Assembly (NCBI GenBank): GCA_045590195.1
Contig: JAZNQN010000044.1
Location: 19,186 to 83,185 of the forward strand
Source: Clostridia bacterium
GTDB taxonomy: Bacteria > Bacillota > Clostridia > UMGS1883 > UMGS1540
Direction of reading: 5' to 3'
Length of the DNA stretch: 64,000 nt
The number at the start of each line of letters is the position of its first letter. Position 1 is the first letter of the stretch. The notes beneath the pieces were generated by a model. It was not told where the DNA came from and did no database searches. It worked only from the letters and a program-made list of their open reading frames with translations. The position numbers were made by a program, and so were the translations under genes. Shown here piece after piece: positions 1 through 64,000 of this stretch.

Positions 1-495
1 GATGAAGAACAAAACAAGCTCTACATCAGAACAAACATATACAGAGATAACGGAGAATTAAAAGAAGGTAAACCTAAAACGGACGAGGGCGAAAGATGCA
101 TCATACTGCCAAAGGCAACTGCGGATATGTTAAAACAGCGAAGGCGGATATCAAAATGGATATTCCCGAACCTGACAACTCCTGGATTACCCATAGCACC
201 GGAGGCAGCCTACAGAAAAGCAAAACTGATTCTAAAAAGTCTGAATCTGCCGAACATATCCTTCCATGACCTACGACACACCTTCGCAACACATGCCATA
301 GCAAGCGGTGTAGATGCAAAAACACTATCAACGATACTTGGACATACAAACCCAAGCTTCACCCTCGACACATACACACATGTAACAACAGATATGCAAC
401 AAAAAGCATCAAATATAATAGAAATCTTTATGGAAGATATACTCGGAAAGGAGATGAAACCATGGCAAGACGAAAAAGCGGACAAGGAACAGTAA
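1..495 (+). CDS. Tyrosine site-specific recombinase (phage/ICE-type integrase), C-terminal portion. The 5' end is cut by the window edge.
   Basis: The frame is open from nt 1 with no start codon in the window. The C-terminal catalytic region carries the motifs HDLRHTFATHAIASG...LGH and a terminal Tyr-containing segment. It is paralogous to the next ORF. Confidence 0.8.
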   Translation, partial: DEEQNKLYIRTNIYRDNGELKEGKPKTDEGERCIILPKATADMLKQRRRISKWIFPNLTTPGLPIAPEAAYRKAKLILKSLNLPNISFHDLRHTFATHAIASGVDAKTLSTILGHTNPSFTLDTYTHVTTDMQQKASNIIEIFMEDILGKEMKPWQDEKADKEQ

Positions 496-1889
496 GACTC
501 AGAAAAGATGGTCGATGGGAAGGCAGAATTGTAATCGGTTACGATGAAAATGGTCTTCCTAAGACAAAAAATGTAACAGCCAAGACAAAAACGGAATGTA
601 TTGAGAAGCTGGAAAAGCTCAAAGATGAAACAGGTTTTATCCGCAGAGAAAAAGTGCATAGCAGAATGACCTTCGGTGAATGGATGGACTTCTGGTATCA
701 GAATTACTGCAAAATGCGAATAAAGGAATCAACTCAAGAGGGCTATGAAACAAGAATATATAATCATATAATCCCCAAGATAGGAAAAATTCCCCTAAAT
801 GAATTGACTCAAAATGACCTGCAGAAATTCTACAACAGCCTTAAACAAGACGGCAGACTGAGATATCGGGATACGCTCGGCGAAGGACTGTCCGACAGGT
901 TCGTGCGAAGCTGCCATGCAAACTGCAGAACTGCACTTCAAAAGGCAACGGATGACAGACTTATAAAAAAGAATCCTGCAATAGGCTGCAAGATACCACC
1001 TAAAAAGTCAAGAGAGATGCAGGTGCTGACGCCGGATGAAATTAAAAGGTTTCTTATACAAGCAAAATATGACGGATTCTTCGAAATCTTCTTAGTAGCC
1101 TTATCTACAGGCTTACGGCGAGGAGAAGATATGGCACTAAAATGGGAAGACTTAAACCTCGATACAGGAGAACTAAAGGTGCGAAGACAAGTCAAACGGA
1201 CAAAAGGCAGATTGGTCATAACAGAGCCAAAGACAGAAGAATCGGTAAGAACGATAATACTACCCAAAAGCCTTGTAAACATCCTGAAGGAATATAAGGA
1301 AACAATAGACTCAGAGTGGATGTTCCCATCACCAAAAGTTGAAGGGATGCCAAGAGATCCCTCAGCAGTATATGGAATGATGCAGGTAATATTAGAAAGA
1401 GCAGAATGTAAAAAGCTTCGATTCCACGATCTCCGCCACACCTTCGCAACCACATCGGTAGCAAACGGAATGGACATCAAAACCTTATCCACCATCCTCG
1501 GACATGTATCAAGCAAAACAACACTTGATATATACCTGCACAGCACCGAGGAAATGAAGAAAGAAGCGGCTGAAAAGATTAACGCCCGATTCAACAAGGA
1601 TACAAACGGTAGCGAAGAAACAATCACAGAAGAACAAGAGAAGCCTCCGCAAGCCAAATTTGAGCCTAAAAAGGGCAAGATGAGAAAGCCCGGCACAGGA
1701 TGCATCAGTAAGATAAACGACCACCTATACGAAGGAAGATACTCGCCAAAGGATGACTACGGCAAACGAATGGCAAGAAACATATATGCACCGACAAGAG
1801 AAGAATGTGAAGAAAAGCTCGGCATACTGATAAAGGAAATGAAAGCCGAAATCGCAGAACAAAAAGCAAAGCTCAAAAATGCAAAATAA
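462..1889 (+). CDS. Tyrosine integrase of the Tn916-Int type, with an AP2-like arm-binding domain at the N-terminus and a second related copy at the C-terminus
   Basis: 475 aa. The N-terminus (RKDGRWEGR...TKTECIEKL) resembles the Tn916 Int arm-binding fold. The catalytic box is R...HDLRHTFAT...LGH...Y. A C-terminal extension repeats the N-terminal pattern (YEGRYSPKDDYGKR...TREECEEKL). Confidence 0.85.
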   Translation: MARRKSGQGTVRLRKDGRWEGRIVIGYDENGLPKTKNVTAKTKTECIEKLEKLKDETGFIRREKVHSRMTFGEWMDFWYQNYCKMRIKESTQEGYETRIYNHIIPKIGKIPLNELTQNDLQKFYNSLKQDGRLRYRDTLGEGLSDRFVRSCHANCRTALQKATDDRLIKKNPAIGCKIPPKKSREMQVLTPDEIKRFLIQAKYDGFFEIFLVALSTGLRRGEDMALKWEDLNLDTGELKVRRQVKRTKGRLVITEPKTEESVRTIILPKSLVNILKEYKETIDSEWMFPSPKVEGMPRDPSAVYGMMQVILERAECKKLRFHDLRHTFATTSVANGMDIKTLSTILGHVSSKTTLDIYLHSTEEMKKEAAEKINARFNKDTNGSEETITEEQEKPPQAKFEPKKGKMRKPGTGCISKINDHLYEGRYSPKDDYGKRMARNIYAPTREECEEKLGILIKEMKAEIAEQKAKLKNAK

Positions 1890-1894
1890 CACAA

Positions 1895-1932
1895 ATGGCA
1901 CGGACATAAAAAAATCCGTGCCATAGCTTTTG
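1895..1932 (+). terminator. Rho-independent terminator after the integrase
   Basis: Hairpin ATGGCACGGA...TCCGTGCCAT (10-bp stem) followed by AGCTTTTGG. Confidence 0.5.
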
Positions 1933-1999
1933 GTGTATTAAATTTTGATACGCCTTAAACAAAGAAAAAGACTTTGTCCCACAGTTGAAGATGAAAAAA

Positions 2000-2009
2000 T
2001 GTGGTCAAA
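2000..2009. repeat. TGTGGTCAAA motif, copy 1 of 3. The other copies are in the palindrome at 2201-2231.
   Basis: Exact 10-mer shared with 2204-2213 and, inverted, with 2219-2228. It sits between the integrase and the tRNA 3' end. Confidence 0.5.
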
Positions 2010-2033
2010 CTCGTTTTTTTGACATTTTTTTAG

Positions 2034-2073
2034 ACAAATCAAAAACCTCAGAAACCGCTTGGTTACTGAGGTT
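2034..2073 (-). terminator. Terminator of tRNA-Pro, read on the minus strand
   Basis: Hairpin AACCTCAG...CTGAGGTT lies directly 3' of the tRNA. On the minus strand it is followed by TTTTGATTTG. Confidence 0.5.
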
Positions 2074-2078
2074 TAAGG

Positions 2079-2155
<77 letters not shown>

Positions 2156-2200
2156 ATATAAAATATTTGGTTTTTTCTATATTCCCGTATCTGTGGGATA

Positions 2201-2231
2201 ACATGTGGTCAAAACTTATTTGACCACATGT
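2201..2231. repeat. Perfect palindrome ACATGTGGTCAAA-ACTTA-TTTGACCACATGT (13-bp arms). It carries two inverted copies of the TGTGGTCAAA motif.
   Basis: The inverted repeat was read directly. It lies about 50 nt upstream of the tRNA-Pro 5' end. Confidence 0.6.
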
Positions 2232-2317
2232 ATTTTGTTTTTTTAGTCACCGTAAAGTGGCATTGTTAAAAGGTTTGCGGGAGTTCGGCTGATTACTAAT
2301 GAATTGAATAGTACCGT

Positions 2318-2357
2318 GTCCCGAACGATGCGCGCTACCAAACTGCGCTACACCCCG
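2318..2357 (-). repeat. Partial copy of the tRNA-Pro 5' half, from the anticodon stem to the 5' end. It is not a complete tRNA.
   Basis: 38 of 40 nt match tRNA positions 2116-2155. No T-arm or acceptor 3' strand is found downstream. Confidence 0.7.
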
Positions 2358-2443
2358 TAACAACCTAAATTATTATAGCACAGAGAATACATAAAGTCAA
2401 ATATTTTTTTAAAGGTGCAACAATTTGTTGCACCTTTAATCAG

Positions 2444-4204
2444 TTATTCCGCAATCATATATTCGCCAATAAACAATATTTCTTCGTTTGTATTATCACG
2501 AATTACAAAAGTAAATGGTTTATCAAATTTTACTTCGATTGGCTCTGTTGGCGCAGAGGCAGCACCTGCCATCATTATTGCAGTTACAGCTGCAGCTTCA
2601 GTTCCTTTTTCGTCAACATTTATATACGTTTTATGAAGTATTTTATCTATGTACATATTAAACTCGTCTTTTTTATCAAACATCTTTTCAAATTCAGCCT
2701 CAAAGGCATCAAAGGCCTTAATTATACCGGCATTTTTCAAAATATCGTTAAGCTCTATTGATGTTTCGATTTTGAATTTCGGCACATAAAGATGAATTCT
2801 TTGACCTTTCATTCTGCCAAGACCAATAATATTTTCCAGTTCAGCTACCCTATTCTCATAATCTGTCATCATTATATACATACTTATATTTACATTATCA
2901 CGATGAAAATCGGCCACAGAGCCATCATCATTTAAAGTGTGAGTAGTACTCTCATAAGGTAACTCTATTACAGTTGTTTTATCATCAGCAAAATACATAA
3001 AATTAGCTGTGTTTTGCATAAATTCAGCTTTTGAAACTGTTCCGTCGAAATTATAAAAATTATCTTTAGAGGTTAATTCTTCTTCAAATTCATTATTCCA
3101 GTTTCCGCTGAAATATACCGCATTTATAAGTGCGGCCCAAAAATCAGCGCTATTTATAATTTCAGGAATTTTTTCGTTTGTTTTATCCGAAACCCAGTTA
3201 TTTATTGTTTTAACAGCATTTTTTCTGTCAACCTCTTTTGCCTCAGCACCATAATAGGAATACACTGTGTCTTTATATGTTCTTGAAAAATTTTTGGTGC
3301 TTTCATCCTTATTAAGCCAAATAGAATTTGCAATACTAAGCTTAACAGCTTTTGCCTCTAAATAGCTTTCAATTAAAGACTTTGCAGTTTCATTATACTG
3401 AGCTATATCATAAATTTCGGCAACTTCGCTTATTTCTTTATAAGTTTCGCCCTCTGCCCCGTTTGCTGCAAGCGCAAGAGCCATTTTAATTGAAAGCGGC
3501 GAAAACATATAGTTACTATTTTTCGGCATACCGCTATTTAAATCATCTGCAAAATAACTTTTGGCAGGTGTACCGCCAAATAGTATTCCTTCAAAATCAT
3601 TTTGTGTGTAAAGTCCCTTATCAATTAGCTTTTTATAAAGCATTTGTCCGTCAGCACATTTTGATGTAAGAGCGCTGCGGCAAAGCCTTGTTACATCACT
3701 TCTTAAAAGACTGTAATTTCCTTCAACAACGCTTTTGGTAAAATTATTGTTTATTACATCTGCAGCTTTTCCAATTTTAAGAGCGTTTTCAATTGTAACT
3801 TCAGAATATCCCATAACAGTCAATAAAATTTTTAAAAACTCTTTTCCCGTAACAGTTCTTTGCGGCTGAAAAGTAGTAGCTGATGTACCGTCAATATAGC
3901 CTGCTATGTAAAATTTTTCTATAACATCGGCCGCCCAGTGGCCTTTTACATCTTCAAACGGGAAATCGGCCATAGCTATGTCACTAAATGCTACTCCTGT
4001 TGTGCGCCAGATGAAAGTTAGCGCTTCTGCACGAGTTACCTCTCTCTCCAGTTCATAACCAATATCTGTACCCTTTAAAATGCCAAGTATTGCCATACCT
4101 TCTGCACCGGTATCAATAGGTATTTCTTCCCTTGGTAAGATTGCTGCCGAAGCAGATACGAAAAGCATTAAGGCAGCTAACAATAAAGCAAATATTTTTT
4201 TCAT
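2444..4204 (-). CDS. Secreted serpin (serine protease inhibitor) with N-terminal SLH cell-wall anchoring domains
   Basis: There is a signal peptide (MKKIFALLLAALMLFVSASA). SLH-like repeats match the pattern F.DV..HWA...I..G...GY..G..F.P. The serpin core carries the motif FSPLSIKMALALAANGA, the hinge EKGTEAAAVTA and the C-terminal signature KPFTFVIRD...ILFIGEY. The RBS is AAGGAGG. Confidence 0.75.
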   Translation of the reverse strand: MKKIFALLLAALMLFVSASAAILPREEIPIDTGAEGMAILGILKGTDIGYELEREVTRAEALTFIWRTTGVAFSDIAMADFPFEDVKGHWAADVIEKFYIAGYIDGTSATTFQPQRTVTGKEFLKILLTVMGYSEVTIENALKIGKAADVINNNFTKSVVEGNYSLLRSDVTRLCRSALTSKCADGQMLYKKLIDKGLYTQNDFEGILFGGTPAKSYFADDLNSGMPKNSNYMFSPLSIKMALALAANGAEGETYKEISEVAEIYDIAQYNETAKSLIESYLEAKAVKLSIANSIWLNKDESTKNFSRTYKDTVYSYYGAEAKEVDRKNAVKTINNWVSDKTNEKIPEIINSADFWAALINAVYFSGNWNNEFEEELTSKDNFYNFDGTVSKAEFMQNTANFMYFADDKTTVIELPYESTTHTLNDDGSVADFHRDNVNISMYIMMTDYENRVAELENIIGLGRMKGQRIHLYVPKFKIETSIELNDILKNAGIIKAFDAFEAEFEKMFDKKDEFNMYIDKILHKTYINVDEKGTEAAAVTAIMMAGAASAPTEPIEVKFDKPFTFVIRDNTNEEILFIGEYMIAE

Positions 4205-4254
4205 ATTATACCTCCTTTTTCCTTTTTAGACGAGCAGTTTTAAAAAAAGTTCCA

Positions 4255-4296
4255 AAAAACCCAAAAAATCCGCCAAGGCGGATTTTTTGGGTTTAG
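4255..4296 (-). terminator. Terminator downstream of htrA
   Basis: GC hairpin CCAAAAAATCCGCC...GGCGGATTTTTTGG flanked by A and T runs. Confidence 0.5.
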
Positions 4297-4318
4297 GGAT
4301 ATATCTATGAAAACGTGG

Positions 4319-5638
4319 TTATTGCGCTTTTGTAGTATCTTCGCCAAGAACAACCGAAACATCCATTGCAGAGCCGTTTCTGTTGATTTTAAGAGTTATA
4401 GTGTCGCCTGCTTTGTGTGAATCGCGTATTTCATTAAGGCCTTCGGAGCTTGTAACTTCCTGTCCGTTACAGGAAATAATTATATCACCCTTCATAATTC
4501 CGGCTTTTGCAGCACCTGTTCCCTCTGTAACTTCTACAACAAAAAGTCCTTTTGCAGGGAGATTGTAATAATAAGCTTCCTGCTCGGAAACATATCTTAC
4601 TGAAAGCCCAATAAGCGGACGGCCTTTTACATAGCCAAAGTTAATAAGGTCTTCAATAATAGGTTTTGCATCACTTATTGGAATTGCAAACCCAAGGCCT
4701 TCAACCCCGCTTGAAGAAACCTTAACCGAGTTAATGCCGATAACTTCGCCAAATTCGTTAACAAGCGCTCCACCGCTGTTACCAGGATTAATTGCAGCAT
4801 CTGTCTGAATCATTTTATAGGTTCTTCTGTCAACAGTAACAGTTCTGTTAACGGCACTTATAATACCCTGAGTAAGCGAGCCTGCAAACTCAAGCCCTAG
4901 TGGATTACCGATTGCAACAACTTTTTCGCCTGCTTCAAGATTTGTGCTTTCACCAAAAACAGCCGCAGGAAGATTTGTTTCCTCTATTTTAATTACCGCA
5001 AGGTCGGTTTTTTCGTCGCCACCAATAAGTTTTGCCTCATATTCTTTTCCTGTATTTAAAACAACTTTAACCGAGGTTGCACCTGCGATTACATGGTAGT
5101 TTGTAACAATGTATCCGTTCTCTGTAAAAATAATACCTGAGCCACTACCTGATGAAACATCTGAGAAAAAGCCCTGATACTGAACTGTGCTGACAATTCC
5201 AACTACTGATGGGCCAACAAGTTTTCCAATATCAACTGTTGACAACACTTTTCTGTCGTCTTTATTATAAGTTACGGGCTGTGCATTTGTTTTGTTTTCT
5301 TCGATTTGTGAAGTTCCAAATGAAAACTGCTGCATATTTCCGTTTTGCATAAGGCCGCTGATTACAGGCGATACAAGCGAAAAAATGAGAGCTCCCATTA
5401 TTGCGCTGACCGTTGCAACAAGCCAGGTTTTGGGCTTTTTATGCTTTTTCTCTCTTTTTATATTCTGCTTATAAGAAGAAACAACCACAGGATAAACATC
5501 ACCTTTTTTAAATCTGTAAGAAGTATCTTCATCTATTGTAAAGAAAGATTGTTGATTTTCATTTTCCAATGTTTCTGCATCAAAAGCCATATTTGCTTCT
5601 TCTTCAGAAAAATTGTTGTTTTCAAAATTTTCTTGCAT
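4319..5638 (-). CDS. htrA: HtrA/DegP-family serine protease with a trypsin-like domain and a PDZ domain, membrane anchored
   Basis: It has a His-box (TNYHVI), an Asp-box (DLAVIKIE) and a Ser-box (GNSGGALVN), a C-terminal PDZ domain and an N-terminal transmembrane segment. The start was moved to the ATG at 5638 (MQENF...), which has an AAGGAGAG RBS. The ORF-track start at 5677 lacks an RBS. Confidence 0.85.
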   Translation of the reverse strand: MQENFENNNFSEEEANMAFDAETLENENQQSFFTIDEDTSYRFKKGDVYPVVVSSYKQNIKREKKHKKPKTWLVATVSAIMGALIFSLVSPVISGLMQNGNMQQFSFGTSQIEENKTNAQPVTYNKDDRKVLSTVDIGKLVGPSVVGIVSTVQYQGFFSDVSSGSGSGIIFTENGYIVTNYHVIAGATSVKVVLNTGKEYEAKLIGGDEKTDLAVIKIEETNLPAAVFGESTNLEAGEKVVAIGNPLGLEFAGSLTQGIISAVNRTVTVDRRTYKMIQTDAAINPGNSGGALVNEFGEVIGINSVKVSSSGVEGLGFAIPISDAKPIIEDLINFGYVKGRPLIGLSVRYVSEQEAYYYNLPAKGLFVVEVTEGTGAAKAGIMKGDIIISCNGQEVTSSEGLNEIRDSHKAGDTITLKINRNGSAMDVSVVLGEDTTKAQ

Positions 5639-5723
5639 AGTTTCTCTCCTTTGTTTTATTTGATTTAATTTTAACACTTAATTATTATCAATCTATGAAC
5701 AAACTTAAAAAAAAATTTAAAAC

Positions 5724-7139
5724 CTAGGCTTTTTTTAGTTTAAACTTAAATCTTGCCCACCTGTCTTTTTCGCTTTCAACTAAAATTTTTTCGCCGTGAT
5801 TTGCCAAAATGCTGTGAACCATAAAAAGCCCTAATCCCATACCATTTTTATCATAGCTACGAGATTTATCTGACTTATAAAATCTTTCAAACACATGGCT
5901 TATTTCCTCAGGGGTAATACCAATGCCAGAATTTTCAACAGAAATATCAACCTTTCCTCCCGAAGCTCGCAATACTTTAATTTTTATATATCCGCCTTCA
6001 AAATTAAATTTAATTGCGTTATCGATAAGGTTAGTCATAACCTGTGAAATTGCATCTTTATCGGCGAAAACAAATTCGTTTTCATTTTCAAATTCAATAT
6101 CAACATCAATTTTTTTCTCGTTAATCTGATTTTCAAATCTTAATATAGTTATTCTTACAAGCTCGTTAATATCAAAGCTTCTTGGCGAAAGCTTCATAGT
6201 GCCCGATTCAATTCTGGAAAGGTCTAAAAGTTTTCCAACAAGCCTTGCAAGACGTTTTGTTTCATCAAGAACAATTTTCAGGTATTTATCCTTATCTTCT
6301 TCTGAAATAGTTCCATCAAGAATCCCCTCAACAAAACCTGAAATTGTAGTCATAGGCGTTCTAAGTTCGTGAGAAACGTTTGAAATAAAATCAGAACGCA
6401 TATCTTCAAGGTTTTTTAAAGAATCGGTCATTTTATTAAAGTTTTCAGCAAGTTCCGCAATATCAGTATTCCCTTCTGCCCGAACTTTCAAATCAAAATT
6501 CCCTTTTGCTATTTCTTTGGAAATTTTATTCATTTCCATTATCGGCCTTGATATTCTTTTAGAGTAAAAATAAAGCATAACAACAACGCCGAAAAAAACG
6601 ATAGTTATTGTTGTAAGAAAGGTTTTAACAAAATAATACTTTTGCTGATTAACAACCGGAGATGGAACAGACAAAAAAGTTGCCCCTACAATAGAGTTAT
6701 TCCCTTTAAGAGGAATTCCAACCGTTAAATATGTCCCCTTAAAAAGGCCGTTCATATTACCAATCTGCAAAAAATCGTTACCATCTAAAACCTTTTTGGC
6801 AATTTTATCTTCAGGAACTCTGTCTCCAAAATGCTTCGATGCATTGTTGCTGGTTAACAGATTTCCATACCTGTCCATAATATACACAACGCCGTTTACT
6901 TTGCTTGCAGAATCGTTTAAGCTTTTTTTATAAAGCTTTTCAACAGTAGGCGTTCTGTTTGACAGATAAAATATCGTAAGGTCATTTATTCTTTCTGCTT
7001 CATCTCTTAAAATGTCGCCTTTTTCATTTATAAAAAAGTCGCCTAAAAAGCCAAATAAAACAGTTCCCGTAACAATTAAAAGAACAAGCGTTATAATTAC
7101 ACTTACAAATATAATTCTCGAGTAAATTGTTTTAAGCAT
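5724..7139 (-). CDS. Sensor histidine kinase with two transmembrane segments, an extracytoplasmic loop, and HAMP, HisKA and HATPase domains
   Basis: The H-box is SHELRTPMTTISGF and the G-boxes are GMGLGL. Together with the adjacent response regulator it resembles CssS/VicK-type kinases. Confidence 0.8.
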   Translation of the reverse strand: MLKTIYSRIIFVSVIITLVLLIVTGTVLFGFLGDFFINEKGDILRDEAERINDLTIFYLSNRTPTVEKLYKKSLNDSASKVNGVVYIMDRYGNLLTSNNASKHFGDRVPEDKIAKKVLDGNDFLQIGNMNGLFKGTYLTVGIPLKGNNSIVGATFLSVPSPVVNQQKYYFVKTFLTTITIVFFGVVVMLYFYSKRISRPIMEMNKISKEIAKGNFDLKVRAEGNTDIAELAENFNKMTDSLKNLEDMRSDFISNVSHELRTPMTTISGFVEGILDGTISEEDKDKYLKIVLDETKRLARLVGKLLDLSRIESGTMKLSPRSFDINELVRITILRFENQINEKKIDVDIEFENENEFVFADKDAISQVMTNLIDNAIKFNFEGGYIKIKVLRASGGKVDISVENSGIGITPEEISHVFERFYKSDKSRSYDKNGMGLGLFMVHSILANHGEKILVESEKDRWARFKFKLKKA

Positions 7140-7838
7140 TTACTTCACCTCAAACTTATATCCTACTCCCCACACAGTTTTAAGCGACCAGCCTTCATCA
7201 ACGCCTTCAAGCTTTTCACGAAGCCTTTTTACATGAACATCAACCGTTCTTGAATCGCCAAAATAATCAAAATCCCAAACTTCACCCAGCAGCTGTTCTC
7301 TAGTAAAAACGCGGTTTGGATGAGATGCAAGAAAATATAAAAGCTCGAGTTCCTTTGGCGGAACATCAATTTCTTCTTCCTGAACGCGAAGCTCGTAATT
7401 GTTAAGGCTTATGTAAAGCCCGGGAAGGGAAACCTCGCCATTATCGGCTTTGTCAGCTTTATTTTCAAATCTTCTTAAAACTGCCTTTATTCTTGCAGAA
7501 AGCTCTTTTGCCTCAAAAGGCTTAACAATGTAGTCATCCGCTCCCATTTCGAGCCCTAAAACTTTGTCAAATGTTTCGCCTTTGGCAGTAAGCATAATTA
7601 TCGGAACATTACTCTCTGCCCTGATTTCTCTGCAAACTCTTATTCCATCGATTTTAGGAAGCATAATATCAAGCACTATAAGGTCAGGCGATGCTGATTT
7701 AAACTTTTCTATTGCCTCTTCGCCATCGTATGCAAACAAGGTTTCATAACCTTCTTTTTTAAGATACAAACCTATAAGGTCGCAAATATTTTTATCATCG
7801 TCAACAACCAAAATTTTCGTTTCGTTCATTAAATTCAC
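7140..7838 (-). CDS. OmpR-family response regulator
   Basis: The receiver domain (VVDDD...D54 region...KP) and a winged-helix C-terminus (VWGVGYKF) are present. Its stop is adjacent to the kinase start. Confidence 0.85.
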   Translation of the reverse strand: MNLMNETKILVVDDDKNICDLIGLYLKKEGYETLFAYDGEEAIEKFKSASPDLIVLDIMLPKIDGIRVCREIRAESNVPIIMLTAKGETFDKVLGLEMGADDYIVKPFEAKELSARIKAVLRRFENKADKADNGEVSLPGLYISLNNYELRVQEEEIDVPPKELELLYFLASHPNRVFTREQLLGEVWDFDYFGDSRTVDVHVKRLREKLEGVDEGWSLKTVWGVGYKFEVK

Positions 7839-8017
7839 TCCTTTTATTTTATTCTAACATAATTTGTTAATAAAATGTAGGTGTATTTTTTAAGTAAAAG
7901 TAAATTTTTTGTAAACTACTCTATTATTATATATAAATATGCAATAAAAATCAACACATTGACAAAATTTATAAGATGTTGTAAAATTGTCGTATAATAA
8001 AAACAAAGGGGTTTTTT

Positions 8018-9112
8018 ATGAATACTATAACTTCTGAACCTAAAATAGAAAAAAAGCGTATGCTTTTTATTGATATTCTTAAAACTATCGCAATTTTCGG
8101 CGTTTTAATAATTCATTTCACACCGAGAGCTTATACTGAATATTCTCCTTATTCATTTCAGTATATATTTACTGTTTTTATAAACTGCCTGGTACGCTTT
8201 AGTGTACCTGTTTTTGTAATGTGCAGCGGTACACTTTTTCTTGATGATAACAAATCAGTTTCAGTAAGGAGTATTTATAAAAAATACATACCACGTATAG
8301 TTATAGCCCTTTTCATTTTTGCGGTAATTTACGAAGGGTTTTCAATTTGTTGTTCTTTTCTTAATACGGGCGTTTGGGATACTGCTTTTTTTGTCACTGC
8401 CTTGAAAAACCTTTTAACCTTTAACACCCATTTTCACTTGTATTATCTTTACATAATTATAATTCTTTATGCTCTTACGCCAACAATTAAATTGTTTTTA
8501 AAATCTGCCAGGAAAAGAGATATTGAATATATAATTTTGTTTATTTTTATAACAAGCATTTTTCTGCCGTTTCTCAGAAACTTTTATCCTCTCGACCGCT
8601 ATTTCGGAGGTATGACTTTTCAGTACTCTTTAAATCTTGTATACAGCCTGATTGTTTACTACATACTTGGATACTATTTAAACAAATTCCCTCCAGAAGG
8701 CAAGAAATTTATTCTTACAATTGCACTTGGTATACTTAGTGTTTTTATAACATTTTTCGGCACAACAAACCGCCTTATTGAAAGCGGCTCTCTTTCCGAA
8801 ATTTATCTGCAGGGAACTTCGCCAACTGTATTTTTTATGTCGACAGCGCTGTTCTCTTCAGCAAAAAAACTAAGCAAAAATATCAGTGAACATTCTTTTG
8901 CATCAAGAATTTTTAAATTTATTTCAAAAGTAAGCTTTACAATTTATCTTGTACACGAGTGTTTTAATATTTTGTTTGAAAAACTTGGATTTACTATTTT
9001 TTGTATGAATCCTCTTATTTCTCTCCCTCTTTTGCTCATTTCAAACACAATACTTTCATCACTTGCATATCTGATTTTAAGAAAAATTCCAGGCATTAAA
9101 AGTATTTTGTAA
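8018..9112 (+). CDS. Acyltransferase-3 family integral membrane protein
   Basis: About ten transmembrane helices with an N-terminal pattern (ILKTIAIFGVLIIHF) typical of PF01757. Confidence 0.6.
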   Translation: MNTITSEPKIEKKRMLFIDILKTIAIFGVLIIHFTPRAYTEYSPYSFQYIFTVFINCLVRFSVPVFVMCSGTLFLDDNKSVSVRSIYKKYIPRIVIALFIFAVIYEGFSICCSFLNTGVWDTAFFVTALKNLLTFNTHFHLYYLYIIIILYALTPTIKLFLKSARKRDIEYIILFIFITSIFLPFLRNFYPLDRYFGGMTFQYSLNLVYSLIVYYILGYYLNKFPPEGKKFILTIALGILSVFITFFGTTNRLIESGSLSEIYLQGTSPTVFFMSTALFSSAKKLSKNISEHSFASRIFKFISKVSFTIYLVHECFNILFEKLGFTIFCMNPLISLPLLLISNTILSSLAYLILRKIPGIKSIL

Positions 9113-9126
9113 TAAAAGCAAATCTA

Positions 9127-9155
9127 TTGACAAAATATGATATTTTTTATATAAT
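9127..9155 (+). promoter_or_regulatory. Consensus sigma-A promoter, TTGACA-17-TATAAT
   Basis: TTGACA lies at 9127-9132 and TATAAT at 9150-9155. The start codon at 9294 is about 130 nt downstream of the predicted transcription start. Confidence 0.5.
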
Positions 9156-9293
9156 TAAGTATATTTTTCGAAATGTGGTGATTTTATTTTTTTACCAAGA
9201 TTTAATGTAACGGTTTCTTCGTCTGTTCATAATAAGACGGCAACCGATTGCTTTTACATAAACGGTTCATGCCCGCCCGGCGGCTCAAAAATT

Positions 9294-10196
9294 ATGACAA
9301 AACCTGTTCTTCGCAGCGTTAACGGGAAAAATCTTGTTTTTGCAGTTTCTGATAGTCTTTGCGTTTCAGAAGATATTCCAACACCTTCTCATACGCTTTG
9401 TACTATGCTAAAAAAATATCACGATAAGCTTGCTGAAGCAAATGTTGAACAGCTTGATGCAGTAATGCGTGATTTTGCAACAGATTTAAACGGAGAAATA
9501 AGCGTTATTGCTTCTGCTTCATCTTATAAAGACTACGCTTCCTCTCTTTCTCTTCTCACTGTAAACGGCGGCGTTGCAACAGTTACAAATGTTGGTAATA
9601 CTTCAGCTTTTTTAATGCGTGATGGTCAGCTTACTGAGCTTGCCTCGCCAAATGTTGCAAAATTGCATAAGGCTATCGTTCCAGGAAACGGAAATATGAT
9701 TGGAAATTTCAGAAGTGGCGAAACTTTAACGCCCGACCTTTCCGATTCATACGAAATTGTAAAAAACGATGTTTTCCTTCTTTGCTCTGATGGGCTTACT
9801 TCAGCACTTAATCAGCAAAGAATTTCATACATACTTTCACTTGATTTATCTGATGAGCGCCTTGCTACAAGGCTTGTAAGCGAAGCCCTCGCCCGCGGTG
9901 CAAACGATGATATAACTGTAATGATTATAAGAAATGGAGCAACACCTTATTCTTCGCCCAAGAAGAGAAAAACTGCTGTATCGCTTTGTTTTGGGGTTAT
10001 TTTACTTGCAGTTTTTGTTGCATTTATAACTTCATCATTCAAATCCTGTTCCAAAAAACCTGAAATTTCAAATGAAGGAGCAACTATCACAGAAACTGCA
10101 TCGCCGAAGCCTGATGAGTTTATGACTTCAGAAAACGATGCTTCTCCCACCCCGGTACCAACAGACGATTTTATTCTGCGAACACCAAAACCATAA
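9294..10196 (+). CDS. PP2C-like Ser/Thr phosphatase-fold protein with a C-terminal transmembrane anchor. Its metal-binding motifs are degenerate, so it may be a pseudophosphatase.
   Basis: The C-terminal PP2C signature is present (FLLCSDGLTS...ARGANDDITVMII). The N-terminal GxxRxxNED and DGxGG motifs are replaced by NGKN and SDSLCVSE. Confidence 0.45.
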   Translation: MTKPVLRSVNGKNLVFAVSDSLCVSEDIPTPSHTLCTMLKKYHDKLAEANVEQLDAVMRDFATDLNGEISVIASASSYKDYASSLSLLTVNGGVATVTNVGNTSAFLMRDGQLTELASPNVAKLHKAIVPGNGNMIGNFRSGETLTPDLSDSYEIVKNDVFLLCSDGLTSALNQQRISYILSLDLSDERLATRLVSEALARGANDDITVMIIRNGATPYSSPKKRKTAVSLCFGVILLAVFVAFITSSFKSCSKKPEISNEGATITETASPKPDEFMTSENDASPTPVPTDDFILRTPKP

Positions 10197-10200
10197 ATTT

Positions 10201-10230
10201 AAAGCTGAGCAAAATTTGCTCAGCTTTTTT
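10201..10230. terminator. Hairpin terminator between the convergent PP2C-like and yunB genes
   Basis: AAAGCTGAGCAAAATTTGCTCAGCTTTTTT. Confidence 0.55.
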
Positions 10231-10918
10231 AATCGCCATCCGGCAAAAGGTTTAAAACTGCGTCCTGAGGGTCGCTTTGCCCTGTAACATTAGTATATGT
10301 TCCCGGTACTCCTCCAACAATTATTGTTTCCGCAATCGGTATCTGGGTTTTAACAGAAGTACTTTTTGAGCTGATTGGAAGAAGCACTGAGATTGTCATA
10401 CTTATTTCAAGATAAATTTCGTGTTTCGTTTGGTTAATACCGGCAGAAGTAAACTCATTTTTAACATCAATTCCGGCGTAACCAACAGGTACCATTTTTA
10501 TTTTAATTTTAGGCCCAAGGCCTGAAAACATACTTTGATTTAAAAGATTTCCAAGCGGTATTTTCGTAGTCATAAGGTCAATATCGCTTACCTTTTTTTC
10601 AACTTCCATAGCAATAGTTGACTTGAGTCTGTTTATCTCAACAACATTCGAAGTAACCGCAGCAACATTGTTTTCTCCATTTTTCTGAAAAGATACAAGG
10701 TCGCTGTATTTAATATCCGAATTTGCCATTATATCGTTTACAACATTTGCAATAACTCTTACTGCAACGCTTTTTGCCCGAGAAGATGCAACTTCGTTTA
10801 TTATTGGCCTCATTCGTACTTCGAAAATTGTAAATGAAATTATTGTACAAATCAGAAAAATGCAGAAAAATATGTAAAGCCATTTTTTCCTACTGCTTCG
10901 CCGATATTTCTTAGCCAC
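10229..10918 (-). CDS. yunB: Sporulation protein YunB-like
   Basis: It has a basic N-terminus, a single transmembrane segment and a conserved region (RMRPIINEVASSRAKSVAVRVI). The size and architecture fit YunB. Confidence 0.5.
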   Translation of the reverse strand: MAKKYRRSSRKKWLYIFFCIFLICTIISFTIFEVRMRPIINEVASSRAKSVAVRVIANVVNDIMANSDIKYSDLVSFQKNGENNVAAVTSNVVEINRLKSTIAMEVEKKVSDIDLMTTKIPLGNLLNQSMFSGLGPKIKIKMVPVGYAGIDVKNEFTSAGINQTKHEIYLEISMTISVLLPISSKSTSVKTQIPIAETIIVGGVPGTYTNVTGQSDPQDAVLNLLPDGD

Positions 10919-11001
10919 AAAGCATCACCATTTTTATTCTATTCAGCAAATTTTCTTTTCGTTACAAAAAACCGCCTGCAGAACAAACTTTCCGCAAACG
11001 G

Positions 11002-11964
11002 TTATTCTTCGTAAAACTCAAGTTTTACTTTGTATTTATTTTCAATATAATCTGCATTGCATCGCTTTTGTCCCAAATACTGGGAAAGTTTACCCTTGGG
11101 AACCTTCATTGAAATTACTTTTTCGCTAGAATTTTTCACAAATTCTTCAATTTCATCGCGTAAAATTCTCGCCCTGACCATTTCGCCCATAGCGCTATGA
11201 TATCCGCCTGCCAGAATTTCATCGCCAAGAGTATCTGTTTCCTGAAGACCTACCCTTATAACGTTAACGCCGCCGCTTTCTAAAATTTTAACAGCCTTTG
11301 CAGAAATTTCAACTGCTTCAGTAATGCTAAGTGGCTTATATTCGCTATATTTATACATTTCGCCAAGCTTTGTGTGTTTCAATACACAAGTTGGATATAC
11401 CCTCGCCTCGTCAGCACCAAGCCTCACAATTTCATTTGCTGTGAAAATAGTTTTTTCTTCTGTATCTCCGGGAAGACCGGGCATCATCTGAAGACCAAGA
11501 ATAAAGCCGTGTTTTTTAATAAGCTTTGCCGCATTTTCGGCATCTTTTGCACTATGGCCTCTGTTTGATAATTTAAGTACATCATCACACATCGACTGGA
11601 CACCAAGTTCAATATTTGTAACACCGTAATTTTTCAGCATTATCAGTATGTCTTCAGTTATATAATCAGGCCTTGTAGAAAGCCTTATGCCATCAACAAT
11701 TCCTCTGTCAACATATTCTTTTGCAACAGAAAGATATTCTTTTTGTTTTTCGGTTTCTATTCCCGTAAAACTTCCACCGAAAAAAGCAATAAGTGCTTTT
11801 CTGTTTTTCAAAAAACTCAGAAATGTATCAATAGTCGATTTAACATTTTCGGCAGTAGGCTCGCTTTTTTCTCCTGTGATTGAGTGCTGATTGCAAAAAA
11901 CGCAGTCATTTTTACAACCAAAATGCGGAATAAAAACCGGAATATTCGAATACTTTTCACTCAT
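11002..11964 (-). CDS. Radical SAM protein of the ELP3/TIGR01212-like family
   Basis: The CxxxCxxC motif (CKNDCVFC) lies near the N-terminus. The start codon overlaps the rnc stop (TGATGA). Confidence 0.7.
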   Translation of the reverse strand: MSEKYSNIPVFIPHFGCKNDCVFCNQHSITGEKSEPTAENVKSTIDTFLSFLKNRKALIAFFGGSFTGIETEKQKEYLSVAKEYVDRGIVDGIRLSTRPDYITEDILIMLKNYGVTNIELGVQSMCDDVLKLSNRGHSAKDAENAAKLIKKHGFILGLQMMPGLPGDTEEKTIFTANEIVRLGADEARVYPTCVLKHTKLGEMYKYSEYKPLSITEAVEISAKAVKILESGGVNVIRVGLQETDTLGDEILAGGYHSAMGEMVRARILRDEIEEFVKNSSEKVISMKVPKGKLSQYLGQKRCNADYIENKYKVKLEFYEE

Positions 11965-12653
11965 CAGTTTATAACCCCAAACTCGGAAAGTGCCTTTTTT
12001 GCGGCAAGCTGTTCAGAATCTTTTTTAGTTCTGCCAACTCCGCGCTTAAACTCCTTGTTGTCAATTAAAAGAGAAGTTGTAAAAACCTTATTGTGGTCAG
12101 GCCCTTCTTCCAAAATGAGCTTATATGTTATTTTGCCGCCGTTTCTGCCCTGAATATATTCCTGAAGCGCAGTTTTATAATCAGAAATGTGCTTTCCGCC
12201 AAGAGCCTCTGCAATCTGCGGCTTTAATCTTTCAAGAACAAACTCCTCGGCACACTCAAATCCGCCATCAAGATACAAAGCGGCAATCAAAGCCTCCAGA
12301 GCGTCGGCCAAAATTGAAGGACGTTCTCTTCCGCCTGTCATTTCTTCGCCTTTGCCAAGATATATATATTCGCCAAGGTTTATTTCCTGAGCACATTCAG
12401 CAAGTGAGCGCTCGCAAACAATATTTGCTCTTGTTTTCGACATTTCGCCCTCTGCCAGAGTATTCAGAGAAAAAAGATATTTACTTATAACAAGGCTTAA
12501 AACCGAGTCGCCAAGAAATTCCATTCTCTCGTTATAAGGCGATTTTCCATGCATTTCATTTGCATACGAAGAATGAGTGAGCGCAGTTTTAAGAAGCGAC
12601 ATATTTTTAAATTCGTGATTTGTAATTTGCAAAAATATTTTCTTTAAATCCAC
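11964..12653 (-). CDS. rnc: Ribonuclease III
   Basis: The RNase III signature ERMEFLGDS and a C-terminal dsRBD are present. Confidence 0.9.
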   Translation of the reverse strand: MDLKKIFLQITNHEFKNMSLLKTALTHSSYANEMHGKSPYNERMEFLGDSVLSLVISKYLFSLNTLAEGEMSKTRANIVCERSLAECAQEINLGEYIYLGKGEEMTGGRERPSILADALEALIAALYLDGGFECAEEFVLERLKPQIAEALGGKHISDYKTALQEYIQGRNGGKITYKLILEEGPDHNKVFTTSLLIDNKEFKRGVGRTKKDSEQLAAKKALSEFGVIN

Positions 12654-12715
12654 ATTGCAAACCTTCCTTCTGAAAAATCAAAAATAAATCCACACCTTGC
12701 AGTGTGGATTTAAAA

Positions 12716-12946
12716 TTATTCGGCAATTGAACCGATATAGTCTACAACATCTGCTACTGTTGAAATTTTTTCAGCAGCGTCATCGGGAATTTCAATTGAG
12801 AATTCTTCTTCAAAAGCCATAACAAGCTCTACAATATCAAGTGAATCCGCACCGAGTGTATCTACGAATGAAGCATCCATAGTAACTTTGTCTTCGGAAA
12901 CTCCAAGCTGGTCAACGATAATTGCTTTAACTTTATCAAATACCAC
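12716..12946 (-). CDS. acpP: Acyl carrier protein
   Basis: The phosphopantetheine attachment motif LGADSLD is present. The start was moved to the GTG at 12946, which has an AGGAGG RBS 8 nt upstream. The ORF-track start at 12955 has no spacer to the RBS. Confidence 0.85.
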
Positions 12947-13970
12947 TATCTGCACCTCCTTCTTCTACAGCCGAGTATTTTGCCATTTCTTCCTGAAGCT
13001 TTAATATAAAGTCGCTTTTTGCAAAAGCATCTGCCTGCTTTATTGTATGCATTATAGTTTTTGCATCACTTGTTCCGTGAGCTTTAATAACGCATTTTGT
13101 AACTCCAAGGAAAGGCGCACCGCCATATTCTTTGTAATCCATTTTTTTCTTAAGTTTATAAATACCTTTTTTAAGCATCAAAGCTGCAAGTTTTGAAACA
13201 ATACCGCTTAAAAAAAGTTCTTTAACATTTTTGAAAAGCACAAGACCAGTGCCTTCAGTTGCCTTGAGAAGAATGTTTCCTGAAAAACCATCGCACACAA
13301 CTACATCGCACGCGCCCATCACAGGATCTCTTCCCTCAACATTGCCAACAAAATTAAGGCCGCTGTTTTGTAAAAGTTCATAAGCTTCTTTAACAAGCTC
13401 GTTACCCTTACCGGCTTCAGCACCAATATTTAAAAGGCCGATTTCAGGGTTTTCTTTTCCTAAAACCCTTTGTGCATAAATTGAGCCCATAATTGCAAAT
13501 TCAAGCAGGTTTTTGGGTTTACAGTTTGTGTTTGCACCTGTATCAACAATAATAAAATTATCTTTATCGCTTGGAAGAGTTGGCACAAGAGCAGGCCTTG
13601 AAACGCCCTCAATTCTTTTAAGAAAGTGAATAGCACCGGTTAAAAGAGCACCTGTGCTTCCGGCAGAAACTAAAGCATCTGCCTTCCCCTCTGCAAGCAG
13701 ATTAAAAGCACGAACCATGGAAGAATCTTTTTTAGTTCTGATGGCCGAGGTGGGTTTATCATCGTTTGTAATTACCTCGGTTGCATTTATAATTTCAATT
13801 TTTTCTTTGTCATATTTTTCGTTTGCAAGGATATCGGAAATAGTTTTTTCTTCGCCTACAACTAAAATTTTACCGTCAATAACCAAAGAAGCCATAGCAG
13901 CTCCACGAACTATTTCCTTTGGGGCATTGTCGCCGCCCATTGCGTCAATCGCAATAACCATAACAATCAC
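12936..13970 (-). CDS. plsX: Phosphate acyltransferase PlsX
   Basis: [12 protein letters not shown] at the N-terminus and full-length similarity to the PlsX family. Confidence 0.9.
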
Positions 13971-14138
13971 CTCACTACATACTATTTAGGTATTATACCT
14001 TAAATACGCCAATTTTGCAAGAGAATTTTACAAAAAAATTAAAATCCGGTAACAAAAAAAGTTTTTTACCTATTTATATAACGATTTTTGTTGATTAAAT
14101 TTTCTTTTTCTGTTATACTGTATTATGAGGTGTTTTTT

Positions 14139-17100
14139 GTGTATTTAAAAAAACTAGAAATGCAGGGGTTTAAATCTTTTGTTGATAAAATCTCGCTTGA
14201 TTTCGGTAACGGAATAACCGCCATTGTTGGCCCGAACGGCAGCGGAAAAAGTAATATTTCCGATGCTATACGCTGGGTTTTAGGCGAGCAGAGCATTAAA
14301 ACTTTGCGCGGAAGCAAAATGGAAGATGTTATTTTTGCCGGAACCGAAAAAAGAAAGCCTACCGGCTTTGCCGAGGTTTCGTTAACACTTGATAACTCTG
14401 AAAGAATTTTTGATATTGACTATAATGAAATAACTGTTACACGAAGAGTTTACAGAAGCGGTGAAAGCGAATACTTTATAAACCGTGCAATTTGTCGCCT
14501 TCGTGATATTGCCGAACTTTTTATGGATACAGGCCTTGGTAAAGACGGGTATTCCATAATAGGCCAGGGTAAAATTGATGCGATAGTATCAGGAAAGCCT
14601 GAAGAACGCCGCAAAATTTTTGAAGAAGCGGCAGGTGTTTCAAAATTTAAATACAAAAAAATTCAGGCTGAGCATAAACTCGCCCAGACAGAGGACAACC
14701 TTGAAAGAGTACTTGATATTGCAGGCGAGCTTGAAAGCAGGCTCTCCCCTCTTAAAAAACAATCAGAAAAAGCTACGCGGTATCTTGAACTTCGTGACAA
14801 ACTTACTCAGCTTGACATAAATCTTTATGTTGAAAAAATTACACACCTCACAAAATCACTTGAACAGCAGAGAGAAAAACTTTCTTTCCACATAAAAGAA
14901 CTTGAAACTGAAAATGCGCTTTATGAGCAGTTTCAGGAAAAAGAGGCACAGTTTTATTCAGAAACCGCTGAAGTTGAGCTTAACTTATCAAACCTTCGCG
15001 AAGCGTTACATAAAACCCAGATTTCTCAAACAGAGCTTGCAGGCGAAATATCTCTTATTAAAAATAATATTAGTGATTTTGGCCGCAGAATTTCTGAAAC
15101 TGAAACTGAAATCAATATGATACTTGGCGACTTTTCCGGCGAAGATGCCAAAAAGGCAGAAATTGCCGCAGATATTGAAAAATATACTGCCGAAAAAAAT
15201 CGTCTGTTATCGGAGATTGACGGCATAAGCGAAAAAATTTCTGACATTTCTGCTGAAGTTGACCAGGTTAATTCTTCTCTTCAGCTTAAAATGCAGGAGG
15301 AAAACAACAAACAGCGTGAAATCGACTTGCTTCAGGGCAAAATTGCAACAATTGATGCACTTGATCAGAATTTCGATGAAAGGCTTGAAAAACTTACTCA
15401 GGCTGCAAACGATGCAAAGGCAAGCCATAATAGCGCAAAAGAAAAATATGATGAGTACGAAAAAGAAATAAATGATAAAAAAGCTCATCAGGCTAAGCTT
15501 TTGGAAACATCGAAAAAACTTGAAAGCGATGCCGAAGCCAAAAAAACTGAAATTTCACAGCTTAAAAATGAGTATAACGACTTAAATGACGAATATAATA
15601 AAAAGATGTCACGCCTGAATATTCTTACAGATATGGAAAAAAATCTTGACGGATTTGCACACGGCGTAAAAGCACTTTTAAAAAGTGATGTTTCAAAGGA
15701 ATATAATATTCACGGCATCTATTCAAAGCTTATTAAAACCGACGAAAAATATTTTACCGCAGTTGAAGTTGCCCTTGGAAATGCAATGCAAAACATAGTT
15801 GTTTCAACTGACAGCGATGCAAAAGCGGCAATAAGATACTTAAAAGGCGGAAATCATGGCCGTGTAACATTTTTGCCGGTATCATCTGTTAAAGGCAAAC
15901 GCGGAACATTTGAAGGCGAAATAAAATCGTGCCCGGGTTACCTTGGCCTTGTTTGCGACAAAATTGAATGTAGCGAGCAGTATCGCGAAATTACAGAGAG
16001 CTTATTAGGCCAAACTGCGCTTTTTGACAATATAGACAACGCCTTAAAAGCCGCAAAGCAATTTAACTATAAAATAAAAATTGTTACACTTGGCGGCGAG
16101 GCACTTCATCCCGGCGGTTCAATTTCCGGCGGAAGTGCACCAAAAAATTCAGGGCTTTTGGGCAGAGAAAGCGAAATTGCAAAGCTTACTGAAGTTTGCC
16201 GCAACCTCGAAAAGAAAATGGATAAAGCAGATGACAAAATTGCCGATTTCACCGATGAAATCCGCTCACTTTTAAAAGAACACGAGGTTTGCAGCGAAAA
16301 TCTTCGCAAAACAGGCGAAGAGATATTAAAGCTTATTGGTACACGCGAAATTCAATCGCACATTTTATCAAGAGAAGAATCGGAAATGGAAAAACTTTCC
16401 TCCGAACTTTCCCTTATTAAAAGAGCTGGCGAAAACAGCGCATCTGAAAAGAAACAGCTTCAATTACAAATTGATGCTGAAAACTTAAACAGGGAAAGAA
16501 TTAAAGCCGACGCAGAGCTTTTGCGTCAGCAAATAAGCGACCTTATCAAAAAACGTGAGAGCCTTAACTCAAAAACAGTTGAAATTCGTGTTAAAATTTC
16601 AACTCAGAATTCGCAAATCGAAATGTGTAATATGAAATCCGAAAACATTTCTGCCGAGCATCAGCGCCAGGAACAGCGAATTAAGCTTTTAAAATTCAGC
16701 ATTGAAGAAATGGAAAAGCGAATTTCCCAGCTTCAGGCTGAAATTAAAGTTAAAGAGCAAAATGTTGAAGAAAACAAGGCTTTAGCCGATAAATACGAAG
16801 GCGAAATTACAAGCATTATTTCTTCCAAGGCTGACAGTGACAAGGAAATTTCTGCTTTAAAGGAAAACATTCGGGTTCAGAACGAGAAATTAAACAATCT
16901 TAAAATTGCTTATGCAAGAATGGAAGATGGCATTTCTCACTCTGAGCAAAGCCTTGATGATGCAATTGGAAAGCTTTGGAGCGAATACGACATCAGCTTT
17001 TCTGAAGCGCAAAACCGTGCTACTGAAATTGACAATATTGAAGAAGCCAGGAAAACTGCAGGCACATTAAAAGCACAAATCCGTGCACTTGGTAATATAA

Positions 17101-17699
17101 ATGTTGAGGCAATTGAAGAGTACAAAGAAGTTTCAGAAAGATACGAGTTTTTGTCGAAACAAATTGAAGATTTAACAACTTCAAAAAATGAGCTCACTTC
17201 TCTTATCAGTGATACCGTTAAGAGTATGAACACAAGATTTATTACTGAATTTGAAAACATAAATCAGCATTTTGCAAATATTTTCCGAGAGCTTTTTGGT
17301 GGCGGTACTGCTGCACTCAGCCTTACCGACCCTACTAATATTGCCGAAACAGGAATTGAAATCAGCGTAAGGCCTCCGGGCAAAAAGCTTCAACGCCTAA
17401 GCCTTTTATCAGGCGGAGAAATGGCGCTTACTGCCATAGCAATTTTATTTGCAATTTTGAAAGTGCGCCCTACCCCATTTTGTATTCTTGACGAAATCGA
17501 GGCAGCACTTGACGACAACAACATTCAAAGATTTTGTAACTACATTAAAAACTTTTCAAACACTACTCAGTTTATCGTTGTAACTCATCGACGCGGAACA
17601 ATGGAAGCGGCTGATATTTTATATGGTGTTACAATGCAGGAGAAAGGCATTTCAAAACTTCTTTCGATGCGTCCCGATGAAGTAGAGGTTGAAAACTAA
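14139..17699 (+). CDS. smc: Chromosome condensation/segregation protein SMC
   Basis: It has Walker A (GPNGSGKSN), long coiled coils, a hinge, the signature LSGGE and Walker B (ILDEIEAALD). The start was moved to the GTG at 14139 (VYLKKLEMQGFKSF), which has a GAGG RBS. Confidence 0.9.
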   Translation: MYLKKLEMQGFKSFVDKISLDFGNGITAIVGPNGSGKSNISDAIRWVLGEQSIKTLRGSKMEDVIFAGTEKRKPTGFAEVSLTLDNSERIFDIDYNEITVTRRVYRSGESEYFINRAICRLRDIAELFMDTGLGKDGYSIIGQGKIDAIVSGKPEERRKIFEEAAGVSKFKYKKIQAEHKLAQTEDNLERVLDIAGELESRLSPLKKQSEKATRYLELRDKLTQLDINLYVEKITHLTKSLEQQREKLSFHIKELETENALYEQFQEKEAQFYSETAEVELNLSNLREALHKTQISQTELAGEISLIKNNISDFGRRISETETEINMILGDFSGEDAKKAEIAADIEKYTAEKNRLLSEIDGISEKISDISAEVDQVNSSLQLKMQEENNKQREIDLLQGKIATIDALDQNFDERLEKLTQAANDAKASHNSAKEKYDEYEKEINDKKAHQAKLLETSKKLESDAEAKKTEISQLKNEYNDLNDEYNKKMSRLNILTDMEKNLDGFAHGVKALLKSDVSKEYNIHGIYSKLIKTDEKYFTAVEVALGNAMQNIVVSTDSDAKAAIRYLKGGNHGRVTFLPVSSVKGKRGTFEGEIKSCPGYLGLVCDKIECSEQYREITESLLGQTALFDNIDNALKAAKQFNYKIKIVTLGGEALHPGGSISGGSAPKNSGLLGRESEIAKLTEVCRNLEKKMDKADDKIADFTDEIRSLLKEHEVCSENLRKTGEEILKLIGTREIQSHILSREESEMEKLSSELSLIKRAGENSASEKKQLQLQIDAENLNRERIKADAELLRQQISDLIKKRESLNSKTVEIRVKISTQNSQIEMCNMKSENISAEHQRQEQRIKLLKFSIEEMEKRISQLQAEIKVKEQNVEENKALADKYEGEITSIISSKADSDKEISALKENIRVQNEKLNNLKIAYARMEDGISHSEQSLDDAIGKLWSEYDISFSEAQNRATEIDNIEEARKTAGTLKAQIRALGNINVEAIEEYKEVSERYEFLSKQIEDLTTSKNELTSLISDTVKSMNTRFITEFENINQHFANIFRELFGGGTAALSLTDPTNIAETGIEISVRPPGKKLQRLSLLSGGEMALTAIAILFAILKVRPTPFCILDEIEAALDDNNIQRFCNYIKNFSNTTQFIVVTHRRGTMEAADILYGVTMQEKGISKLLSMRPDEVEVEN

Positions 17700-17716
17700 G
17701 CCGAAAGGAAAAAATT

Positions 17717-18637
17717 ATGGAAGAAAAAAAGGGATTATTTCAACGCCTTAAAGCCGGGCTTACTAAAACCCGTGAAGCAATTTCAGAAAGCGTTGAAAAT
17801 GTATTTAAAGCTTTTGTAAAAGTTGATGAAGATTTATTTGAAGAGCTTTTGGAGGCACTTATAGAAGCCGACCTTGGCGCAACACTGGCTATGGACATTA
17901 CCGACGAACTTCGTGACAAAGTTAAATCCGAACGAATTACTGACGGCAATGAGGTGAGAAATGCGCTTTACGAAATTATTGCAGAAAAACTTGCAACCGA
18001 TACACCTTCGCTTGATTTATCGGGAAAGCCTGCAGTTATTTTTGTTATTGGCGTTAATGGCGTTGGTAAAACCACTACAATCGGTAAAATAGCATCAAAA
18101 CTTAAAGCTGAAGGCAAAACAGTTTTATTGGCTGCGGCCGATACATTTCGTGCAGCCGCTATAAATCAGCTTGATATTTGGGCACAACGTGCAGGTGTTG
18201 ATATTATTAAAGGTGCAGAAGGGGCCGACCCTTCCTCTGTTATATTTGATGCATGCACAGCTGCAAAAAAACGCGGTGCAGATGTTCTCATATGTGACAC
18301 TGCCGGAAGGCTTCACAACAAGAAAAACCTTATGGATGAGCTTTCAAAAATGTATCGTGTAATTGGCAGAGAACTTCCCGAAAGCTCAAAAGAAACTTTG
18401 CTTGTACTTGATGCCTCTACCGGACAAAATGCTTTGGTTCAGGCTCAGATGTTTGCAGAAACCTCTGAAATTACAGGAATTATTCTTACAAAACTTGATG
18501 GAACTGCCAAAGGCGGTATCGTGATTTCAATAGTTTCAAGCCTTGATATTCCCGTGAAATTCATTGGTGTTGGCGAAGAAGCTGACGACCTTCAACCGTT
18601 TAATCCAAGCGATTTTGCAAAGGCACTTTTCGAATAG
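17717..18637 (+). CDS. ftsY: Signal recognition particle receptor FtsY
   Basis: The SRP54-type GTPase motifs GVNGVGKTTT, DTAGR and TKLDG are present. Confidence 0.9.
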   Translation: MEEKKGLFQRLKAGLTKTREAISESVENVFKAFVKVDEDLFEELLEALIEADLGATLAMDITDELRDKVKSERITDGNEVRNALYEIIAEKLATDTPSLDLSGKPAVIFVIGVNGVGKTTTIGKIASKLKAEGKTVLLAAADTFRAAAINQLDIWAQRAGVDIIKGAEGADPSSVIFDACTAAKKRGADVLICDTAGRLHNKKNLMDELSKMYRVIGRELPESSKETLLVLDASTGQNALVQAQMFAETSEITGIILTKLDGTAKGGIVISIVSSLDIPVKFIGVGEEADDLQPFNPSDFAKALFE

Positions 18638-18640
18638 GAG

Positions 18641-21337
18641 TTGATTGAAATTTTAAAAGGAAAAACTGTAAACCGCTTATTCTATGCTGCCATTTGGCTT
18701 GCAGCTTTCATACTGCTTTCATTTGTTCTGATTAAATTTGCAGCAAATGTTTTAGAAATAAGCGAAATCGGATACGAAGATGTTTATTTTAAAAATCTGT
18801 CTACAATTGTAGTAACAGGTTTAATTTCCTTTGGTATTTTATTTGTTGTTTTTGCCGCAAATCTTTTAATCTTGCGCAAAAATCTTGTGCGTATTTGGGG
18901 AACACCCAGCATAATGAAATCTGTTACATCTTCTTTTGTGTTCTCGGCAGTTTTTTCTTTGATTATATCAATTTTTGTAACATTAAGACTTTACCCACTT
19001 TACCTTCAGTTTTTCAGCAGTATTCCCTTTGGAACGGTTGACCCTATAATTGGGCAGGACATTGGTTACTATGTATTTCAGCGACCATTTTTGCTTGAAG
19101 CCTCAAATATGATTCAGTTTGTGCTTTTCTTTCAGATTATTTATTCTTTTGCAATTTATTCAATAAGCTATCTTAAAACAGATTTTCTTATGTATAAAGA
19201 GCTTTTTAAAGAAAAAAGAATTATGAATCATCTGTTAACATCTGTTGTAATTTACTTTATAAGTATTGCAATTTCTTATAAGTTTACTGCTGAAAATATT
19301 CTTTTCGGCGAATTTGGCAATCATCTTTCAGGGGCAGGTTTTACCGATGTTTTTATCTGGCAGAACCACTATAAAATTGCACCATTTGTTTTAATAGCAG
19401 TAATTGTGTTAACATTTATTTTTCTTAAGAAGAGCAAAATTAAATTTGCCGCTATCACCTTACTTATCGTTCCTCTTTTCTGGGTTGGAACTTTTATAAC
19501 CTCGGCTGTTTCCGAACTTTGGTTTGTAAAACCTTACGAGGTTTCCATGCAAAGAGCATATATAAATCATAATCTCGATGCAACCAAAAAGGCTTTTGGC
19601 CTTGATAACATAACTTTTAAAGAATTTCCTGCTGATGACAGCATTACTCTGCAAGATGTTTACGAAAATAAGAATACTGTTGATAATATTCGAATTACCG
19701 ACATAAATCAAACTCTTGCAGCTACTAATTCGCTTCAAAGCCTAAGAAGTTTTTATTCTTTTAACGACAGCGACATTATTCCGTATAATTTAAATGGTGT
19801 TAAAACTCCGCTTATGGTTTCTGTTCGTGAAACCGATCAGGATAAACTTCAGAAATCGGCCCAAAGCTATATAAATAAAAAACTTCGTTACACACACGGA
19901 TATGGCATTGTTGCAAATCCAACAAATTCTGTTACAGAAGAAGGTCAGCCAAACTATATTATTAAAGATATTCCTTCTTCTTCGCTTTCGGGTGCACCCC
20001 AAATTACTCAGCCCCGCATTTACTACGGAGAAAAAACCGACGATTATGTAATCGTTGGTACAAGATACAACGAGCTTGACTATATGGAAGGCGATAAAAC
20101 TGTTGAGTATTCTTATACCGGAAACAGTGGAATTAAATTAAATTTTTTAAACAGAATTATTTTCTCTGTTGATAAGCTTGACCCAATGCTTCTTATGTCA
20201 AGCTATATTTCGGGCGAAAGCAGGCTTTTAACTAATCGTGATATTTTAGACAGGGTTAATATTGCGGCTCCATTTTTAACCTACGATAACGACCCGTATA
20301 TTGTTATAGACTCAGATGGTACTTTAAAATGGGTTGTTGACATTTATACTACAACTAACCTTTACCCCTACGCTCAAAACTACAATGGAATAAATTATAT
20401 AAGAAACAGCGCCAAAGCGGTTGTAGATGCATACAGCGGCGAAGTTACTTTTTATATTACTGATATGACAGATCCTATTATAAGGGTTTTCAGCCGAATG
20501 TATCCAACTCTGTTTTGCTTTGATCCTATTCCTGAATGTGTTATAAATCAGGCGCGTTATCCTGAGTATATATTCAAACTCCAGTCGGAAGTTTATAAAA
20601 TGTATCATGTTACCGAGCCCGAGGCACTTTACAGTAATTCAGATATATGGGTAACTGCAAAAGAAAAATACTCACAGGATGAAACTGTTGATGTTGCACC
20701 CTATTATAACTTAATGAACTTAGGAAACGGCGATGACCTCGTTTTAATGCAGCCATATACCCCTCAGGGAAAAGAAACACTGGTAGCATGGATTGCCGCA
20801 AGCAGCCTTTACGACAGCTACGGCAAATTAACTGTTTACACCTTCCCTAAGGGAAAAACTGTTTATGGTACACTTCACGTAGAAAACAAAATCGATAACG
20901 ACCCTAACATTTCAAAAGAAATTTCACTTTGGGATCAGGGCGGCTCGAAGGTAATCAAAGGAAATCTTCTGGTAATACCTATTAAAAATTCTCTGCTTTA
21001 CGTTGAGCCAATATATATCACTGCAAAAAATTCGGCAGCTCTGCCTGAAGTTAAAAGAGTTGTTGTATGCTTTGGCGACAAAGTTGCCATGGAACCCACC
21101 CTTTGGGGAGCAATAGATGTTTTATTCGGCGGAAAACAGCCCACTGTTCCTGCCGACAGCACTCAGCAGTTAACTGTTGATGACCTTATGAAGGACGCAG
21201 TTAAAAAATACGAAGAGGCAAAAGAAAACAGCGCTTCGGGAAATTTTGAAACATTTGGCAAAGCCCTTGACCAGCTTGGCGATATTTTAAATCAGATGAA
21301 TGAAAAAATATCTGAAAACAAAGCTGAAACGGATTAA
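18641..21337 (+). CDS. UPF0182-family large membrane protein. The N-terminal half is polytopic and the rest is a large extracytoplasmic domain.
   Basis: 898 aa with seven N-terminal transmembrane segments. The length and architecture are typical of UPF0182. The TTG start lies directly against the RBS, so the start is uncertain. Confidence 0.55.
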   Translation: MIEILKGKTVNRLFYAAIWLAAFILLSFVLIKFAANVLEISEIGYEDVYFKNLSTIVVTGLISFGILFVVFAANLLILRKNLVRIWGTPSIMKSVTSSFVFSAVFSLIISIFVTLRLYPLYLQFFSSIPFGTVDPIIGQDIGYYVFQRPFLLEASNMIQFVLFFQIIYSFAIYSISYLKTDFLMYKELFKEKRIMNHLLTSVVIYFISIAISYKFTAENILFGEFGNHLSGAGFTDVFIWQNHYKIAPFVLIAVIVLTFIFLKKSKIKFAAITLLIVPLFWVGTFITSAVSELWFVKPYEVSMQRAYINHNLDATKKAFGLDNITFKEFPADDSITLQDVYENKNTVDNIRITDINQTLAATNSLQSLRSFYSFNDSDIIPYNLNGVKTPLMVSVRETDQDKLQKSAQSYINKKLRYTHGYGIVANPTNSVTEEGQPNYIIKDIPSSSLSGAPQITQPRIYYGEKTDDYVIVGTRYNELDYMEGDKTVEYSYTGNSGIKLNFLNRIIFSVDKLDPMLLMSSYISGESRLLTNRDILDRVNIAAPFLTYDNDPYIVIDSDGTLKWVVDIYTTTNLYPYAQNYNGINYIRNSAKAVVDAYSGEVTFYITDMTDPIIRVFSRMYPTLFCFDPIPECVINQARYPEYIFKLQSEVYKMYHVTEPEALYSNSDIWVTAKEKYSQDETVDVAPYYNLMNLGNGDDLVLMQPYTPQGKETLVAWIAASSLYDSYGKLTVYTFPKGKTVYGTLHVENKIDNDPNISKEISLWDQGGSKVIKGNLLVIPIKNSLLYVEPIYITAKNSAALPEVKRVVVCFGDKVAMEPTLWGAIDVLFGGKQPTVPADSTQQLTVDDLMKDAVKKYEEAKENSASGNFETFGKALDQLGDILNQMNEKISENKAETD

Positions 21338-21409
21338 TATTTAAAATAGTCTTGATTAGTTTAGAAATATACTGTATAATATAGTTATACTTAAATTAGG
21401 AGAATTTTT

Positions 21410-21817
21410 GTGCGAATTATAGGATTTGACTATGGTGACAGCAGAATAGGCGTTGCAGTTAGCGACCTTTTAGGGCTTACAGCCCAGAGCGTTGGCCTTA
21501 TAGCCGAAAAAAACTTTGAAAAACAAGTTATAAAGGTTTTAGAGTATTGCGATGAATACAAAGCAGAAAAAATTGTTTTAGGTATGCCTAAAAATATGAA
21601 CGGAACAATTGGCGAACGCGGCGAAAAAACTCAGCTTTTTGCCGATGCACTCAGGGAAAAAACCTCTGTTCCCATAATTTTTTGGGATGAACGCCTTACA
21701 ACTTCTGCCGCACACAGAACACTTTCCGAAAGTAACGTAAGTGGAAAAAAACGAAAAGGTATTCTTGATAAAATAGCTGCAGTTTTTATTTTGCAGGGTT
21801 ATCTTGACAGCCTTTAA
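21410..21817 (+). CDS. ruvX: Putative pre-16S rRNA nuclease / Holliday-junction resolvase-like YqgF/RuvX
   Basis: MRIIGFDYGDSRIGVAVSD at the N-terminus. GTG start with an AGGAG RBS. Confidence 0.85.
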   Translation: MRIIGFDYGDSRIGVAVSDLLGLTAQSVGLIAEKNFEKQVIKVLEYCDEYKAEKIVLGMPKNMNGTIGERGEKTQLFADALREKTSVPIIFWDERLTTSAAHRTLSESNVSGKKRKGILDKIAAVFILQGYLDSL

Positions 21818-21842
21818 TATATTTTAAGAGAGGTAGTATAAA

Positions 21843-22130
21843 ATGAGCGAAGAAAGAGATAATATTGTTGTACTTGTTGATGATGAAGGCCAGGAGCTTA
21901 AGTTTGAAGTTCTTGATATAATCGAGTATGAAGGAAGCGAATATGCCGCAGGCCTTGATGCTGACAAGGCTGATTCTGATGATGAAGAAGATACTGTTAT
22001 TATTATGAAAATTGTTCACGCAAACGAAGAAGAAGATATTTTAGAGCCTGTTGCAGACGAGGCTACTCTTCAGGCAGTTTTCGAAATTTTCAAAGAACAT
22101 ATGGCAGACGAATTCGAATTTGAAGAATAA
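21843..22130 (+). CDS. DUF1292 family protein
   Basis: A small acidic protein (VLVDDEGQE...YE...) in the position after ruvX that is conserved in Firmicutes. Confidence 0.7.
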   Translation: MSEERDNIVVLVDDEGQELKFEVLDIIEYEGSEYAAGLDADKADSDDEEDTVIIMKIVHANEEEDILEPVADEATLQAVFEIFKEHMADEFEFEE

Positions 22131-22330
22131 TAAGTTCCCTGCTGTGTGTCGGGAGACGGAGCAATAATTTTTTCCGATGCTATTTTAAACGGGAGATTAA
22201 ATAAATACAATTGGTGTGTAAGGCCCCCCGCTTTGCGGTTTGAGGGTAACCCGTAGATTGTAATGATAATCACCCACCTGACTTTTCAGGTTAAAATTTA
22301 TCCGTTTATCGCCACTTGCGGGGCTAAATA

Positions 22331-22372
22331 AAAAATAAGAGCTATGACAGCGTCATAGCTCTTTTAGTTTTC
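22331..22372. terminator. Bidirectional terminator between the DUF1292 gene (+) and tyrS (-)
   Basis: Hairpin AGAGCTATGAC-AGC-GTCATAGCTCT with T runs on both strands. Confidence 0.6.
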
Positions 22373-23599
22373 TTATTTTAATGTAATTTTAAGGTATGCT
22401 TTCTTACCTCTTTTTGCAACAAGGCCATCATCGCCAAAATCTTCAACTGTAACCTTCTCATCAAAAGCAGCTACTTTTTTATCGTTAATTGTAAGGCCAC
22501 CCTGTTGAACAAGACGTTTAGCTTCAGATTTTGAAGGAAGGAAACCTGCGGCTACAACTAAATCTATTGCTGTCATACCTGCTTCAACATCAGCTTTTGA
22601 AACCTCTGCAGTAGGCATATCAGCCGAAACACCGCCACCTGCAAAAATTGCTCTTGCAGCATCCTGTGCTTTTTTAGCTTCTTCTTCGCCATGAACAAGT
22701 TTTGTAACCTCAAAAGCAAGGCGTTCTTTAACTTCATTAAGCTGCTGTCCTTCAAGTTTTTCATATTCTCTTATTTCTTCCATAGGTACAAATGTAACAA
22801 GCTTCATAAAGCGGCAAACATCGGCATCCTGAACATTTCTCCAGTACTGATAAAATTCAAACGGAGAAACTTTTTCGGGGTCAAGCCAAAGAGCACCTTT
22901 AGCAGTTTTACCCATTTTCTGGCCTTCGCTGTTTGTAAGAAGGGTAAATGTCATACCATAAACCTGTTTGTTTTCTTTTCTTCTTACAAGGTCGATACCG
23001 CCCAAAATATTGCTCCACTGGTCATCGCCACCGAGCTCAATTTTACAATCGTACTCTTTTGAAAGACAAAGGAAATCGTAGCTCTGCATAAGCATATAGT
23101 TAAATTCAAGGAACGAAAGACCTTTTTCAAGTCTTGTCTGGAAGCATTTTGCACGAAGCATTTCATTAACTGAGAAGCACGAGCCGATATCTCTTAAAAA
23201 TTCAATGTAATTTAAGTTTCTGAGCCAATCGGCATTATTTACCATAATAGCCTTGTCATCAGAAAAATCAACTATACATGAAAGCTGTTTTTTAAATCTT
23301 TCACAGTTATAGTTAATTGTGTCAACAGTCATCATCTGGCGCATATCTGTTCTGCCCGATGGGTCGCCAACCATAGCGGTTCCACCACCAACAAGGGCAA
23401 TTGGGCGATGGCCTGCGTTTTGCATATGGCGCATTACAACCATCTGCAAGAAGTGGCCGATATGGAGAGAATCTGCAGTTGGGTCAAAGCCAATATAAAA
23501 AGTTACTTTTTCTTTTCCTAAAAGTTCACGAATTTCTTCTTCGTGAGTTGTTTGCGCAATAAGACCGCGCTCTTTTAAAATATCAAAAACGTTAGTCAT
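22373..23599 (-). CDS. tyrS: Tyrosyl-tRNA synthetase
   Basis: The HIGH motif (HIGH) and KMSKS motif (KMGKT) are present, with a C-terminal S4-like domain. Confidence 0.9.
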
Positions 23600-23663
23600 A
23601 AATTTATCCTCTCTTTAGCATAATATAGTATTTTATCACATAAAAGTAAAACTTTCAAGTGTT

Positions 23664-24590
23664 TTATACATATAATCCCAAAATTCCAAACATAATTGGT
23701 ATAGTAATTATACTTAAAATGTTCGACATAAATGTAGCTTTCGCCCCTGTAAGCGAATCGCCGCCGTATGCCTCGGGAAAAACAACGCTATTAAGCCCAA
23801 GTGGCATTGCTAGTGTAACAATAGCAACAGTTACAAATATTGTATCAACTTTTAAAAGCATCATTACTGCAAAAAAAGCTATCGGAATTATAATACCACG
23901 TAAAAATGCAGTAACAAACAGCCTGATGTCTTTAAAAATTGGCTTAATTGGCGTTGCACCAAGAACAAACCCTGTAAGAATCATTGCTGAAGGCGACATA
24001 CAGCTTTCTGCCGAGGTAAGCGCTTTCATAAGAAAAGTAGGAAGTTTTATTTCTGCAATTCCAAAAATCATTCCTAAAATCAAAGCAATAATTATTGGAT
24101 TTAAAAGTTTTTTTGCGGTAAAGCTTCTGTTTGGGTTTAGTATGTACATTCCGTAAGTATAAATTGTAAACTGATACGGAATTGCAAACATCATCATAAA
24201 AAAAAGCATCTGCTCGCCAAAAACAGCCTCCATAAGCGGGTAACCCATATAACCAAGGTTAGGAATTAAAAGACTGTACATATAAACATCTTTCTGCAAA
24301 TTATTCTTCGCGAGAAGTTTTGAAAAAATTTTCGCAGGAACAAAGCTTATTGCCAAAACTAAAATACCAAAAAGAAGTAAATACATATTCTCCGAAAGAT
24401 TTTTCAAATTAAAATTTTCAAGAAAATTCAGAAAAAACATGGCCGGAAGAAAAAGATTTACAAGCAAGCTTGATAAAACTTTGCTAACATCATCCCCGCC
24501 TATTTTCTTTTTCCTCATAATAAAGCCTATTATCATAAAAAGGAACATATTCCCAAGCTGATTTAATGTTAAATTTAATGTTTCAAACAA
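23664..24590 (-). CDS. AEC-family (auxin efflux carrier-like) membrane transporter
   Basis: A polytopic protein of about ten transmembrane segments with a Mem_trans-like N-terminus. Confidence 0.6.
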   Translation of the reverse strand: MFETLNLTLNQLGNMFLFMIIGFIMRKKKIGGDDVSKVLSSLLVNLFLPAMFFLNFLENFNLKNLSENMYLLLFGILVLAISFVPAKIFSKLLAKNNLQKDVYMYSLLIPNLGYMGYPLMEAVFGEQMLFFMMMFAIPYQFTIYTYGMYILNPNRSFTAKKLLNPIIIALILGMIFGIAEIKLPTFLMKALTSAESCMSPSAMILTGFVLGATPIKPIFKDIRLFVTAFLRGIIIPIAFFAVMMLLKVDTIFVTVAIVTLAMPLGLNSVVFPEAYGGDSLTGAKATFMSNILSIITIPIMFGILGLYV

Positions 24591-24592
24591 TT

Positions 24593-25432
24593 TTATGCCT
24601 CCAAATTATAAAGCTTTTTCAAAAGTGCAATTTCTCTGGCATAACCTTCAATTTCGTTTGGAGTTTCGAGATAAAATGGCAAATTACAAACCCTTTTATT
24701 ATTTATAATTTTTACCATAGCATCAATGCCAATATTGCCGTCGCCTATTTTTTCGTGACGGTCTTTGTGAGCACCTTGTGGATTCATACTGTCATTTATA
24801 TGAATTGCACGAAGGCGTGAAAGACCAATAACACGGTCAAATTCGTCTAAAACGCCATCGAAATTTTCTACAACATCATATCCGCCATCGTGTACGTGAC
24901 ATGTGTCAAGACAAACTCCTAATTTTTCAGAAAGTTCAACTTTGTCTATAATTTCTTTTATTTCCTCAAAGTTTCTGCCAATTTCACTGCCTTTTCCAGC
25001 CATTGTTTCAAGTAAAACAGTTGTTGTTTGCTCAGGTTTTAAAATTTCGTTTAAGGCATCGCTTATAAACTTAATTCCAACCTCTACTCCCTGCCCCGTG
25101 TGACTGCCCGGATGAAAATTATACAAATTGTTTGGGGTATATTCCATTCTCATAAGGTCGTCGGCCATAGTATTTTTTGCAAATTCTCTTATACCTTTAT
25201 CAGCTGAGCAAAGATTTAATGTATAAGGAGCGTGGGCTAAAATAACGTCTATTCCGTTTTCTTTAGAGAACTCCAAAAAAGCGGCAACATCTTTTTCGTC
25301 AATATCCTTAGCTTTTCCGCCACGTGGATTTCTTGTAAAAAACTGAAAAGTATTAGCACCTATACTAATTGCTTCTTTTCCCATTGCAAGATAACCTTTT
25401 GAAGCGGAAAGGTGACATCCTATTTTAAACAT
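24593..25432 (-). CDS. nfo: Endonuclease IV (apurinic/apyrimidinic endonuclease Nfo)
   Basis: The signature elements [13 protein letters not shown] and CLDTCH are present. The start was moved to the ATG at 25432 (MFKIGCH), which has a GAGAGG RBS. Confidence 0.85.
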
Positions 25433-25433
25433 C

Positions 25434-25847
25434 TTAATTCCTCTCTTTGTCAAATTTATCAACGTTTTCAAGTAGTGAATTCACGCTTTTGAACCATTCA
25501 ATAATCATATGGCGCATCATTCCAACATCTTCCGATTTTGCCAATAGACCAAAAATCGGTTTTCCCATTCCGTACGCCATACCTATTTCTGCCCATGCAT
25601 CGCATCCTGATGGGCCAACATAAATTATAAGGTCGGCACTTTTAACGGAGGTTACGCAAAAATTGAATACACCCTGTCCAACTTCACTATATATAAACGC
25701 ATCAAGGTCTTTTTTAGAAAGAAAAGCCTCTTCAGGTCTACCCTCACGAAGCCACGACAAAATCGTGTGTCCTCTCTCTTCTAAAAGATTTGTAAGCATT
25801 TCAACCGCGTGCTGATGCTTCCAGGAAGCCGCTATATATATTTTCAT
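25434..25847 (-). CDS. Nucleoside 2-deoxyribosyltransferase-like protein (PF05014/Rcl-like fold)
   Basis: 137 aa. It begins MKIYIAASW... and the catalytic Glu lies in the context [16 protein letters not shown]. Confidence 0.4.
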
Positions 25848-25973
25848 AATTATCCCTCCAAATTCCAGTTTATTTTACCACATTTTTTTATTTATGTACA
25901 CCCTTTTATTTAAAAAATATTGAAAACTTTAAAGTATTGTGTTAAAATTTAAGAAAAAACTTTGGAGTATCTA

Positions 25974-27095
25974 ATGAGTGATTTTGAAGTGATTTCACAA
26001 AAAGCAATTAAATACTTAAAGTCTTCGGGATTTGAGGCTTATGTTGTTGGTGGATTTGTAAGAAACACTTTAATGGGACTTCCTGTTTCTGATATTGATA
26101 TATGTACAAACGCTCTGCCCGAAGAAATAGGCAGGGTTTTTACCGAATTTAATGTTTATGAAACAGGAATTAAACACGGAACCGTAACGGTTATAATTGA
26201 TAAAACCCCCGTAGAAATCACAACTTACAGAATTGATGGCGAATATAAAAATCACAGGAAACCTGATGAAGTTTTGTTTACAACTTCAATTTACGAAGAT
26301 TTAAGCAGGCGTGATTTTACCATAAACGCAATGGCTTTTGACGAAAATCAAAACATTTTGGATTTGTTTGACGGCAGAGAAGATTTGATAAACAATATTG
26401 TTCGCTGCGTTGGAAATGCAGAAAAACGATTTGAAGAAGATGCTCTGCGAATTTTAAGAGCCCTTCGTTTTTCTTCGGTTCTGGGTTTTGATGTTGAAGA
26501 TACAACAAAAAAAGCTATTTTTTCAAAATTTAAGCTTTTATCATTTGTTTCAAAAGAAAGAATTACCGAAGAGATATTAAAACTTTTAGGCGGAAAACAC
26601 GCCAAAATTATTTTAAAAGAGTTTTCTGAAATTTTTGAATACTTATCGGGAGGCAAAATATCTGAAAAACTTTATCTTGAAAAAAACGATCCTCTCATTT
26701 TGCTTTCCTTTTTTGAAAAAACTGATTTTTTAAGGCTCTCGGCAAGCGACAGCAAAATCATTAAATTCATAAAAGAAAACTGCCACAAAACTATTATTTC
26801 TGACTACGATATTTTAAGCCTTTTAAATTGCGGTGGAGTTGATGCTACTGAAAAGATTATGCTTCTTTCAAAAAACTGCCACCTTCTTAAAACTTTTTAT
26901 AAATTGGCAGAAAACGGATGCTACTTTGAAAAACATCTCGCTGTTTCCGGCAATGATATTATAAAGCTTGGCTACAATGGAAAAGATGTTGGGAAAATTT
27001 TGAATAGCATTTTAAACCTCGTAATGCAAGGCGAAATTTCAAACAAATATGAGGTTTTAATGGACTTTATTAAAAAAAATAAATTTTTTGCATAA
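25974..27095 (+). CDS. cca: CCA tRNA nucleotidyltransferase / poly(A) polymerase family protein
   Basis: GGFVRNTLMGLPVSDIDI at the N-terminus. The start was moved to the ATG at 25974, which has a GGAG RBS. Confidence 0.8.
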   Translation: MSDFEVISQKAIKYLKSSGFEAYVVGGFVRNTLMGLPVSDIDICTNALPEEIGRVFTEFNVYETGIKHGTVTVIIDKTPVEITTYRIDGEYKNHRKPDEVLFTTSIYEDLSRRDFTINAMAFDENQNILDLFDGREDLINNIVRCVGNAEKRFEEDALRILRALRFSSVLGFDVEDTTKKAIFSKFKLLSFVSKERITEEILKLLGGKHAKIILKEFSEIFEYLSGGKISEKLYLEKNDPLILLSFFEKTDFLRLSASDSKIIKFIKENCHKTIISDYDILSLLNCGGVDATEKIMLLSKNCHLLKTFYKLAENGCYFEKHLAVSGNDIIKLGYNGKDVGKILNSILNLVMQGEISNKYEVLMDFIKKNKFFA

Positions 27096-27101
27096 ATTTG
27101 C

Positions 27102-27130
27102 TTGCATTATTAAAAATTATGTGTTATAAT
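27102..27130 (+). promoter_or_regulatory. Sigma-A-like promoter for rpmE, TTGCAT-17-TATAAT
   Basis: The -35 element lies at 27102-27107 and the -10 element at 27125-27130. Confidence 0.5.
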
Positions 27131-27171
27131 AACTGAGTTATTAGATGTATTCTATGAAAGAGGTGAAACAA

Positions 27172-27375
27172 ATGAGAGAAGGAATTCATCCCGAATACCA
27201 GCCCACAACAATTAAGTGCGCTTGTGGAAATGTTATAGAAACCGGTTCGACAAAGGAAAATCTTTCTGTTGAAATTTGCTCCGAGTGTCATCCTTTCTTT
27301 ACAGGTAAACAGAAATTGGTTGATACAGGCGGACGTGTTGAGAAATTCAAAAAGAGATTTAACTTGGAAAAATAA
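27172..27375 (+). CDS. rpmE: 50S ribosomal protein L31
   Basis: MREGIHPEY...CxxC...[10 protein letters not shown]. The start was moved to the ATG at 27172, which has an AGGTGA RBS. Confidence 0.9.
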
Positions 27376-27390
27376 GACCACAATAGTAAG

Positions 27391-27419
27391 AAGCGCAAAA
27401 ATTTGCGCTTTTTATTTTT
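27391..27419 (+). terminator. rpmE terminator
   Basis: GCGCAAAAATTTGCGC followed by a T run. Confidence 0.6.
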
Positions 27420-27443
27420 ACACTTTATTCTTGAGGTGATTAC

Positions 27444-28523
27444 TTGGTTAAAATAATTCACAGCGGCGACTTTCACTTCGATTCGCCATATATTGGCTTT
27501 CCTGATGAGGTTGCAAAAATCAGAAGTGAAGAACAGCTTGCCACACTTAAAAAAATAATTGAATATACCAAAAATGAAAAGGCGGATATTCTTCTTCTGG
27601 CAGGAGATATTTTTGAAAACGAATATGTTTCATATAAAACAGTTGAGTTTTTAAAGCATTGTTTTGCCGAAATTCCTGATACTTATGTTTTTATTTCTCC
27701 CGGAAATCACGATTGTATTTCAGGAAACGAAATATATTCTAACATAGATTTAGGCGAAAATGTTGTTGTTTTTTCTCCTGAAATAGATTTTGTAGAAATT
27801 TCTGCCCTTAACACCCGTGTTTACGGATACGGCCTTTTTACAAGAACAGATCAGGTAAACCTTCAGGAAAATATGCCAACACTTGACAAAAGCTTTATAA
27901 ATATTTTTCTTGTTCACGCCGCTCTTCCGCCATATACAGATACTTCTCCTATCACTAAAGAAGAAATAGCTGAAAGCGGGTTCGACTTTATAGCTTCCGG
28001 ACACATACATATTTTTGAAGGAATTAAAAAGTACGGCGACACCTATGCAGTTTTTCCCGGAATGCCTGAAGGCAGACATTTTAAAGTTGCCGAATGTGGC
28101 GAGAAAGGTTTTTTAAAAATTCTAATTGACAAAAATAAATTCGAAACAGAATTTATTAAAAGCAGCACAAGAACTTTATCAAAATACGAAATCGATGTTA
28201 CCGGTTGCCTTTTAAATTCTGACATTCTGGCAAAGCTTGGAGAATTAGATAAAAAGAATTTATATAACTTTGTTCTCACAGGCACTGTTTCAGAAAATGT
28301 TTACTTTAACATACCTTCACTTGAAAAGCTGCTCTGTGAAAACTTTTTCTACGCCAAGGTAACTGACAACACAGAAAAAAGCAAAAAAACATCACTCTCT
28401 CCTATTGAGCAGATGTTTTACGATACCCTTAAAAAAAGCGGCAAAAGCGACGAGATTATTGAAAGAGCTTTTAATATAGGCCTTTCAGCCATCAGAGGGG
28501 AGGAAATCAAAAGTGAAAATTAA
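27444..28523 (+). CDS. SbcD/Mre11-like (YhaO-like) metallophosphoesterase nuclease subunit
   Basis: The calcineurin-like phosphoesterase motifs GDFH, GDIFE, GNHD and GHIH are present. The start is TTG. Confidence 0.75.
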   Translation: MVKIIHSGDFHFDSPYIGFPDEVAKIRSEEQLATLKKIIEYTKNEKADILLLAGDIFENEYVSYKTVEFLKHCFAEIPDTYVFISPGNHDCISGNEIYSNIDLGENVVVFSPEIDFVEISALNTRVYGYGLFTRTDQVNLQENMPTLDKSFINIFLVHAALPPYTDTSPITKEEIAESGFDFIASGHIHIFEGIKKYGDTYAVFPGMPEGRHFKVAECGEKGFLKILIDKNKFETEFIKSSTRTLSKYEIDVTGCLLNSDILAKLGELDKKNLYNFVLTGTVSENVYFNIPSLEKLLCENFFYAKVTDNTEKSKKTSLSPIEQMFYDTLKKSGKSDEIIERAFNIGLSAIRGEEIKSEN

Positions 28524-30492
28524 AAATTTAAACCTGATTTCCTACGGCAAGTTTGAAAACCGCGAAATTACTCTTTCTAATGGTTTTAATATTATTAAAG
28601 GCTCAAACGAGGCCGGAAAATCAACCGTTTTATCTTTCATTAAAGCAATGCTTTATGGTTTCAGCGGAAGAGGAAACATTTTAGCAAACGACAGAAAGCA
28701 TTATCTCCCCTGGGGTAAACAAACCCTTTCCGGCACAATGGAGCTTTCTCTTGACAGCGGAAAAACAGTTAAAATTTCGCGCACGTCGGGCAAAAGTCAG
28801 GGATACGATAAACTTGAATGTTTCGACGTTGCAAATGGCGATGATTTTAACTTTATACCTGAAAATGAGGTTACATGCAACGAAGATGCTTTTTTGAAAA
28901 CTCTGTGTATAAAGCAGCTTCAAACTGCTATAAGCGGTGAGGATGATGAAATTTCCAGAAAGCTTATTAACCTTATCGGTAGCGGAAACGAAGATATAAG
29001 CGCACAAAAAAGCGAAGCAATTATAACCGATTACATTAAAAAATTTAAAGCTTTGCGCGGCGAAAAAGGTTTGATTTTTGACCTGCAAAACCAGATTGCA
29101 GATATAAATTTAAAAATTTCAGAATCTGAACAACAAAGGCTTTTATCCTTTGAAAAAATTAAAGAAAAGAAAAGCCTTGCTGACAAGATTAAACAATGCA
29201 AGGATAAACTTTTAGTTATTAAAAAATATCAGCAAAGCGCAAAAAACCAGGAAATTTTTGAAAGACTTGATAACCTTATGAATAGCAAAAAAGGTTTGGA
29301 GGGCGAAATATCTTCTCTTAAAACTGAAATTTCACAACTTGAAGATGTTGCAACTTCTCTGACAGCCTACAAAAACGAGCCTCCTGAAGCTATTTTTACT
29401 CCACTTTGTGAAACTGCTTCACTTGAAGGCGAAATTTTAAATTGCAAAAGCAAAATTAAATCTGCAAATATGTTTTCTTTGCTTTCTTTGGTTCTGGCAG
29501 CGATTTTTGGCGTTTTATCAGTTTTTTACCTGCCATTGGTTTTTACTGAAATATTGTTTGTTACTGCCTTAGTTTTATTTTTGGTAAAAAGCAGTTCACA
29601 GCGCAAAAAACTTGTAAAAGCTGAAAACGATTTACACGAAACCGAAACACAAAACAATAATATTAAATCTGCACTTAATATTTATGGTGCGGCTGATATT
29701 AAAGAATTTGCCGAGAAAAAGGCTAAATACACCTCACTTATAAGCGAACTTGAAATTCTTGTTTCTACTCTCGAAACAGCCGAGAAAAAACTTAATGATA
29801 TTAACTCGGAAATTGATTTATATGAAAAGAAAACTGAAGGTATAGAGAGAGTTTCATCGCCATATACTGCCGATGAACTTGCAGAAGAAGAAAGAGATCT
29901 GAACATTATTTTTGAAGATGCAATTTCACGCAGCAGTCATATTGATGGTTTTTTAAGTGCGGCAGAAAACGAAGAAGAAACTCCTGATGTTCTTGTTAAT
30001 AAACGAACTGTGTTAATTGAAAAGCTTGACAGAGCTACAGCTGAGCACGATGCGGCAACATTGGCACTTGATGCAATAAACGATGTTTTCTCGCAAATGA
30101 GAAGCGACTTTACTCCGCTTGTAAATGGAAAAGCATCGGAATATTTAAGCCTTTTAACAGGCGGTAGTATTGATAAAATTTATATCGACAAAAAGTTTTC
30201 TGTTACAGCAGAAAAAGATGGTGTTTATGACCTTTCTTATTTCTCACTTGGTACATCTGACCAGACATATCTTGCAATAAGGCTTGCGGTTATAGATTTG
30301 CTCTTTGGAAAAGACAAGCCAATTTTTATCGACGATGCATTTTTACAATATGATGAAGAAAGAGAAAAAACTGCATTTAAGCTCCTTTCAGAAAGAGCAA
30401 AGGAAGGACAGCAGATTATATTTTTCACCTGCCGCCCTATTCCCGAGTTTGAAGGAAATGCAAATATAATTGACCTTGACAATTTAAACTAA
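28513..30492 (+). CDS. SbcC/Rad50-like (YhaN-like) ABC-type ATPase with central hydrophobic segments
   Basis: It has Walker A (GSNEAGKST), coiled coils, an SMC/Rad50-type signature and Walker B/D-loop (IFIDDAF). There are two predicted transmembrane helices at about aa 320-360. It overlaps the upstream gene by 11 nt. Confidence 0.7.
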   Translation: MKIKNLNLISYGKFENREITLSNGFNIIKGSNEAGKSTVLSFIKAMLYGFSGRGNILANDRKHYLPWGKQTLSGTMELSLDSGKTVKISRTSGKSQGYDKLECFDVANGDDFNFIPENEVTCNEDAFLKTLCIKQLQTAISGEDDEISRKLINLIGSGNEDISAQKSEAIITDYIKKFKALRGEKGLIFDLQNQIADINLKISESEQQRLLSFEKIKEKKSLADKIKQCKDKLLVIKKYQQSAKNQEIFERLDNLMNSKKGLEGEISSLKTEISQLEDVATSLTAYKNEPPEAIFTPLCETASLEGEILNCKSKIKSANMFSLLSLVLAAIFGVLSVFYLPLVFTEILFVTALVLFLVKSSSQRKKLVKAENDLHETETQNNNIKSALNIYGAADIKEFAEKKAKYTSLISELEILVSTLETAEKKLNDINSEIDLYEKKTEGIERVSSPYTADELAEEERDLNIIFEDAISRSSHIDGFLSAAENEEETPDVLVNKRTVLIEKLDRATAEHDAATLALDAINDVFSQMRSDFTPLVNGKASEYLSLLTGGSIDKIYIDKKFSVTAEKDGVYDLSYFSLGTSDQTYLAIRLAVIDLLFGKDKPIFIDDAFLQYDEEREKTAFKLLSERAKEGQQIIFFTCRPIPEFEGNANIIDLDNLN

Positions 30493-30539
30493 AAAGTATA
30501 GACTATTATAAAAAGCACTTTGCAGAAAGAGGTATAAAA

Positions 30540-31376
30540 ATGAAACTTGATATTCGTTATCCATCTCATCAGGACGATGCAAAACTTTACACAACAGAAG
30601 AACTCAGAGAGAAATTTTTAATTGAAAAAGTTTTCTCTGCTGATGAAATTTTATTTACATACAGCCATTTTGACAGAATTGTTGCCGGTGGCGTTATGCC
30701 GGTTAAAAAAGTGTTAAAGCTTGAAAGCGGCAAAGAATTCGGCACAGATTATTTTCTTGAAAGACGCGAAATGGGCGTTATTAACGTTGGTGGAAAAGGT
30801 AGAATTACACTCGACGGTAAAGAATACATTTTAAACCCACGCGATGGTATTTATATTGGTATGGGCACAAAAGATGTTATCTTTGAAAGCGAAGATGCAT
30901 CTGCACCTGCAAAATTTTATGTAAACTCCTGCCCTGCTCACGCGAAATATGACACAGTTCATATTGACATTACCAAAGCTAAAAAAGTACCTTGTGGAAG
31001 CGAAGCTGAGGCTAACAAAAGGGTTATAAATCAGTACATTCATCCTGAAGTAATAAAGTCATGTCAGCTTTCAATGGGCCTTACCGAACTTCAGGAGGGA
31101 AGCGTTTGGAACACAATGCCATGCCACACTCACGAGAGAAGAATGGAAGTTTACTTCTATTTTGATATGGAAGAAGATCAGGCTGTTTTCCATATGATGG
31201 GCGAACCTCAGGAAACCAGACATATTGTTATGACAAACGAACAGGCTGTAATTTCTCCTTCCTGGTCAATTCACAGCGGTTGCGGAACTAAAAATTATAC
31301 ATTTATCTGGGGTATGTGCGGCGAAAATCTTACATTTACCGATATGGACCACGTAAAAACAAACGAGCTTAAATAA
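30540..31376 (+). CDS. kduI: 4-deoxy-L-threo-5-hexosulose-uronate ketol-isomerase (KduI)
   Basis: Near-perfect conservation of the KduI blocks QLSMGLTEL, WNTMPCHTHERRMEVYFYF and AVISPSWSIHSG.GTK.YTFIWGM. Confidence 0.85.
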   Translation: MKLDIRYPSHQDDAKLYTTEELREKFLIEKVFSADEILFTYSHFDRIVAGGVMPVKKVLKLESGKEFGTDYFLERREMGVINVGGKGRITLDGKEYILNPRDGIYIGMGTKDVIFESEDASAPAKFYVNSCPAHAKYDTVHIDITKAKKVPCGSEAEANKRVINQYIHPEVIKSCQLSMGLTELQEGSVWNTMPCHTHERRMEVYFYFDMEEDQAVFHMMGEPQETRHIVMTNEQAVISPSWSIHSGCGTKNYTFIWGMCGENLTFTDMDHVKTNELK

Positions 31377-31387
31377 AGGAGAGCATT

Positions 31388-32179
31388 ATGATATACTTAA
31401 AAATTGTTGACAAAGACGGTAACATTAAATTCAAAGAAGCAGGAAACAATATTAAAGCTACATACAACGCAAAATACGAAGAAGGCGACAAAATTTTAGT
31501 TGAACTTGCTGATATTGACAAAGTTGCAATTCAGCTTGACAGCACAATGAAAGAAAGCTTTGTATATTTAAGTGAAAAGAAATACGAGTTCCCTATTCCT
31601 TTTGGCGTTGCGGCAAAAAGCTATCATCCGGATGCCTGGAACAAAGATGTAAACGTTATTTCTGTTCGTACTGTTTCCGATGAAGAATATTATGCTTACA
31701 GAAATGTTGCTCTTAATACTGCGTGTGTAAGACATTATGAAAACTGCTTCCCATATGCTAAAGCAAATGTTGTAACACGTGATGAGCCATGGTTTGAAGA
31801 GAGAAACTCAATCGACGGTGTACTTGACAACTGCTCACATGGTGCATATCCTTATCAGTCATATGCAGGCGGCGCAAGAGAAGATATTGACTATACCCTC
31901 TATTTTGGCGGCGAAGTTGAGTTTGACAAAATCACAATTTACCTTCGTGCAGATTTTGCTGATGACCACGATACTTACTGGAAATCTATGACTGCAGAGC
32001 TTTCCGACGGAACTCGCCTCCCTCTTACTTTTGTAAAAACAGGCGAAGGCCAGTCGTTCACATTTGGAAAAAGCTTTAAAACTGACAGAATTCATCTTAC
32101 AGATTTTAAACAGGCAGCATATCCCCTTTCATGGGCAGCTCTTACACAAATTGAAGTTTATGGAAAATACGTAAAGTAG
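31388..32179 (+). CDS. Hypothetical protein of 263 aa. No family is recognised.
   Basis: The ORF has an RBS (AAGGAGAG) and sits between kduI and dut. Confidence 0.4.
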   Translation: MIYLKIVDKDGNIKFKEAGNNIKATYNAKYEEGDKILVELADIDKVAIQLDSTMKESFVYLSEKKYEFPIPFGVAAKSYHPDAWNKDVNVISVRTVSDEEYYAYRNVALNTACVRHYENCFPYAKANVVTRDEPWFEERNSIDGVLDNCSHGAYPYQSYAGGAREDIDYTLYFGGEVEFDKITIYLRADFADDHDTYWKSMTAELSDGTRLPLTFVKTGEGQSFTFGKSFKTDRIHLTDFKQAAYPLSWAALTQIEVYGKYVK

Positions 32180-32187
32180 GTGCTGAT

Positions 32188-32634
32188 ATGATTAAATTTG
32201 ATATTAACATTAAAAAGCTTGATGCGCGAGCACAAATTCCTACATATGGTTCGCCTTTCGCAGCCGGAGCTGATCTTTATGCCCTTTGCGACAGTGAGGT
32301 TGAAATTGCTCCCCACACAACTATTTTAATTCACACAGGCATTTCAATGGAAATTCCTGAAGGTTATGGCGGATTTATTTTTGCAAGAAGCGGCCTTGCT
32401 TCAAAAAGAAATCTTGCGCCGGCAAATAAAGTTGGTGTTGTAGATTCAGATTACAGAGGCGAAGTAATGGTTGCACTTCATAACCACGGCGAAATTCCAC
32501 AAGTGATTTCAAACGGCGAGAGAATTGCACAGCTTTGCATTATGCCTTATGCGGCTGCAAACTTTGTAGAATGCGAAACACTTTCTGATACAGTTCGTGG
32601 CGCAGGTGGCTTTGGCACAACAGGAACAAAATAA
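32188..32634 (+). CDS. dut: dUTP diphosphatase
   Basis: The dUTPase motifs AGADLYA, RSGLASK and GVVDSDYRGEV are present. Confidence 0.85.
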   Translation: MIKFDINIKKLDARAQIPTYGSPFAAGADLYALCDSEVEIAPHTTILIHTGISMEIPEGYGGFIFARSGLASKRNLAPANKVGVVDSDYRGEVMVALHNHGEIPQVISNGERIAQLCIMPYAAANFVECETLSDTVRGAGGFGTTGTK

Positions 32635-32666
32635 AAAAGATGGCTAAGCCATCTTTTTTATTTTTC
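32634..32666. terminator. Bidirectional terminator between dut (+) and eno (-)
   Basis: AAAAAGATGGCTAAGCCATCTTTTTTATTTTT. Confidence 0.6.
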
Positions 32667-33899
32667 GTGAAAATTACTTTCTATTTCCAGAAGTTTGTTA
32701 TATTTTGAATTTCTCTCACTTCGGCAAGGAGCCCCTGTTTTAATCTGTCCTGCATTTGTGCCAACTGCAAGGTCGGCAATAAAACTGTCTTCCGTTTCCC
32801 CGCTTCTGTGTGAAATAACTGTACCATAACCATTTTCCTTTGCAAGATGTATTGCCTGCAAGGTTTCGGTAACTGTTCCTATCTGATTTGGCTTTATAAG
32901 AATTGAATTTGCAATTTTTTTATCAATTCCCTTTTGAAGTCTTTTTGTGTTAGTAACAAACAAATCATCGCCAACAAGTTGTATTTTCTTCGAAAGTTTT
33001 TTTGTTAAATGGTCCCACGTTTCCATATCATCTTCTGCCGCTCCATCTTCAATTGACAAAATCGGGTAACATTCAATAAGATGCTCGTAATATGTGCAAA
33101 GCTCTTCCCCTGTCATGACAGTTCCTTTTTTCGGCATTTTGTACATTCCGTTTTCATACCACTCACTACTTGCAACGTCAAGGGCAATTTTTATATCATC
33201 ATAAAGCTTATATCCTGCTTTTTCGGTTGCTCGCATTATAAGTTCAATTGCCTCTTCCTCGCTATCTAAATCAGGTGCAAATCCGCCTTCATCTCCAACG
33301 CCCGTAGAATACCCCTGAGAGGATAAAAGCTTTTTAAGAGTATGATAAATCTCGCTACACATTTTAATTCCTACAGCAAAGGATTTGGCACTTACAGGCA
33401 TAATCATAAACTCCTGAATGTCTATATTATTATCTGCGTGTGCTCCGCCATTTAAAATATTCATCATAGGCAGCGGCATCATATAAGCATTTATTCCACC
33501 AATGTATTTGTGAAAAGGCACGCCAACGCACTTTGCCGCAAGGCGTGCATTGGCAATTGATACTGCCAAAATTGCATTAGCACCAAGATTTGATTTGTTT
33601 TCAGTTCCGTCTGCTTCAAGCATTATCCTGTCGATTTTTTCCTGTTCAAGGCAGCACTTTCCTAAGAGTGCATCTTTTATTGTGTTTTCAACATTACAAA
33701 CCGCCTTTAAAACGCCTTTACCATTAAAGCGACTGCTATCATCGTCACGAAGTTCAACCGCTTCGTGCACTCCTGTTGATGCACCTGATGGCACAGAAGC
33801 TTTTGCACTTTTGCCGCAAGAAGAAAAAATTTCTGCTTCAATTGTTGGGTTTCCTCTTGAGTCGAGTATTTCATAAGCTTTTATGTTTTTAATAATCAT
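32658..33899 (-). CDS. eno: Enolase
   Basis: [18 protein letters not shown] at the N-terminus, full-length enolase similarity, and SHRSGETED. Confidence 0.95.
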
Positions 33900-33960
33900 A
33901 AAGTTCTCCTTTTTGCAAATTTTTTCTTTATTGTTTGCCTAAAAGGAAAATTTATGCATA

Positions 33961-33987
33961 AAAAAACCGCTTTCGCGGTTTTTTTGA
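33961..33987. terminator. Hairpin terminator downstream of the permease gene (minus strand)
   Basis: AAAAAACCGCTTTCGCGGTTTTTTT. Confidence 0.5.
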
Positions 33988-35277
33988 TTAGAACAATATT
34001 ATCAAAAACTGTGACACAAGCACAACTGCAATAAGTGCAATAGGATAAGTTGCCGCATAAGCTGATGCAACATCTTCAGTTCCTGAAACATTTATAAGTG
34101 TTCCAAGGGCCGGAGTTGATGTCATACCACCGCAAATTGAGCCAAGAGCATTGAGAAGATTAAGCTTTAGTACATATCTTGCAAAAAGATATCCAAGTAT
34201 CATTGGCAAAATTGTCATAACAGCGCCATATACAAAGTAAACCGGCTGGAAATTCTCAACAAATTTTGCTCCGCCTGCAACACCTGCACCGATTAAGAAA
34301 AGCATAAGGCCAAGCTCGCGGAAAACTTTAAGAGTTGGCTGTGGAGGCATAATGCTTACCATACCAACCTTTCCGAAGTGACCAAAAACAAGTGCCGCAA
34401 GAAGGCATCCGCCCGTTGTTGTAAGCGAAAAAGTTGTTCCCGAAAGGCCACTTGAAGAAAGCGGAATTTTAACCATTCCAATAATAATACCAATAACTGC
34501 CGCAATTGCGAAAGCGCATATACCAAATGAATCAAGCTCTAAAAGATTTTTGGAAACCTCTTTTTTCTCAGCTTTTTCAGCGGCAACAAGCTTTTCTCTT
34601 TCCTTTGCCATATCAGCGTTAACAATCTTTGGAACAAGCTGAACAAAAAGCACAACGCCGATTACACCAAAAATATATGCAATACCATTACCAACAGCAA
34701 CTATATCTTCATACATTTCTCCAACAGTTGCTTTTGCGGCTGAAAATGCCGGTGTTGAAGTAAGTGCGCCTGAGAGAAGCCCTGCAACCATAGCAGTAAA
34801 CTTTTCTGTGTTGGTTTCTCCAAGTGCTCTGCCAATGAGAATACAAATTACAGCCGAAATTCCCCCTGCAATTATAATTATAAGGCCAAGCATAACATAA
34901 GATTTAAAATTCTTTTTCATATTGCTGAAAAATTTTGGTCCGGCAATAAATCCAACGGATGTTACAAAAAGAATAAGGCCTATATTTTCAACAATTTTAA
35001 GTGCATCTTTTGTAAAATCGCCAAGCTGTGCCTGCAGAGTTTTATAAAAAAGGCAACCAAAAACCAATGCAGCAATAAATACGCCTGCAGTACCCAGCGA
35101 TACACCTTTTATTGTTATACGGCCGAGAAGGTAGCCTGCTGCTGAAATAATAAGTACTGAAAAAACTAGAAATGTAATTCCTGTTATGGGGATAACTCCA
35201 CCAAATAAACTCATTTTTAAAGACCTCTTTTCAAGTAAAATACACACAAATGCTATAATGAATCTGTACCGATTCAT
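33988..35277 (-). CDS. Two-repeat polytopic permease, AAE/YidE-like (Asp-Al_Ex-type repeats) but without TrkA-C domains. It may be a C4-dicarboxylate (succinate) transporter.
   Basis: About 11 transmembrane segments in two homologous halves separated by a short charged loop. It sits 30 nt downstream of the fumarate-reductase genes in the same operon direction. Confidence 0.4.
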   Translation of the reverse strand: MNRYRFIIAFVCILLEKRSLKMSLFGGVIPITGITFLVFSVLIISAAGYLLGRITIKGVSLGTAGVFIAALVFGCLFYKTLQAQLGDFTKDALKIVENIGLILFVTSVGFIAGPKFFSNMKKNFKSYVMLGLIIIIAGGISAVICILIGRALGETNTEKFTAMVAGLLSGALTSTPAFSAAKATVGEMYEDIVAVGNGIAYIFGVIGVVLFVQLVPKIVNADMAKEREKLVAAEKAEKKEVSKNLLELDSFGICAFAIAAVIGIIIGMVKIPLSSSGLSGTTFSLTTTGGCLLAALVFGHFGKVGMVSIMPPQPTLKVFRELGLMLFLIGAGVAGGAKFVENFQPVYFVYGAVMTILPMILGYLFARYVLKLNLLNALGSICGGMTSTPALGTLINVSGTEDVASAYAATYPIALIAVVLVSQFLIILF

Positions 35278-35307
35278 TATAGCATAACTTCAATTATTTT
35301 ACAAGTA

Positions 35308-36915
35308 TCAAATACCACTTTTCTGACCTGTGTAGTTTGGAAGAAGTTTAGGAGAAACCATATCGCCTGCAATGCCCGCCGCTTCTCTTTCAGCTTCAAA
35401 CGCAGCAATATGCTGGAGTGTAAGCTTGCCAACTTTAACATTTTTGCATTTAGCCGCCGCATTTTGACCTGCGTTTCTGCCAAATACAATAATATCTAAA
35501 AGTGAGTTACCCATAAGGCGGTTTCTGCCGTGAATTCCGCCAACAGCTTCGCCTGCAACATAAAGGTTTTCTACATTTGTTGTAGAACCATCAACATTTA
35601 TGTCAAGACCACCATTCTGATAGTGAAGTGTTGGGTAAACCAAAATTGGCTCCTTGCGGATATCAATTCCGTACTGACCAAACATTCTCATCATAGCAGG
35701 AATTCTTTTTTCAATTGTTCCCTCTCCACCTATTTTTTCAATCATAGGAGTATCAAGCCAAACACCAAGGCCGTTTCCTGTTTCAACGCCGTTGCCTCTG
35801 TCATTACATTCTCTGATAATAGAAGCCGCCGCAACGTCACGTGTTTCGAGAGGATGCATAAACACTTCGCCTTTTGAGTTTATAAGTTTGGCACCAAGTG
35901 AACGAACTTTTTCAGTAACAAGTGCACCGAAAATCTGCTGAGGATATGCAGCACCGGTTGGGTGATACTGCAAAGTTTCAGCATAAAGAAGCTTAGCCCC
36001 TACTCTGTAACCTAAAACAAGACCATCGGCAGTTGCGCCATAGTGATTCGATGTTGGGAAACCCTGATAATGCATTCTTCCTGCACCACCTGTTGCAATT
36101 ATGACAGTTTTAGCACGTGCAACCATAAGTTTTTCAGTTTCCATATTAAGGAGCACCGCACCTGCCGCGTTTCCGTTTTCATCAAGAATAATTTCGATTG
36201 CAGCTGTAAAATCAACAACAGGAATCTGTCTGTTTAAAACTTCATCTCGGAGTGTACGCATAATTTCAGCACCTGAATAGTCACGTGCAGCATGCATTCT
36301 CTTTCTTGATGTACCACCACCGTGAGTTGTAATCATTGTGCCATCTTCAGCTTTATCAAACTCAACGCCAAGGTTTGAAAGCCACCAAATAGCCTCAGGT
36401 GCATCGCAAACAAGTTTTGATAAAAGCTCGCGTTTAGCTGCAAAATGTCCGCCGCCAAAAGCATCAACAAAGTGAATTGCAGGGGAATCGTTTGGTTTGT
36501 CAGCCGCCTGAATACCACCTTCTGCCATCATTGTGTTGGCATCGCCAATACGAAGCTTTGTTACAATCATAACATCAGCCCCTGCCTCGTGAGCTTCGAT
36601 TGCGGCAGAAGAACCCGCTCCACCACCGCCAATTACAAGAACATCTACATCGTAGTCGGGTGCATCAAGGTTTACGTCTTCTGCTTTAATACGGCTTTTT
36701 GCCTCTAAAATTTCACAAAGCTCTTTTGGAACACACTGGCCTTTGTTAGGACCTATTTTAAGCTCAGAAAATTCGTCTTTTTTATAATCGGGATGATATG
36801 CCGCAAGCAAATCTTCTTTCTGTTTTGCAGTCATTCTGTCGGGCTCGTATGCAATATTTTTATCTCTCGCCGCCTCAACAGCTTTTATTGATTTTGTTAA
36901 TTCTTCTGAATACAT
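35308..36915 (-). CDS. Fumarate reductase/succinate dehydrogenase flavoprotein-family subunit with an N-terminal extension of about 90 aa
   Basis: It has an FAD dinucleotide fold (VLVIGGGGAGSSAAIEA), THGGG, the active-site HPTG and a C-terminal NSLLD...FGR. No membrane-anchor genes are nearby. Confidence 0.75.
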   Translation of the reverse strand: MYSEELTKSIKAVEAARDKNIAYEPDRMTAKQKEDLLAAYHPDYKKDEFSELKIGPNKGQCVPKELCEILEAKSRIKAEDVNLDAPDYDVDVLVIGGGGAGSSAAIEAHEAGADVMIVTKLRIGDANTMMAEGGIQAADKPNDSPAIHFVDAFGGGHFAAKRELLSKLVCDAPEAIWWLSNLGVEFDKAEDGTMITTHGGGTSRKRMHAARDYSGAEIMRTLRDEVLNRQIPVVDFTAAIEIILDENGNAAGAVLLNMETEKLMVARAKTVIIATGGAGRMHYQGFPTSNHYGATADGLVLGYRVGAKLLYAETLQYHPTGAAYPQQIFGALVTEKVRSLGAKLINSKGEVFMHPLETRDVAAASIIRECNDRGNGVETGNGLGVWLDTPMIEKIGGEGTIEKRIPAMMRMFGQYGIDIRKEPILVYPTLHYQNGGLDINVDGSTTNVENLYVAGEAVGGIHGRNRLMGNSLLDIIVFGRNAGQNAAAKCKNVKVGKLTLQHIAAFEAEREAAGIAGDMVSPKLLPNYTGQKSGI

Positions 36916-36927
36916 ATTGCGCCCTCC

Positions 36928-37602
36928 TTACTTTTCAATATCACGGTTATTATAAAGTTCTTTAATCTCATCAATTGGCTTTTGCATTAGAGCTTCAATA
37001 AGGTCATTGAAAGTACCATCTTTAATTTCTTTAACCCTTTCATCAAGATGGCCACAACCAGGAGCTAAATATTTACCGTTAAGTCTTCTTGCAAGCATTG
37101 CAACCTGTGGATGAGAAATACCTGCAGGACATCTTGAAGAACAAACGCCGCACATTACGCAGTCAAAAGATTCTTCAGCACATTTTTCATACTCAGCACG
37201 CTGTGCATAAGCAATATACTGCATTACATTAAGCTTCTGAGTACAAGCTTTTGTACAAGCATTACAGCCGATGCAGGAATAAATTTCAGGATAAAGCTGC
37301 ATCATAATCTGCTCAGTAGGTTTTACTTTTTCAATATCATAAATTTCTTTAACAAGCGGGAAGAATGGCAATGTAGCAATGTACATCTTATCTTCAACCT
37401 TTGTCTGACATGCAAGACAAGCTTTAAGTTCTCTGTCGCCCTCTATTCTGTAAATTGTGGCACATGCACCGCAAAAACCATTTCGGCATCCGCAACCACG
37501 TTTAAGCTGATAGCCTGCATATTCCATAGCACGCATAATTGTCATGCTGGCAGGTACTTCATATTTTTTACCGAACAAAAATATATTTACCATTTTTTCC
37601 AT
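36928..37602 (-). CDS. Fumarate reductase/succinate dehydrogenase iron-sulfur subunit-like protein
   Basis: There are an N-terminal [2Fe-2S]-like Cys cluster (CGCRNGFCGAC) and two 4Fe-4S/3Fe-4S motifs (CIGCNACTKAC, CVMCGVCSSRCP). The start was moved to the ATG at 37602 (MEKMVNIF), which has a GGAGA RBS. Confidence 0.7.
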   Translation of the reverse strand: MEKMVNIFLFGKKYEVPASMTIMRAMEYAGYQLKRGCGCRNGFCGACATIYRIEGDRELKACLACQTKVEDKMYIATLPFFPLVKEIYDIEKVKPTEQIMMQLYPEIYSCIGCNACTKACTQKLNVMQYIAYAQRAEYEKCAEESFDCVMCGVCSSRCPAGISHPQVAMLARRLNGKYLAPGCGHLDERVKEIKDGTFNDLIEALMQKPIDEIKELYNNRDIEK

Positions 37603-37621
37603 CAGTAGTATCTCCTTTTTC

Positions 37622-38452
37622 TTAGTATTCGTCAGGCAGCTCGTCAAGCTGGTCACACCTGAAAACCGGGCCGTCTTTACATACATATTTAGAACCAATG
37701 TTGCATCTGCCGCATTTACCAACGCCGCACTTCATTTTAAGTTCCATAGTAGTATAAATCTGAGTTTTTTCAAAGCCAAGTTCCTGAAGGCCCTGAAGGG
37801 TAAATTTAATCATAATAGGCGGACCACAGATTATTGCTGTTTTATTCGTGTCAAACCCGAGTTCCTTTACATAGTTTGGAACAAAGCCAACATGGCCATC
37901 CCATCCATCCTGAGGGTTATCAATTGTAAGATGAACATTTATTCCTTCATCCTTACACCATTCGTCGATAATTTCTTTATAATCAACAAGGTCGTCCATA
38001 CTTCTTGAGCCGTAAACTATATCAATTTTACCATAGCGGTCACGATAGTGACGGCAGTAGTTGATAACTGAACGAAGCGGTGCAAGGCCGATACCGCCGG
38101 CAATAAAGAGCATATCTTTGCCTGCAAATTCGGTGTCAACAGGGAAAGGATTTCCGTAAGGGCCACGAATTGTAATTTGCTGGCCTACTTCTGCCTGATG
38201 AAGCCACTCGGTAACGCAGCCGCACTTTTTAATGGAAAACTCCATATATTCAGTATTTGTTGGAGAAGAAGTAATTGAAAACATAGCCTCTCCCACTCCG
38301 GGAATTGAAAGCATTGCGCATTGACCCGGTTTATGGTCGAATGCTTTTTTGCCGTCGGGTGTTAAAACGCGGAAGGTTTTAACATCGGGGGTATCAATTC
38401 TTACATCACAAATTGTACCAATTTTTGGAATCAATGGATCTTGATTATTCAT
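37622..38452 (-). CDS. FlxA-like NAD(P)H:FAD oxidoreductase subunit, AsrB/hydrogenase-gamma/PyrK-like, with a C-terminal [2Fe-2S] site
   Basis: It has an FNR-like FAD/NAD-binding fold and a C-terminal CGVGKCGRC...C motif. The start was moved to the ATG at 38452 (MNNQDP), which has a GGAGG RBS. Confidence 0.65.
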   Translation of the reverse strand: MNNQDPLIPKIGTICDVRIDTPDVKTFRVLTPDGKKAFDHKPGQCAMLSIPGVGEAMFSITSSPTNTEYMEFSIKKCGCVTEWLHQAEVGQQITIRGPYGNPFPVDTEFAGKDMLFIAGGIGLAPLRSVINYCRHYRDRYGKIDIVYGSRSMDDLVDYKEIIDEWCKDEGINVHLTIDNPQDGWDGHVGFVPNYVKELGFDTNKTAIICGPPIMIKFTLQGLQELGFEKTQIYTTMELKMKCGVGKCGRCNIGSKYVCKDGPVFRCDQLDELPDEY

Positions 38453-39452
38453 TGTCTGCACCTCCAAGTTCTTTCATAACCTTTACAATATTCATTGAAA
38501 TAGGACACTTTGAAAGGCATCTGCCACAACCAACACATCCGAATATTCCATCGTTATTTTCAGGGAAGTATACAAGTTTGTGCATAAATCTCTGACGGAA
38601 ACGTTCTTTCTGAGAATTACGGGAGTTGCCGTGAGCCATTTTAGTAAAATCGGAATACATACACGAATCCCAGCAACGAAAACGTTGAACACCATTTCCT
38701 GTGTTAAAATCTTTAATGTCATAGCACTGACAGGTTGGGCATACAAAAGTACAGGTTCCACAGCCAAGGCAGCTTTCAGAAAGTTCTTCCCATTTTGGGC
38801 TTTCAAAATACTTTTCTGTTTTACCTCCACCAAAAGCATCAGTTTTTAAATTTTTAAGTGGAAGTTTTTCAATGTAAGTGCGAATTTTTGCTTTTTCTTC
38901 ATCTGCGGCTACAGTATCGCACTCCTGGCCAATCCCTTCAAGAAGAGCAGTTCCTTTTTCAGTTTTTGCGTCGATATAAACCACATCATCAACAATTGTG
39001 CATTCAACATCTCCACCGGGTGCAGAAGCATCAATACCAAAAGCAGCACAAAAACAAGTTTCTTCAGGGCGCGAGCAAGCAACAGTTATTATAGTTGCTC
39101 CCTCTCTTCTTTTCTGATAGAATGTGTCAACAGGTTCTGAGAGAAAAACTCTGTCAAGAATTTCAAAGCTTTTAAGATCGCAGGCGCGAACACCAAAAAT
39201 CGCAAAATTACCAATATCTTCACGAATATCGATAACTTCTATATTTTTGCCTTCTGTTTTAAAGTGCATCATATTTTCAACCTGAGGAAAGAAAAAGTCT
39301 TTCGCGCTCCTGGTTGTGTTAAGTTTTTTGGAATATTCTATTCCTTCTTCCCATTTTTTAAATGAAGCACCTTCTTTTCCGTCAGCCGGGAGATAAAGTG
39401 GCATTTTATCGGCAACGGCCTTGAAAAAATCGCAAATGTTAATTTTACGCAT
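38445..39452 (-). CDS. FlxB-like iron-sulfur protein (AsrA/sulfhydrogenase-beta-like)
   Basis: 4Fe-4S motifs (CLGCGTCTFVCPTC and CVGCGRCLSKCP). The start was moved to the ATG at 39452 (MRKINI), which has an AAAGGAG RBS. Confidence 0.6.
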   Translation of the reverse strand: MRKINICDFFKAVADKMPLYLPADGKEGASFKKWEEGIEYSKKLNTTRSAKDFFFPQVENMMHFKTEGKNIEVIDIREDIGNFAIFGVRACDLKSFEILDRVFLSEPVDTFYQKRREGATIITVACSRPEETCFCAAFGIDASAPGGDVECTIVDDVVYIDAKTEKGTALLEGIGQECDTVAADEEKAKIRTYIEKLPLKNLKTDAFGGGKTEKYFESPKWEELSESCLGCGTCTFVCPTCQCYDIKDFNTGNGVQRFRCWDSCMYSDFTKMAHGNSRNSQKERFRQRFMHKLVYFPENNDGIFGCVGCGRCLSKCPISMNIVKVMKELGGADNE

Positions 39453-40437
39453 TTTCGCCATCTCCTTTCTCCACAGCCTCGGAAGGCTCTAAATCTTCTG
39501 TAGTGTAGTTTACAAGCGGAGCACGAAGGCCTACTTCTTCCCCTGCCTGATACTCACCATAGAAAGAGTTTATATCTTTTATAAACTTACGGTTTAAAAG
39601 ATGAAGTGGAATGTTTTGCGGACAAACTCTTGAACATTCGCCGCAATCTGTACATCTTCCGGCAACGTGAAAAGCTCTTATAATGTGAAACATTTTTTCT
39701 TCAAAGCTATCTGCTGCGGCTTTGTTTTCCACGCCTGATTTAGGATTGCCAAATACGCACTGTTCACAAGTACAAGCGGGACAGACATCGCGGCAGGCAT
39801 TACATCTTATACATCTTGAAAGCTCGCCCTGCCAGAAAGCAAATCTTTCATCGGCAGACATTTTTTCAAGGCGCTTAACTTCATCAAAGCGGTTAGAATC
39901 AATAATTTCGCCTTCGTCGCCAATAAGTTCATCGTATGCAACATGCTTGCGGCTTTTGCAAGAGATGCATCTTTCAGCTAAAACATCAGCTTTATTAAAT
40001 ACTTTTTCATCGCCATAAATTGATTTTACCAAAATTTCATCGCCGTTTTCCAAAATTTCAGAAACAGCAGAAATTTCAGCTTTAATTTTTGAAACATCAG
40101 TCATTCCATCGCAGGGAATTCCAACGGCATAAACTTTTTCGCGGTCTATGCGGTGTTCAGTTAAAAGCTGATTAAAACTGTATGTGTCACATGGTTTCAA
40201 GAAAACCAGCACTTTTCCATCTTTCTGGCATTCTTTTACTAGATATTTTGAAAAGTTTGCACCACAAAAAGCATTGTAAACAAAATCTTTTTTAAGAGAT
40301 TCGGCATCTTTAAACACACCGGGGGTTACATCGTATGAAAACTCGCCCTCTTTCCAGCCTAAAACTCTGTCAACCTTTCCGCTTTCAAGGAGGTTTAATG
40401 CTTTATCTATAAGAATATCACGATTTATTGTTTGCAT
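39445..40437 (-). CDS. FlxC-like iron-sulfur protein (FrhB/FdhB-family-like fold plus ferredoxin motifs)
   Basis: FrhB-like VLVFLKPCDTYS and two CxxCxxCxxxCP-type motifs. Confidence 0.55.
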   Translation of the reverse strand: MQTINRDILIDKALNLLESGKVDRVLGWKEGEFSYDVTPGVFKDAESLKKDFVYNAFCGANFSKYLVKECQKDGKVLVFLKPCDTYSFNQLLTEHRIDREKVYAVGIPCDGMTDVSKIKAEISAVSEILENGDEILVKSIYGDEKVFNKADVLAERCISCKSRKHVAYDELIGDEGEIIDSNRFDEVKRLEKMSADERFAFWQGELSRCIRCNACRDVCPACTCEQCVFGNPKSGVENKAAADSFEEKMFHIIRAFHVAGRCTDCGECSRVCPQNIPLHLLNRKFIKDINSFYGEYQAGEEVGLRAPLVNYTTEDLEPSEAVEKGDGENA

Positions 40438-40859
40438 CTTAAATCCTCCAATCTTTTGTTTTCGCCAAGAGCAGCAACTGCTTCGGCAAATTCATTCATT
40501 GTTTGCGCAAATTTTGCGCCTTCAGCCGCAGAAACCCATTCAACACGGGTTCTTTCTTTTTCAATACCGAGAAAATCGAGCATTGAGAAAAGAAGCGACA
40601 TTCTTCTTCTTGTATAGTAGTTACCAGAAGTATAATGGCAGTCGCCAGGGTGGCAACCACAGATTATAACCCCGTCTGCTCCACGCTGAAATGCTCTTAA
40701 AATAAACATTGGGTTTACCCTACAAGAGCATGGAACACGAATTATTTTAACTTCGGCAGGGTAACTGAGTCGGTTATTACCTGCAAGGTCGGCACCGGCA
40801 TAAGAACACCAGTTACAGCAAAATGCCACTATTAAAGGTTTTTTCTCTTCTATTTGCAT
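40425..40859 (-). CDS. MvhD/FlxD-like [2Fe-2S] electron-transfer subunit
   Basis: MvhD signature FCCNWCSYAGADLAG...IRVPCSCRV. Confidence 0.75.
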   Translation of the reverse strand: MQIEEKKPLIVAFCCNWCSYAGADLAGNNRLSYPAEVKIIRVPCSCRVNPMFILRAFQRGADGVIICGCHPGDCHYTSGNYYTRRRMSLLFSMLDFLGIEKERTRVEWVSAAEGAKFAQTMNEFAEAVAALGENKRLEDLRCKQ

Positions 40860-42844
40860 ATTGCATCCACCTCCGCTAAAATTTGTGCATTTTTAAAGCC
40901 TTTTAAATCCATTGCACCTGATGGACAGGCAACTGTACAAGCACCGCAGCCCTGACAAACAGCTTCATTAACCTGAGCTACGCGGCGCATTTTTGTTGTT
41001 CTGTTTGGCATACGGAACTCTTTAACTACATAAGTTATTGCACCATATGGGCAAACTCTTTCGCAACTACTGCATCCGTTACACATCATTTCGTCTGATG
41101 CGGCAATACAAGGATTACCAAGAAGTTTATCTTTGCATAAAAGGCCGATAACCTTTGAAGCCGCCGCTCCCGCCTGGGAAACAGTTTCAGGAATATCTTT
41201 CGGGCCTTGACAAGCACCTGACAAAAATACGCCTGCGGTTGGGCTTTCAACCGGACGAAGCTTTGGATGAGCCTCGGTAAAGAAATCGTTTGTATCCATA
41301 CTTGCAGTGAGCATTGTTGCAAGAGGACGAGCTGATTTATCAGGCTCGATTGCGGCTGCTAAAACAACCAAATCTGCATCAATGTTAATCTGTTTATTTG
41401 AAATTAAATCGCTTGCACGCACTTTAAGCTTATCGCCTTCAGGCATAATTTTGCCAACCATACCTTTAATGTAGTGAACACCAAATTCCTCGGTTGCTCT
41501 TCTGTAAAATTCGTCAAAGTTTTTACCGGGAGTTCTGACATCGATGTAGAATACTGTTACGTCAGTATCCGGATATTTATCACGAGTGAGCATTGCGTGT
41601 TTCGCTGTGTACATACAACAAATTTTAGAACAGTATTCCTTACCTTTTTCATTGCATGCATCGCATCTTGAACCTACGCACTGAACGAAAACGATTTTTT
41701 CAGGATGTTTTCCGTCTGAAGGGCGTAAGAGTTTACCTGCTGTTGGGCCTGCCGCATTGGTAAGACGCTCAAATTCGAGAGAAGTTATAACATCTTTCGA
41801 CTGGTTATAAGCATACTCATCAAATTTTTCCATACTGATAGGATTAAAGCCTGTTGCAACAACAATTGCACCATATTTTTCTTCTATAATTTCATCCTGT
41901 TGCTTATAATTGATAGCTCCTGCTGCACAAACCTTTTCACAAAGGCCGCACTTGCCATTTTTAAGCATATTACAGTAATCAGCATCAATTGTTGCAACCT
42001 TTGGAACTGCCTGAGCAAAAGGAATATAAACCGCTCTTCTCATATCCATTCCAAGGTTAAATTCATTAGGAACTTTCTTTTGAGGACATTTTTCTGTACA
42101 AAGGCCGCAACCTGTACATTTAGTTTCGTCAACAAATCTTGCTTTTTTCTTAATTTTTACATCAAAATTTCCTACAAAACCGGAAACTGCTTCAACTTCG
42201 CTATAGGAAAAAATTCTTATTTTATCGTTCTGTGCAACATCAACCATTTTTGGAGTTAAAATACAAGCCGCACAGTCAAGTGTTGGGAAGGTTTTATCAA
42301 TCTGCGCCATCTTGCCGCCGATTGTAGGATTTTTTTCAACTATATCTACCGGGAAACCTGCATCGGCAATATCAAGAGCTGTTTGAATACCTGCAATACC
42401 GCCACCGATAACCAAAGCACGCTTTGTAACAGGGCTTTCGCCAGGTGTAAGCGGAGCGTTAAGGTTAACCTTTGCAACAGCCGCTTTGCCCAAAATAATT
42501 GCTTTTTCAGTTCCTGTAGGGATATCTTTATGAACCCATGAGCACTGCTCACGAATGTTTGCAATTTCAACCATATAAGGGTTAATCCCTGCACTTTCAG
42601 CGGTTTTTCTGAAAGTATTCTCGTGCATACGGGGTGAACAGGAACAAATAACTATACCGGTAAGATTATGCTCTTTAATAGCATCTTTAATCATTTCCTG
42701 TCCCGCTTGGGAACACATATACTGATAGTTAGTGGAGAAAACAACACCAGGCTCTTTTTTCAAGGCTTCGCTAACTGCTTCAACATCAACAGTTGCCGCA
42801 ATATTGCTTCCGCACCAACATACGAATACACCAATTCTTTGCAT
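40850..42844 (-). CDS. hdrA: Heterodisulfide reductase subunit A-like flavoprotein
   Basis: It has an HdrA N-terminal Cys motif (GVFVCWCGSNIA), FAD binding (ALVIGGGIAGIQTALDIA), inserted ferredoxin motifs and a C-terminal 2x[4Fe-4S]. Confidence 0.8.
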   Translation of the reverse strand: MQRIGVFVCWCGSNIAATVDVEAVSEALKKEPGVVFSTNYQYMCSQAGQEMIKDAIKEHNLTGIVICSCSPRMHENTFRKTAESAGINPYMVEIANIREQCSWVHKDIPTGTEKAIILGKAAVAKVNLNAPLTPGESPVTKRALVIGGGIAGIQTALDIADAGFPVDIVEKNPTIGGKMAQIDKTFPTLDCAACILTPKMVDVAQNDKIRIFSYSEVEAVSGFVGNFDVKIKKKARFVDETKCTGCGLCTEKCPQKKVPNEFNLGMDMRRAVYIPFAQAVPKVATIDADYCNMLKNGKCGLCEKVCAAGAINYKQQDEIIEEKYGAIVVATGFNPISMEKFDEYAYNQSKDVITSLEFERLTNAAGPTAGKLLRPSDGKHPEKIVFVQCVGSRCDACNEKGKEYCSKICCMYTAKHAMLTRDKYPDTDVTVFYIDVRTPGKNFDEFYRRATEEFGVHYIKGMVGKIMPEGDKLKVRASDLISNKQINIDADLVVLAAAIEPDKSARPLATMLTASMDTNDFFTEAHPKLRPVESPTAGVFLSGACQGPKDIPETVSQAGAAASKVIGLLCKDKLLGNPCIAASDEMMCNGCSSCERVCPYGAITYVVKEFRMPNRTTKMRRVAQVNEAVCQGCGACTVACPSGAMDLKGFKNAQILAEVDAICK

Positions 42845-42858
42845 TTGCTTTCTCCTTT

Positions 42859-43251
42859 CTATTTACTATATTTTCTCATTGCACTTACAATTGCCTGTTG
42901 TGGCAACTGTTCATCTAAAAGTGAAGGTATTGCATCAGCTTTAAGATGATTTTCGCCCTGCTGACGTACTTTTAAAAGCCTTACTGCTTCAATAAGTTTT
43001 GCCGGCTCTACGCCTCTGGGACAACGCTCAACACAGGCAAAACAAGAAAGACATTTGAAAATTGAAGGCGACTCCATAAGTTTATCAACATCACCGTTTT
43101 CAACCATATAAACAAACTGATGAGGATGATATTCCATTTCATCATAAGAAGGACATGTACCTGTGCATTTGCCGCATTTCATACATTTTTTAGGATTAAC
43201 ACCGCTGATGCGCAAAATTTCGTTTGAAAGCTCTGTTTTATTCATTTGCAC
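42859..43251 (-). CDS. hdrC: Heterodisulfide reductase subunit C-like protein (2x[4Fe-4S])
   Basis: CMKCGKCTGTCP and CLSCFACVERCP. Confidence 0.7.
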   Translation of the reverse strand: MQMNKTELSNEILRISGVNPKKCMKCGKCTGTCPSYDEMEYHPHQFVYMVENGDVDKLMESPSIFKCLSCFACVERCPRGVEPAKLIEAVRLLKVRQQGENHLKADAIPSLLDEQLPQQAIVSAMRKYSK

Positions 43252-44032
43252 AGCCCTCCTTTACGCCAAGCGCCTGTGCTAAAAGCTCGGTAAAATATTT
43301 AATTTCTATACCGTCGGCGTGTTTTTCAAGATTATATTTGCAAAGTGGGCAAGCTGTTACTATCATATCTGCACCCATTTTTTTGGCACTTTCCAAAATA
43401 GCAATACTCTTCTTCTTTGCACTTTCACTATCTTCAAGAGCTATATATCCGCCGCAGCATTCGTTTCTGTATGGCGAAACTATTGCTTCCGCACCCATAG
43501 CTTTTACAAGATTTTCAAGAATCTGCGGATTTTCGCTGTCGTCCATCTGCATAACTTTACCAGGACGAAGCAAAAGACAACCATAATATGGAGCAATTTT
43601 TTTACCCTCAAGAGGATTTGTAACTTTTTTGGCAATTTCTTCAAAGCCAATTTCATCTCTCAAAAGCTCAAGATAATGAATAACCTCTGCATCTCCCTCA
43701 TAAGGCGTATCAAGATTCATATAGTTATTTGCTTTAAAAGCAAAATCGCTATCGTTATTAAACTGATAATTTGTTTGTTTTATTACATTATGGCAGGCAG
43801 CACAAACTGTTACAAGCTTCTGACCTTTTTCTTTTGCCTCTACAAGGGCACGAATTGAGGAAAGCTTTGTTGCAATTTCATCCTTCGAAGTTGTAAAAAC
43901 TCCGCCGCAGCACTGCCAGTTATTTATTTCTTCCAGATTAACCCCTAATGCCGCCGCACTTTCTCTTGCGTATTTATCAAGTTCTTTTGCTTTGGTTTTA
44001 AGAGTACAACCGGGATAATATGAAAAATTCAT
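43238..44032 (-). CDS. hdrB: Heterodisulfide reductase subunit B-like protein with two CCG domains
   Basis: The CCG motifs are WQCCGGVF and NECCGGY, and it starts YYPGC. The start was moved to the ATG at 44032 (MNFSYYPGC), which has an AAGGGAG RBS. Confidence 0.8.
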   Translation of the reverse strand: MNFSYYPGCTLKTKAKELDKYARESAAALGVNLEEINNWQCCGGVFTTSKDEIATKLSSIRALVEAKEKGQKLVTVCAACHNVIKQTNYQFNNDSDFAFKANNYMNLDTPYEGDAEVIHYLELLRDEIGFEEIAKKVTNPLEGKKIAPYYGCLLLRPGKVMQMDDSENPQILENLVKAMGAEAIVSPYRNECCGGYIALEDSESAKKKSIAILESAKKMGADMIVTACPLCKYNLEKHADGIEIKYFTELLAQALGVKEGCANE

Positions 44033-44054
44033 ACCTAAACTCCCTTCTGCAAAA

Positions 44055-45431
44055 TTATACCATCTGTTCAGGATGGAACACTTCGTCAAATTTTTCTTCG
44101 GTTAAAAAGCCAAGCTCGATACAAGCCTCTTTAAGAGAAATATTGTCTTTATAAGCTTTTTTAGCTGTTTTAGCCGCATTTTCATAACCGATATAAGGGT
44201 TAAGCGCAGTAACAAGCATAAGTGAATTATGAAGATTATGATGCATTTTTTCGCGGTTTGCCTTAATGCCTACTGCACAGTTTTTGTTAAATGAAACAAT
44301 GGCTTCTGCCATAAGACGTGCCGACTGCAAAAAGTTATATATGCATACAGGCATAAATACATTAAGTTCAAAGTTACCCTGTGAAGCTGCCATAGAAACA
44401 GCAACATCATTACCCATTACCTGAACGGCAACCATTGTTACCGCTTCACACTGAGTTGGGTTAACTTTACCCGGCATAATTGATGAGCCCGGTTCATTTT
44501 CAGGGATGAAAATTTCTCCAAGGCCATCACGAGGACCGCTTGCAAGCCAACGGATATCGTTTGCTATTTTCATCATATCGCAGGCAAGGGCTTTAATTGC
44601 ACCATGTGCAAAAACAAGCTCGTCTTTTGAAGTTAATGCGTGAAATTTATTCTCAGCAGTTACAAATGGTTTTCCTGTTATTTTCGAAACCTCTGCCGCA
44701 ACGCCTTCTGAAAAACCTTTTGGAGCATTAAGTCCTGTTCCAACTGCAGTTCCGCCAAGTGCAAGTTCACAAAGCGGCTTTACGCTTTGCTTCAAAAGCT
44801 CTACATCTTTCTGGAGGCTTGATCTCCAGCCGCTGATTTCCTGGCTGAATTTTATTGGAGTTGCATCCTGAAGATGTGTTCTTCCGCTTTTTACTATATC
44901 TTCGTTTTCTTTTTCAAGGCGTGAAAAAGTATCGATAAGAGTTTGGACAGCAGGAATAAGTTTATCTTCTATCATCAAAACTGCGGAAATATGCATAGCT
45001 GTAGGGAAAGTATCGTTTGACGACTGGCTCATATTAACATCATCATTAGGATGAAGAATACTTTTGCCCGCAATCTGATTTCCACGGTTTGCAATTACTT
45101 CGTTTGCATTCATATTCGACTGAGTGCCGGAGCCCGTTTGCCATACAACAAGAGGAAAATGGCTATTAAGCTTGCCGCTTATAACCTCATCGCAAGCACT
45201 GGAAATTGCCGAAAGTTTTTCTTCAGTCATTTTTTCGGGTTTCAAAGCGTGATTTGCGATTGCTGCAGCTTTTTTCAAAATGCCGAATGCATGTGTAATT
45301 TCACGTGGCATTGTTTCAATATTTACACCGATTTCAAAATTTTCGTGACTTCTCTGGGTTTGAGCCGCCCACAACCTGTCGGCAGGAACTTTAACCTCTC
45401 CCATCGAGTCGTGTTCAATACGATAATCCAT
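44055..45431 (-). CDS. fumC: Class II fumarate hydratase
   Basis: [16 protein letters not shown] (the FumC-type SS-loop) and full-length similarity. Confidence 0.85.
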
Positions 45432-45449
45432 AACTACTCCTCTTTTCTT

Positions 45450-46406
45450 TTATATATCCATTTGTTTTATAAGTGATTTCAAAGTATCTGCGCTATGGTG
45501 AAGTGCGCGAACCTCTTCATCATTAAGAGGCAAAAGCATTTTTCCACAAGCGCCCTTGTTGTCAACAACATTGAGAAGGCTCAAAGAAACATCATCTATT
45601 CCATATTCGCCGTGAAGCATTGTTGAAACAGTCATAGTAGTATTTATACCGCCGAGAATACATTTACAAATGTGGCAAACAGATACTGAAACAGCGTAGA
45701 ATGTTGCACCTTTTCTTTCAATAACTCTTCCGCCTGATTTGCGAACATAATCCTCAACTTCATCAAAGTCTATACTTGGCAGCTTAAAGCCTTTCTGAGA
45801 AAAATCGCCTACTACCGAAGACTGACCTTCCTGAATAGGAATGTTAGATACATTTGCAATTGACCACGGAACAAAAGAAGAATCACCATGTTCACCAAGA
45901 ACATAGGCGTGAACATTTTTCTGGTTGATTGAGTAATACTCCGAAAGCCTTGCACGAAGGCGGGCGGTATCAAGAATAGTTCCCGAACCTATAATCTGAT
46001 TTTCAGGAAGCCCTGAACATTTAAAGAATGTGTAAGTTAAAATGTCAACAGGATTGCTCACTATAAGGTAAACTGCATTTGGTGCATAGCGAACAATTTC
46101 AGGAATAATCTGTTTAGTAATATTAACATTTGTCTGAGCAAGGTCAAGCCTTGACTGACCTGGCTTTCTTGCAATACCTGAAGTTACTATTACTATATTT
46201 GAGCCTACTGCATCCTGATATGAACCTGCGTAAACTGTTGCTGATGAGCAAAACGGTGTTCCCTGGCGAATGTCAAGTGCTTCGCCAAGTGCTTTTTCCT
46301 GATTAATATCAATAAGCACAATTTCAGATGCCAGCCCCATAACAGTTAAAGTATACGCAATTGTTGAGCCAACACTACCTGTTCCTATTATTGTAATTTT
46401 GTTCAT
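45450..46406 (-). CDS. mdh: LDH-type malate dehydrogenase. The substrate-specificity residue is Arg.
   Basis: It has a Rossmann N-terminus (IIGTGSVGST) and an IARKPGQSRLDL loop with Arg at the LDH Gln102-equivalent position. The fumC context supports the call. Confidence 0.7.
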   Translation of the reverse strand: MNKITIIGTGSVGSTIAYTLTVMGLASEIVLIDINQEKALGEALDIRQGTPFCSSATVYAGSYQDAVGSNIVIVTSGIARKPGQSRLDLAQTNVNITKQIIPEIVRYAPNAVYLIVSNPVDILTYTFFKCSGLPENQIIGSGTILDTARLRARLSEYYSINQKNVHAYVLGEHGDSSFVPWSIANVSNIPIQEGQSSVVGDFSQKGFKLPSIDFDEVEDYVRKSGGRVIERKGATFYAVSVSVCHICKCILGGINTTMTVSTMLHGEYGIDDVSLSLLNVVDNKGACGKMLLPLNDEEVRALHHSADTLKSLIKQMDI

Positions 46407-46482
46407 GGTATTCTTCCTTTCGTGTATGAAATATCGTTACAACCTCAATTGTAGCACACATTTAAATTAAAATCAATAGAAA

Positions 46483-46500
46483 TTGATAATTTTTTAACAA
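46483..46500. promoter_or_regulatory. Candidate Rex (redox-sensing repressor) operator, TTGATAA-N4-TTAACAA
   Basis: 17 of 18 positions match the Clostridial Rex consensus TTGTTAA-N4-TTAACAA. It lies 77-94 nt upstream of the mdh start. Confidence 0.4.
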
Positions 46501-46518
46501 TCTTTTTTAAAAAGCTAA

Positions 46519-46542
46519 CTCTATATTTAAATATAGAGTTTT
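46519..46542 (-). terminator. Palindrome/terminator downstream of the 480-aa hydrogenase-like gene
   Basis: Perfect inverted repeat AACTCTATATTT/AAATATAGAGTT. On the minus strand it is followed by GTTAGCTTTTT. Confidence 0.45.
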
Positions 46543-46546
46543 AGCA

Positions 46547-47989
46547 TTATATTATACTGTTTGCATCACTCACGGCGTTATATATAGTTTTGTCTGCGGC
46601 CTTTTTTCCGAAGTTATCTATCATATTTTTATCGCGCGATGTGTGAGTAAGGCACCCTGCCCCACCAATACAACCACCAACACAAGCCATACCTTCTATA
46701 AAGTTTGCATCGAGCATCCCTTTGCTTTTCTTCAGAAGGTTTATTTTACACTCTTCAATTCCGTCGCACGAAATTGCATTAAGTGTAAAGTCGGTTACTC
46801 CTTTTTCTTTAAGCCCCTGTGCAACTGCATCGGCAAGGCCACCACAACGGGCAAAAATTCTTCCGAAATACGATGCGCCGTCAAGTTCGCTTTCTTCAAG
46901 AGAAGTAATATCTATATCGCGGCTGTCAAAAAGCGCCTGAAGCTCTTCAAAAGTTAAAACAGTATCAACATATTTTGAAACTTCTGCTTTCTGTGCCTCA
47001 GCTTTTTTTGCAGTACATGGACCGATAAAAATAACTTTTGCACTTTCATCGTGTTCTTTAATGTATTTTGCAATAGTTGCCATTGGCGAAAGATTATGTG
47101 AAATATTTTCAGAAAGGTTATCAAAATTTTGCTCAATATATTTTACAAACGCAGGGCAACAAGAGCTTGTTAAAAATCTTTTTTCTGCAAGCTCCTCTGC
47201 TTCGGATGCTGCAACCATATCAGCGCCAAGTGCAGCCTCAACAACATTGAAAAATCCGAGTTCTTTAATACCTGTCACAACCTGACCAAGCCTTGCATAG
47301 TTAAACTGACTTGAAATTGTAGGTGCAACAACGGCATAAATATTATACTTTGTATTATTTTCGCTACCTTTTAAAAGGTCGATTGCATCGAGAATAAATG
47401 ATTTATCTGTAATTGCGCCAAATGGGCACTGATATACACAGGCTCCACACGCAATACATTTATCATCAAGAATTTTTGCCGACATATCTACATTCGTTTC
47501 AATTGCATCCACCTTGCAAGCGCTTTGGCACGGACGACGGTAGTTTGCAATTGCGTTGAACGGACAAACTTTTGCGCAGGCACCACAGTTTTTACACTTG
47601 GTTTTATCAATGTGCGCTTTTGGGTTTTCATCAAAAGTTATGGCACCAAATTTGCAAACATCTTCACATCTGTGTGCCAGGCATCCGCGGCATGAATGAG
47701 TTACCTCGTATCCGCCCATAGGACATTCATCGCAGGCAATACTGATAACTTCAATTACATTTTTATTCCTTTTGTTACCACCCATCGCCATTTTAACTCT
47801 TTTTGCAAGAATGGCTCTTTCTTTATAAACGCAGCAACGCATAGTTGCCTCTTTCCCGGGCACAAGTATTTCCGGGATGTCGGATATATTTTCCATAAGA
47901 GTACCTGCCCAGTACAGACGGGCAACTTCTCTTAATACTTTATATTTCAGGTGTTGAACTTTAGTATCAAACTTTCTCATAATATTCAC
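46547..47989 (-). CDS. [FeFe]-hydrogenase-like protein (480 aa) with N-terminal ferredoxin-like clusters and variant H-cluster motifs
   Basis: L1 is TSSCCPAF, L2 is IGPCTAKKAE and L3 is EGMACVGGCIGGAGC. Two 4Fe-4S ferredoxin motifs lie upstream. Confidence 0.7.
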   Translation of the reverse strand: MNIMRKFDTKVQHLKYKVLREVARLYWAGTLMENISDIPEILVPGKEATMRCCVYKERAILAKRVKMAMGGNKRNKNVIEVISIACDECPMGGYEVTHSCRGCLAHRCEDVCKFGAITFDENPKAHIDKTKCKNCGACAKVCPFNAIANYRRPCQSACKVDAIETNVDMSAKILDDKCIACGACVYQCPFGAITDKSFILDAIDLLKGSENNTKYNIYAVVAPTISSQFNYARLGQVVTGIKELGFFNVVEAALGADMVAASEAEELAEKRFLTSSCCPAFVKYIEQNFDNLSENISHNLSPMATIAKYIKEHDESAKVIFIGPCTAKKAEAQKAEVSKYVDTVLTFEELQALFDSRDIDITSLEESELDGASYFGRIFARCGGLADAVAQGLKEKGVTDFTLNAISCDGIEECKINLLKKSKGMLDANFIEGMACVGGCIGGAGCLTHTSRDKNMIDNFGKKAADKTIYNAVSDANSII

Positions 47990-47990
47990 C

Positions 47991-49163
47991 TTAAAAATAA
48001 CTTACTTTAATTCTTTTACCCATTTTTTCAAGATGTTTGGATAACTCTTCTACCATATTCATTTTGATATTAAAATTTATGGGCAAATCAGGATTTTGAT
48101 GAGCAGGATTTACAGCTCTTCCAACATAAAAGTTAATATCGGTTGCTTCTTCAAACAAAAGTTGAGAAATTAACGACGCAGCATCTTTACCCATTTCCCA
48201 GTCATTATAAAGGCGGTTTTCATTAACAAAGTCCTCGGCATATTTAAGCACATGGCTCATTGTAATTACACCTTCAGTTACCAGGTCAACGCCATCAATT
48301 ATCGCTACTGGCGGAATTCCTTGTTTTTCAAACTTCAAAGTTGGTTTTACTTCCTTGCCAAGGTATTCGGCTGCAATTGAAGATGTTGTACCGCCGCAAA
48401 CAATGTGTTTACCCTCTTTTGCAAAGAAAAGTGCCATCATTTTTCTGCAATCATCTCTGTTTGATGGTGGACCAAAAACAAGGTTTATAGGCGCTCTTTT
48501 TCTTATTCTTACAACGCAGGCACTGGTATCATCGCCCGGTTCTCCGCCATAAAGTTTATTACATTCATCAGTTAAAATGGTTGCCAGGGTTTTTGCGTTA
48601 TATCCGGCACATTCAATAGTTTCCATAAACTCAGTTATCTGCTCAGTTTTCCAACCGAAATTATAAATATTTCCAATTCCTGCATGAGGACAACCATCGC
48701 TCATTGCAAGAAATAAATCGTTTTCGCAAAGCTTTATTCTCGAACGAAGCATCTTTTTATCGCCAATTGAAAATGTTTCCTGGTTATATTCAAAGTTCTT
48801 TCCGTCGCGAAGCAAAATTACAGGCGGATTATCATATTGAATAATTTCTGCAAACTCATTATTAACAATATGAATAATTGTAAATGTTGAATATGCCACT
48901 CCCCTTTGCGAACAAACGGGAAGTGTTGCTGCAATAGTTGAAACGCAGTCTTCAATTGACAGCCCTGCTGCCAGAAGAGTTGAAATTATTTTAGAAGTAA
49001 GTGTTGACAAAATGCCAGCTTTAACACCACTTCCAAGCCCATCGGCAAGAACAATTACAGATGAATTTTCGCCTGAGCTTACAACATCTATATGATCGCC
49101 GCAAAGCTCCTCACCGTGGTGGTTTAATGAGCGATATCCAATATCAGCACACAAATCATTCAT
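47991..49163 (-). CDS. SpoIIE/PP2C-type serine phosphatase with a C-terminal domain of about 170 aa of unknown function
   Basis: PP2C motifs CGDHIDV, VLADGLGSG and GDDTSACVV. Its start overlaps the hydS stop by 8 nt. Confidence 0.7.
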   Translation of the reverse strand: MNDLCADIGYRSLNHHGEELCGDHIDVVSSGENSSVIVLADGLGSGVKAGILSTLTSKIISTLLAAGLSIEDCVSTIAATLPVCSQRGVAYSTFTIIHIVNNEFAEIIQYDNPPVILLRDGKNFEYNQETFSIGDKKMLRSRIKLCENDLFLAMSDGCPHAGIGNIYNFGWKTEQITEFMETIECAGYNAKTLATILTDECNKLYGGEPGDDTSACVVRIRKRAPINLVFGPPSNRDDCRKMMALFFAKEGKHIVCGGTTSSIAAEYLGKEVKPTLKFEKQGIPPVAIIDGVDLVTEGVITMSHVLKYAEDFVNENRLYNDWEMGKDAASLISQLLFEEATDINFYVGRAVNPAHQNPDLPINFNIKMNMVEELSKHLEKMGKRIKVSYF

Positions 49164-50838
49164 CAGCTATTGTCTCCTTAAGTTTTGTAAGCGCAATTTT
49201 TGTTTCAGCAGCTGTTTCGCCAAGTAACGATGCAATTTCCTGAACAATGCGCATTTGCTTTTCAACAACTTTATCTGCTACTTCGATGGTTTCTGTCCCA
49301 ATTCTCTCTTTACGCTCTTTCTCTCTTTCCTCGGCAGTTACATCACGCAAAATGCAAATTATAATTCTATACTCTTTATCCGGAATAATTGTTTTTTCAA
49401 CATATTTGTCGTATTCTGCAAGATATTTTCTTCTGTTAGAAATCCTTCTTCCGCTTTCCATTGCATTTATAAACGGAGTAGGGTCTAAAATTCTTACAAC
49501 AGGCTCACCCATTACATCGGAAACAGATTTTACGTTCAAAATTTTTCTTGCGGAGTTGTTGATAAGCTGAACTTCAAGTTGTTCGTTTACAACAATAATT
49601 CCGTTAGGTGTGTTGTTAACTATTGTATCTGAGAAAACTTCAGCTTTATCTTTTAAAAACGGCAAACACATTGAAAGGTCGGCCTTTCCGTGGTATATTG
49701 CAATTGCTTTTTCACGGCAGGTATCATATCCACAGGAGCCACAGTTAAGCTCGTCTTCAGGACGAACTTTTCCCATTGTTTTCAGTACTTTGACTATTTC
49801 TTCATCGGCAGGTGGCTGAAGTCGTCTTTCAATAGGCTCAATGCCTTTTTGAAGTTCAGTAAAATCAGGCTGTGAAATTTCAAAGTCTTTTTCGCCTGCA
49901 TAATCAGAAACAGCTTTAAATTCACTCACAGGAGCTGAATTGAATTTTTCCATTATCGGACCGCAAATACAGCTTCCGCTGCAGGCCGACATTTCAATAA
50001 AGCATCCGTGTACTTTTCCGCTTTCAATATCACGAAGCGCTTCAATACAGTTATTAGTGCCATCAATGGCCATATATGTATATTCAGGAAGTCGCTCGTC
50101 CATTGTTTTTAATATACCTCCCGTTGTCGGGAAAAGCCTTGCACGGCTTTTTTCGGTAACATCTAGCTCTTTTTCAATCTCTATATTTTCTTCTTTGAAC
50201 CAGTTTGTAAGTTCATCGAAGGTTAAAACTGCGTCTACAATATCTCCGTAGTAATCACCCTCATCTTTTTTGGAAAGGCAGGGGCCGATAAATACTGTTT
50301 TCGCACCTGGATATTTCTTTTTAATTTCTATGGAATGAGCCTGCATAGGCGACATTGTGTTTGAAAGGTAAGGCAAAACAGAAGGAAAATACTTCTGAAC
50401 AAGCAAATTAACACTGTGGCAACAGGAAGAAATAAGAATATCAGGCTTTTCTTCACGAAGTTTGCGCTGGTATTCGTTTTTTACAATTGTTGCACCAATA
50501 GCAGTTTCTTCAGCATCGAAAAAGCCAAGTTTTAATAAAGCCTTTTTCATTGCCTCTATTCCGACACCATCATAATTTGCAATAAAAGACGGAGCAAGAG
50601 AAGCAACAACCTGTTCACCATTTGCAATCATTACTCTTACTTTTTCGCGCTGGTCTGTAATTTCTTTAGCATTTTGCGGACAAACAACAAAGCATTGACC
50701 GCATAAAATACACTCATTGCCAATAATATGTGCCTGATTACCTGAGAAACGAATGGCTTTTACGGGACAATGTCTAATACATTTATAACAGTTTTTACAG
50801 TTTGATTTTTTAAGTTTAAGCCATTCCACTATGCTCAC
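49156..50838 (-). CDS. hydS: Putative sensory [FeFe]-hydrogenase (HydS-like). It has N-terminal ferredoxin clusters, a variant H-cluster domain, an extra Cx2Cx4Cx16C motif and a C-terminal PAS domain.
   Basis: L1 is SSCCHSV, L2 is IGPCLSKKDE and L3 is EMSACSGSCICGP. CGSCGYDTC...C is present. The C-terminus has a PAS-like fold. A PP2C phosphatase is adjacent. Confidence 0.7.
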   Translation of the reverse strand: MSIVEWLKLKKSNCKNCYKCIRHCPVKAIRFSGNQAHIIGNECILCGQCFVVCPQNAKEITDQREKVRVMIANGEQVVASLAPSFIANYDGVGIEAMKKALLKLGFFDAEETAIGATIVKNEYQRKLREEKPDILISSCCHSVNLLVQKYFPSVLPYLSNTMSPMQAHSIEIKKKYPGAKTVFIGPCLSKKDEGDYYGDIVDAVLTFDELTNWFKEENIEIEKELDVTEKSRARLFPTTGGILKTMDERLPEYTYMAIDGTNNCIEALRDIESGKVHGCFIEMSACSGSCICGPIMEKFNSAPVSEFKAVSDYAGEKDFEISQPDFTELQKGIEPIERRLQPPADEEIVKVLKTMGKVRPEDELNCGSCGYDTCREKAIAIYHGKADLSMCLPFLKDKAEVFSDTIVNNTPNGIIVVNEQLEVQLINNSARKILNVKSVSDVMGEPVVRILDPTPFINAMESGRRISNRRKYLAEYDKYVEKTIIPDKEYRIIICILRDVTAEEREKERKERIGTETIEVADKVVEKQMRIVQEIASLLGETAAETKIALTKLKETIADE

Positions 50839-51095
50839 TCCCCTATATTTAATACTTTAAGTATATGTTCCTTAAAAAAGTCATCGAACTTATGTATTGT
50901 AAGTCCTACAAAAACTTCATCGTTTATCTGAACGGTTACGCCTTCGCGATTGCATTTTCCAATGCAAAAGCTTCCGGCAACAGAAACTTTGTCGCCAATA
51001 TTATAATCACTTACTGCTTTTTCAAAAGCATTTGCTATTTCATATGAACCTTTAATATGACAGGAACTGCCAATACAAACTAATACTTTAAGCAA
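50835..51095 (-). CDS. Thioredoxin-like [2Fe-2S] ferredoxin of 86 aa
   Basis: CIGSSC...C(x3)C Cys spacing, as in the NuoE C-domain or Trx-like ferredoxins. Confidence 0.55.
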   Translation of the reverse strand: MLKVLVCIGSSCHIKGSYEIANAFEKAVSDYNIGDKVSVAGSFCIGKCNREGVTVQINDEVFVGLTIHKFDDFFKEHILKVLNIGE

Positions 51096-51107
51096 AAATA
51101 AATCATT

Positions 51108-51152
51108 CCTTTTTGATTTTTTAAAAGGCCGCAGTGCGGTTGCACCGCGGCC
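51108..51152 (-). terminator. Possible weak terminator or attenuator between the two small ferredoxin genes
   Basis: GGCCGCAGTGCGGTTGCACCGCGGCC hairpin. The T run on the minus strand is only 4 nt. Confidence 0.35.
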
Positions 51153-51160
51153 ATATGTTA

Positions 51161-51409
51161 TTATTTTACAAGAGGAAGTATATTATCTTTGAAAAACGCT
51201 CTTGCCTCTTTTTCGGTAATTCGGAATGTTTTGTCATCTACTTTTACAGAAACGCCAACATTTGTACAATTTTTCATACAAAATGACGCCGCAAGTTCAA
51301 TTTTATCATGAAGATTATTATCTTCAATCATATGCTGAAATGATGACACAACATTATGTGCTCCGTTTAAATGACACGCGCTTCCAATGCATACACTAAT
51401 TTTTATCAT
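51161..51409 (-). CDS. Thioredoxin-like [2Fe-2S] ferredoxin of 82 aa
   Basis: CIGSAC...CMKNC. Paralogous to the gene at 50835-51095. Confidence 0.55.
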   Translation of the reverse strand: MIKISVCIGSACHLNGAHNVVSSFQHMIEDNNLHDKIELAASFCMKNCTNVGVSVKVDDKTFRITEKEARAFFKDNILPLVK

Positions 51410-51411
51410 TA

Positions 51412-53109
51412 TTATTCCTCCGATTTTTTCGCATAGTTCACATGTAAAAGTTTATGAACTTTACCTTTAATAATATTGTTATAAAGTGACGAAACAATTG
51501 GGTTTTCTTCTGAACGACGTATGCTTAAGAGTCTGTCAGATTTATAAAGTCCGCTCTTTCTGGCAGCAATCTCGTGCTGCATTGCAAATGGCTGACCGCC
51601 ACCATTTATACATCCGCCAGGGCAAGCCATAACTTCAATAAAGTCAATCTGTTCGCCGTCTTTTACGCGCTGAAGAACTTTTTCAGCATTTGCAAGACCG
51701 CTTACAACTACAATATGAAGTTCTCTTTCTCCATACATAAGTTTAAATTCTTTAATGCCATCAAGGCCACGCTGACCGCAATCTGCAATAGAAAGAAGTC
51801 CGCTTCTTGATTTATTTGCAGCAACACGGCGAAGTACAGCTTCTGTAACACCACCTGTTACACCAAATATTACACCTGCACCTGAAATAGTACCAAATGG
51901 CATATCGACAGCTTCAGGCTCTAAGGTATCAAACATAATACCTGCTTCTTTAACCATTGAAACAAGTTCCTGAGTTGTAATAACTGCATCAACATTAGGC
52001 TGACCGTCCATTTTGAACTCATCTCTTGCAGCTTCAAACTTTTTAGCTGTACAAGGCATTACTGCAACATGGAACATTTTTCTTGAAGCTTCTTTTGCCT
52101 GGTCTTTCAAAATTGAAGCCATCATCTGCATTGGGCTGCGGCAAGTTGATACATTAGGAAGAAATTCAGGGAATTTCTTTTCGCAGAACTGAATCCAGCC
52201 AGGGCAGCATGAAGTAATAAGTGGAAGATTTTCGCCTTTTTCAAGTTTAGTAAGAAATTCTTCACTTTCTTCCAAAACAGTTAAATCTGCTCCGAGAGAA
52301 GTATCATAAATTTCATCAAATCCCATACGATGAAGAGCGGCAACAATTTTACCCATTACATCTTCCCCGTCGCGAACACCAAGTTCTTTACCAAGTGCAA
52401 CTCTTACCGCAGGAGCAACCTGAACAGTTGTTTTAACTTCAGGGTCGCTTATTGCTTTCCAAACGGGAGCAATATTATTTTTAACAACAAGAGCACCTGT
52501 TGGACATACTGCAACACACTGACCACAGCCAACACATGGGCTTTCTGAAAGTGGTTTATTAAACGCAGTGCTGATTGTCATATTAGAGCCACGGTATGCA
52601 AAGTCGATAGCGCCAACATTCTGAACCTCGTTACACATTCTCACACAGTCGCCGCAAAGAATACATTTGCCTGTATCTCTTGTAATGCATACGGAAGACG
52701 TATCTTCATCTTTTGTTGAAACTGCAGTATTAGGGAAACGAACGCCTTCAATATTAAAGCGCATTGCCAAATCCTGCAATTTACATTTTGCGTTGTTCTC
52801 ACAGGTTGTACAGTCGCGGCAATGGTTAGCAAGAAGAAGTTCGAGAATATTTTTTCTGTATCTTCTAAGGCGCTCTGTATTTGTTTTTATGTTCATACCT
52901 GCACGAGGAGGTGTTGAACAAGCGGCATCAAGTCCGCCTCTTTCGTTTTCTACCATACACATACGGCATGCACCGTAAACCGAAAGCTCGGAATGATAGC
53001 AGAATGTAGGCATTTTTACGCCTGTTTTATTTATAAGTTCAAGAAGATTTTTCTCTCCGTTAATTTCAACGGGGATACCGTCGATTGTCAAATACTGTTT
53101 CTCAGTCAT
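51412..53109 (-). CDS. hydA: [FeFe]-hydrogenase catalytic subunit HydA, set 1 of the HydABC type
   Basis: It has an N-terminal plant-type [2Fe-2S], ferredoxin clusters, and canonical H-cluster motifs TSCCPGW, MPCTAKKFE and EVMACPGGCINGGG. Confidence 0.85.
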   Translation of the reverse strand: MTEKQYLTIDGIPVEINGEKNLLELINKTGVKMPTFCYHSELSVYGACRMCMVENERGGLDAACSTPPRAGMNIKTNTERLRRYRKNILELLLANHCRDCTTCENNAKCKLQDLAMRFNIEGVRFPNTAVSTKDEDTSSVCITRDTGKCILCGDCVRMCNEVQNVGAIDFAYRGSNMTISTAFNKPLSESPCVGCGQCVAVCPTGALVVKNNIAPVWKAISDPEVKTTVQVAPAVRVALGKELGVRDGEDVMGKIVAALHRMGFDEIYDTSLGADLTVLEESEEFLTKLEKGENLPLITSCCPGWIQFCEKKFPEFLPNVSTCRSPMQMMASILKDQAKEASRKMFHVAVMPCTAKKFEAARDEFKMDGQPNVDAVITTQELVSMVKEAGIMFDTLEPEAVDMPFGTISGAGVIFGVTGGVTEAVLRRVAANKSRSGLLSIADCGQRGLDGIKEFKLMYGERELHIVVVSGLANAEKVLQRVKDGEQIDFIEVMACPGGCINGGGQPFAMQHEIAARKSGLYKSDRLLSIRRSEENPIVSSLYNNIIKGKVHKLLHVNYAKKSEE

Positions 53110-53113
53110 TTTC

Positions 53114-54988
53114 TCAAACCTCCTTTATAGCCTTGAATGCACAAGCATCAATACAGCTACCGCAACGAATACATTTTGAAAGGTTAATTGTAAATGGTTC
53201 CTTAATTTTTCCTTCGATAGCTTCAACAGGACACTGACGGGCACATTTTGAGCAACCTTTACAAAGCTCAGGGTCAATAACAATTGTTTTAAGTTTCTGA
53301 CATTCACCCGCTGGACAACGCTTGTCGTAAATATGAGCTTCATATTCATCACGGAAGTTTTTAATTGTACTTACTACCGGAGAAGGAGCACTTTTGCCAA
53401 GTCCGCAAAGAGCTGTAGCCGAAATTGTATCAGCAAGCTCGAGAAGGAGTTCAATATCTCCATCCTGACCTTCGCCTGCGACAATTCTTTCAAGAATCTG
53501 AAGCATTCTCTTTGTACCTTCACGGCAAGGAACGCATTTACCACAGCTTTCGTTCTGTGTAAAGTTCATAAAGAATCTTGCAACCTCTACCATACAGGTA
53601 TTTGAGTCCATAACAACAAGTCCGCCGGAGCCTATCATAGCTCCAACCTTTTTAAGTGTATCAAAGTCAAGAGGAAGGTCTAAATGTTCTTTTGTAAGAC
53701 AAGCACCTGAAGGGCCGCCTATCTGTACGGCTTTAAATTCGCCGTCGCCTTTCATACCGCCACCGATATCAAAAATAATCTCGCGGAGAGTTGTTCCCAT
53801 AGGAACTTCGATAAGGCCTGTATTTGCAATGTTACCTGTAAGAGCAAAAGCTTTTGTGCCTGCACTTCCCTCTGTTCCGATACCGAGATACCAGTCTGCG
53901 CCACGGTTTATAATTTCAGCAACGTTTGCATATGTTTCAACATTATTAAGTACTGTTGGTTTATCAAAAAGACCATGTTCAACAGTTCTTGGAGGTTTAA
54001 CTCTCGGGAAACCACGTTTACCTTCGATTGAAGCAGTAAGCGCACTACCTTCGCCACAAACAAACGCACCTGCACCACGGCTGATGTGCATTTTAAACGA
54101 AAAGCCTGTTCCGAGAATATTTTCGCCAAGAAGGCCTAGTTCTTCTGCCTGAGTTATTGCATTTTTAAGTCTGTCAACAGCGAGAGGATATTCAGCACGA
54201 ACATATATGTAACCTTCACATGCGCCACAGGCAACACCTGCAATCATCATACCCTCAAGCATTCTGTGAGGGTCACCTTCCATAATACTTCTGTCCATAA
54301 ATGCACCGGGGTCACCCTCGTCACCATTACAAACAACATATTTAATAGGCTCTTTCTGGCGTTTAACCTGTTCCCATTTTCTTCCGGCAGGAAATCCGCC
54401 GCCCCCACGTCCGCGAAGGTTTGATTTACTGATTTCAGATACAATGTCATCAGCAGTCATATCAAAAAGTGCTTTTTCAAAAGCGGAATAACCACCAATG
54501 GCAATATATTCACGAATTGATTCGGCATCAATTTTACCGCAGTGTTCCAAAACGATACGGGTTTGCTGTTTATAAAAAGGAATTTCATCCTGTTTTTTGT
54601 ATGAAACGCCATCTTTTTTGCAGGCAAGGCGGTCAATGGGTTCTCCTTTAAGAACTGTTTTTTCAATAATTTCTTCACAGTCTTCAACTTTTACTTTTGT
54701 GTAAAGCCAACCCTGTGGGTCGATTCTGAGAAGTGGGCCCATTTCACAAAAACCATGGCAACCGCTCTTTTTAAGGCCTATGCTTTCATCGTGGGGATCA
54801 ACTTCAAGCTCCACTGCAACTTTAATGCCTCTTTCATCACAAAGTTCTTTAAGTCTGTCATAAATTTTAAGTGAGCCACCGGCAACGCAACCTGTTCCGG
54901 CACAAACAATGATTTTTTCGGTTTGTAGTTCATAAGACTTTTTCACTTCTTCACGAAGCTTCATAAAATCTTCTCTGTTTTTAAGCAT
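53114..54988 (-). CDS. hydB: NuoF-like NAD(P)H-binding flavoprotein subunit HydB, set 1
   Basis: It has an N-terminal Trx-like [2Fe-2S], FMN/NADH-binding Gly-rich motifs (GRGGGGFP), a NuoF-type [4Fe-4S] and a C-terminal 2x[4Fe-4S]. Confidence 0.85.
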   Translation of the reverse strand: MLKNREDFMKLREEVKKSYELQTEKIIVCAGTGCVAGGSLKIYDRLKELCDERGIKVAVELEVDPHDESIGLKKSGCHGFCEMGPLLRIDPQGWLYTKVKVEDCEEIIEKTVLKGEPIDRLACKKDGVSYKKQDEIPFYKQQTRIVLEHCGKIDAESIREYIAIGGYSAFEKALFDMTADDIVSEISKSNLRGRGGGGFPAGRKWEQVKRQKEPIKYVVCNGDEGDPGAFMDRSIMEGDPHRMLEGMMIAGVACGACEGYIYVRAEYPLAVDRLKNAITQAEELGLLGENILGTGFSFKMHISRGAGAFVCGEGSALTASIEGKRGFPRVKPPRTVEHGLFDKPTVLNNVETYANVAEIINRGADWYLGIGTEGSAGTKAFALTGNIANTGLIEVPMGTTLREIIFDIGGGMKGDGEFKAVQIGGPSGACLTKEHLDLPLDFDTLKKVGAMIGSGGLVVMDSNTCMVEVARFFMNFTQNESCGKCVPCREGTKRMLQILERIVAGEGQDGDIELLLELADTISATALCGLGKSAPSPVVSTIKNFRDEYEAHIYDKRCPAGECQKLKTIVIDPELCKGCSKCARQCPVEAIEGKIKEPFTINLSKCIRCGSCIDACAFKAIKEV

Positions 54989-55466
54989 TGTTTATCTCCT
55001 CTCTGAGTTTTTTCAAAAGCTCTGATGCTTTATCCGGTGTCATTGCAGAATATACAACATCGTTTACTGTAAGTACCGGAGCAAGACCACAAGCGCCGAG
55101 ACATGATACTGTTTCAAGTGTAAAGTTTAAGTCGTCGGTAGTTTTTTTGCTTTCGCTAAGTCCAAGTTCACTGCGAAGACGCTCCAAAATCGGAATGGAA
55201 CGGCGAACATGACAAGCTGTTCCGTCGCATATTTTTATTACATATTTTCCCTTTGGTTCAAGAGAAAAGTTTTCGTAAAATGTTGCTACGCTGAAAATCC
55301 TAACTTCAGGAATGTTAAGCTGTTTTGCAAGATGTGGAAAAATATCTTTTGGCAAGTAATGATATTCTTCCTGAATTTCCTGCAAAATTGCGATAATTGC
55401 CTGTGGATTTTTGTCGTATTTATCGACTATTTTATCTACGATTGCAAAATCAAACTGTTCACTCAT
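54981..55466 (-). CDS. hydC: NuoE-like [2Fe-2S] subunit HydC, set 1
   Basis: Trx-like fold with CDGTAC...C...CLGAC. Confidence 0.85.
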   Translation of the reverse strand: MSEQFDFAIVDKIVDKYDKNPQAIIAILQEIQEEYHYLPKDIFPHLAKQLNIPEVRIFSVATFYENFSLEPKGKYVIKICDGTACHVRRSIPILERLRSELGLSESKKTTDDLNFTLETVSCLGACGLAPVLTVNDVVYSAMTPDKASELLKKLREEINNA

Positions 55467-55488
55467 AGTTTTACTCCTTTGTTTTTAA

Positions 55489-56898
55489 TTATTTATTCTT
55501 AAGGTATTCATCGATTGCCTTGGCAGCAGTTTTACCTGCGCCCATAGCAGATATAACCGTTGCAGCACCTGTTACTGCATCGCCGCCTGCATAAACTGCA
55601 TCGCGTGATGTAAGGCCATCTTCATTTACAATAATTCCGCCTCTGTTATTAACTTCAAGGCCCTTTGTAGTATCTTTTATAAGCGGGTTAGGCGAAGTAC
55701 CAATAGACATTACAACTGCATCAACCTCTAACTCATATTCTGAACCCGGAATTTCTACAGGACGTCTTCTTCCTTTTTCATCAGGTTCGCCAAGTTCCAT
55801 TTTCATAAGGCGAATACCTGTTACAAAACCGTTTTTAGGATCTCTTGGATCCTCAGGATTGTTATAACCCAGAATTTCAACCGGGTTTCTGAGAAGCTGA
55901 AAATCGATTCCCTCTTCTTCAGCATGTTCAACTTCTTCCCTTCTTGCAGGAAGTTCTTCCATTGAACGACGGTAAATAATATAAACCTTCTCAGCTCCAA
56001 GTCTTAAAGCAGTTCTTGCAGCATCCATAGCAACATTACCGCCGCCTACAACTGCAACACGGCCACCTTTCATAATAGGTGTGCTGCCATCTTCACGATA
56101 AGCTTTCATGAGATTGCTTCTTGTTAAGAATTCGTTTGCAGAATAAACGCCTTTAAGAGATTCGCCGGGAATTCCCATGAAATTTGGAAGGCCTGCACCG
56201 CTGCCTACAAAAACAGCTTCATAGCCCATATCAAAAAGCTCGTCGATTGTAAGGGTTTTACCGATTACAACATTAGGCTCAACATTTACGCCAAGTTCTT
56301 TTAAAGTTTCAACTTCTTTAGCAACTATTGCCTTTGGAAGACGAAATTCAGGAATACCATAAACAAGTACACCGCCTGCTGTGTGAAGTGCTTCATAAAC
56401 TGTTACGTCGTAACCTTTTTTAGCAAGGTCACCTGCACAGGTAAGGCCTGAAGGGCCGCTACCAACAACGGCAACTTTGTGGCCGTTAGACAATGGTTTT
56501 TCAGCCTTTTCCTTGGCGTTTTCATTATGCCAGTCAGCAACAAAACGCTCAAGTCGGCCAATGCCTACAGGCTCAAACTTAATTCCAAGAGTACATTTAC
56601 TCTCACACTGTGTTTCCTGTGGGCAAACTCTTCCGCAAACCGCAGGAAGTGAAGATGATTTTGAAATAGACTGATATGCACCTTCAAAATCGCCATTTTT
56701 AATATGAGTAATAAAATCAGGAATATCAATATTTACAGGACAGCCTGCAACGCAAGGCTGGTTTTTACAATTTAAGCATCTTTCAGCTTCTCCTACAGCC
56801 ATTTCCTGAGTATAACCAAGAGCAACTTCATTGAAGTTATGGCCCCTCACATCAGCAGGCTGTGTTGGCATTTCATGCTTTTTAGGATTTATTGCCAT
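55489..56898 (-). CDS. nfnB: NfnB / GltD-like subunit (SudA-like; NADH-dependent reduced ferredoxin:NADP oxidoreductase large subunit)
   Basis: It has N-terminal 2x[4Fe-4S] (CLNCKNQPC...CP), two dinucleotide folds (VAVVGSGPSG and VAVVGGGNVAMD) and is about 470 aa. It is 22 nt upstream of hydC. Confidence 0.75.
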   Translation of the reverse strand: MAINPKKHEMPTQPADVRGHNFNEVALGYTQEMAVGEAERCLNCKNQPCVAGCPVNIDIPDFITHIKNGDFEGAYQSISKSSSLPAVCGRVCPQETQCESKCTLGIKFEPVGIGRLERFVADWHNENAKEKAEKPLSNGHKVAVVGSGPSGLTCAGDLAKKGYDVTVYEALHTAGGVLVYGIPEFRLPKAIVAKEVETLKELGVNVEPNVVIGKTLTIDELFDMGYEAVFVGSGAGLPNFMGIPGESLKGVYSANEFLTRSNLMKAYREDGSTPIMKGGRVAVVGGGNVAMDAARTALRLGAEKVYIIYRRSMEELPARREEVEHAEEEGIDFQLLRNPVEILGYNNPEDPRDPKNGFVTGIRLMKMELGEPDEKGRRRPVEIPGSEYELEVDAVVMSIGTSPNPLIKDTTKGLEVNNRGGIIVNEDGLTSRDAVYAGGDAVTGAATVISAMGAGKTAAKAIDEYLKNK

Positions 56899-56923
56899 TT
56901 TAAATTCCTCCTTCTAAATCAGT

Positions 56924-57772
56924 TCAGGCATTTTTGAAAAGATTGCAAGCTTCTTCATATGCGTGACGCTCAAAATCTGCATACATTCTGCCTCTTGACA
57001 TTGCCTCGTCAAAATCGATTTCGTAGGCATTAAATTCAGGCCCGTCAACACATGCAAACTTTGTAACCTTTTTGCCATCCTGGTTCAAAGTAAGTCGGCA
57101 ACCGCCGCACATACCAGTTCCGTCGATCATAATAGGATTCATTGAAGCTGTTACAGGAACACCAAAAGGTTTGGCAGTTAGAGTAACAAACTTCATCATA
57201 ATAAGCGGACCAATTGTGATGATAATGTCAAATTTTTCTCCGCCTTCAAGCATTTCTTTAAGCGGAACAGTTACGTTACCGTGACGACCATAAGAACCGT
57301 CATCAGTCATTAAAATAAGGTTGTCCGAGCATTCTCTGAACTCATCTTCCAAAATTACAAGATTTTTATCTCTGAAACCGATAATGCTTGTAACTTCAGC
57401 CCCAAGGCGATGAAATTCCTGCGCAACAGGCATAGCAATAGCACAGCCAACGCCTCCGCCTACGATACAAACTTTTTTAATACCTTCAGTATGAGTTGCT
57501 CTTCCAAGAGGACCAACAAAATCTTCAATGAACTCACCTTCGTTTTTCTGACCGAGTTTTGCAGTTGTTCCTCCAACTATTTGAAAAATTATTTTAACTG
57601 TGCCATCTTCCTTGTTGCAACCTGCAACTGTAAGCGGTATTCTTTCGCCTTCGCTGTCGACACGTAAAATAATAAACTGACCTGGTTTTGCCTTTGCTGC
57701 AACTAACGGAGCTTCAATTTCCATCTGGGTTACAGTTGGGTTTAACACTCTTTTACGCACAATTTTGTACAT
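56924..57772 (-). CDS. nfnA: NfnA / SudB-like small subunit (FNR/PyrK-like FAD protein with a [2Fe-2S])
   Basis: About 280 aa with an FNR-like fold and a C-terminal Cys cluster (CGGCRLT...C). Confidence 0.75.
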   Translation of the reverse strand: MYKIVRKRVLNPTVTQMEIEAPLVAAKAKPGQFIILRVDSEGERIPLTVAGCNKEDGTVKIIFQIVGGTTAKLGQKNEGEFIEDFVGPLGRATHTEGIKKVCIVGGGVGCAIAMPVAQEFHRLGAEVTSIIGFRDKNLVILEDEFRECSDNLILMTDDGSYGRHGNVTVPLKEMLEGGEKFDIIITIGPLIMMKFVTLTAKPFGVPVTASMNPIMIDGTGMCGGCRLTLNQDGKKVTKFACVDGPEFNAYEIDFDEAMSRGRMYADFERHAYEEACNLFKNA

Positions 57773-57974
57773 AAAAATTCACCTCTCTATATTTTAAATA
57801 ATTGTTATATTACATACATAACTTTACATAATATATAATAACACAATTACACTTTTTTGCATATTATAAAATTTGCATATCCGTTATATACTTATAGGCA
57901 TATGGTTATTTCGTTTTTACATAACAACAGCGCGATACATTTATTATGTACCGCGCTGCTTAAAATTATTTAAA

Positions 57975-59711
57975 TCAGTATTTCTTTCTTTCTACATAGT
58001 GAGTATGTAAAAGGTCGTGAGCTTTGTGTGAACCGGGTTCGCCAAAGTACTCTTTATAGAGTTTGTCAACATCAGGATTCTTATGACTCTGTCTTACAGT
58101 AGATGCTTTGTCTTCAGCATAAAGGGCTTTTGCCCTTTCAGCCTTAACATCCATATCCATACGAAGCTTAGCCGGAACAATCGGCTGACCGCCACCTGTT
58201 ACGCAACCACCGGGACAAGCCATAATTTCGATAAAGTGATAATCTGCTTTGCCCTCTTTAATACTGTCGAGAAGTGCACGTGCATTTCCAAGGCCATGAG
58301 CAATAGCAACTTTAACTTCTTTACCCCCGAGAGTAAGAGCAGCTTCTTTAATGCCCTCAACACCTCTTACTGCCTCAAAATCAAGGCTTGCAGGCTCTTT
58401 ACCGTCAAGAATTTCGGCAACTGTACGAAGTGCTGCTTCCATAACACCACCTGTTGCACCAAAGATAACACCTGCGCCTGTATCCATACCAAATGGGTCA
58501 TCGAATTTTGCATCTTCAAGAGAAGCAAAATCTATACCCTGTTCTTTAATCATTTTAGCAAGTTCTCTTGTTGTAAGAACGATATCAACATCTTGAAATT
58601 CGTTGCCAAGTTCTTCTCTGCCAGCTTCGAACTTTTTAGCTACGCAAGGCATAACGGAAACTACAACCATTTTTTCAGGGTCGATATTATTCTTTTCTGC
58701 ATAGTAAGATTTAAGAACAGCACCAAACATTTCGTGAGGAGATTTACAGCTTGAAAGGTTTGGAATAAATTCAGGATAGTAATGTTCACAGAACTTAACC
58801 CAACCAGGGCTGCAAGAAGTTATAAGTGGCAACTTACCACCATCTTTAATTCTGTTTATAAGCTCTGTTCCTTCTTCCATAATTGTAAGGTCGGCAGCTG
58901 TATTTGTATCAAAAACTTTGTCAAATCCGAGCATCTTGAGTGCATTTGCCATTTTACCTGTAACAGGTGTGCCAATTTCAAATCCGAATTCTTCGCCAAG
59001 TGCCGCTCTTACAGCAGGAGCTGTCTGAACGATAACATATTTTTCAGGATCGGCAATTGCTTCCCAAGTCTGTGCAATACTGTCTTTTTCATAAAGTGCA
59101 CCAACAGGACAAGCAGCAATACACTGACCACAGTTAACACAGGCAACATCGCCAAGTGATTGTTCAAACGCACAAGCAATTGAAGTGTTGAAACCACGGT
59201 TAACAGCGTCAATAACAGATACAGTTTGAATATTTTTACAAGCACTTACACAGCGACGGCAGAGAATACATTTGTTGTTATCACGAACAATTGATGCTGA
59301 TGAATCATCAATTTCCTGGACATTTCTCTCGCCTTCAAAAGCAATATCACGAACACCGAGTTCTTCAGCCAAAGTCTGAAGTTCACAATTTCTGTTTCTT
59401 TCGCAAGTAAGACATCTTTTGTCATGAGCGGAAAGAATAAGCTCAAGTGTGATTTTTCTTGCTTTTCTGACTTTTTCGCTGTTTGTTACAACCTCAAGGC
59501 CTTCTGAAACAGGATAAACACAAGCCGCCTGAAGTGTTCTTGCAGTTGAAACTTCAACTACGCACATACGGCATGAACCTGTTTTGCTTACATCCTTTAA
59601 ATAACAAAGAGTAGGGATGTGAATATTTGCACTGCGTGCAGCTTCAAGAACGGTATAATTTGCAGGAACGCTAAGGCTCTTGCCGTTAATTTTAATATTT
59701 ACATTTTCCAT
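57975..59711 (-). CDS. hydA: [FeFe]-hydrogenase catalytic subunit HydA, set 2. Its L1 motif is a variant.
   Basis: The domain order is the same as set 1. L1 reads TSCSPGW, confirmed at the DNA level as tct tgc agc cct ggt tgg. L2 is MPCVAKKFE and L3 is EIMACPGGCVTGGG. Confidence 0.85.
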   Translation of the reverse strand: MENVNIKINGKSLSVPANYTVLEAARSANIHIPTLCYLKDVSKTGSCRMCVVEVSTARTLQAACVYPVSEGLEVVTNSEKVRKARKITLELILSAHDKRCLTCERNRNCELQTLAEELGVRDIAFEGERNVQEIDDSSASIVRDNNKCILCRRCVSACKNIQTVSVIDAVNRGFNTSIACAFEQSLGDVACVNCGQCIAACPVGALYEKDSIAQTWEAIADPEKYVIVQTAPAVRAALGEEFGFEIGTPVTGKMANALKMLGFDKVFDTNTAADLTIMEEGTELINRIKDGGKLPLITSCSPGWVKFCEHYYPEFIPNLSSCKSPHEMFGAVLKSYYAEKNNIDPEKMVVVSVMPCVAKKFEAGREELGNEFQDVDIVLTTRELAKMIKEQGIDFASLEDAKFDDPFGMDTGAGVIFGATGGVMEAALRTVAEILDGKEPASLDFEAVRGVEGIKEAALTLGGKEVKVAIAHGLGNARALLDSIKEGKADYHFIEIMACPGGCVTGGGQPIVPAKLRMDMDVKAERAKALYAEDKASTVRQSHKNPDVDKLYKEYFGEPGSHKAHDLLHTHYVERKKY

Positions 59712-59730
59712 AATTATCTGCTCCCCTCTC

Positions 59731-61611
59731 TTAGTGTTTTTCTATTGCGCCAAATTTACAGCTATCCATACACACGCCACATTTGATACATTTGTCTGTA
59801 TCAATTGTAAATGGCGATTTGATTTCGCCTGAAATTGCGCCAACAGGACATTTTCTTGCACAGAGTGAACACCCTTTACATTTATCTGCAACAATCTCGT
59901 ATTTAAGAAGTTTTTTACATACGCCTGCAGGACATTTTTTATCACGAACGTGAGCAATGTATTCATCCCTGAAATAACGAAGTGTGCTGAGTACAGGGTT
60001 AGGAGCTGTCTGGCCAAGGCCACAAAGTGAAGAAGTTTTAATAGCTTCACAAAGCTCTTCAAGCTTATCAATATCTTCCATTGTTCCCTTACCTTCTGTA
60101 ATTTTTGTAAGAATTTCAAGAAGGCGTTTTGTACCGATACGGCATGGCGAACATTTACCACAGCTCTCATCAACTGTAAATTCAAGGAAGAATTTAGCAA
60201 TATCAACCATACAGTTATCTTCATCCATTACAATAAGACCACCGCTGCCCATCATAGAGCCAATGCTCATAAGCGAATCGTAATCAATAGCTGTATCAAT
60301 CAAAGATGCAGGAATACATCCTCCCGAAGGGCCACCTGTCTGAGCGGCTTTAAATTTCTTACCGTTTGGAATTCCGCCGCCAATTTCTTCGATGATTTCA
60401 CGAAGAGTTGTTCCCATAGGAACTTCAACAAGACCTGTGTTATTGATTTTACCACCAAGAGCAAATACTTTTGTACCTGCGCTCTTTTCGGTACCAATAC
60501 CTTTAAACCAAGCGGCACCATTATTTATAATCATAGGAATATTTGCATAAGTTTCAACATTATTCAGAAGAGTTGGTTTCTGCCACAAACCTTTAACAGC
60601 CGGGAACGGAGGACGTGGACGTGGTTCGCCACGGTGACCTTCAATAGAAGTCATAAGAGCTGTTTCCTCGCCGCAAACAAATGCACCGGCACCAAGACGA
60701 AGCTCAAGGTTAAATTCGAAATCAGTTCCAAAAATATTTTTACCAAGAATTCCATATTCCCTTGCCTGTTCAATAGCAATATTAAGGCGGTCAACCGCGA
60801 TAGGATATTCGGCACGAATATAGATATAACCCTGCTTAGCGCCTACTGCATAAGCTGCAATTGACATAGCCTCTATAATAGTGTGAGGATCACCCTCAAG
60901 AACACTACGGTCCATAAACGCACCAGGGTCGCCTTCATCGGCATTACATGCAACATATTTTTCTTCGCCGGGAGCATTTGCAGTAAACAACCATTTCATA
61001 CCTGTTGAGAAGCCGGCACCGCCACGGCCACGAAGACTTGAGTTTTTAACTTCATCAATTACTTCAGCAGGTGTCATACTTGTAAGAACTTTTTCAAGGG
61101 CTTTATAACCATCGAAAGCTATGTATTCATCAATATTTTCAGGATTAACAACACCACAGTTACGAAGAGCAAGACGCTGTTGTTTTCTGTAGAAATTAAC
61201 ATCGTTAAGACCTTTGATATTTTCACCATCAATTGTTTCCTGATAAACAAGGCGTTTTACAACGTTTCCACCCTTAAGGTGTTCACTGACAATTTCCTTA
61301 ACATCTTCAATTTTTACGCAGCTGTAAAAACATCCTTCAGGATATACTATCATAATCGGGCCAAGTGCACAAAGGCCAAAGCAACCGGTCTGAACAACCT
61401 GAATTTCGTCTGCAATACCAAAATCTGCAAGCTGTTTTTTAAGTTCTGTAATAATTTTGGGCGAACCCGATGAAGTACAACCTGTACCGCCACATACGAG
61501 CACATGGTGGCGAATTTTATCGGGAACCACATTTTTATCTTTACGAAGTGAAATTCTTTTAAAAGTTTCACTACGTATAGCATTTATTTCATTTAAGCTT
61601 TTCATAATCAA
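59731..61611 (-). CDS. hydB: NuoF-like flavoprotein subunit HydB, set 2
   Basis: Paralogue of the gene at 53114-54988 with the same motif set. Identity is about 55-60% by eye. Confidence 0.85.
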   Translation of the reverse strand: MIMKSLNEINAIRSETFKRISLRKDKNVVPDKIRHHVLVCGGTGCTSSGSPKIITELKKQLADFGIADEIQVVQTGCFGLCALGPIMIVYPEGCFYSCVKIEDVKEIVSEHLKGGNVVKRLVYQETIDGENIKGLNDVNFYRKQQRLALRNCGVVNPENIDEYIAFDGYKALEKVLTSMTPAEVIDEVKNSSLRGRGGAGFSTGMKWLFTANAPGEEKYVACNADEGDPGAFMDRSVLEGDPHTIIEAMSIAAYAVGAKQGYIYIRAEYPIAVDRLNIAIEQAREYGILGKNIFGTDFEFNLELRLGAGAFVCGEETALMTSIEGHRGEPRPRPPFPAVKGLWQKPTLLNNVETYANIPMIINNGAAWFKGIGTEKSAGTKVFALGGKINNTGLVEVPMGTTLREIIEEIGGGIPNGKKFKAAQTGGPSGGCIPASLIDTAIDYDSLMSIGSMMGSGGLIVMDEDNCMVDIAKFFLEFTVDESCGKCSPCRIGTKRLLEILTKITEGKGTMEDIDKLEELCEAIKTSSLCGLGQTAPNPVLSTLRYFRDEYIAHVRDKKCPAGVCKKLLKYEIVADKCKGCSLCARKCPVGAISGEIKSPFTIDTDKCIKCGVCMDSCKFGAIEKH

Positions 61612-61632
61612 ACCTCCAAGTTCAAATCTGGT

Positions 61633-62121
61633 TTATTCCATATACTTTTTCAAGATGCCTTCAACTTCGTCAACGGTAAGTTTTCCGTAAACGTCTTCGC
61701 CAACTGTCATAACAGGAGCAAGACCGCAGGCACCGATACATCTTGTAGCATCGATAGAGAAAAGACCGTCGGGAGTACATTCTCCAACTTCTATTCCCAA
61801 AATTTCCTTAACCTTCTCCAGAATAAGATTTGAACCTTTTACATAACATGCAGTACCAAGACAAACACCTATCTGATATTTGCCCTTTGGATTAAGTGAA
61901 AACTGAGCATAAAAAGTTACAACTCCATAAATTTCAGCCAAAGGAATATTAAGTCCTTCTGCAATCATTGTCTGCACTTCGATTGGCAGATATCCATAAA
62001 TTTTCTGCGCTTCGTGCAAAACAGGAATAACTGCGCCGGGCTGATCTTTGTGCATTTCAATAACTTCGTTAAGCTTTGCAGCCTGTTCACTTGTTCCTGC
62101 AAATGGTATTGTTTGTGCCAT
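61633..62121 (-). CDS. hydC: NuoE-like [2Fe-2S] subunit HydC, set 2
   Basis: CLGTAC...C...CIGAC, Trx-like. Confidence 0.85.
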   Translation of the reverse strand: MAQTIPFAGTSEQAAKLNEVIEMHKDQPGAVIPVLHEAQKIYGYLPIEVQTMIAEGLNIPLAEIYGVVTFYAQFSLNPKGKYQIGVCLGTACYVKGSNLILEKVKEILGIEVGECTPDGLFSIDATRCIGACGLAPVMTVGEDVYGKLTVDEVEGILKKYME

Positions 62122-62399
62122 TAAAAACTCCTCCTATGTTTTATATTAATGCATAATAACACATCATTGTTAATATTATATCAATTATATCACTTTTACA
62201 CAAGTACCTAAATTATTTTTGGTTACATTGTACAAAACTTACCGCGTATTTTCCGTTTTTACCTATGCTTTTTTTGCATAATGACTATATAAAAAATGTT
62301 GGATAACAAAATTACACAAATATAGCTAAAAAAACTTTGACTTTTTTCCTATAATATGTTATCATTATTTAATAATGCATTTTACGAGGAGTGAATCAA

Positions 62400-63962
62400 G
62401 TGGCAGAAAACATTAAAAGTACCACAGAAGAACAGGTACAGGATTTAAACGAAATTTTACAGGTAAGAAGAGATAAGCTTGCCGAACTTCAGCAAAGCGG
62501 CAACGATCCTTTTCAGATAACAAAATTTGACCGTACACATTCTTCAAAAGATATTTGCGAAGGATACACAACCGAAGAACGCACAGTAACTGTTCGCGGA
62601 GAGGAAACACAGGTAACTGCTAAAATCTCCCCTCTCGACGGGAAAATTGTTACTGTTGCCGGCAGAATTATGTCAAAACGTGGTATGGGTAAAGTTGGCT
62701 TTGCTCACATTGCTGATATTGACGGTCAGCTTCAGCTTTTTGTTAAAAAAGATATTCTTGGCGAAGATGACTATAATACATTTAAAAAATATGATATTGG
62801 CGACATTGTTGGCGCTGAAGGCGAAGTTTTCACAACACAGACAGGCGAAATTTCAGTTCGTGTAAATAAACTTACACTTCTTTCAAAATCACTTCAGCCT
62901 CTCCCTGAGAAGTTCCATGGTATGACAAATACCGACCTTCGTTACAGACAGCGCTATGTCGACCTTATTATGAACGCCGATGTTAAAGATACATTTATCA
63001 AGCGTTCAAAGATTATCAGCGCAATCCGCACATATCTTGCAAAAGAAAACTTTCTCGAAGTTGAAACACCAATGCTTGTTTCAAACGCAGGCGGCGCTGC
63101 TGCCCGTCCTTTCGAAACACATTTTAATGCTCTTGATGAAGATTTCAAACTTCGTATTTCTCTTGAACTTTACTTAAAACGTCTTATCGTTGGTGGTCTT
63201 GAAAGAGTATATGAAATTGGAAGAGTTTTCAGAAACGAAGGCCTTGACACCCGTCATAATCCTGAGTTTACTCTTATGGAGCTTTATCAGGCATATACAG
63301 ATTACCACGGTATGATGGATTTAACTGAAAACCTCTACCGCTATGTTGCAAACGAAGTTTTAGGCACAACTAAAATTGTTTATAACGGTATTGAAATGGA
63401 TTTAGGCAAGCCTTTTGAAAGAATTACAATGCTTGATGCAGTTAAAAAGTATTCCGGTGTTGACTTTAATGAAATTAAAACTACCGAAGAAGCTCACGCA
63501 GTTGCAAAAGAACACAATATCGAATTTGAGAAACATCATAAAAAAGGCGATATCTTAAACCTTTTCTTTGAAGAATATGTTGAACATCACTTAATTCAGC
63601 CTACATTTGTTATGGATCATCCGGTTGAAATTTCTCCTCTTACCAAGAAGAAACCGGAAAATCCTGATTATGTTGAACGTTTTGAATTCTTTATGAACGG
63701 CTGGGAAATGGCAAATGCTTATTCAGAACTTAACGACCCAATTGACCAGAGAGAACGTTTTAAGGCTCAGGAAGAACTTCTTGCTATGGGCGATGAAGAA
63801 GCTAACACAACTGATGAAGACTTTATGCGTGCACTTGAAATTGGTATGCCTCCAACAGGCGGTATCGGATTTGGTATTGACAGAATGTGTATGCTCCTTA
63901 CCGACTCTGCTGCAATCCGCGATGTACTTCTCTTCCCGACAATGAAACCGCTTGATAAGTAA
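62400..63962 (+). CDS. lysS: Lysyl-tRNA synthetase, class II
   Basis: Class II motifs ([14 protein letters not shown]). The start was moved to the GTG at 62400 (MAENIKS), which has an AGGAG RBS 8 nt upstream. Confidence 0.9.
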
Positions 63963-64000
63963 AAACAAAAAACTCTTGCAAACGGCGGTGCTTCTTAGGG

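Follow-up and report, generated by a model that had tools for sequence, protein, structure and literature searches.

An hfs-type cassette in a Clostridia genome: a putative sensory hydrogenase, a PP2C phosphatase and a group-B [FeFe] hydrogenase

A PAS-bearing relative of [FeFe] hydrogenases, a SpoIIE-type phosphatase and a second, divergent hydrogenase are encoded side by side in this genome, with no kinase gene next to them. Is this an unusual signalling arrangement, and what could its phosphatase control? The earlier note on this DNA treated the locus as unusual and stated that a serine kinase/HATPase partner follows in described hfs loci. In the published hfsABCD operons, it is a hydrogenase gene that comes after the phosphatase gene (PMC4898469, PMC11837493, PMC5707799); one paper loosely labels hfsC a 'histidine kinase', which may be the source of that statement. 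Here, the window (the whole 64-kb stretch of DNA analyzed) was compared with 80 related loci and with distant ones. We conclude that the region is probably an hfs-type cassette with H2 or redox sensing, which tunes a hydrogenase via the phosphatase and matches H2 production to the state of the cell.

Layout of the cassette and its terminal hydrogenase

The cassette comprises five tightly coupled genes on the minus strand, encoding two 2Fe-2S ferredoxins, HydS, the phosphatase and the hydrogenase. Its features, in the direction of transcription, are as follows.

51412..55466, minus: hydC1-hydB1-hydA1, NuoE/NuoF/HydA electron-bifurcating-type hydrogenase operon directly upstream of the cassette (Pfam and NCBIfam)
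51161..51409, minus: fdx82 (hfsA-like), 82-aa thioredoxin-like [2Fe-2S] ferredoxin (PF01257, E 2e-4)
51123..51152, minus: GC-rich 11-bp hairpin followed by UUUU, in the 65-nt gap that separates fdx82 from fdx86 (RNA fold)
50835..51095, minus: fdx86 (hfsA-like), 86-aa thioredoxin-like [2Fe-2S] ferredoxin (PF01257, 28.7 bits, cut-off 24.8)
49156..50838, minus: HydS (hfsB-like), 560 aa (Pfam domains and motifs)
49957..50613, minus: HydS H-cluster domain, residues 76-294, with altered L1, L2 and L3 (PF02906, E 7.7e-48; aligned to both HydA proteins of the window)
49660..49749, minus: HydS C-terminal Cx2Cx4Cx16C [4Fe-4S] motif (CGSCGYDTCx16C), residues 364-393 (PF04060, E 2.5e-10)
49333..49629, minus: HydS PAS domain, residues 404-502 (PF00989 and PF13426)
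49159..49278, minus: HydS terminal helix, residues 521-560 (column conservation)
47991-49163, minus: PP2C/SpoIIE-type phosphatase (hfsC-like), 390 aa
48501..49163, minus: PP2C/SpoIIE-type domain of the phosphatase, residues 1-221
47994..48500, minus: predicted Rossmann-like alpha/beta domain of the phosphatase, residues 222-390 (confident structure model)
46547..47989, minus: hfsD-like monomeric group-B [FeFe] hydrogenase, 480 aa
46509..46545, minus: terminator-like hairpin followed by UUUUU, 3' of the hfsD-like gene (RNA fold, z -3.5; 1 in 200 shuffles reached this stability)

The genes are joined by very short junctions. The start of fdx82 lies 2 nt past the hydA1 stop, the TGA stop of fdx86 and the GTG start of HydS share the letters GTGA, HydS and the phosphatase gene overlap by 8 nt (ATGAATGA), and a gap of 1 nt separates the phosphatase stop from the listed GTG start of the 480-aa hydrogenase gene. 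The HydS/phosphatase overlap, already pointed out in the earlier note, is kept in those of the 80 related loci that have enough upstream DNA. The spacer between the ferredoxin genes is the exception: it measures only 3-30 nt in relatives, versus 65 nt here, and its hairpin (-26.8 kcal/mol, z -5.4, none of 200 shuffles equally stable) is specific to the window, where it may act as a leaky terminator or mark a site of processing. The hairpin at 46509..46545 is the probable end of the operon. Neighbours of the cassette in the window are nfnAB, a second hydCBA, ldh and fumC.

An orthologue of fdx82 occupies the first cassette position in most of the 80 related loci, and an fdx86-type ferredoxin gene precedes that of HydS or of a PAS protein in distant loci as well. 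The complete order of two ferredoxins, HydS, phosphatase and HfsD was found in about 70 of 80 related species-level genomes, and the phosphatase is encoded in at least 599 genomes. Judged by gene content and order, the region is an hfs-type cassette of fermenting Clostridia that is found in hundreds of gut species. The hydC1-hydB1-hydA1 operon fills the slot held in relatives by a kinase-like gene; the order hydCBA, ferredoxin, HydS, phosphatase also occurs in one distant genome (L087).

The last gene of the cassette does encode a second [FeFe] hydrogenase with the TSSCCPAF variant, as the earlier note had proposed. Its product matches the profile of 'monomeric [FeFe] hydrogenase, B1' (TIGR04105) with 555 bits (cut-off 450), residues 7-449 covering positions 1-461 of 462, and it also matches PF02906 (E 3e-60). 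Its motifs are TSSCCPAF (L1), GPC (L2) and EGMACVGGC (L3), and LTSSCCPAF is present in 57 of 60 orthologues. The three adjacent cysteines of TSCCCP, a B2/M2a marker seen in, for example, CpIII and ToHydA, are absent from this protein. By profile and motif, the enzyme is assigned to the B1-type model, outside the three-Cys subgroup.

The sensor protein and the phosphatase

Pfam divides HydS into Fer4 (residues 10-57), Fe_hyd_lg_C (76-294), an FeS domain (PF04060, 364-393) and PAS (404-502). The translation, aligned with HydA, gives L1-L3 as SSCCHSV, GPC (IGPCLSKKDE) and EMSACSGSC, and these motifs are kept in 74 orthologues. The cluster-binding cysteines are retained; TSCCPxW is lost, the L2 Met is replaced by Gly and the L3 Met by Ser. 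The Cx2Cx4Cx16C motif shows a column conservation of 0.91-0.92 (75 sequences). These results bear out the group-C HydS hallmarks (degenerate L1-L3, the extra cysteine cluster and PAS) that had been noticed before, and a four-Cys motif followed by PAS is the published distinction between group C and group D (PMC13104023). By architecture, HydS is a putative sensory [FeFe] hydrogenase of group C (M2f).

The best-conserved block of HydS is the terminal helix (0.92-0.96). This tail of HydS has no Pfam match, and the motif of the helix recurs in one distant HydS and in stand-alone PAS proteins of 170 aa that precede the same phosphatase. We propose that this helix is an output or interaction element. 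Phosphorylation of its threonines was considered and rejected: Thr is not kept in the stand-alone PAS family, where 25% of the sequences have Pro, Ser or Ala at one position and 18% have Phe or Tyr at the other.

The phosphatase has a PP2C fold with intact metal-binding Asp residues, and its residues 34-220 match SpoIIE (PF07228, 52.7 bits, cut-off 25). In agreement with the earlier description of an uncharacterized C-terminal domain, residues ~222-390 gave no family match in Pfam, NCBIfam or PDB sequences. This domain is confidently modelled as a Rossmann-like fold. Its conserved loops (GPP, CGGTT, PP, GxDLVTEGxxT, VGxAxNPAH and K367) place the conserved residues just after predicted beta strands. 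Column identity is 0.49 in the C-domain versus 0.53 in the catalytic domain, and, as far as sequence conservation can tell, the C-domain is under selection. The fold and its conserved loops go beyond the published accounts that we found.

The C-domain was seen only fused to this phosphatase family. Of the apparent stand-alone versions (matches of ~160 aa), the one examined within its locus, L085, proved to be part of a full-length gene that in-frame TAG codons interrupt, and other odd-length family members are chimeric or frameshifted calls. A resemblance to methylglyoxal synthase-like (MGS-like) domains was likewise discarded: the hhalign alignment extended over just 27 columns (E 0.065, probability 0.85%), Foldseek gave E 1.2e-3 with TM scores of 0.38/0.49, and none of 45 members matched an MGS family in Pfam.

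Partners, mechanism and competing readings

When every ORF of 110 aa or more in the 64-kb window was searched against Pfam, no STAS protein, RsbW/SpoIIAB-type kinase, Pkinase or APH protein was detected; the sole kinase was an ordinary HisKA/HATPase two-component kinase (5724-7139). To this extent, the earlier remark that neither a kinase partner nor an anti-sigma-antagonist target is visible stands. STAS proteins and RsbW/SpoIIAB-type kinases are also absent among the recurring neighbours in the 80 related loci. A gene for a 249-aa protein with an APH/RIO/protein-kinase fold (for example, L030:5064-5813) does lie directly upstream, on the same strand, in 48 of the 80, or roughly two in three of those whose upstream DNA extends far enough, which indicates that a kinase partner exists in this lineage. 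A tblastn search of the window with these 48 kinase-like neighbours returned only noise (E ~1e-3, non-coding strand, 38592-38861). The earlier note had held that a cognate kinase in a conserved regulon would speak against its reading; such a candidate is present in the relatives, which speaks in part against that reading, and none is present in the window. Other genes flanking the cassette in the 80 related loci are LysR (26), AdhE (22) and Rex (21), and in 21 of 80 ldh is located within the cassette or next to it. Neither the window nor any of the four distant loci inspected has a kinase or regulator gene adjoining the cassette.

Published genetics show that the hfs operon behaves as a regulatory system acting on hfsD (PMC5707799, PMC12288451). 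Deletion of hfsB raises hydrogenase activity and 'deregulates hfsD' (PMC5707799, PMC12288451), deletion of hfsC causes the same lactate shift as deletion of hfsD with hfsD mRNA only slightly down (PMC5707799), and a strain lacking hfsABCD shows the hfsB-deletion phenotype when only hfsD is overexpressed in it (PMC11837493). In the mechanism that we favour, H2 would bind HydS at the H-cluster, whose altered surroundings (L2 Met to Gly, L3 Met to Ser) would make turnover slow. The state of HydS would then pass through the C-terminal [4Fe-4S] cluster, the PAS domain and the near-invariant terminal helix to the phosphatase, the two genes being translationally coupled. The phosphatase would set the phosphorylation of a target that governs how active the hfsD-like hydrogenase is or how strongly it is expressed, and possibly also the functions of the adjacent hydABC, ldh or adhE. 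Its Rossmann-like domain may serve as a regulatory module, either a docking site for the PAS helix or a ferredoxin, or a pocket for a phosphate-bearing metabolite. To our knowledge, no substrate of this phosphatase is known in any organism, which counts against our favoured reading, as does the lack of a STAS protein or partner kinase in the window.

The distant loci allow a broader reading. In all loci examined, the phosphatase gene lies 3' of a PAS-bearing gene, including those for stand-alone 170-aa PAS proteins without a hydrogenase domain, and the ferredoxin-PAS-phosphatase triad is also found next to CODH/ACS genes, where a hydrogenase domain is missing altogether. Because stand-alone PAS versions exist, the module need not sense H2 at all. 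As these neighbourhoods suggest, the conserved core is the triad of a small ferredoxin, PAS with the conserved terminal helix, and this phosphatase; this triad, including its hydrogenase-free occurrence by CODH/ACS, goes beyond the published accounts that we found. We tentatively raise the possibility that the real unit is a widespread three-gene redox-signalling module: the thioredoxin-like [2Fe-2S] ferredoxin, PAS with the helix (R/K)QM(R/K)xxQE(I/V)AxLLGE..., and the PP2C with its family-specific Rossmann-like domain. It could be plugged into operons of NuoE/NuoF-type ferredoxin/NAD-dependent enzymes (HydABC, group-B hydrogenases, CODH/ACS), with the H-cluster domain as one optional input and the Rossmann-like domain as a metabolite/nucleotide sensor or the missing kinase activity.

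The output could also be transcriptional, with HydS, the phosphatase and a Ser/Thr kinase acting on a DNA-binding regulator (Rex or LysR-type) or a sigma-factor switch that controls transcription of hydrogenase, adhE and ldh, so that the hydrogenase protein is not the target. The kinase, LysR, AdhE, Rex and ldh neighbours listed above agree with this, as does adhE mRNA, which is 2-3 fold higher upon deletion of hfsA or hfsB (PMC5707799). Moreover, hydA2 of Ruminococcus albus, co-transcribed with hydS, falls 90-fold when an H2-consuming partner organism removes H2 (PMC10838669). In the window, ldh and hydC2 are preceded by Rex-like boxes, of which the positions alone are suggestive; their number does not exceed chance (10 canonical 20-mers versus 9.1 expected; 2 clostridial 18-mers versus 1.36 expected). 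The hfsC deletion, with its hfsD-deletion phenotype and nearly normal hfsD mRNA (PMC5707799), and the lack of an adjoining regulator or kinase gene in the window and the four distant loci also argue against it, and we regard this explanation as rather unlikely.

We consider it improbable that Hfs, true to its original name, is a structural hydrogenase of several subunits. The ferredoxins, HydS and the hfsD-like enzyme would form one catalytic/electron-transfer complex, with the phosphatase as an accessory or assembly factor; translational coupling across all five genes, the constant presence of small ferredoxins in related loci, the direct continuation of the cassette from hydCBA, and the drop in hydrogenase activity when the whole operon is deleted (PMC5707799) would fit. 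It is difficult to reconcile with the increased activity after deletion of hfsB only (PMC5707799), the restoration of the phenotype by hfsD alone (PMC11837493), the hydrogenase-free triads beside CODH/ACS, and HydS motifs lacking the residues typical of fast enzymes. The remaining proposal, that the C-domain is itself the missing kinase or a nucleotide-dependent switch, would make the 390-aa protein a self-contained kinase/phosphatase, like a fused RsbU-RsbW or HPr kinase/phosphorylase, with no need for a separate kinase. The triads without a kinase gene in the window and four distant loci, the exclusive fusion to this phosphatase, and a beta-strand, Gly-rich loop (GGTT) and helix element with invariant E297, N352, D293 and K367 just after predicted strands are in its favour. 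Nevertheless, the domain has neither a Walker A nor a protein-kinase motif, its best structural neighbours are not kinases, and close relatives usually have a separate APH-fold kinase gene; we give this proposal very little credence.

The locus is a further example of a cassette that is very widespread among Clostridia of the gut and rumen, and not a kinase-less novelty. The system decides how a fermenter splits its electrons between H2, ethanol and lactate; deletion of hfsB is an established way of obtaining strains with a high ethanol yield, and H2 producers of the gut and rumen carry this cassette in abundance. Concrete starting points for work on the phosphatase's substrate, its C-domain and its kinase counterpart are the candidate kinase of APH fold, the invariant terminal helix of HydS, the C-domain loops and the hydrogenase-free modules by CODH/ACS.

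Comparison with known systems

The phosphatase shares a homologous catalytic domain and the same metal-binding Asp residues with the partner-switching PP2Cs SpoIIE, RsbU and RsbX. Unlike them, it has no STAS substrate or RsbW/SpoIIAB-type kinase in its neighbourhood (64-kb window), and its presumed regulatory domain lies at the C terminus, has a Rossmann-like fold and bears no relation to the regulatory domains of SpoIIE or RsbU. The terminal hydrogenase resembles group-B enzymes such as CpIII and ToHydA in its full-length TIGR04105 match, its extra N-terminal Fe-S domains and an L1 one residue longer than in group A. It differs from the characterized group-B/B2 enzymes (TSCCCP) by having TSSCCP in L1; an engineered Cys-to-Ser variant of ToHydA (TSSCCP) made more H2 (bioRxiv 10.64898/2025.12.18.695218).

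In Ruminococcus albus 7, HydS-HydA2 is described as a PAS-bearing, putatively H2-sensing [FeFe] hydrogenase co-transcribed with a ferredoxin-dependent hydrogenase, and Ser/Thr-phosphorylation signalling has been proposed for it (Zheng et al. 2014, as summarized in PMC5707799 and PMC10838669). A Ser/Thr protein kinase is reported adjacent to it, whereas the window has none and 48 of 80 relatives have the upstream APH-fold kinase gene. HydDB has already named [FeFe] group C3 'phosphatase-linked (putative)' (PMC5037454), and the Ser/Thr phosphatase gene adjoining HydS here is the PF07228 gene that overlaps it. HydS resembles C3 and group C/M2f proteins such as Thermotoga maritima HydS in its altered H-cluster surroundings, C-terminal four-Cys cluster, PAS domain and adjacent Ser/Thr phosphatase gene (PMC5037454, PMC13104023, PMC10055695), an assignment made by architecture rather than phylogeny.

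The closest counterpart is hfsABCD of Thermoanaerobacterium, which encodes a putative ferredoxin (hfsA), a hydrogenase-PAS fusion (hfsB), a serine phosphatase (hfsC) and a monomeric group-B [FeFe] hydrogenase (hfsD) (PMC4898469, PMC11837493, PMC5707799). The window has the same order and the same kinds of protein as the operon of T. saccharolyticum and T. thermosaccharolyticum (Tsac_1550-1553), a likeness of architecture and gene order and not of compared sequences (PMC4898469, PMC11837493). Unlike hfsABCD, the window cassette contains a pair of small ferredoxin genes and continues without a break from a hydCBA operon, and its neighbours include nfnAB, the second hydCBA, ldh and fumC.

A conserved hfs-type cassette and its surroundings

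The region 46547-51409 consists of five tightly packed genes, all on the minus strand:

51161-51409, minus strand, ferredoxin gene fdx82, first of the five
50835-51095, minus strand, ferredoxin gene fdx86
49156-50838, minus strand, HydS (560 aa)
47991-49163, minus strand, phosphatase (390 aa)
46547-47989, minus strand, hfsD-like hydrogenase (480 aa)

The upstream hydA stop and the fdx82 start are separated by 2 nt, the fdx86 stop overlaps the GTG start of HydS, the HydS and phosphatase genes share 8 nt (ATGAATGA), and a single nucleotide separates the phosphatase stop from the start listed for the hfsD-like gene. According to Pfam, HydS combines an H-cluster domain (E 8e-48) with a 4Fe-4S dicluster domain, the four-Cys motif PF04060 and a PAS domain. 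The hfsD-like protein scores 555 bits against NCBIfam TIGR04105 ('monomeric [FeFe] hydrogenase, B1'; cut-off 450). An earlier note, made from the sequence alone, had described this layout, its motifs and its domains (HydS, SpoIIE-type phosphatase, second hydrogenase, and a phosphatase C-terminal domain without known family), and coordinates, translation and Pfam/NCBIfam matches bear this out. The HydS motifs that it quoted (SSCCHSV, GPC, EMSACSGSC and Cx2Cx4Cx16C) are legible in the translation and kept across 74 orthologues; thus, the gene is not decaying. The most conserved block of HydS is its terminal helix (residues 521-560; 0.92-0.96), with lower values in the H-cluster motif blocks.

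The same note considered a second hydrogenase after the phosphatase to be unusual, which is contradicted by published work and by the commonness of the cassette. The Thermoanaerobacterium hfs operon encodes a putative ferredoxin (hfsA), a hydrogenase-PAS fusion (hfsB), hfsC and a monomeric group-B [FeFe] hydrogenase (hfsD) (PMC11837493, PMC4898469), and the window has the identical gene order; for hfsC, PMC11837493 gives a serine phosphatase, and PMC4898469 uses the loose term 'histidine kinase'. In HydDB, [FeFe] group C3 bears the label 'phosphatase-linked (putative)', and group B comprises putative ferredoxin-dependent H2 producers (PMC5037454). Given this order and these classes, a second hydrogenase in this position is normal. 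The phosphatase matches at least 8000 protein clusters at 90% identity, is encoded in at least 599 species-representative genomes, and is 389-391 aa long in all 120 among the matches listed. In the 80 best phosphatase-bearing loci (69-73% identity; all from Oscillospiraceae, Acutalibacteraceae or Ruminococcus-like gut or rumen genomes), about 70 keep the order fdx-fdx-HydS-PP2C-HfsD together with the HydS/PP2C overlap. The exceptions are mostly truncated contigs; in one locus, hydCBA replaces hfsD. The window cassette is therefore a further member of the already known hfs type, with the expected domains.

In the window, nfnA-nfnB-hydC1-hydB1-hydA1-fdx82 are contiguous. A redox block (51412-62121, minus strand; hydC2-hydB2-hydA2, nfnA-nfnB, hydC1-hydB1-hydA1) runs straight into the cassette, with ldh and fumC coming afterwards. 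HydA2 (57975-59711) has TSCSPGW as its L1 motif instead of the usual TSCCPGW of HydA1; since TSCSPGW also occurs in the solved bifurcating HydA1 of Acetobacterium woodii (7q4v), it is a known variant. Hairpins were found 3' of hydA2 (15 bp, z -5.9), between the two ferredoxin genes, and 3' of the hfsD-like gene (AU-rich, followed by UUUUU, z -3.5), downstream of which ldh has a promoter-like site of its own. Two Rex-operator-like palindromes, not above the chance expectation of 1.36, are both located in promoter regions:

51123-51152, strong GC-rich 11-bp hairpin plus UUUU between fdx82 and fdx86, z -5.4
46483-46500, palindrome TTGATAATTTTTTAACAA, about 10 nt upstream of the first hexamer of the ldh promoter-like site
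62167-62184, palindrome TTGTTAATATTATATCAA, upstream of hydC2

Relatives have almost no spacer between the ferredoxin genes and hence lack the hairpin found there. Both ldh and hydC2 are typical Rex-regulon genes.

Adjoining fumC and an Asp-Al_Ex permease gene, a minus-strand cluster (35308-44089) encodes HdrB-like (CCG domain), HdrC-like and HdrA-like proteins, MvhD (FlpD), several Fe-S proteins, a DHODB-type FAD/NAD protein and, last, a 535-aa FAD_binding_2 (fumarate-reductase-like) flavoprotein. It may represent a heterodisulfide-reductase-type, flavin-based fumarate-reducing complex.

The phosphatase and its C-terminal domain

The SpoIIE match (PF07228) is restricted to residues 34-220, a region that also finds PDB sequences (E 2e-18 to 5e-9). 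D23, D41, D156, D211 and D212 are invariant among 45 homologues with 34-63% identity to the window protein, and the N-terminal domain is thus a genuine PP2C of the SpoIIE/RsbX type. As the earlier note had stated, the C-terminal 170 residues are uncharacterised: no Pfam family was found in any of 45 diverse members, and the window protein gave neither an NCBIfam family nor a sequence counterpart in the PDB. Structure models of the full-length protein (AlphaFold2; pLDDT 90.5, pTM 0.90) and of the isolated domain (residues ~222-390; pLDDT 91.7) are both confident and predict a Rossmann-type alpha/beta fold with three layers. The top Foldseek neighbour is methylglyoxal synthase (E 1.2e-3, TM 0.38/0.49). 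A relation to MgsA was rejected, the profile-profile alignment spanning only 27 columns around GGTT without significance; we therefore refer to an unclassified Rossmann-like domain.

Its conservation (0.49) is on a par with that of the catalytic domain (0.53). Conserved residues (G231-P232, G257-G258-T-T, P284-P285, G291/D293/L294/T296/E297/G298/T301, G348/N352 and K367) sit in loops immediately after predicted strands, the usual binding place of phosphate-bearing ligands in Rossmann-type folds, and may thus form such a site. The domain spreads over 1039 clusters at 50% identity and keeps its position in the full-length (~380-400 aa) proteins among the matches listed; apparent stand-alone or odd versions were rejected as broken gene calls. 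The gene of one homologue on a Logan contig (L085:5317-6489) is interrupted at two conserved positions by in-frame TAG codons but is otherwise intact and ends in TGA; this may reflect either a pseudogene or recoding of stop codons in its host. A second PP2C_2/SpoIIE-like phosphatase (300 aa; window 9294-10196, plus strand) lies beside the YunB sporulation gene, a context unrelated to the cassette.

A candidate kinase in related loci

All window ORFs of at least 110 aa were scanned against Pfam, and none matched STAS, RsbW/SpoIIAB-type kinase, Pkinase or APH. The sole HATPase among them belongs to an ordinary HAMP-HisKA sensor kinase (5724-7139), paired with an OmpR-type regulator beside an HtrA-like protease. 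Also adjoining this two-component system and protease is a 586-aa S-layer-homology and serpin protein (a bacterial serpin; 2444-4204), and phage-type integrase genes (127-1889) occupy the left end of the window.

Clustering of flanking ORFs from the 80 loci revealed a 249-aa kinase-fold gene that in 48 loci immediately precedes the cassette in the same orientation, a share of about two thirds among the loci whose upstream DNA suffices:

L030:5064-5813, cassette strand, an example with 12 nt between its end and the first ferredoxin gene

The protein carries the catalytic-loop motif HGDLNPSN and matches APH with 51 bits (cut-off 23.2), and RIO1 and Pkinase more weakly. From sequence, this APH/RIO/protein-kinase-fold protein is a candidate cognate kinase of the cassette. 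In the window, hydC1-hydB1-hydA1 occupies its place, and tblastn found no homologue. The statement of the earlier note that no kinase is visible is thus true for the window, whereas a kinase-fold partner is conserved in the lineage.

Other recurring neighbours are LysR (26 of the 80 loci), AdhE (22) and Rex (21), as well as ldh, nfnAB and fumC. AdhE, LysR or Rex genes often precede the kinase-fold gene (loci within L005-L083). In seven loci (L016, L018, L020, L042, L054, L068 and L079) ldh is inserted between the phosphatase and hfsD-like genes, and in others it lies on either flank of the cassette.

Regulatory reading and comparison with known systems

The best-supported reading of the mechanism combines cassette anatomy with published genetics. 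With hfsB deleted, hydrogenase activity rises, and the deletion is said to 'deregulate hfsD' (PMC5707799, PMC12288451); deletion of hfsC diverts flux to lactate, as does that of hfsD, with only a slight fall in hfsD mRNA (PMC5707799). The placement of ldh in or beside the cassette fits this lactate shift. Overexpressed alone in a strain lacking hfsABCD, hfsD gives the hfsB-deletion phenotype (PMC11837493), and in Ruminococcus albus hydA2 mRNA is 90-fold lower when a partner organism removes H2 (PMC10838669). These genetics suggest that HydS acts negatively, and the phosphatase positively, on the hfsD-like hydrogenase. In the simplest wiring, H2-bound HydS would inhibit the phosphatase, which would activate the hydrogenase, via activity or expression, through an intermediate phosphoprotein.

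Three rival readings are less likely. For a purely transcriptional output speaks the change in R. albus hydA2 mRNA, and against it the only slight fall in hfsD mRNA on hfsC deletion. For Hfs as a structural multi-subunit enzyme speaks the tight gene packing, and against it the effect of hfsD alone. For the C-terminal domain as the missing kinase speaks the empty kinase scan of the window, and against it the separate kinase-fold gene of the relatives.

Contexts were also examined for three distant phosphatase-family members with enough flanks and for two stand-alone PAS proteins to which one of these members led. One locus (L087) reads hydC-hydB-hydA-fdx-HydS-PP2C without hfsD, with hydCBA joined to the cassette as in the window. 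In the other four (L088-L091), CooC-CooS-CooF is followed by a ferredoxin-like gene (84-101 aa; 2Fe-2S type where recognisable), a stand-alone PAS protein (169-177 aa), a 383-aa phosphatase and NuoE- and NuoF-like genes; in L089-L091, these are followed by a gene for an Fe-S protein that lacks an H-cluster, then by ACS/CdhD. The hydrogenase-free module lies between CooS/CooF and the NuoE/NuoF-like genes:

L088:6163-10559
L089:7712-12982
L090:7702-12911

One of the examples with adjoining ACS/CdhD (L089, L090) is a Spirochaetota MAG. The stand-alone PAS proteins are a real family (940 matches), and their C-terminal helix (AQEVISRQMKTAQEIARLLGETTAETK in this family) is the one in which HydS ends. 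From these hydrogenase-free loci and the shared helix, a handful of cases, small ferredoxin, PAS-helix and phosphatase appear to be the conserved core, to which the hydrogenase domain seems to be an optional input. No published description of such a core was found in the accessible literature.

In Thermoanaerobacterium, HfsD, HydAB and NfnAB are jointly required for high-ethanol 'hydrogen cycling' (PMC11837493, PMC12288451), and in the window this set is physically contiguous. Apart from a further copy of a known cassette, what the analysis offers of use is the phosphatase C-terminal domain of no known family, the conserved helix shared by HydS and the stand-alone PAS proteins, the candidate kinase of the relatives and the triads that lack a hydrogenase.

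Follow-up and report, generated by a model that had tools for sequence, protein, structure and literature searches.

Among the closest described systems to the hydrogenase analysed here are two electron-bifurcating HydABC complexes of known structure, those of Acetobacterium woodii (PDB 7Q4V, 7Q4W and 8A5E) and Thermoanaerobacter kivui (8A6T and 8BEW) (Katsyv et al. 2023, PMC10021017). Both complexes are described there as bidirectional and active, and their H-cluster as typical; both were shown to couple the H2-dependent reduction of NAD+ to that of ferredoxin, or to run the reverse reaction. [quoted passage not shown] A serine has also been introduced artificially at the homologous position of the Chlamydomonas reinhardtii enzyme. 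In this variant, CrHydA1 C170S, the [4Fe-4S] and [2Fe] moieties still assemble and the enzyme turns over, with a lower activity, a slow maturation and a bias shifted towards H2 evolution; according to the authors, no natural case of a serine-coordinated [4Fe-4S] cluster was known at that time (Kertess et al. 2017, PMC5855289). Earlier, the motif TSCSPGW had been mentioned in passing for the trimeric confurcating hydrogenases of Melainabacteria ACD20 (Di Rienzi et al. 2013, PMC3787301). Full-text literature searches found no further discussion of the serine motif, and it is not mentioned in the review PMC8924675.

The window (the whole stretch of 64,000 nucleotides of clostridial DNA that was analysed) encodes two HydA paralogues, which we refer to as set 1 and set 2. 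The hydA gene of set 2 occupies positions 57975..59711 of the minus strand and its open reading frame translates into a protein of 578 aa, the catalytic subunit of an [FeFe] hydrogenase (A. woodii HydA1 type). We found in this translation the segment LPLITSCSPGWVKF, which includes the L1 motif. The motif itself reads TSCSPGW (residues 298-304) and is encoded at 58800..58820 on the minus strand by the codons act tct tgc agc cct ggt tgg, so that T298 to W304 fall within the interval 58799..58840 and show the codons (tct tgc agc cct) in which a first-pass annotation had noticed the deviation. The proton-relay cysteine is retained as Cys300 (codon TGC, 58812..58814, minus strand; the counterpart of CpI Cys299), and the next residue, at the [4Fe-4S]H ligand position, is Ser301 (codon AGC, 58809..58811, minus strand). 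Alignments with PDB sequences place Ser301 at the second cysteine of L1, that is, opposite CpI Cys300, T. kivui Cys299 (the second cysteine of TSCCPSW by residue count in the alignment) and A. woodii Ser301. The division of roles that the annotation had assumed, with the first L1 cysteine as proton relay, kept here, and the second as [4Fe-4S]H ligand, agrees with these alignments and with PMC10021017. The serine at the cubane-ligand position of set-2 HydA is genuine.

Set-2 HydA scores 932.7 bits against NCBIfam NF040763, the profile of NADH-dependent [FeFe] hydrogenases of group A6 (A. woodii HydA1 type; curated cut-off 765 bits), and covers profile positions 1-571 of 571; it also passes TIGR02512 (group A) with 560 bits for a cut-off of 406. 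Against all PDB sequences, its best match is 7q4v_A (E=1e-239), to which it aligns end to end. The chains of 7Q4V, 7Q4W and 8A5E, which rank first, read ITSCSPGWIKF at L1; they are followed by 8A6T and 8BEW (TSCCPSW) and then by CpI of Clostridium pasteurianum (TSCCPGW). In a pairwise alignment, set-2 HydA and A. woodii HydA1 are 62% identical over their full length, with Ser301 opposite Ser301. The two proteins share their length class, their domain order, an identical ITSCSPGW and canonical L2 and L3 motifs; they differ in their organisms, the nearest relatives of the window protein being metagenome-assembled uncultured Clostridia and Oscillospiraceae. T. kivui HydA1 resembles set 2 in its HydABC architecture and its bifurcating class, but it carries TSCCPSW, in which Cys299 ligates the cubane, and scores 634 vs 800 bits against set-2 HydA. 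CpI (4XDC and 3C8Y; E=7e-153), the prototypical group A enzyme, likewise consists of one polypeptide (about 575 aa) with its domains laid out in this way, and it shares L2, L3 and the proton pathway; unlike set 2, it is monomeric and ferredoxin-dependent, has TSCCPGW with Cys300 as the ligand and is without HydB and HydC. The two Melainabacteria ACD20 hydrogenases share with set 2 the L1 variant TSCSPGW in a trimeric confurcating type, whereas both are also reported with the motif 3 cysteine changed to isoleucine, a motif (L3) that is intact in set 2 (PMC3787301).

Apart from Ser301, the ligand set of the H-domain is unchanged. The L2 motif, MPCVAKKFE (58626..58652, minus strand), provides Cys356, and the L3 motif, EIMACPGGCVTGGGQP (58182..58229, minus strand), provides Cys499 and Cys503, so that the other three ligand cysteines of the cluster are intact; TSCSPGW is thus combined with MPCxxKxxE and ExMxCxxGCxxGGGQP as in the solved A6 member. 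Two segments of the proton-transfer pathway were located on the minus strand, MEEGTELINR (58851..58880), by motif and alignment to CpI, and LSSCKSP (58737..58757), with the counterpart of the proton-pathway serine and Cys322. By our own count, MEEGTELINR holds the counterparts of CpI Glu279, Glu282 and Arg286, all conserved; in LSSCKSP the serine concerned corresponds to CpI Ser319. With Cys300, the relay cysteine and the glutamate, serine and arginine residues of the pathway are all present. The N-terminal region contains cysteines at positions 36, 47, 50, 64, 100, 103, 109, 148-158 and 191-201, and a 100%-identical database protein carries the Pfam families PF13510, PF10588, PF12838, PF02906 and PF02256, which cover the F-domain and the H-domain. 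Set-2 HydA thus has an F-domain ([2Fe-2S], His-ligated [4Fe-4S] and two ferredoxin-like [4Fe-4S] clusters) and a C-terminal small-subunit-like tail.

These features bear on the idea that set-2 HydA might be a degenerate, non-catalytic paralogue, devoid of a proper H-cluster and used for electron transfer or sensing only. Some hydrogenase-like proteins indeed have a degraded L1 (SSSSPAW, ATHSPAV and VSNSEGI were found among the cluster representatives described below), and the genome holds a second, canonical HydABC, as this idea would have it. Yet L2, L3 and Cys300 are intact, as are the residues of the proton pathway, the motif is strongly conserved, and the A. woodii homologue, whose motif is identical, is an active hydrogenase with a typical H-cluster (PMC10021017); we hold degeneration to be very improbable. 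Set-2 HydA very probably functions as the catalytic subunit of an electron-bifurcating/confurcating HydABC of the A. woodii type, a lineage in which the fourth ligand position of the [4Fe-4S]H subcluster is naturally a serine (Ser301).

We analysed the conservation of the serine in two samples. A protein search of about 5.8 billion proteins was carried out and the best 120 homologues, at 72-100% identity, were examined: TSCSPGW is present in 120/120. A genome scan, limited to one genome per species and based on six peptide patterns among which the L1 motif was not included, recovered 80 loci at 60-73% identity, all of which encode TSCSP[GA]W (79 TSCSPGW and one TSCSPAW). The genomes concerned are those of uncultured Clostridia, Oscillospiraceae, Lachnospiraceae, Ruminococcus and Dorea, among other taxa, with Clostridium leptum DSM 753, Faecalicatena contorta and Mobilisporobacter senegalensis as named carriers. 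The serine is written with TCA in 35 of them, TCT in 16, AGC in 11, TCC in 9, TCG in 7 and AGT in 2, hence with both codon families (67 TCN and 13 AGY), and the codon of Cys300 varies synonymously as well (50 TGC and 30 TGT). Since the serine codon varies across the loci, it is the serine itself that is maintained; it has persisted through many codon changes and is fixed across the sampled clade. This distribution (200/200 sampled homologues, from Oscillospiraceae, Lachnospiraceae, Clostridium leptum, Faecalicatena, Mobilisporobacter and others) is broader than the remark on a single enzyme found in the searched literature.

The same data bear on the alternative offered by the first-pass annotation, a sequencing error in which one T-to-A substitution turned TGC (Cys) into AGC (Ser), and equally on an assembly error of this kind. 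That AGC is one substitution away from TGC is the sole point in its favour. It is contradicted by the identical serine in all of the database homologues and in all of the loci from other genomes, by the TCN codons of most loci, which this T-to-A change could not reach, and by the solved A. woodii protein, which has the same motif. We give an error a negligible probability.

To place the motif among more distant proteins, we searched the representatives of 1.84 billion clusters (50% identity) with HMMER, filters switched off, and classified the best 150 matches. Twenty-two of these 150 representatives carry [TS]SCSP[GA]W (about 15% of these nearest clusters) and about 100 carry [TS][ST]CCPxW, the rest being degenerate or truncated. 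TSCCPxW had been called invariant, a description that does not survive these 22 representatives and the characterised A. woodii HydA1; conversely, the natural C-to-S variants at this position of group A hydrogenases, for which the annotation had suggested looking, do exist, A. woodii HydA1 being one of them. The classical L1 test, TSCCPxW with both cysteines, is failed by set-2 HydA, in which the second cysteine is a serine, as it is by A. woodii HydA1 and by the 22 representatives, and the classical consensus is therefore too strict. Judged by these sequences, TSCCPxW is a majority consensus and not an invariant one, and failing it does not place set-2 HydA, which passes TIGR02512, outside group A. 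We also computed a neighbour-joining tree from which the motif columns were left out. It groups the window protein tightly with A. woodii HydA1 and close homologues, all of them Ser-type; the remaining Ser-type representatives appear at various places between Cys-type ones, on long branches that this crude tree resolves poorly. The variant as such is already known: set-2 HydA is an ordinary member of the A. woodii-type family, for which the serine ligand was reported in 2023. In the annotation of [FeFe] hydrogenases, TSCSPGW proteins are accordingly not to be flagged as defective or as errors.

If Ser301 does not bind the cubane, another residue might. The conserved H-domain cysteines of Ser-type proteins are 300, 356, 499 and 503, which is the Cys-type set minus 301, and no extra conserved cysteine specific to the Ser-type was found in the H-domain as a fourth ligand. 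Cys322 was considered as a substitute and rejected, as it is common in both Ser-type (0.81) and Cys-type (0.54) sequences and so is not Ser-type-specific. A different possibility is a shift in register, by which Cys300 would ligate the cubane, giving an all-cysteine cluster, while Ser301 or another group would act as the proton relay. The unchanged FTIR signature of the A. woodii enzyme (PMC10021017) is what an all-thiolate cluster would be expected to give, the cryo-EM density may in our judgement not discriminate O from S, and natural serine-ligated [4Fe-4S] clusters were called unknown in 2017 (PMC5855289). On the other hand, the published atomic models place Ser301 as the ligand replacement (PMC10021017); the Cys300 position is a cysteine in 100% of both Ser-type and Cys-type representatives, as expected for an unchanged proton-relay role; the flanking TS..PGW is unchanged, so that no insertion or deletion would drive a shift; and the engineered C170S variant indicates that a serine here is compatible with the assembly of the H-cluster (PMC5855289). 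Such a shift seems to us improbable. We thus retain Ser301, in place of a cysteine, as the putative fourth [4Fe-4S]H ligand, naturally so in this lineage; the set-2 enzyme would then assemble a normal H-cluster with a Cys3Ser-ligated cubane, by analogy with the A. woodii homologue, and the set-2 HydABC would link H2, in either direction, with NAD(H) and ferredoxin. The coordination of Fe by the serine O-gamma is taken from the cryo-EM models of the homologue, whose maps may, in our judgement, not distinguish O from S ligation or the exact register.

The expectation that a serine at a cluster-ligand position would change the H-cluster and its activity finds no echo in the published FTIR and activity data of the 62%-identical A. 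woodii enzyme, which show no such change (PMC10021017); by analogy with that enzyme, none would be predicted for set-2 HydA, although a subtler tuning of potential or bias may remain. CrHydA1 C170S is like set-2 HydA in having a serine at the homologous [4Fe-4S]H ligand position, but there the serine was engineered into a minimal enzyme consisting of the H-domain only, and the defects of this variant are absent from the natural A. woodii enzyme (PMC10021017). Since C170S is less active and slow to mature, a serine ligand is not automatically neutral (PMC5855289), and natural Ser-type enzymes may carry compensating changes. In a second-sphere comparison of 16 Ser-type with 67 Cys-type sequences, no residue discriminated fully with Ser301; the only clean association is a glycine at +2 (16/16 Ser-type, against A/G/S in Cys-type), and Ser-type sequences tend to have Ile over Phe at -4. 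One may speculate further that the change from cysteine to serine is a selected tuning of the [4Fe-4S]H potential or of the catalytic bias, for instance towards H2 evolution as in C170S, across a large HydABC clade of gut, rumen and acetogenic Clostridia, and that genomes with both types, such as the present one, employ each for its own reaction direction or redox partner; we regard this as unlikely.

Set-2 hydA belongs to an intact hydCBA operon. The hydB gene (59731..61611, minus strand) encodes a protein of 626 aa, a NuoF-like FMN/NAD subunit with iron-sulfur domains that matches the NuoF family, and hydC (61633..62121, minus strand) encodes a NuoE-like [2Fe-2S] subunit of 162 aa that matches the NuoE/HoxE families. 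As for HydA, the best PDB matches are the A. woodii subunits, 7q4v_B for HydB (E=5.9e-302) and 7q4v_C for HydC (E=3.2e-59). On the minus strand the three genes follow one another directly in the order hydC, hydB, hydA, which is the gene adjacency of a HydABC, and in practically all of the related loci that reach far enough upstream, hydB immediately precedes hydA. Most related loci have a gap of about 1 kb between hydC and hydB, two genes that abut each other in the window. A scan of 55300..62450 for consensus promoters and terminators gave nothing above the shuffled expectation. No HydE, HydF or HydG maturase was found among ten further ORFs of the window that were scanned, which says nothing on the rest of the genome.

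NfnAB-like genes adjoin the Ser-type set 2 in the window. As a component of the system they were rejected: none of the 80 related loci has an NfnAB-like pair <=8 kb from hydA, and a weak NfnA-like match (about 30% identity) occurs alone in 2/80. The absence of such a pair near hydA in the 80 loci means that the adjacency is not a conserved feature.

The hydA gene of set 1 lies at 51412..53109 on the minus strand and encodes a protein of 565 aa, 44% identical to set-2 HydA. We read the canonical TSCCPGW at its residues 299-305, as had been annotated, together with L2 (MPCTAKKFE) and L3 (EVMACPGGCINGGGQP), so that L2 and L3 are canonical in both paralogues, again as first described. Set-1 HydA stays under the NF040763 cut-off (681 vs 765 bits) and its best PDB match is T. 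kivui HydA1 (8a6t_A, E=7e-165). Given the best solved matches of each set, A. woodii for one and T. kivui for the other, the window is assigned, by sequence comparison, one A. woodii-type (Ser) and one T. kivui-type (Cys) HydABC.

The window carries two complete hydCBA gene sets on the minus strand, about 2.5 kb apart. Set 1 (51412..55466) is T. kivui-like and Cys-type, with TSCCPGW as the L1 motif of the H-cluster in HydA, and set 2 (57975..62121) is A. woodii-like and Ser-type, with TSCSPGW at this site. The two HydA catalytic subunits share only 44% identity; judged from their sequences, they are therefore old paralogues and not the product of a recent duplication. In both the window and about 10 of the 80 related hydA loci (for example L017, L023 and L058), hydC directly adjoins hydB; in most of these loci the two genes are separated by about 0.9–1 kb of additional sequence, presumably further small genes.

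Two minus-strand genes with NCBIfam profile matches lie between the sets (55489..57772). One encodes a 282-aa FAD/NAD protein that is sulfide/dihydroorotate-dehydrogenase-like, and the other a 469-aa GltD-like protein of the NADPH-dependent glutamate-synthase type; we take this pair to resemble the NfnAB transhydrogenase. A search for an NfnAB-like pair within 8 kb of hydA in the 80 related loci found none (0/80).

Several genes are located downstream of set-1 hydA on the minus strand (47991..51409). They encode two small cysteine-containing proteins of 82 and 86 aa, resembling thioredoxin-like [2Fe-2S] ferredoxins, a 560-aa hydrogenase-like protein with the L1 motif SSCCHSV and an extended C-terminus, and a 390-aa protein without an NCBIfam match that resembles a PP2C-type phosphatase. 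On the basis of sequence, we read the 560-aa protein as HydS-type sensory, and together these genes resemble a putative H2-sensing regulatory module. Beyond them, a monomeric group B [FeFe] hydrogenase of 480 aa (46547..47989, minus strand), whose L1 motif is TSSCCPAF, matches TIGR04105 with 555 bits (cut-off 450). This enzyme is the third hydrogenase type in the window.

When set-2 HydA was used as the query of a HMMER search against cluster representatives at 50% identity, the top score went to P0121, a protein of 4122 aa which the query matches in 7 separate stretches. The regular expression for the L1 motif gave no match in P0121, which may represent either a very large fusion of several hydrogenases or an error of gene calling.

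A further minus-strand gene cluster (35308..46406) includes genes for a TfrA-like fumarate reductase flavoprotein (35308..36915), an HdrA2-like protein (40850..42844; 789 bits, below the cut-off) and a cysteine-rich HdrB look-alike (43238..44089). It also contains a class II fumarase-like gene (44055..45431) and a gene whose product resembles Ldh/Mdh-family dehydrogenases (45450..46406). Its predicted products suggest a soluble module for fumarate reduction linked to Hdr. An XerD/XerA-like tyrosine recombinase, with profile scores below the cut-offs, is encoded on the plus strand (462..1889) at the left end of the window; it may mark the boundary of a mobile element.
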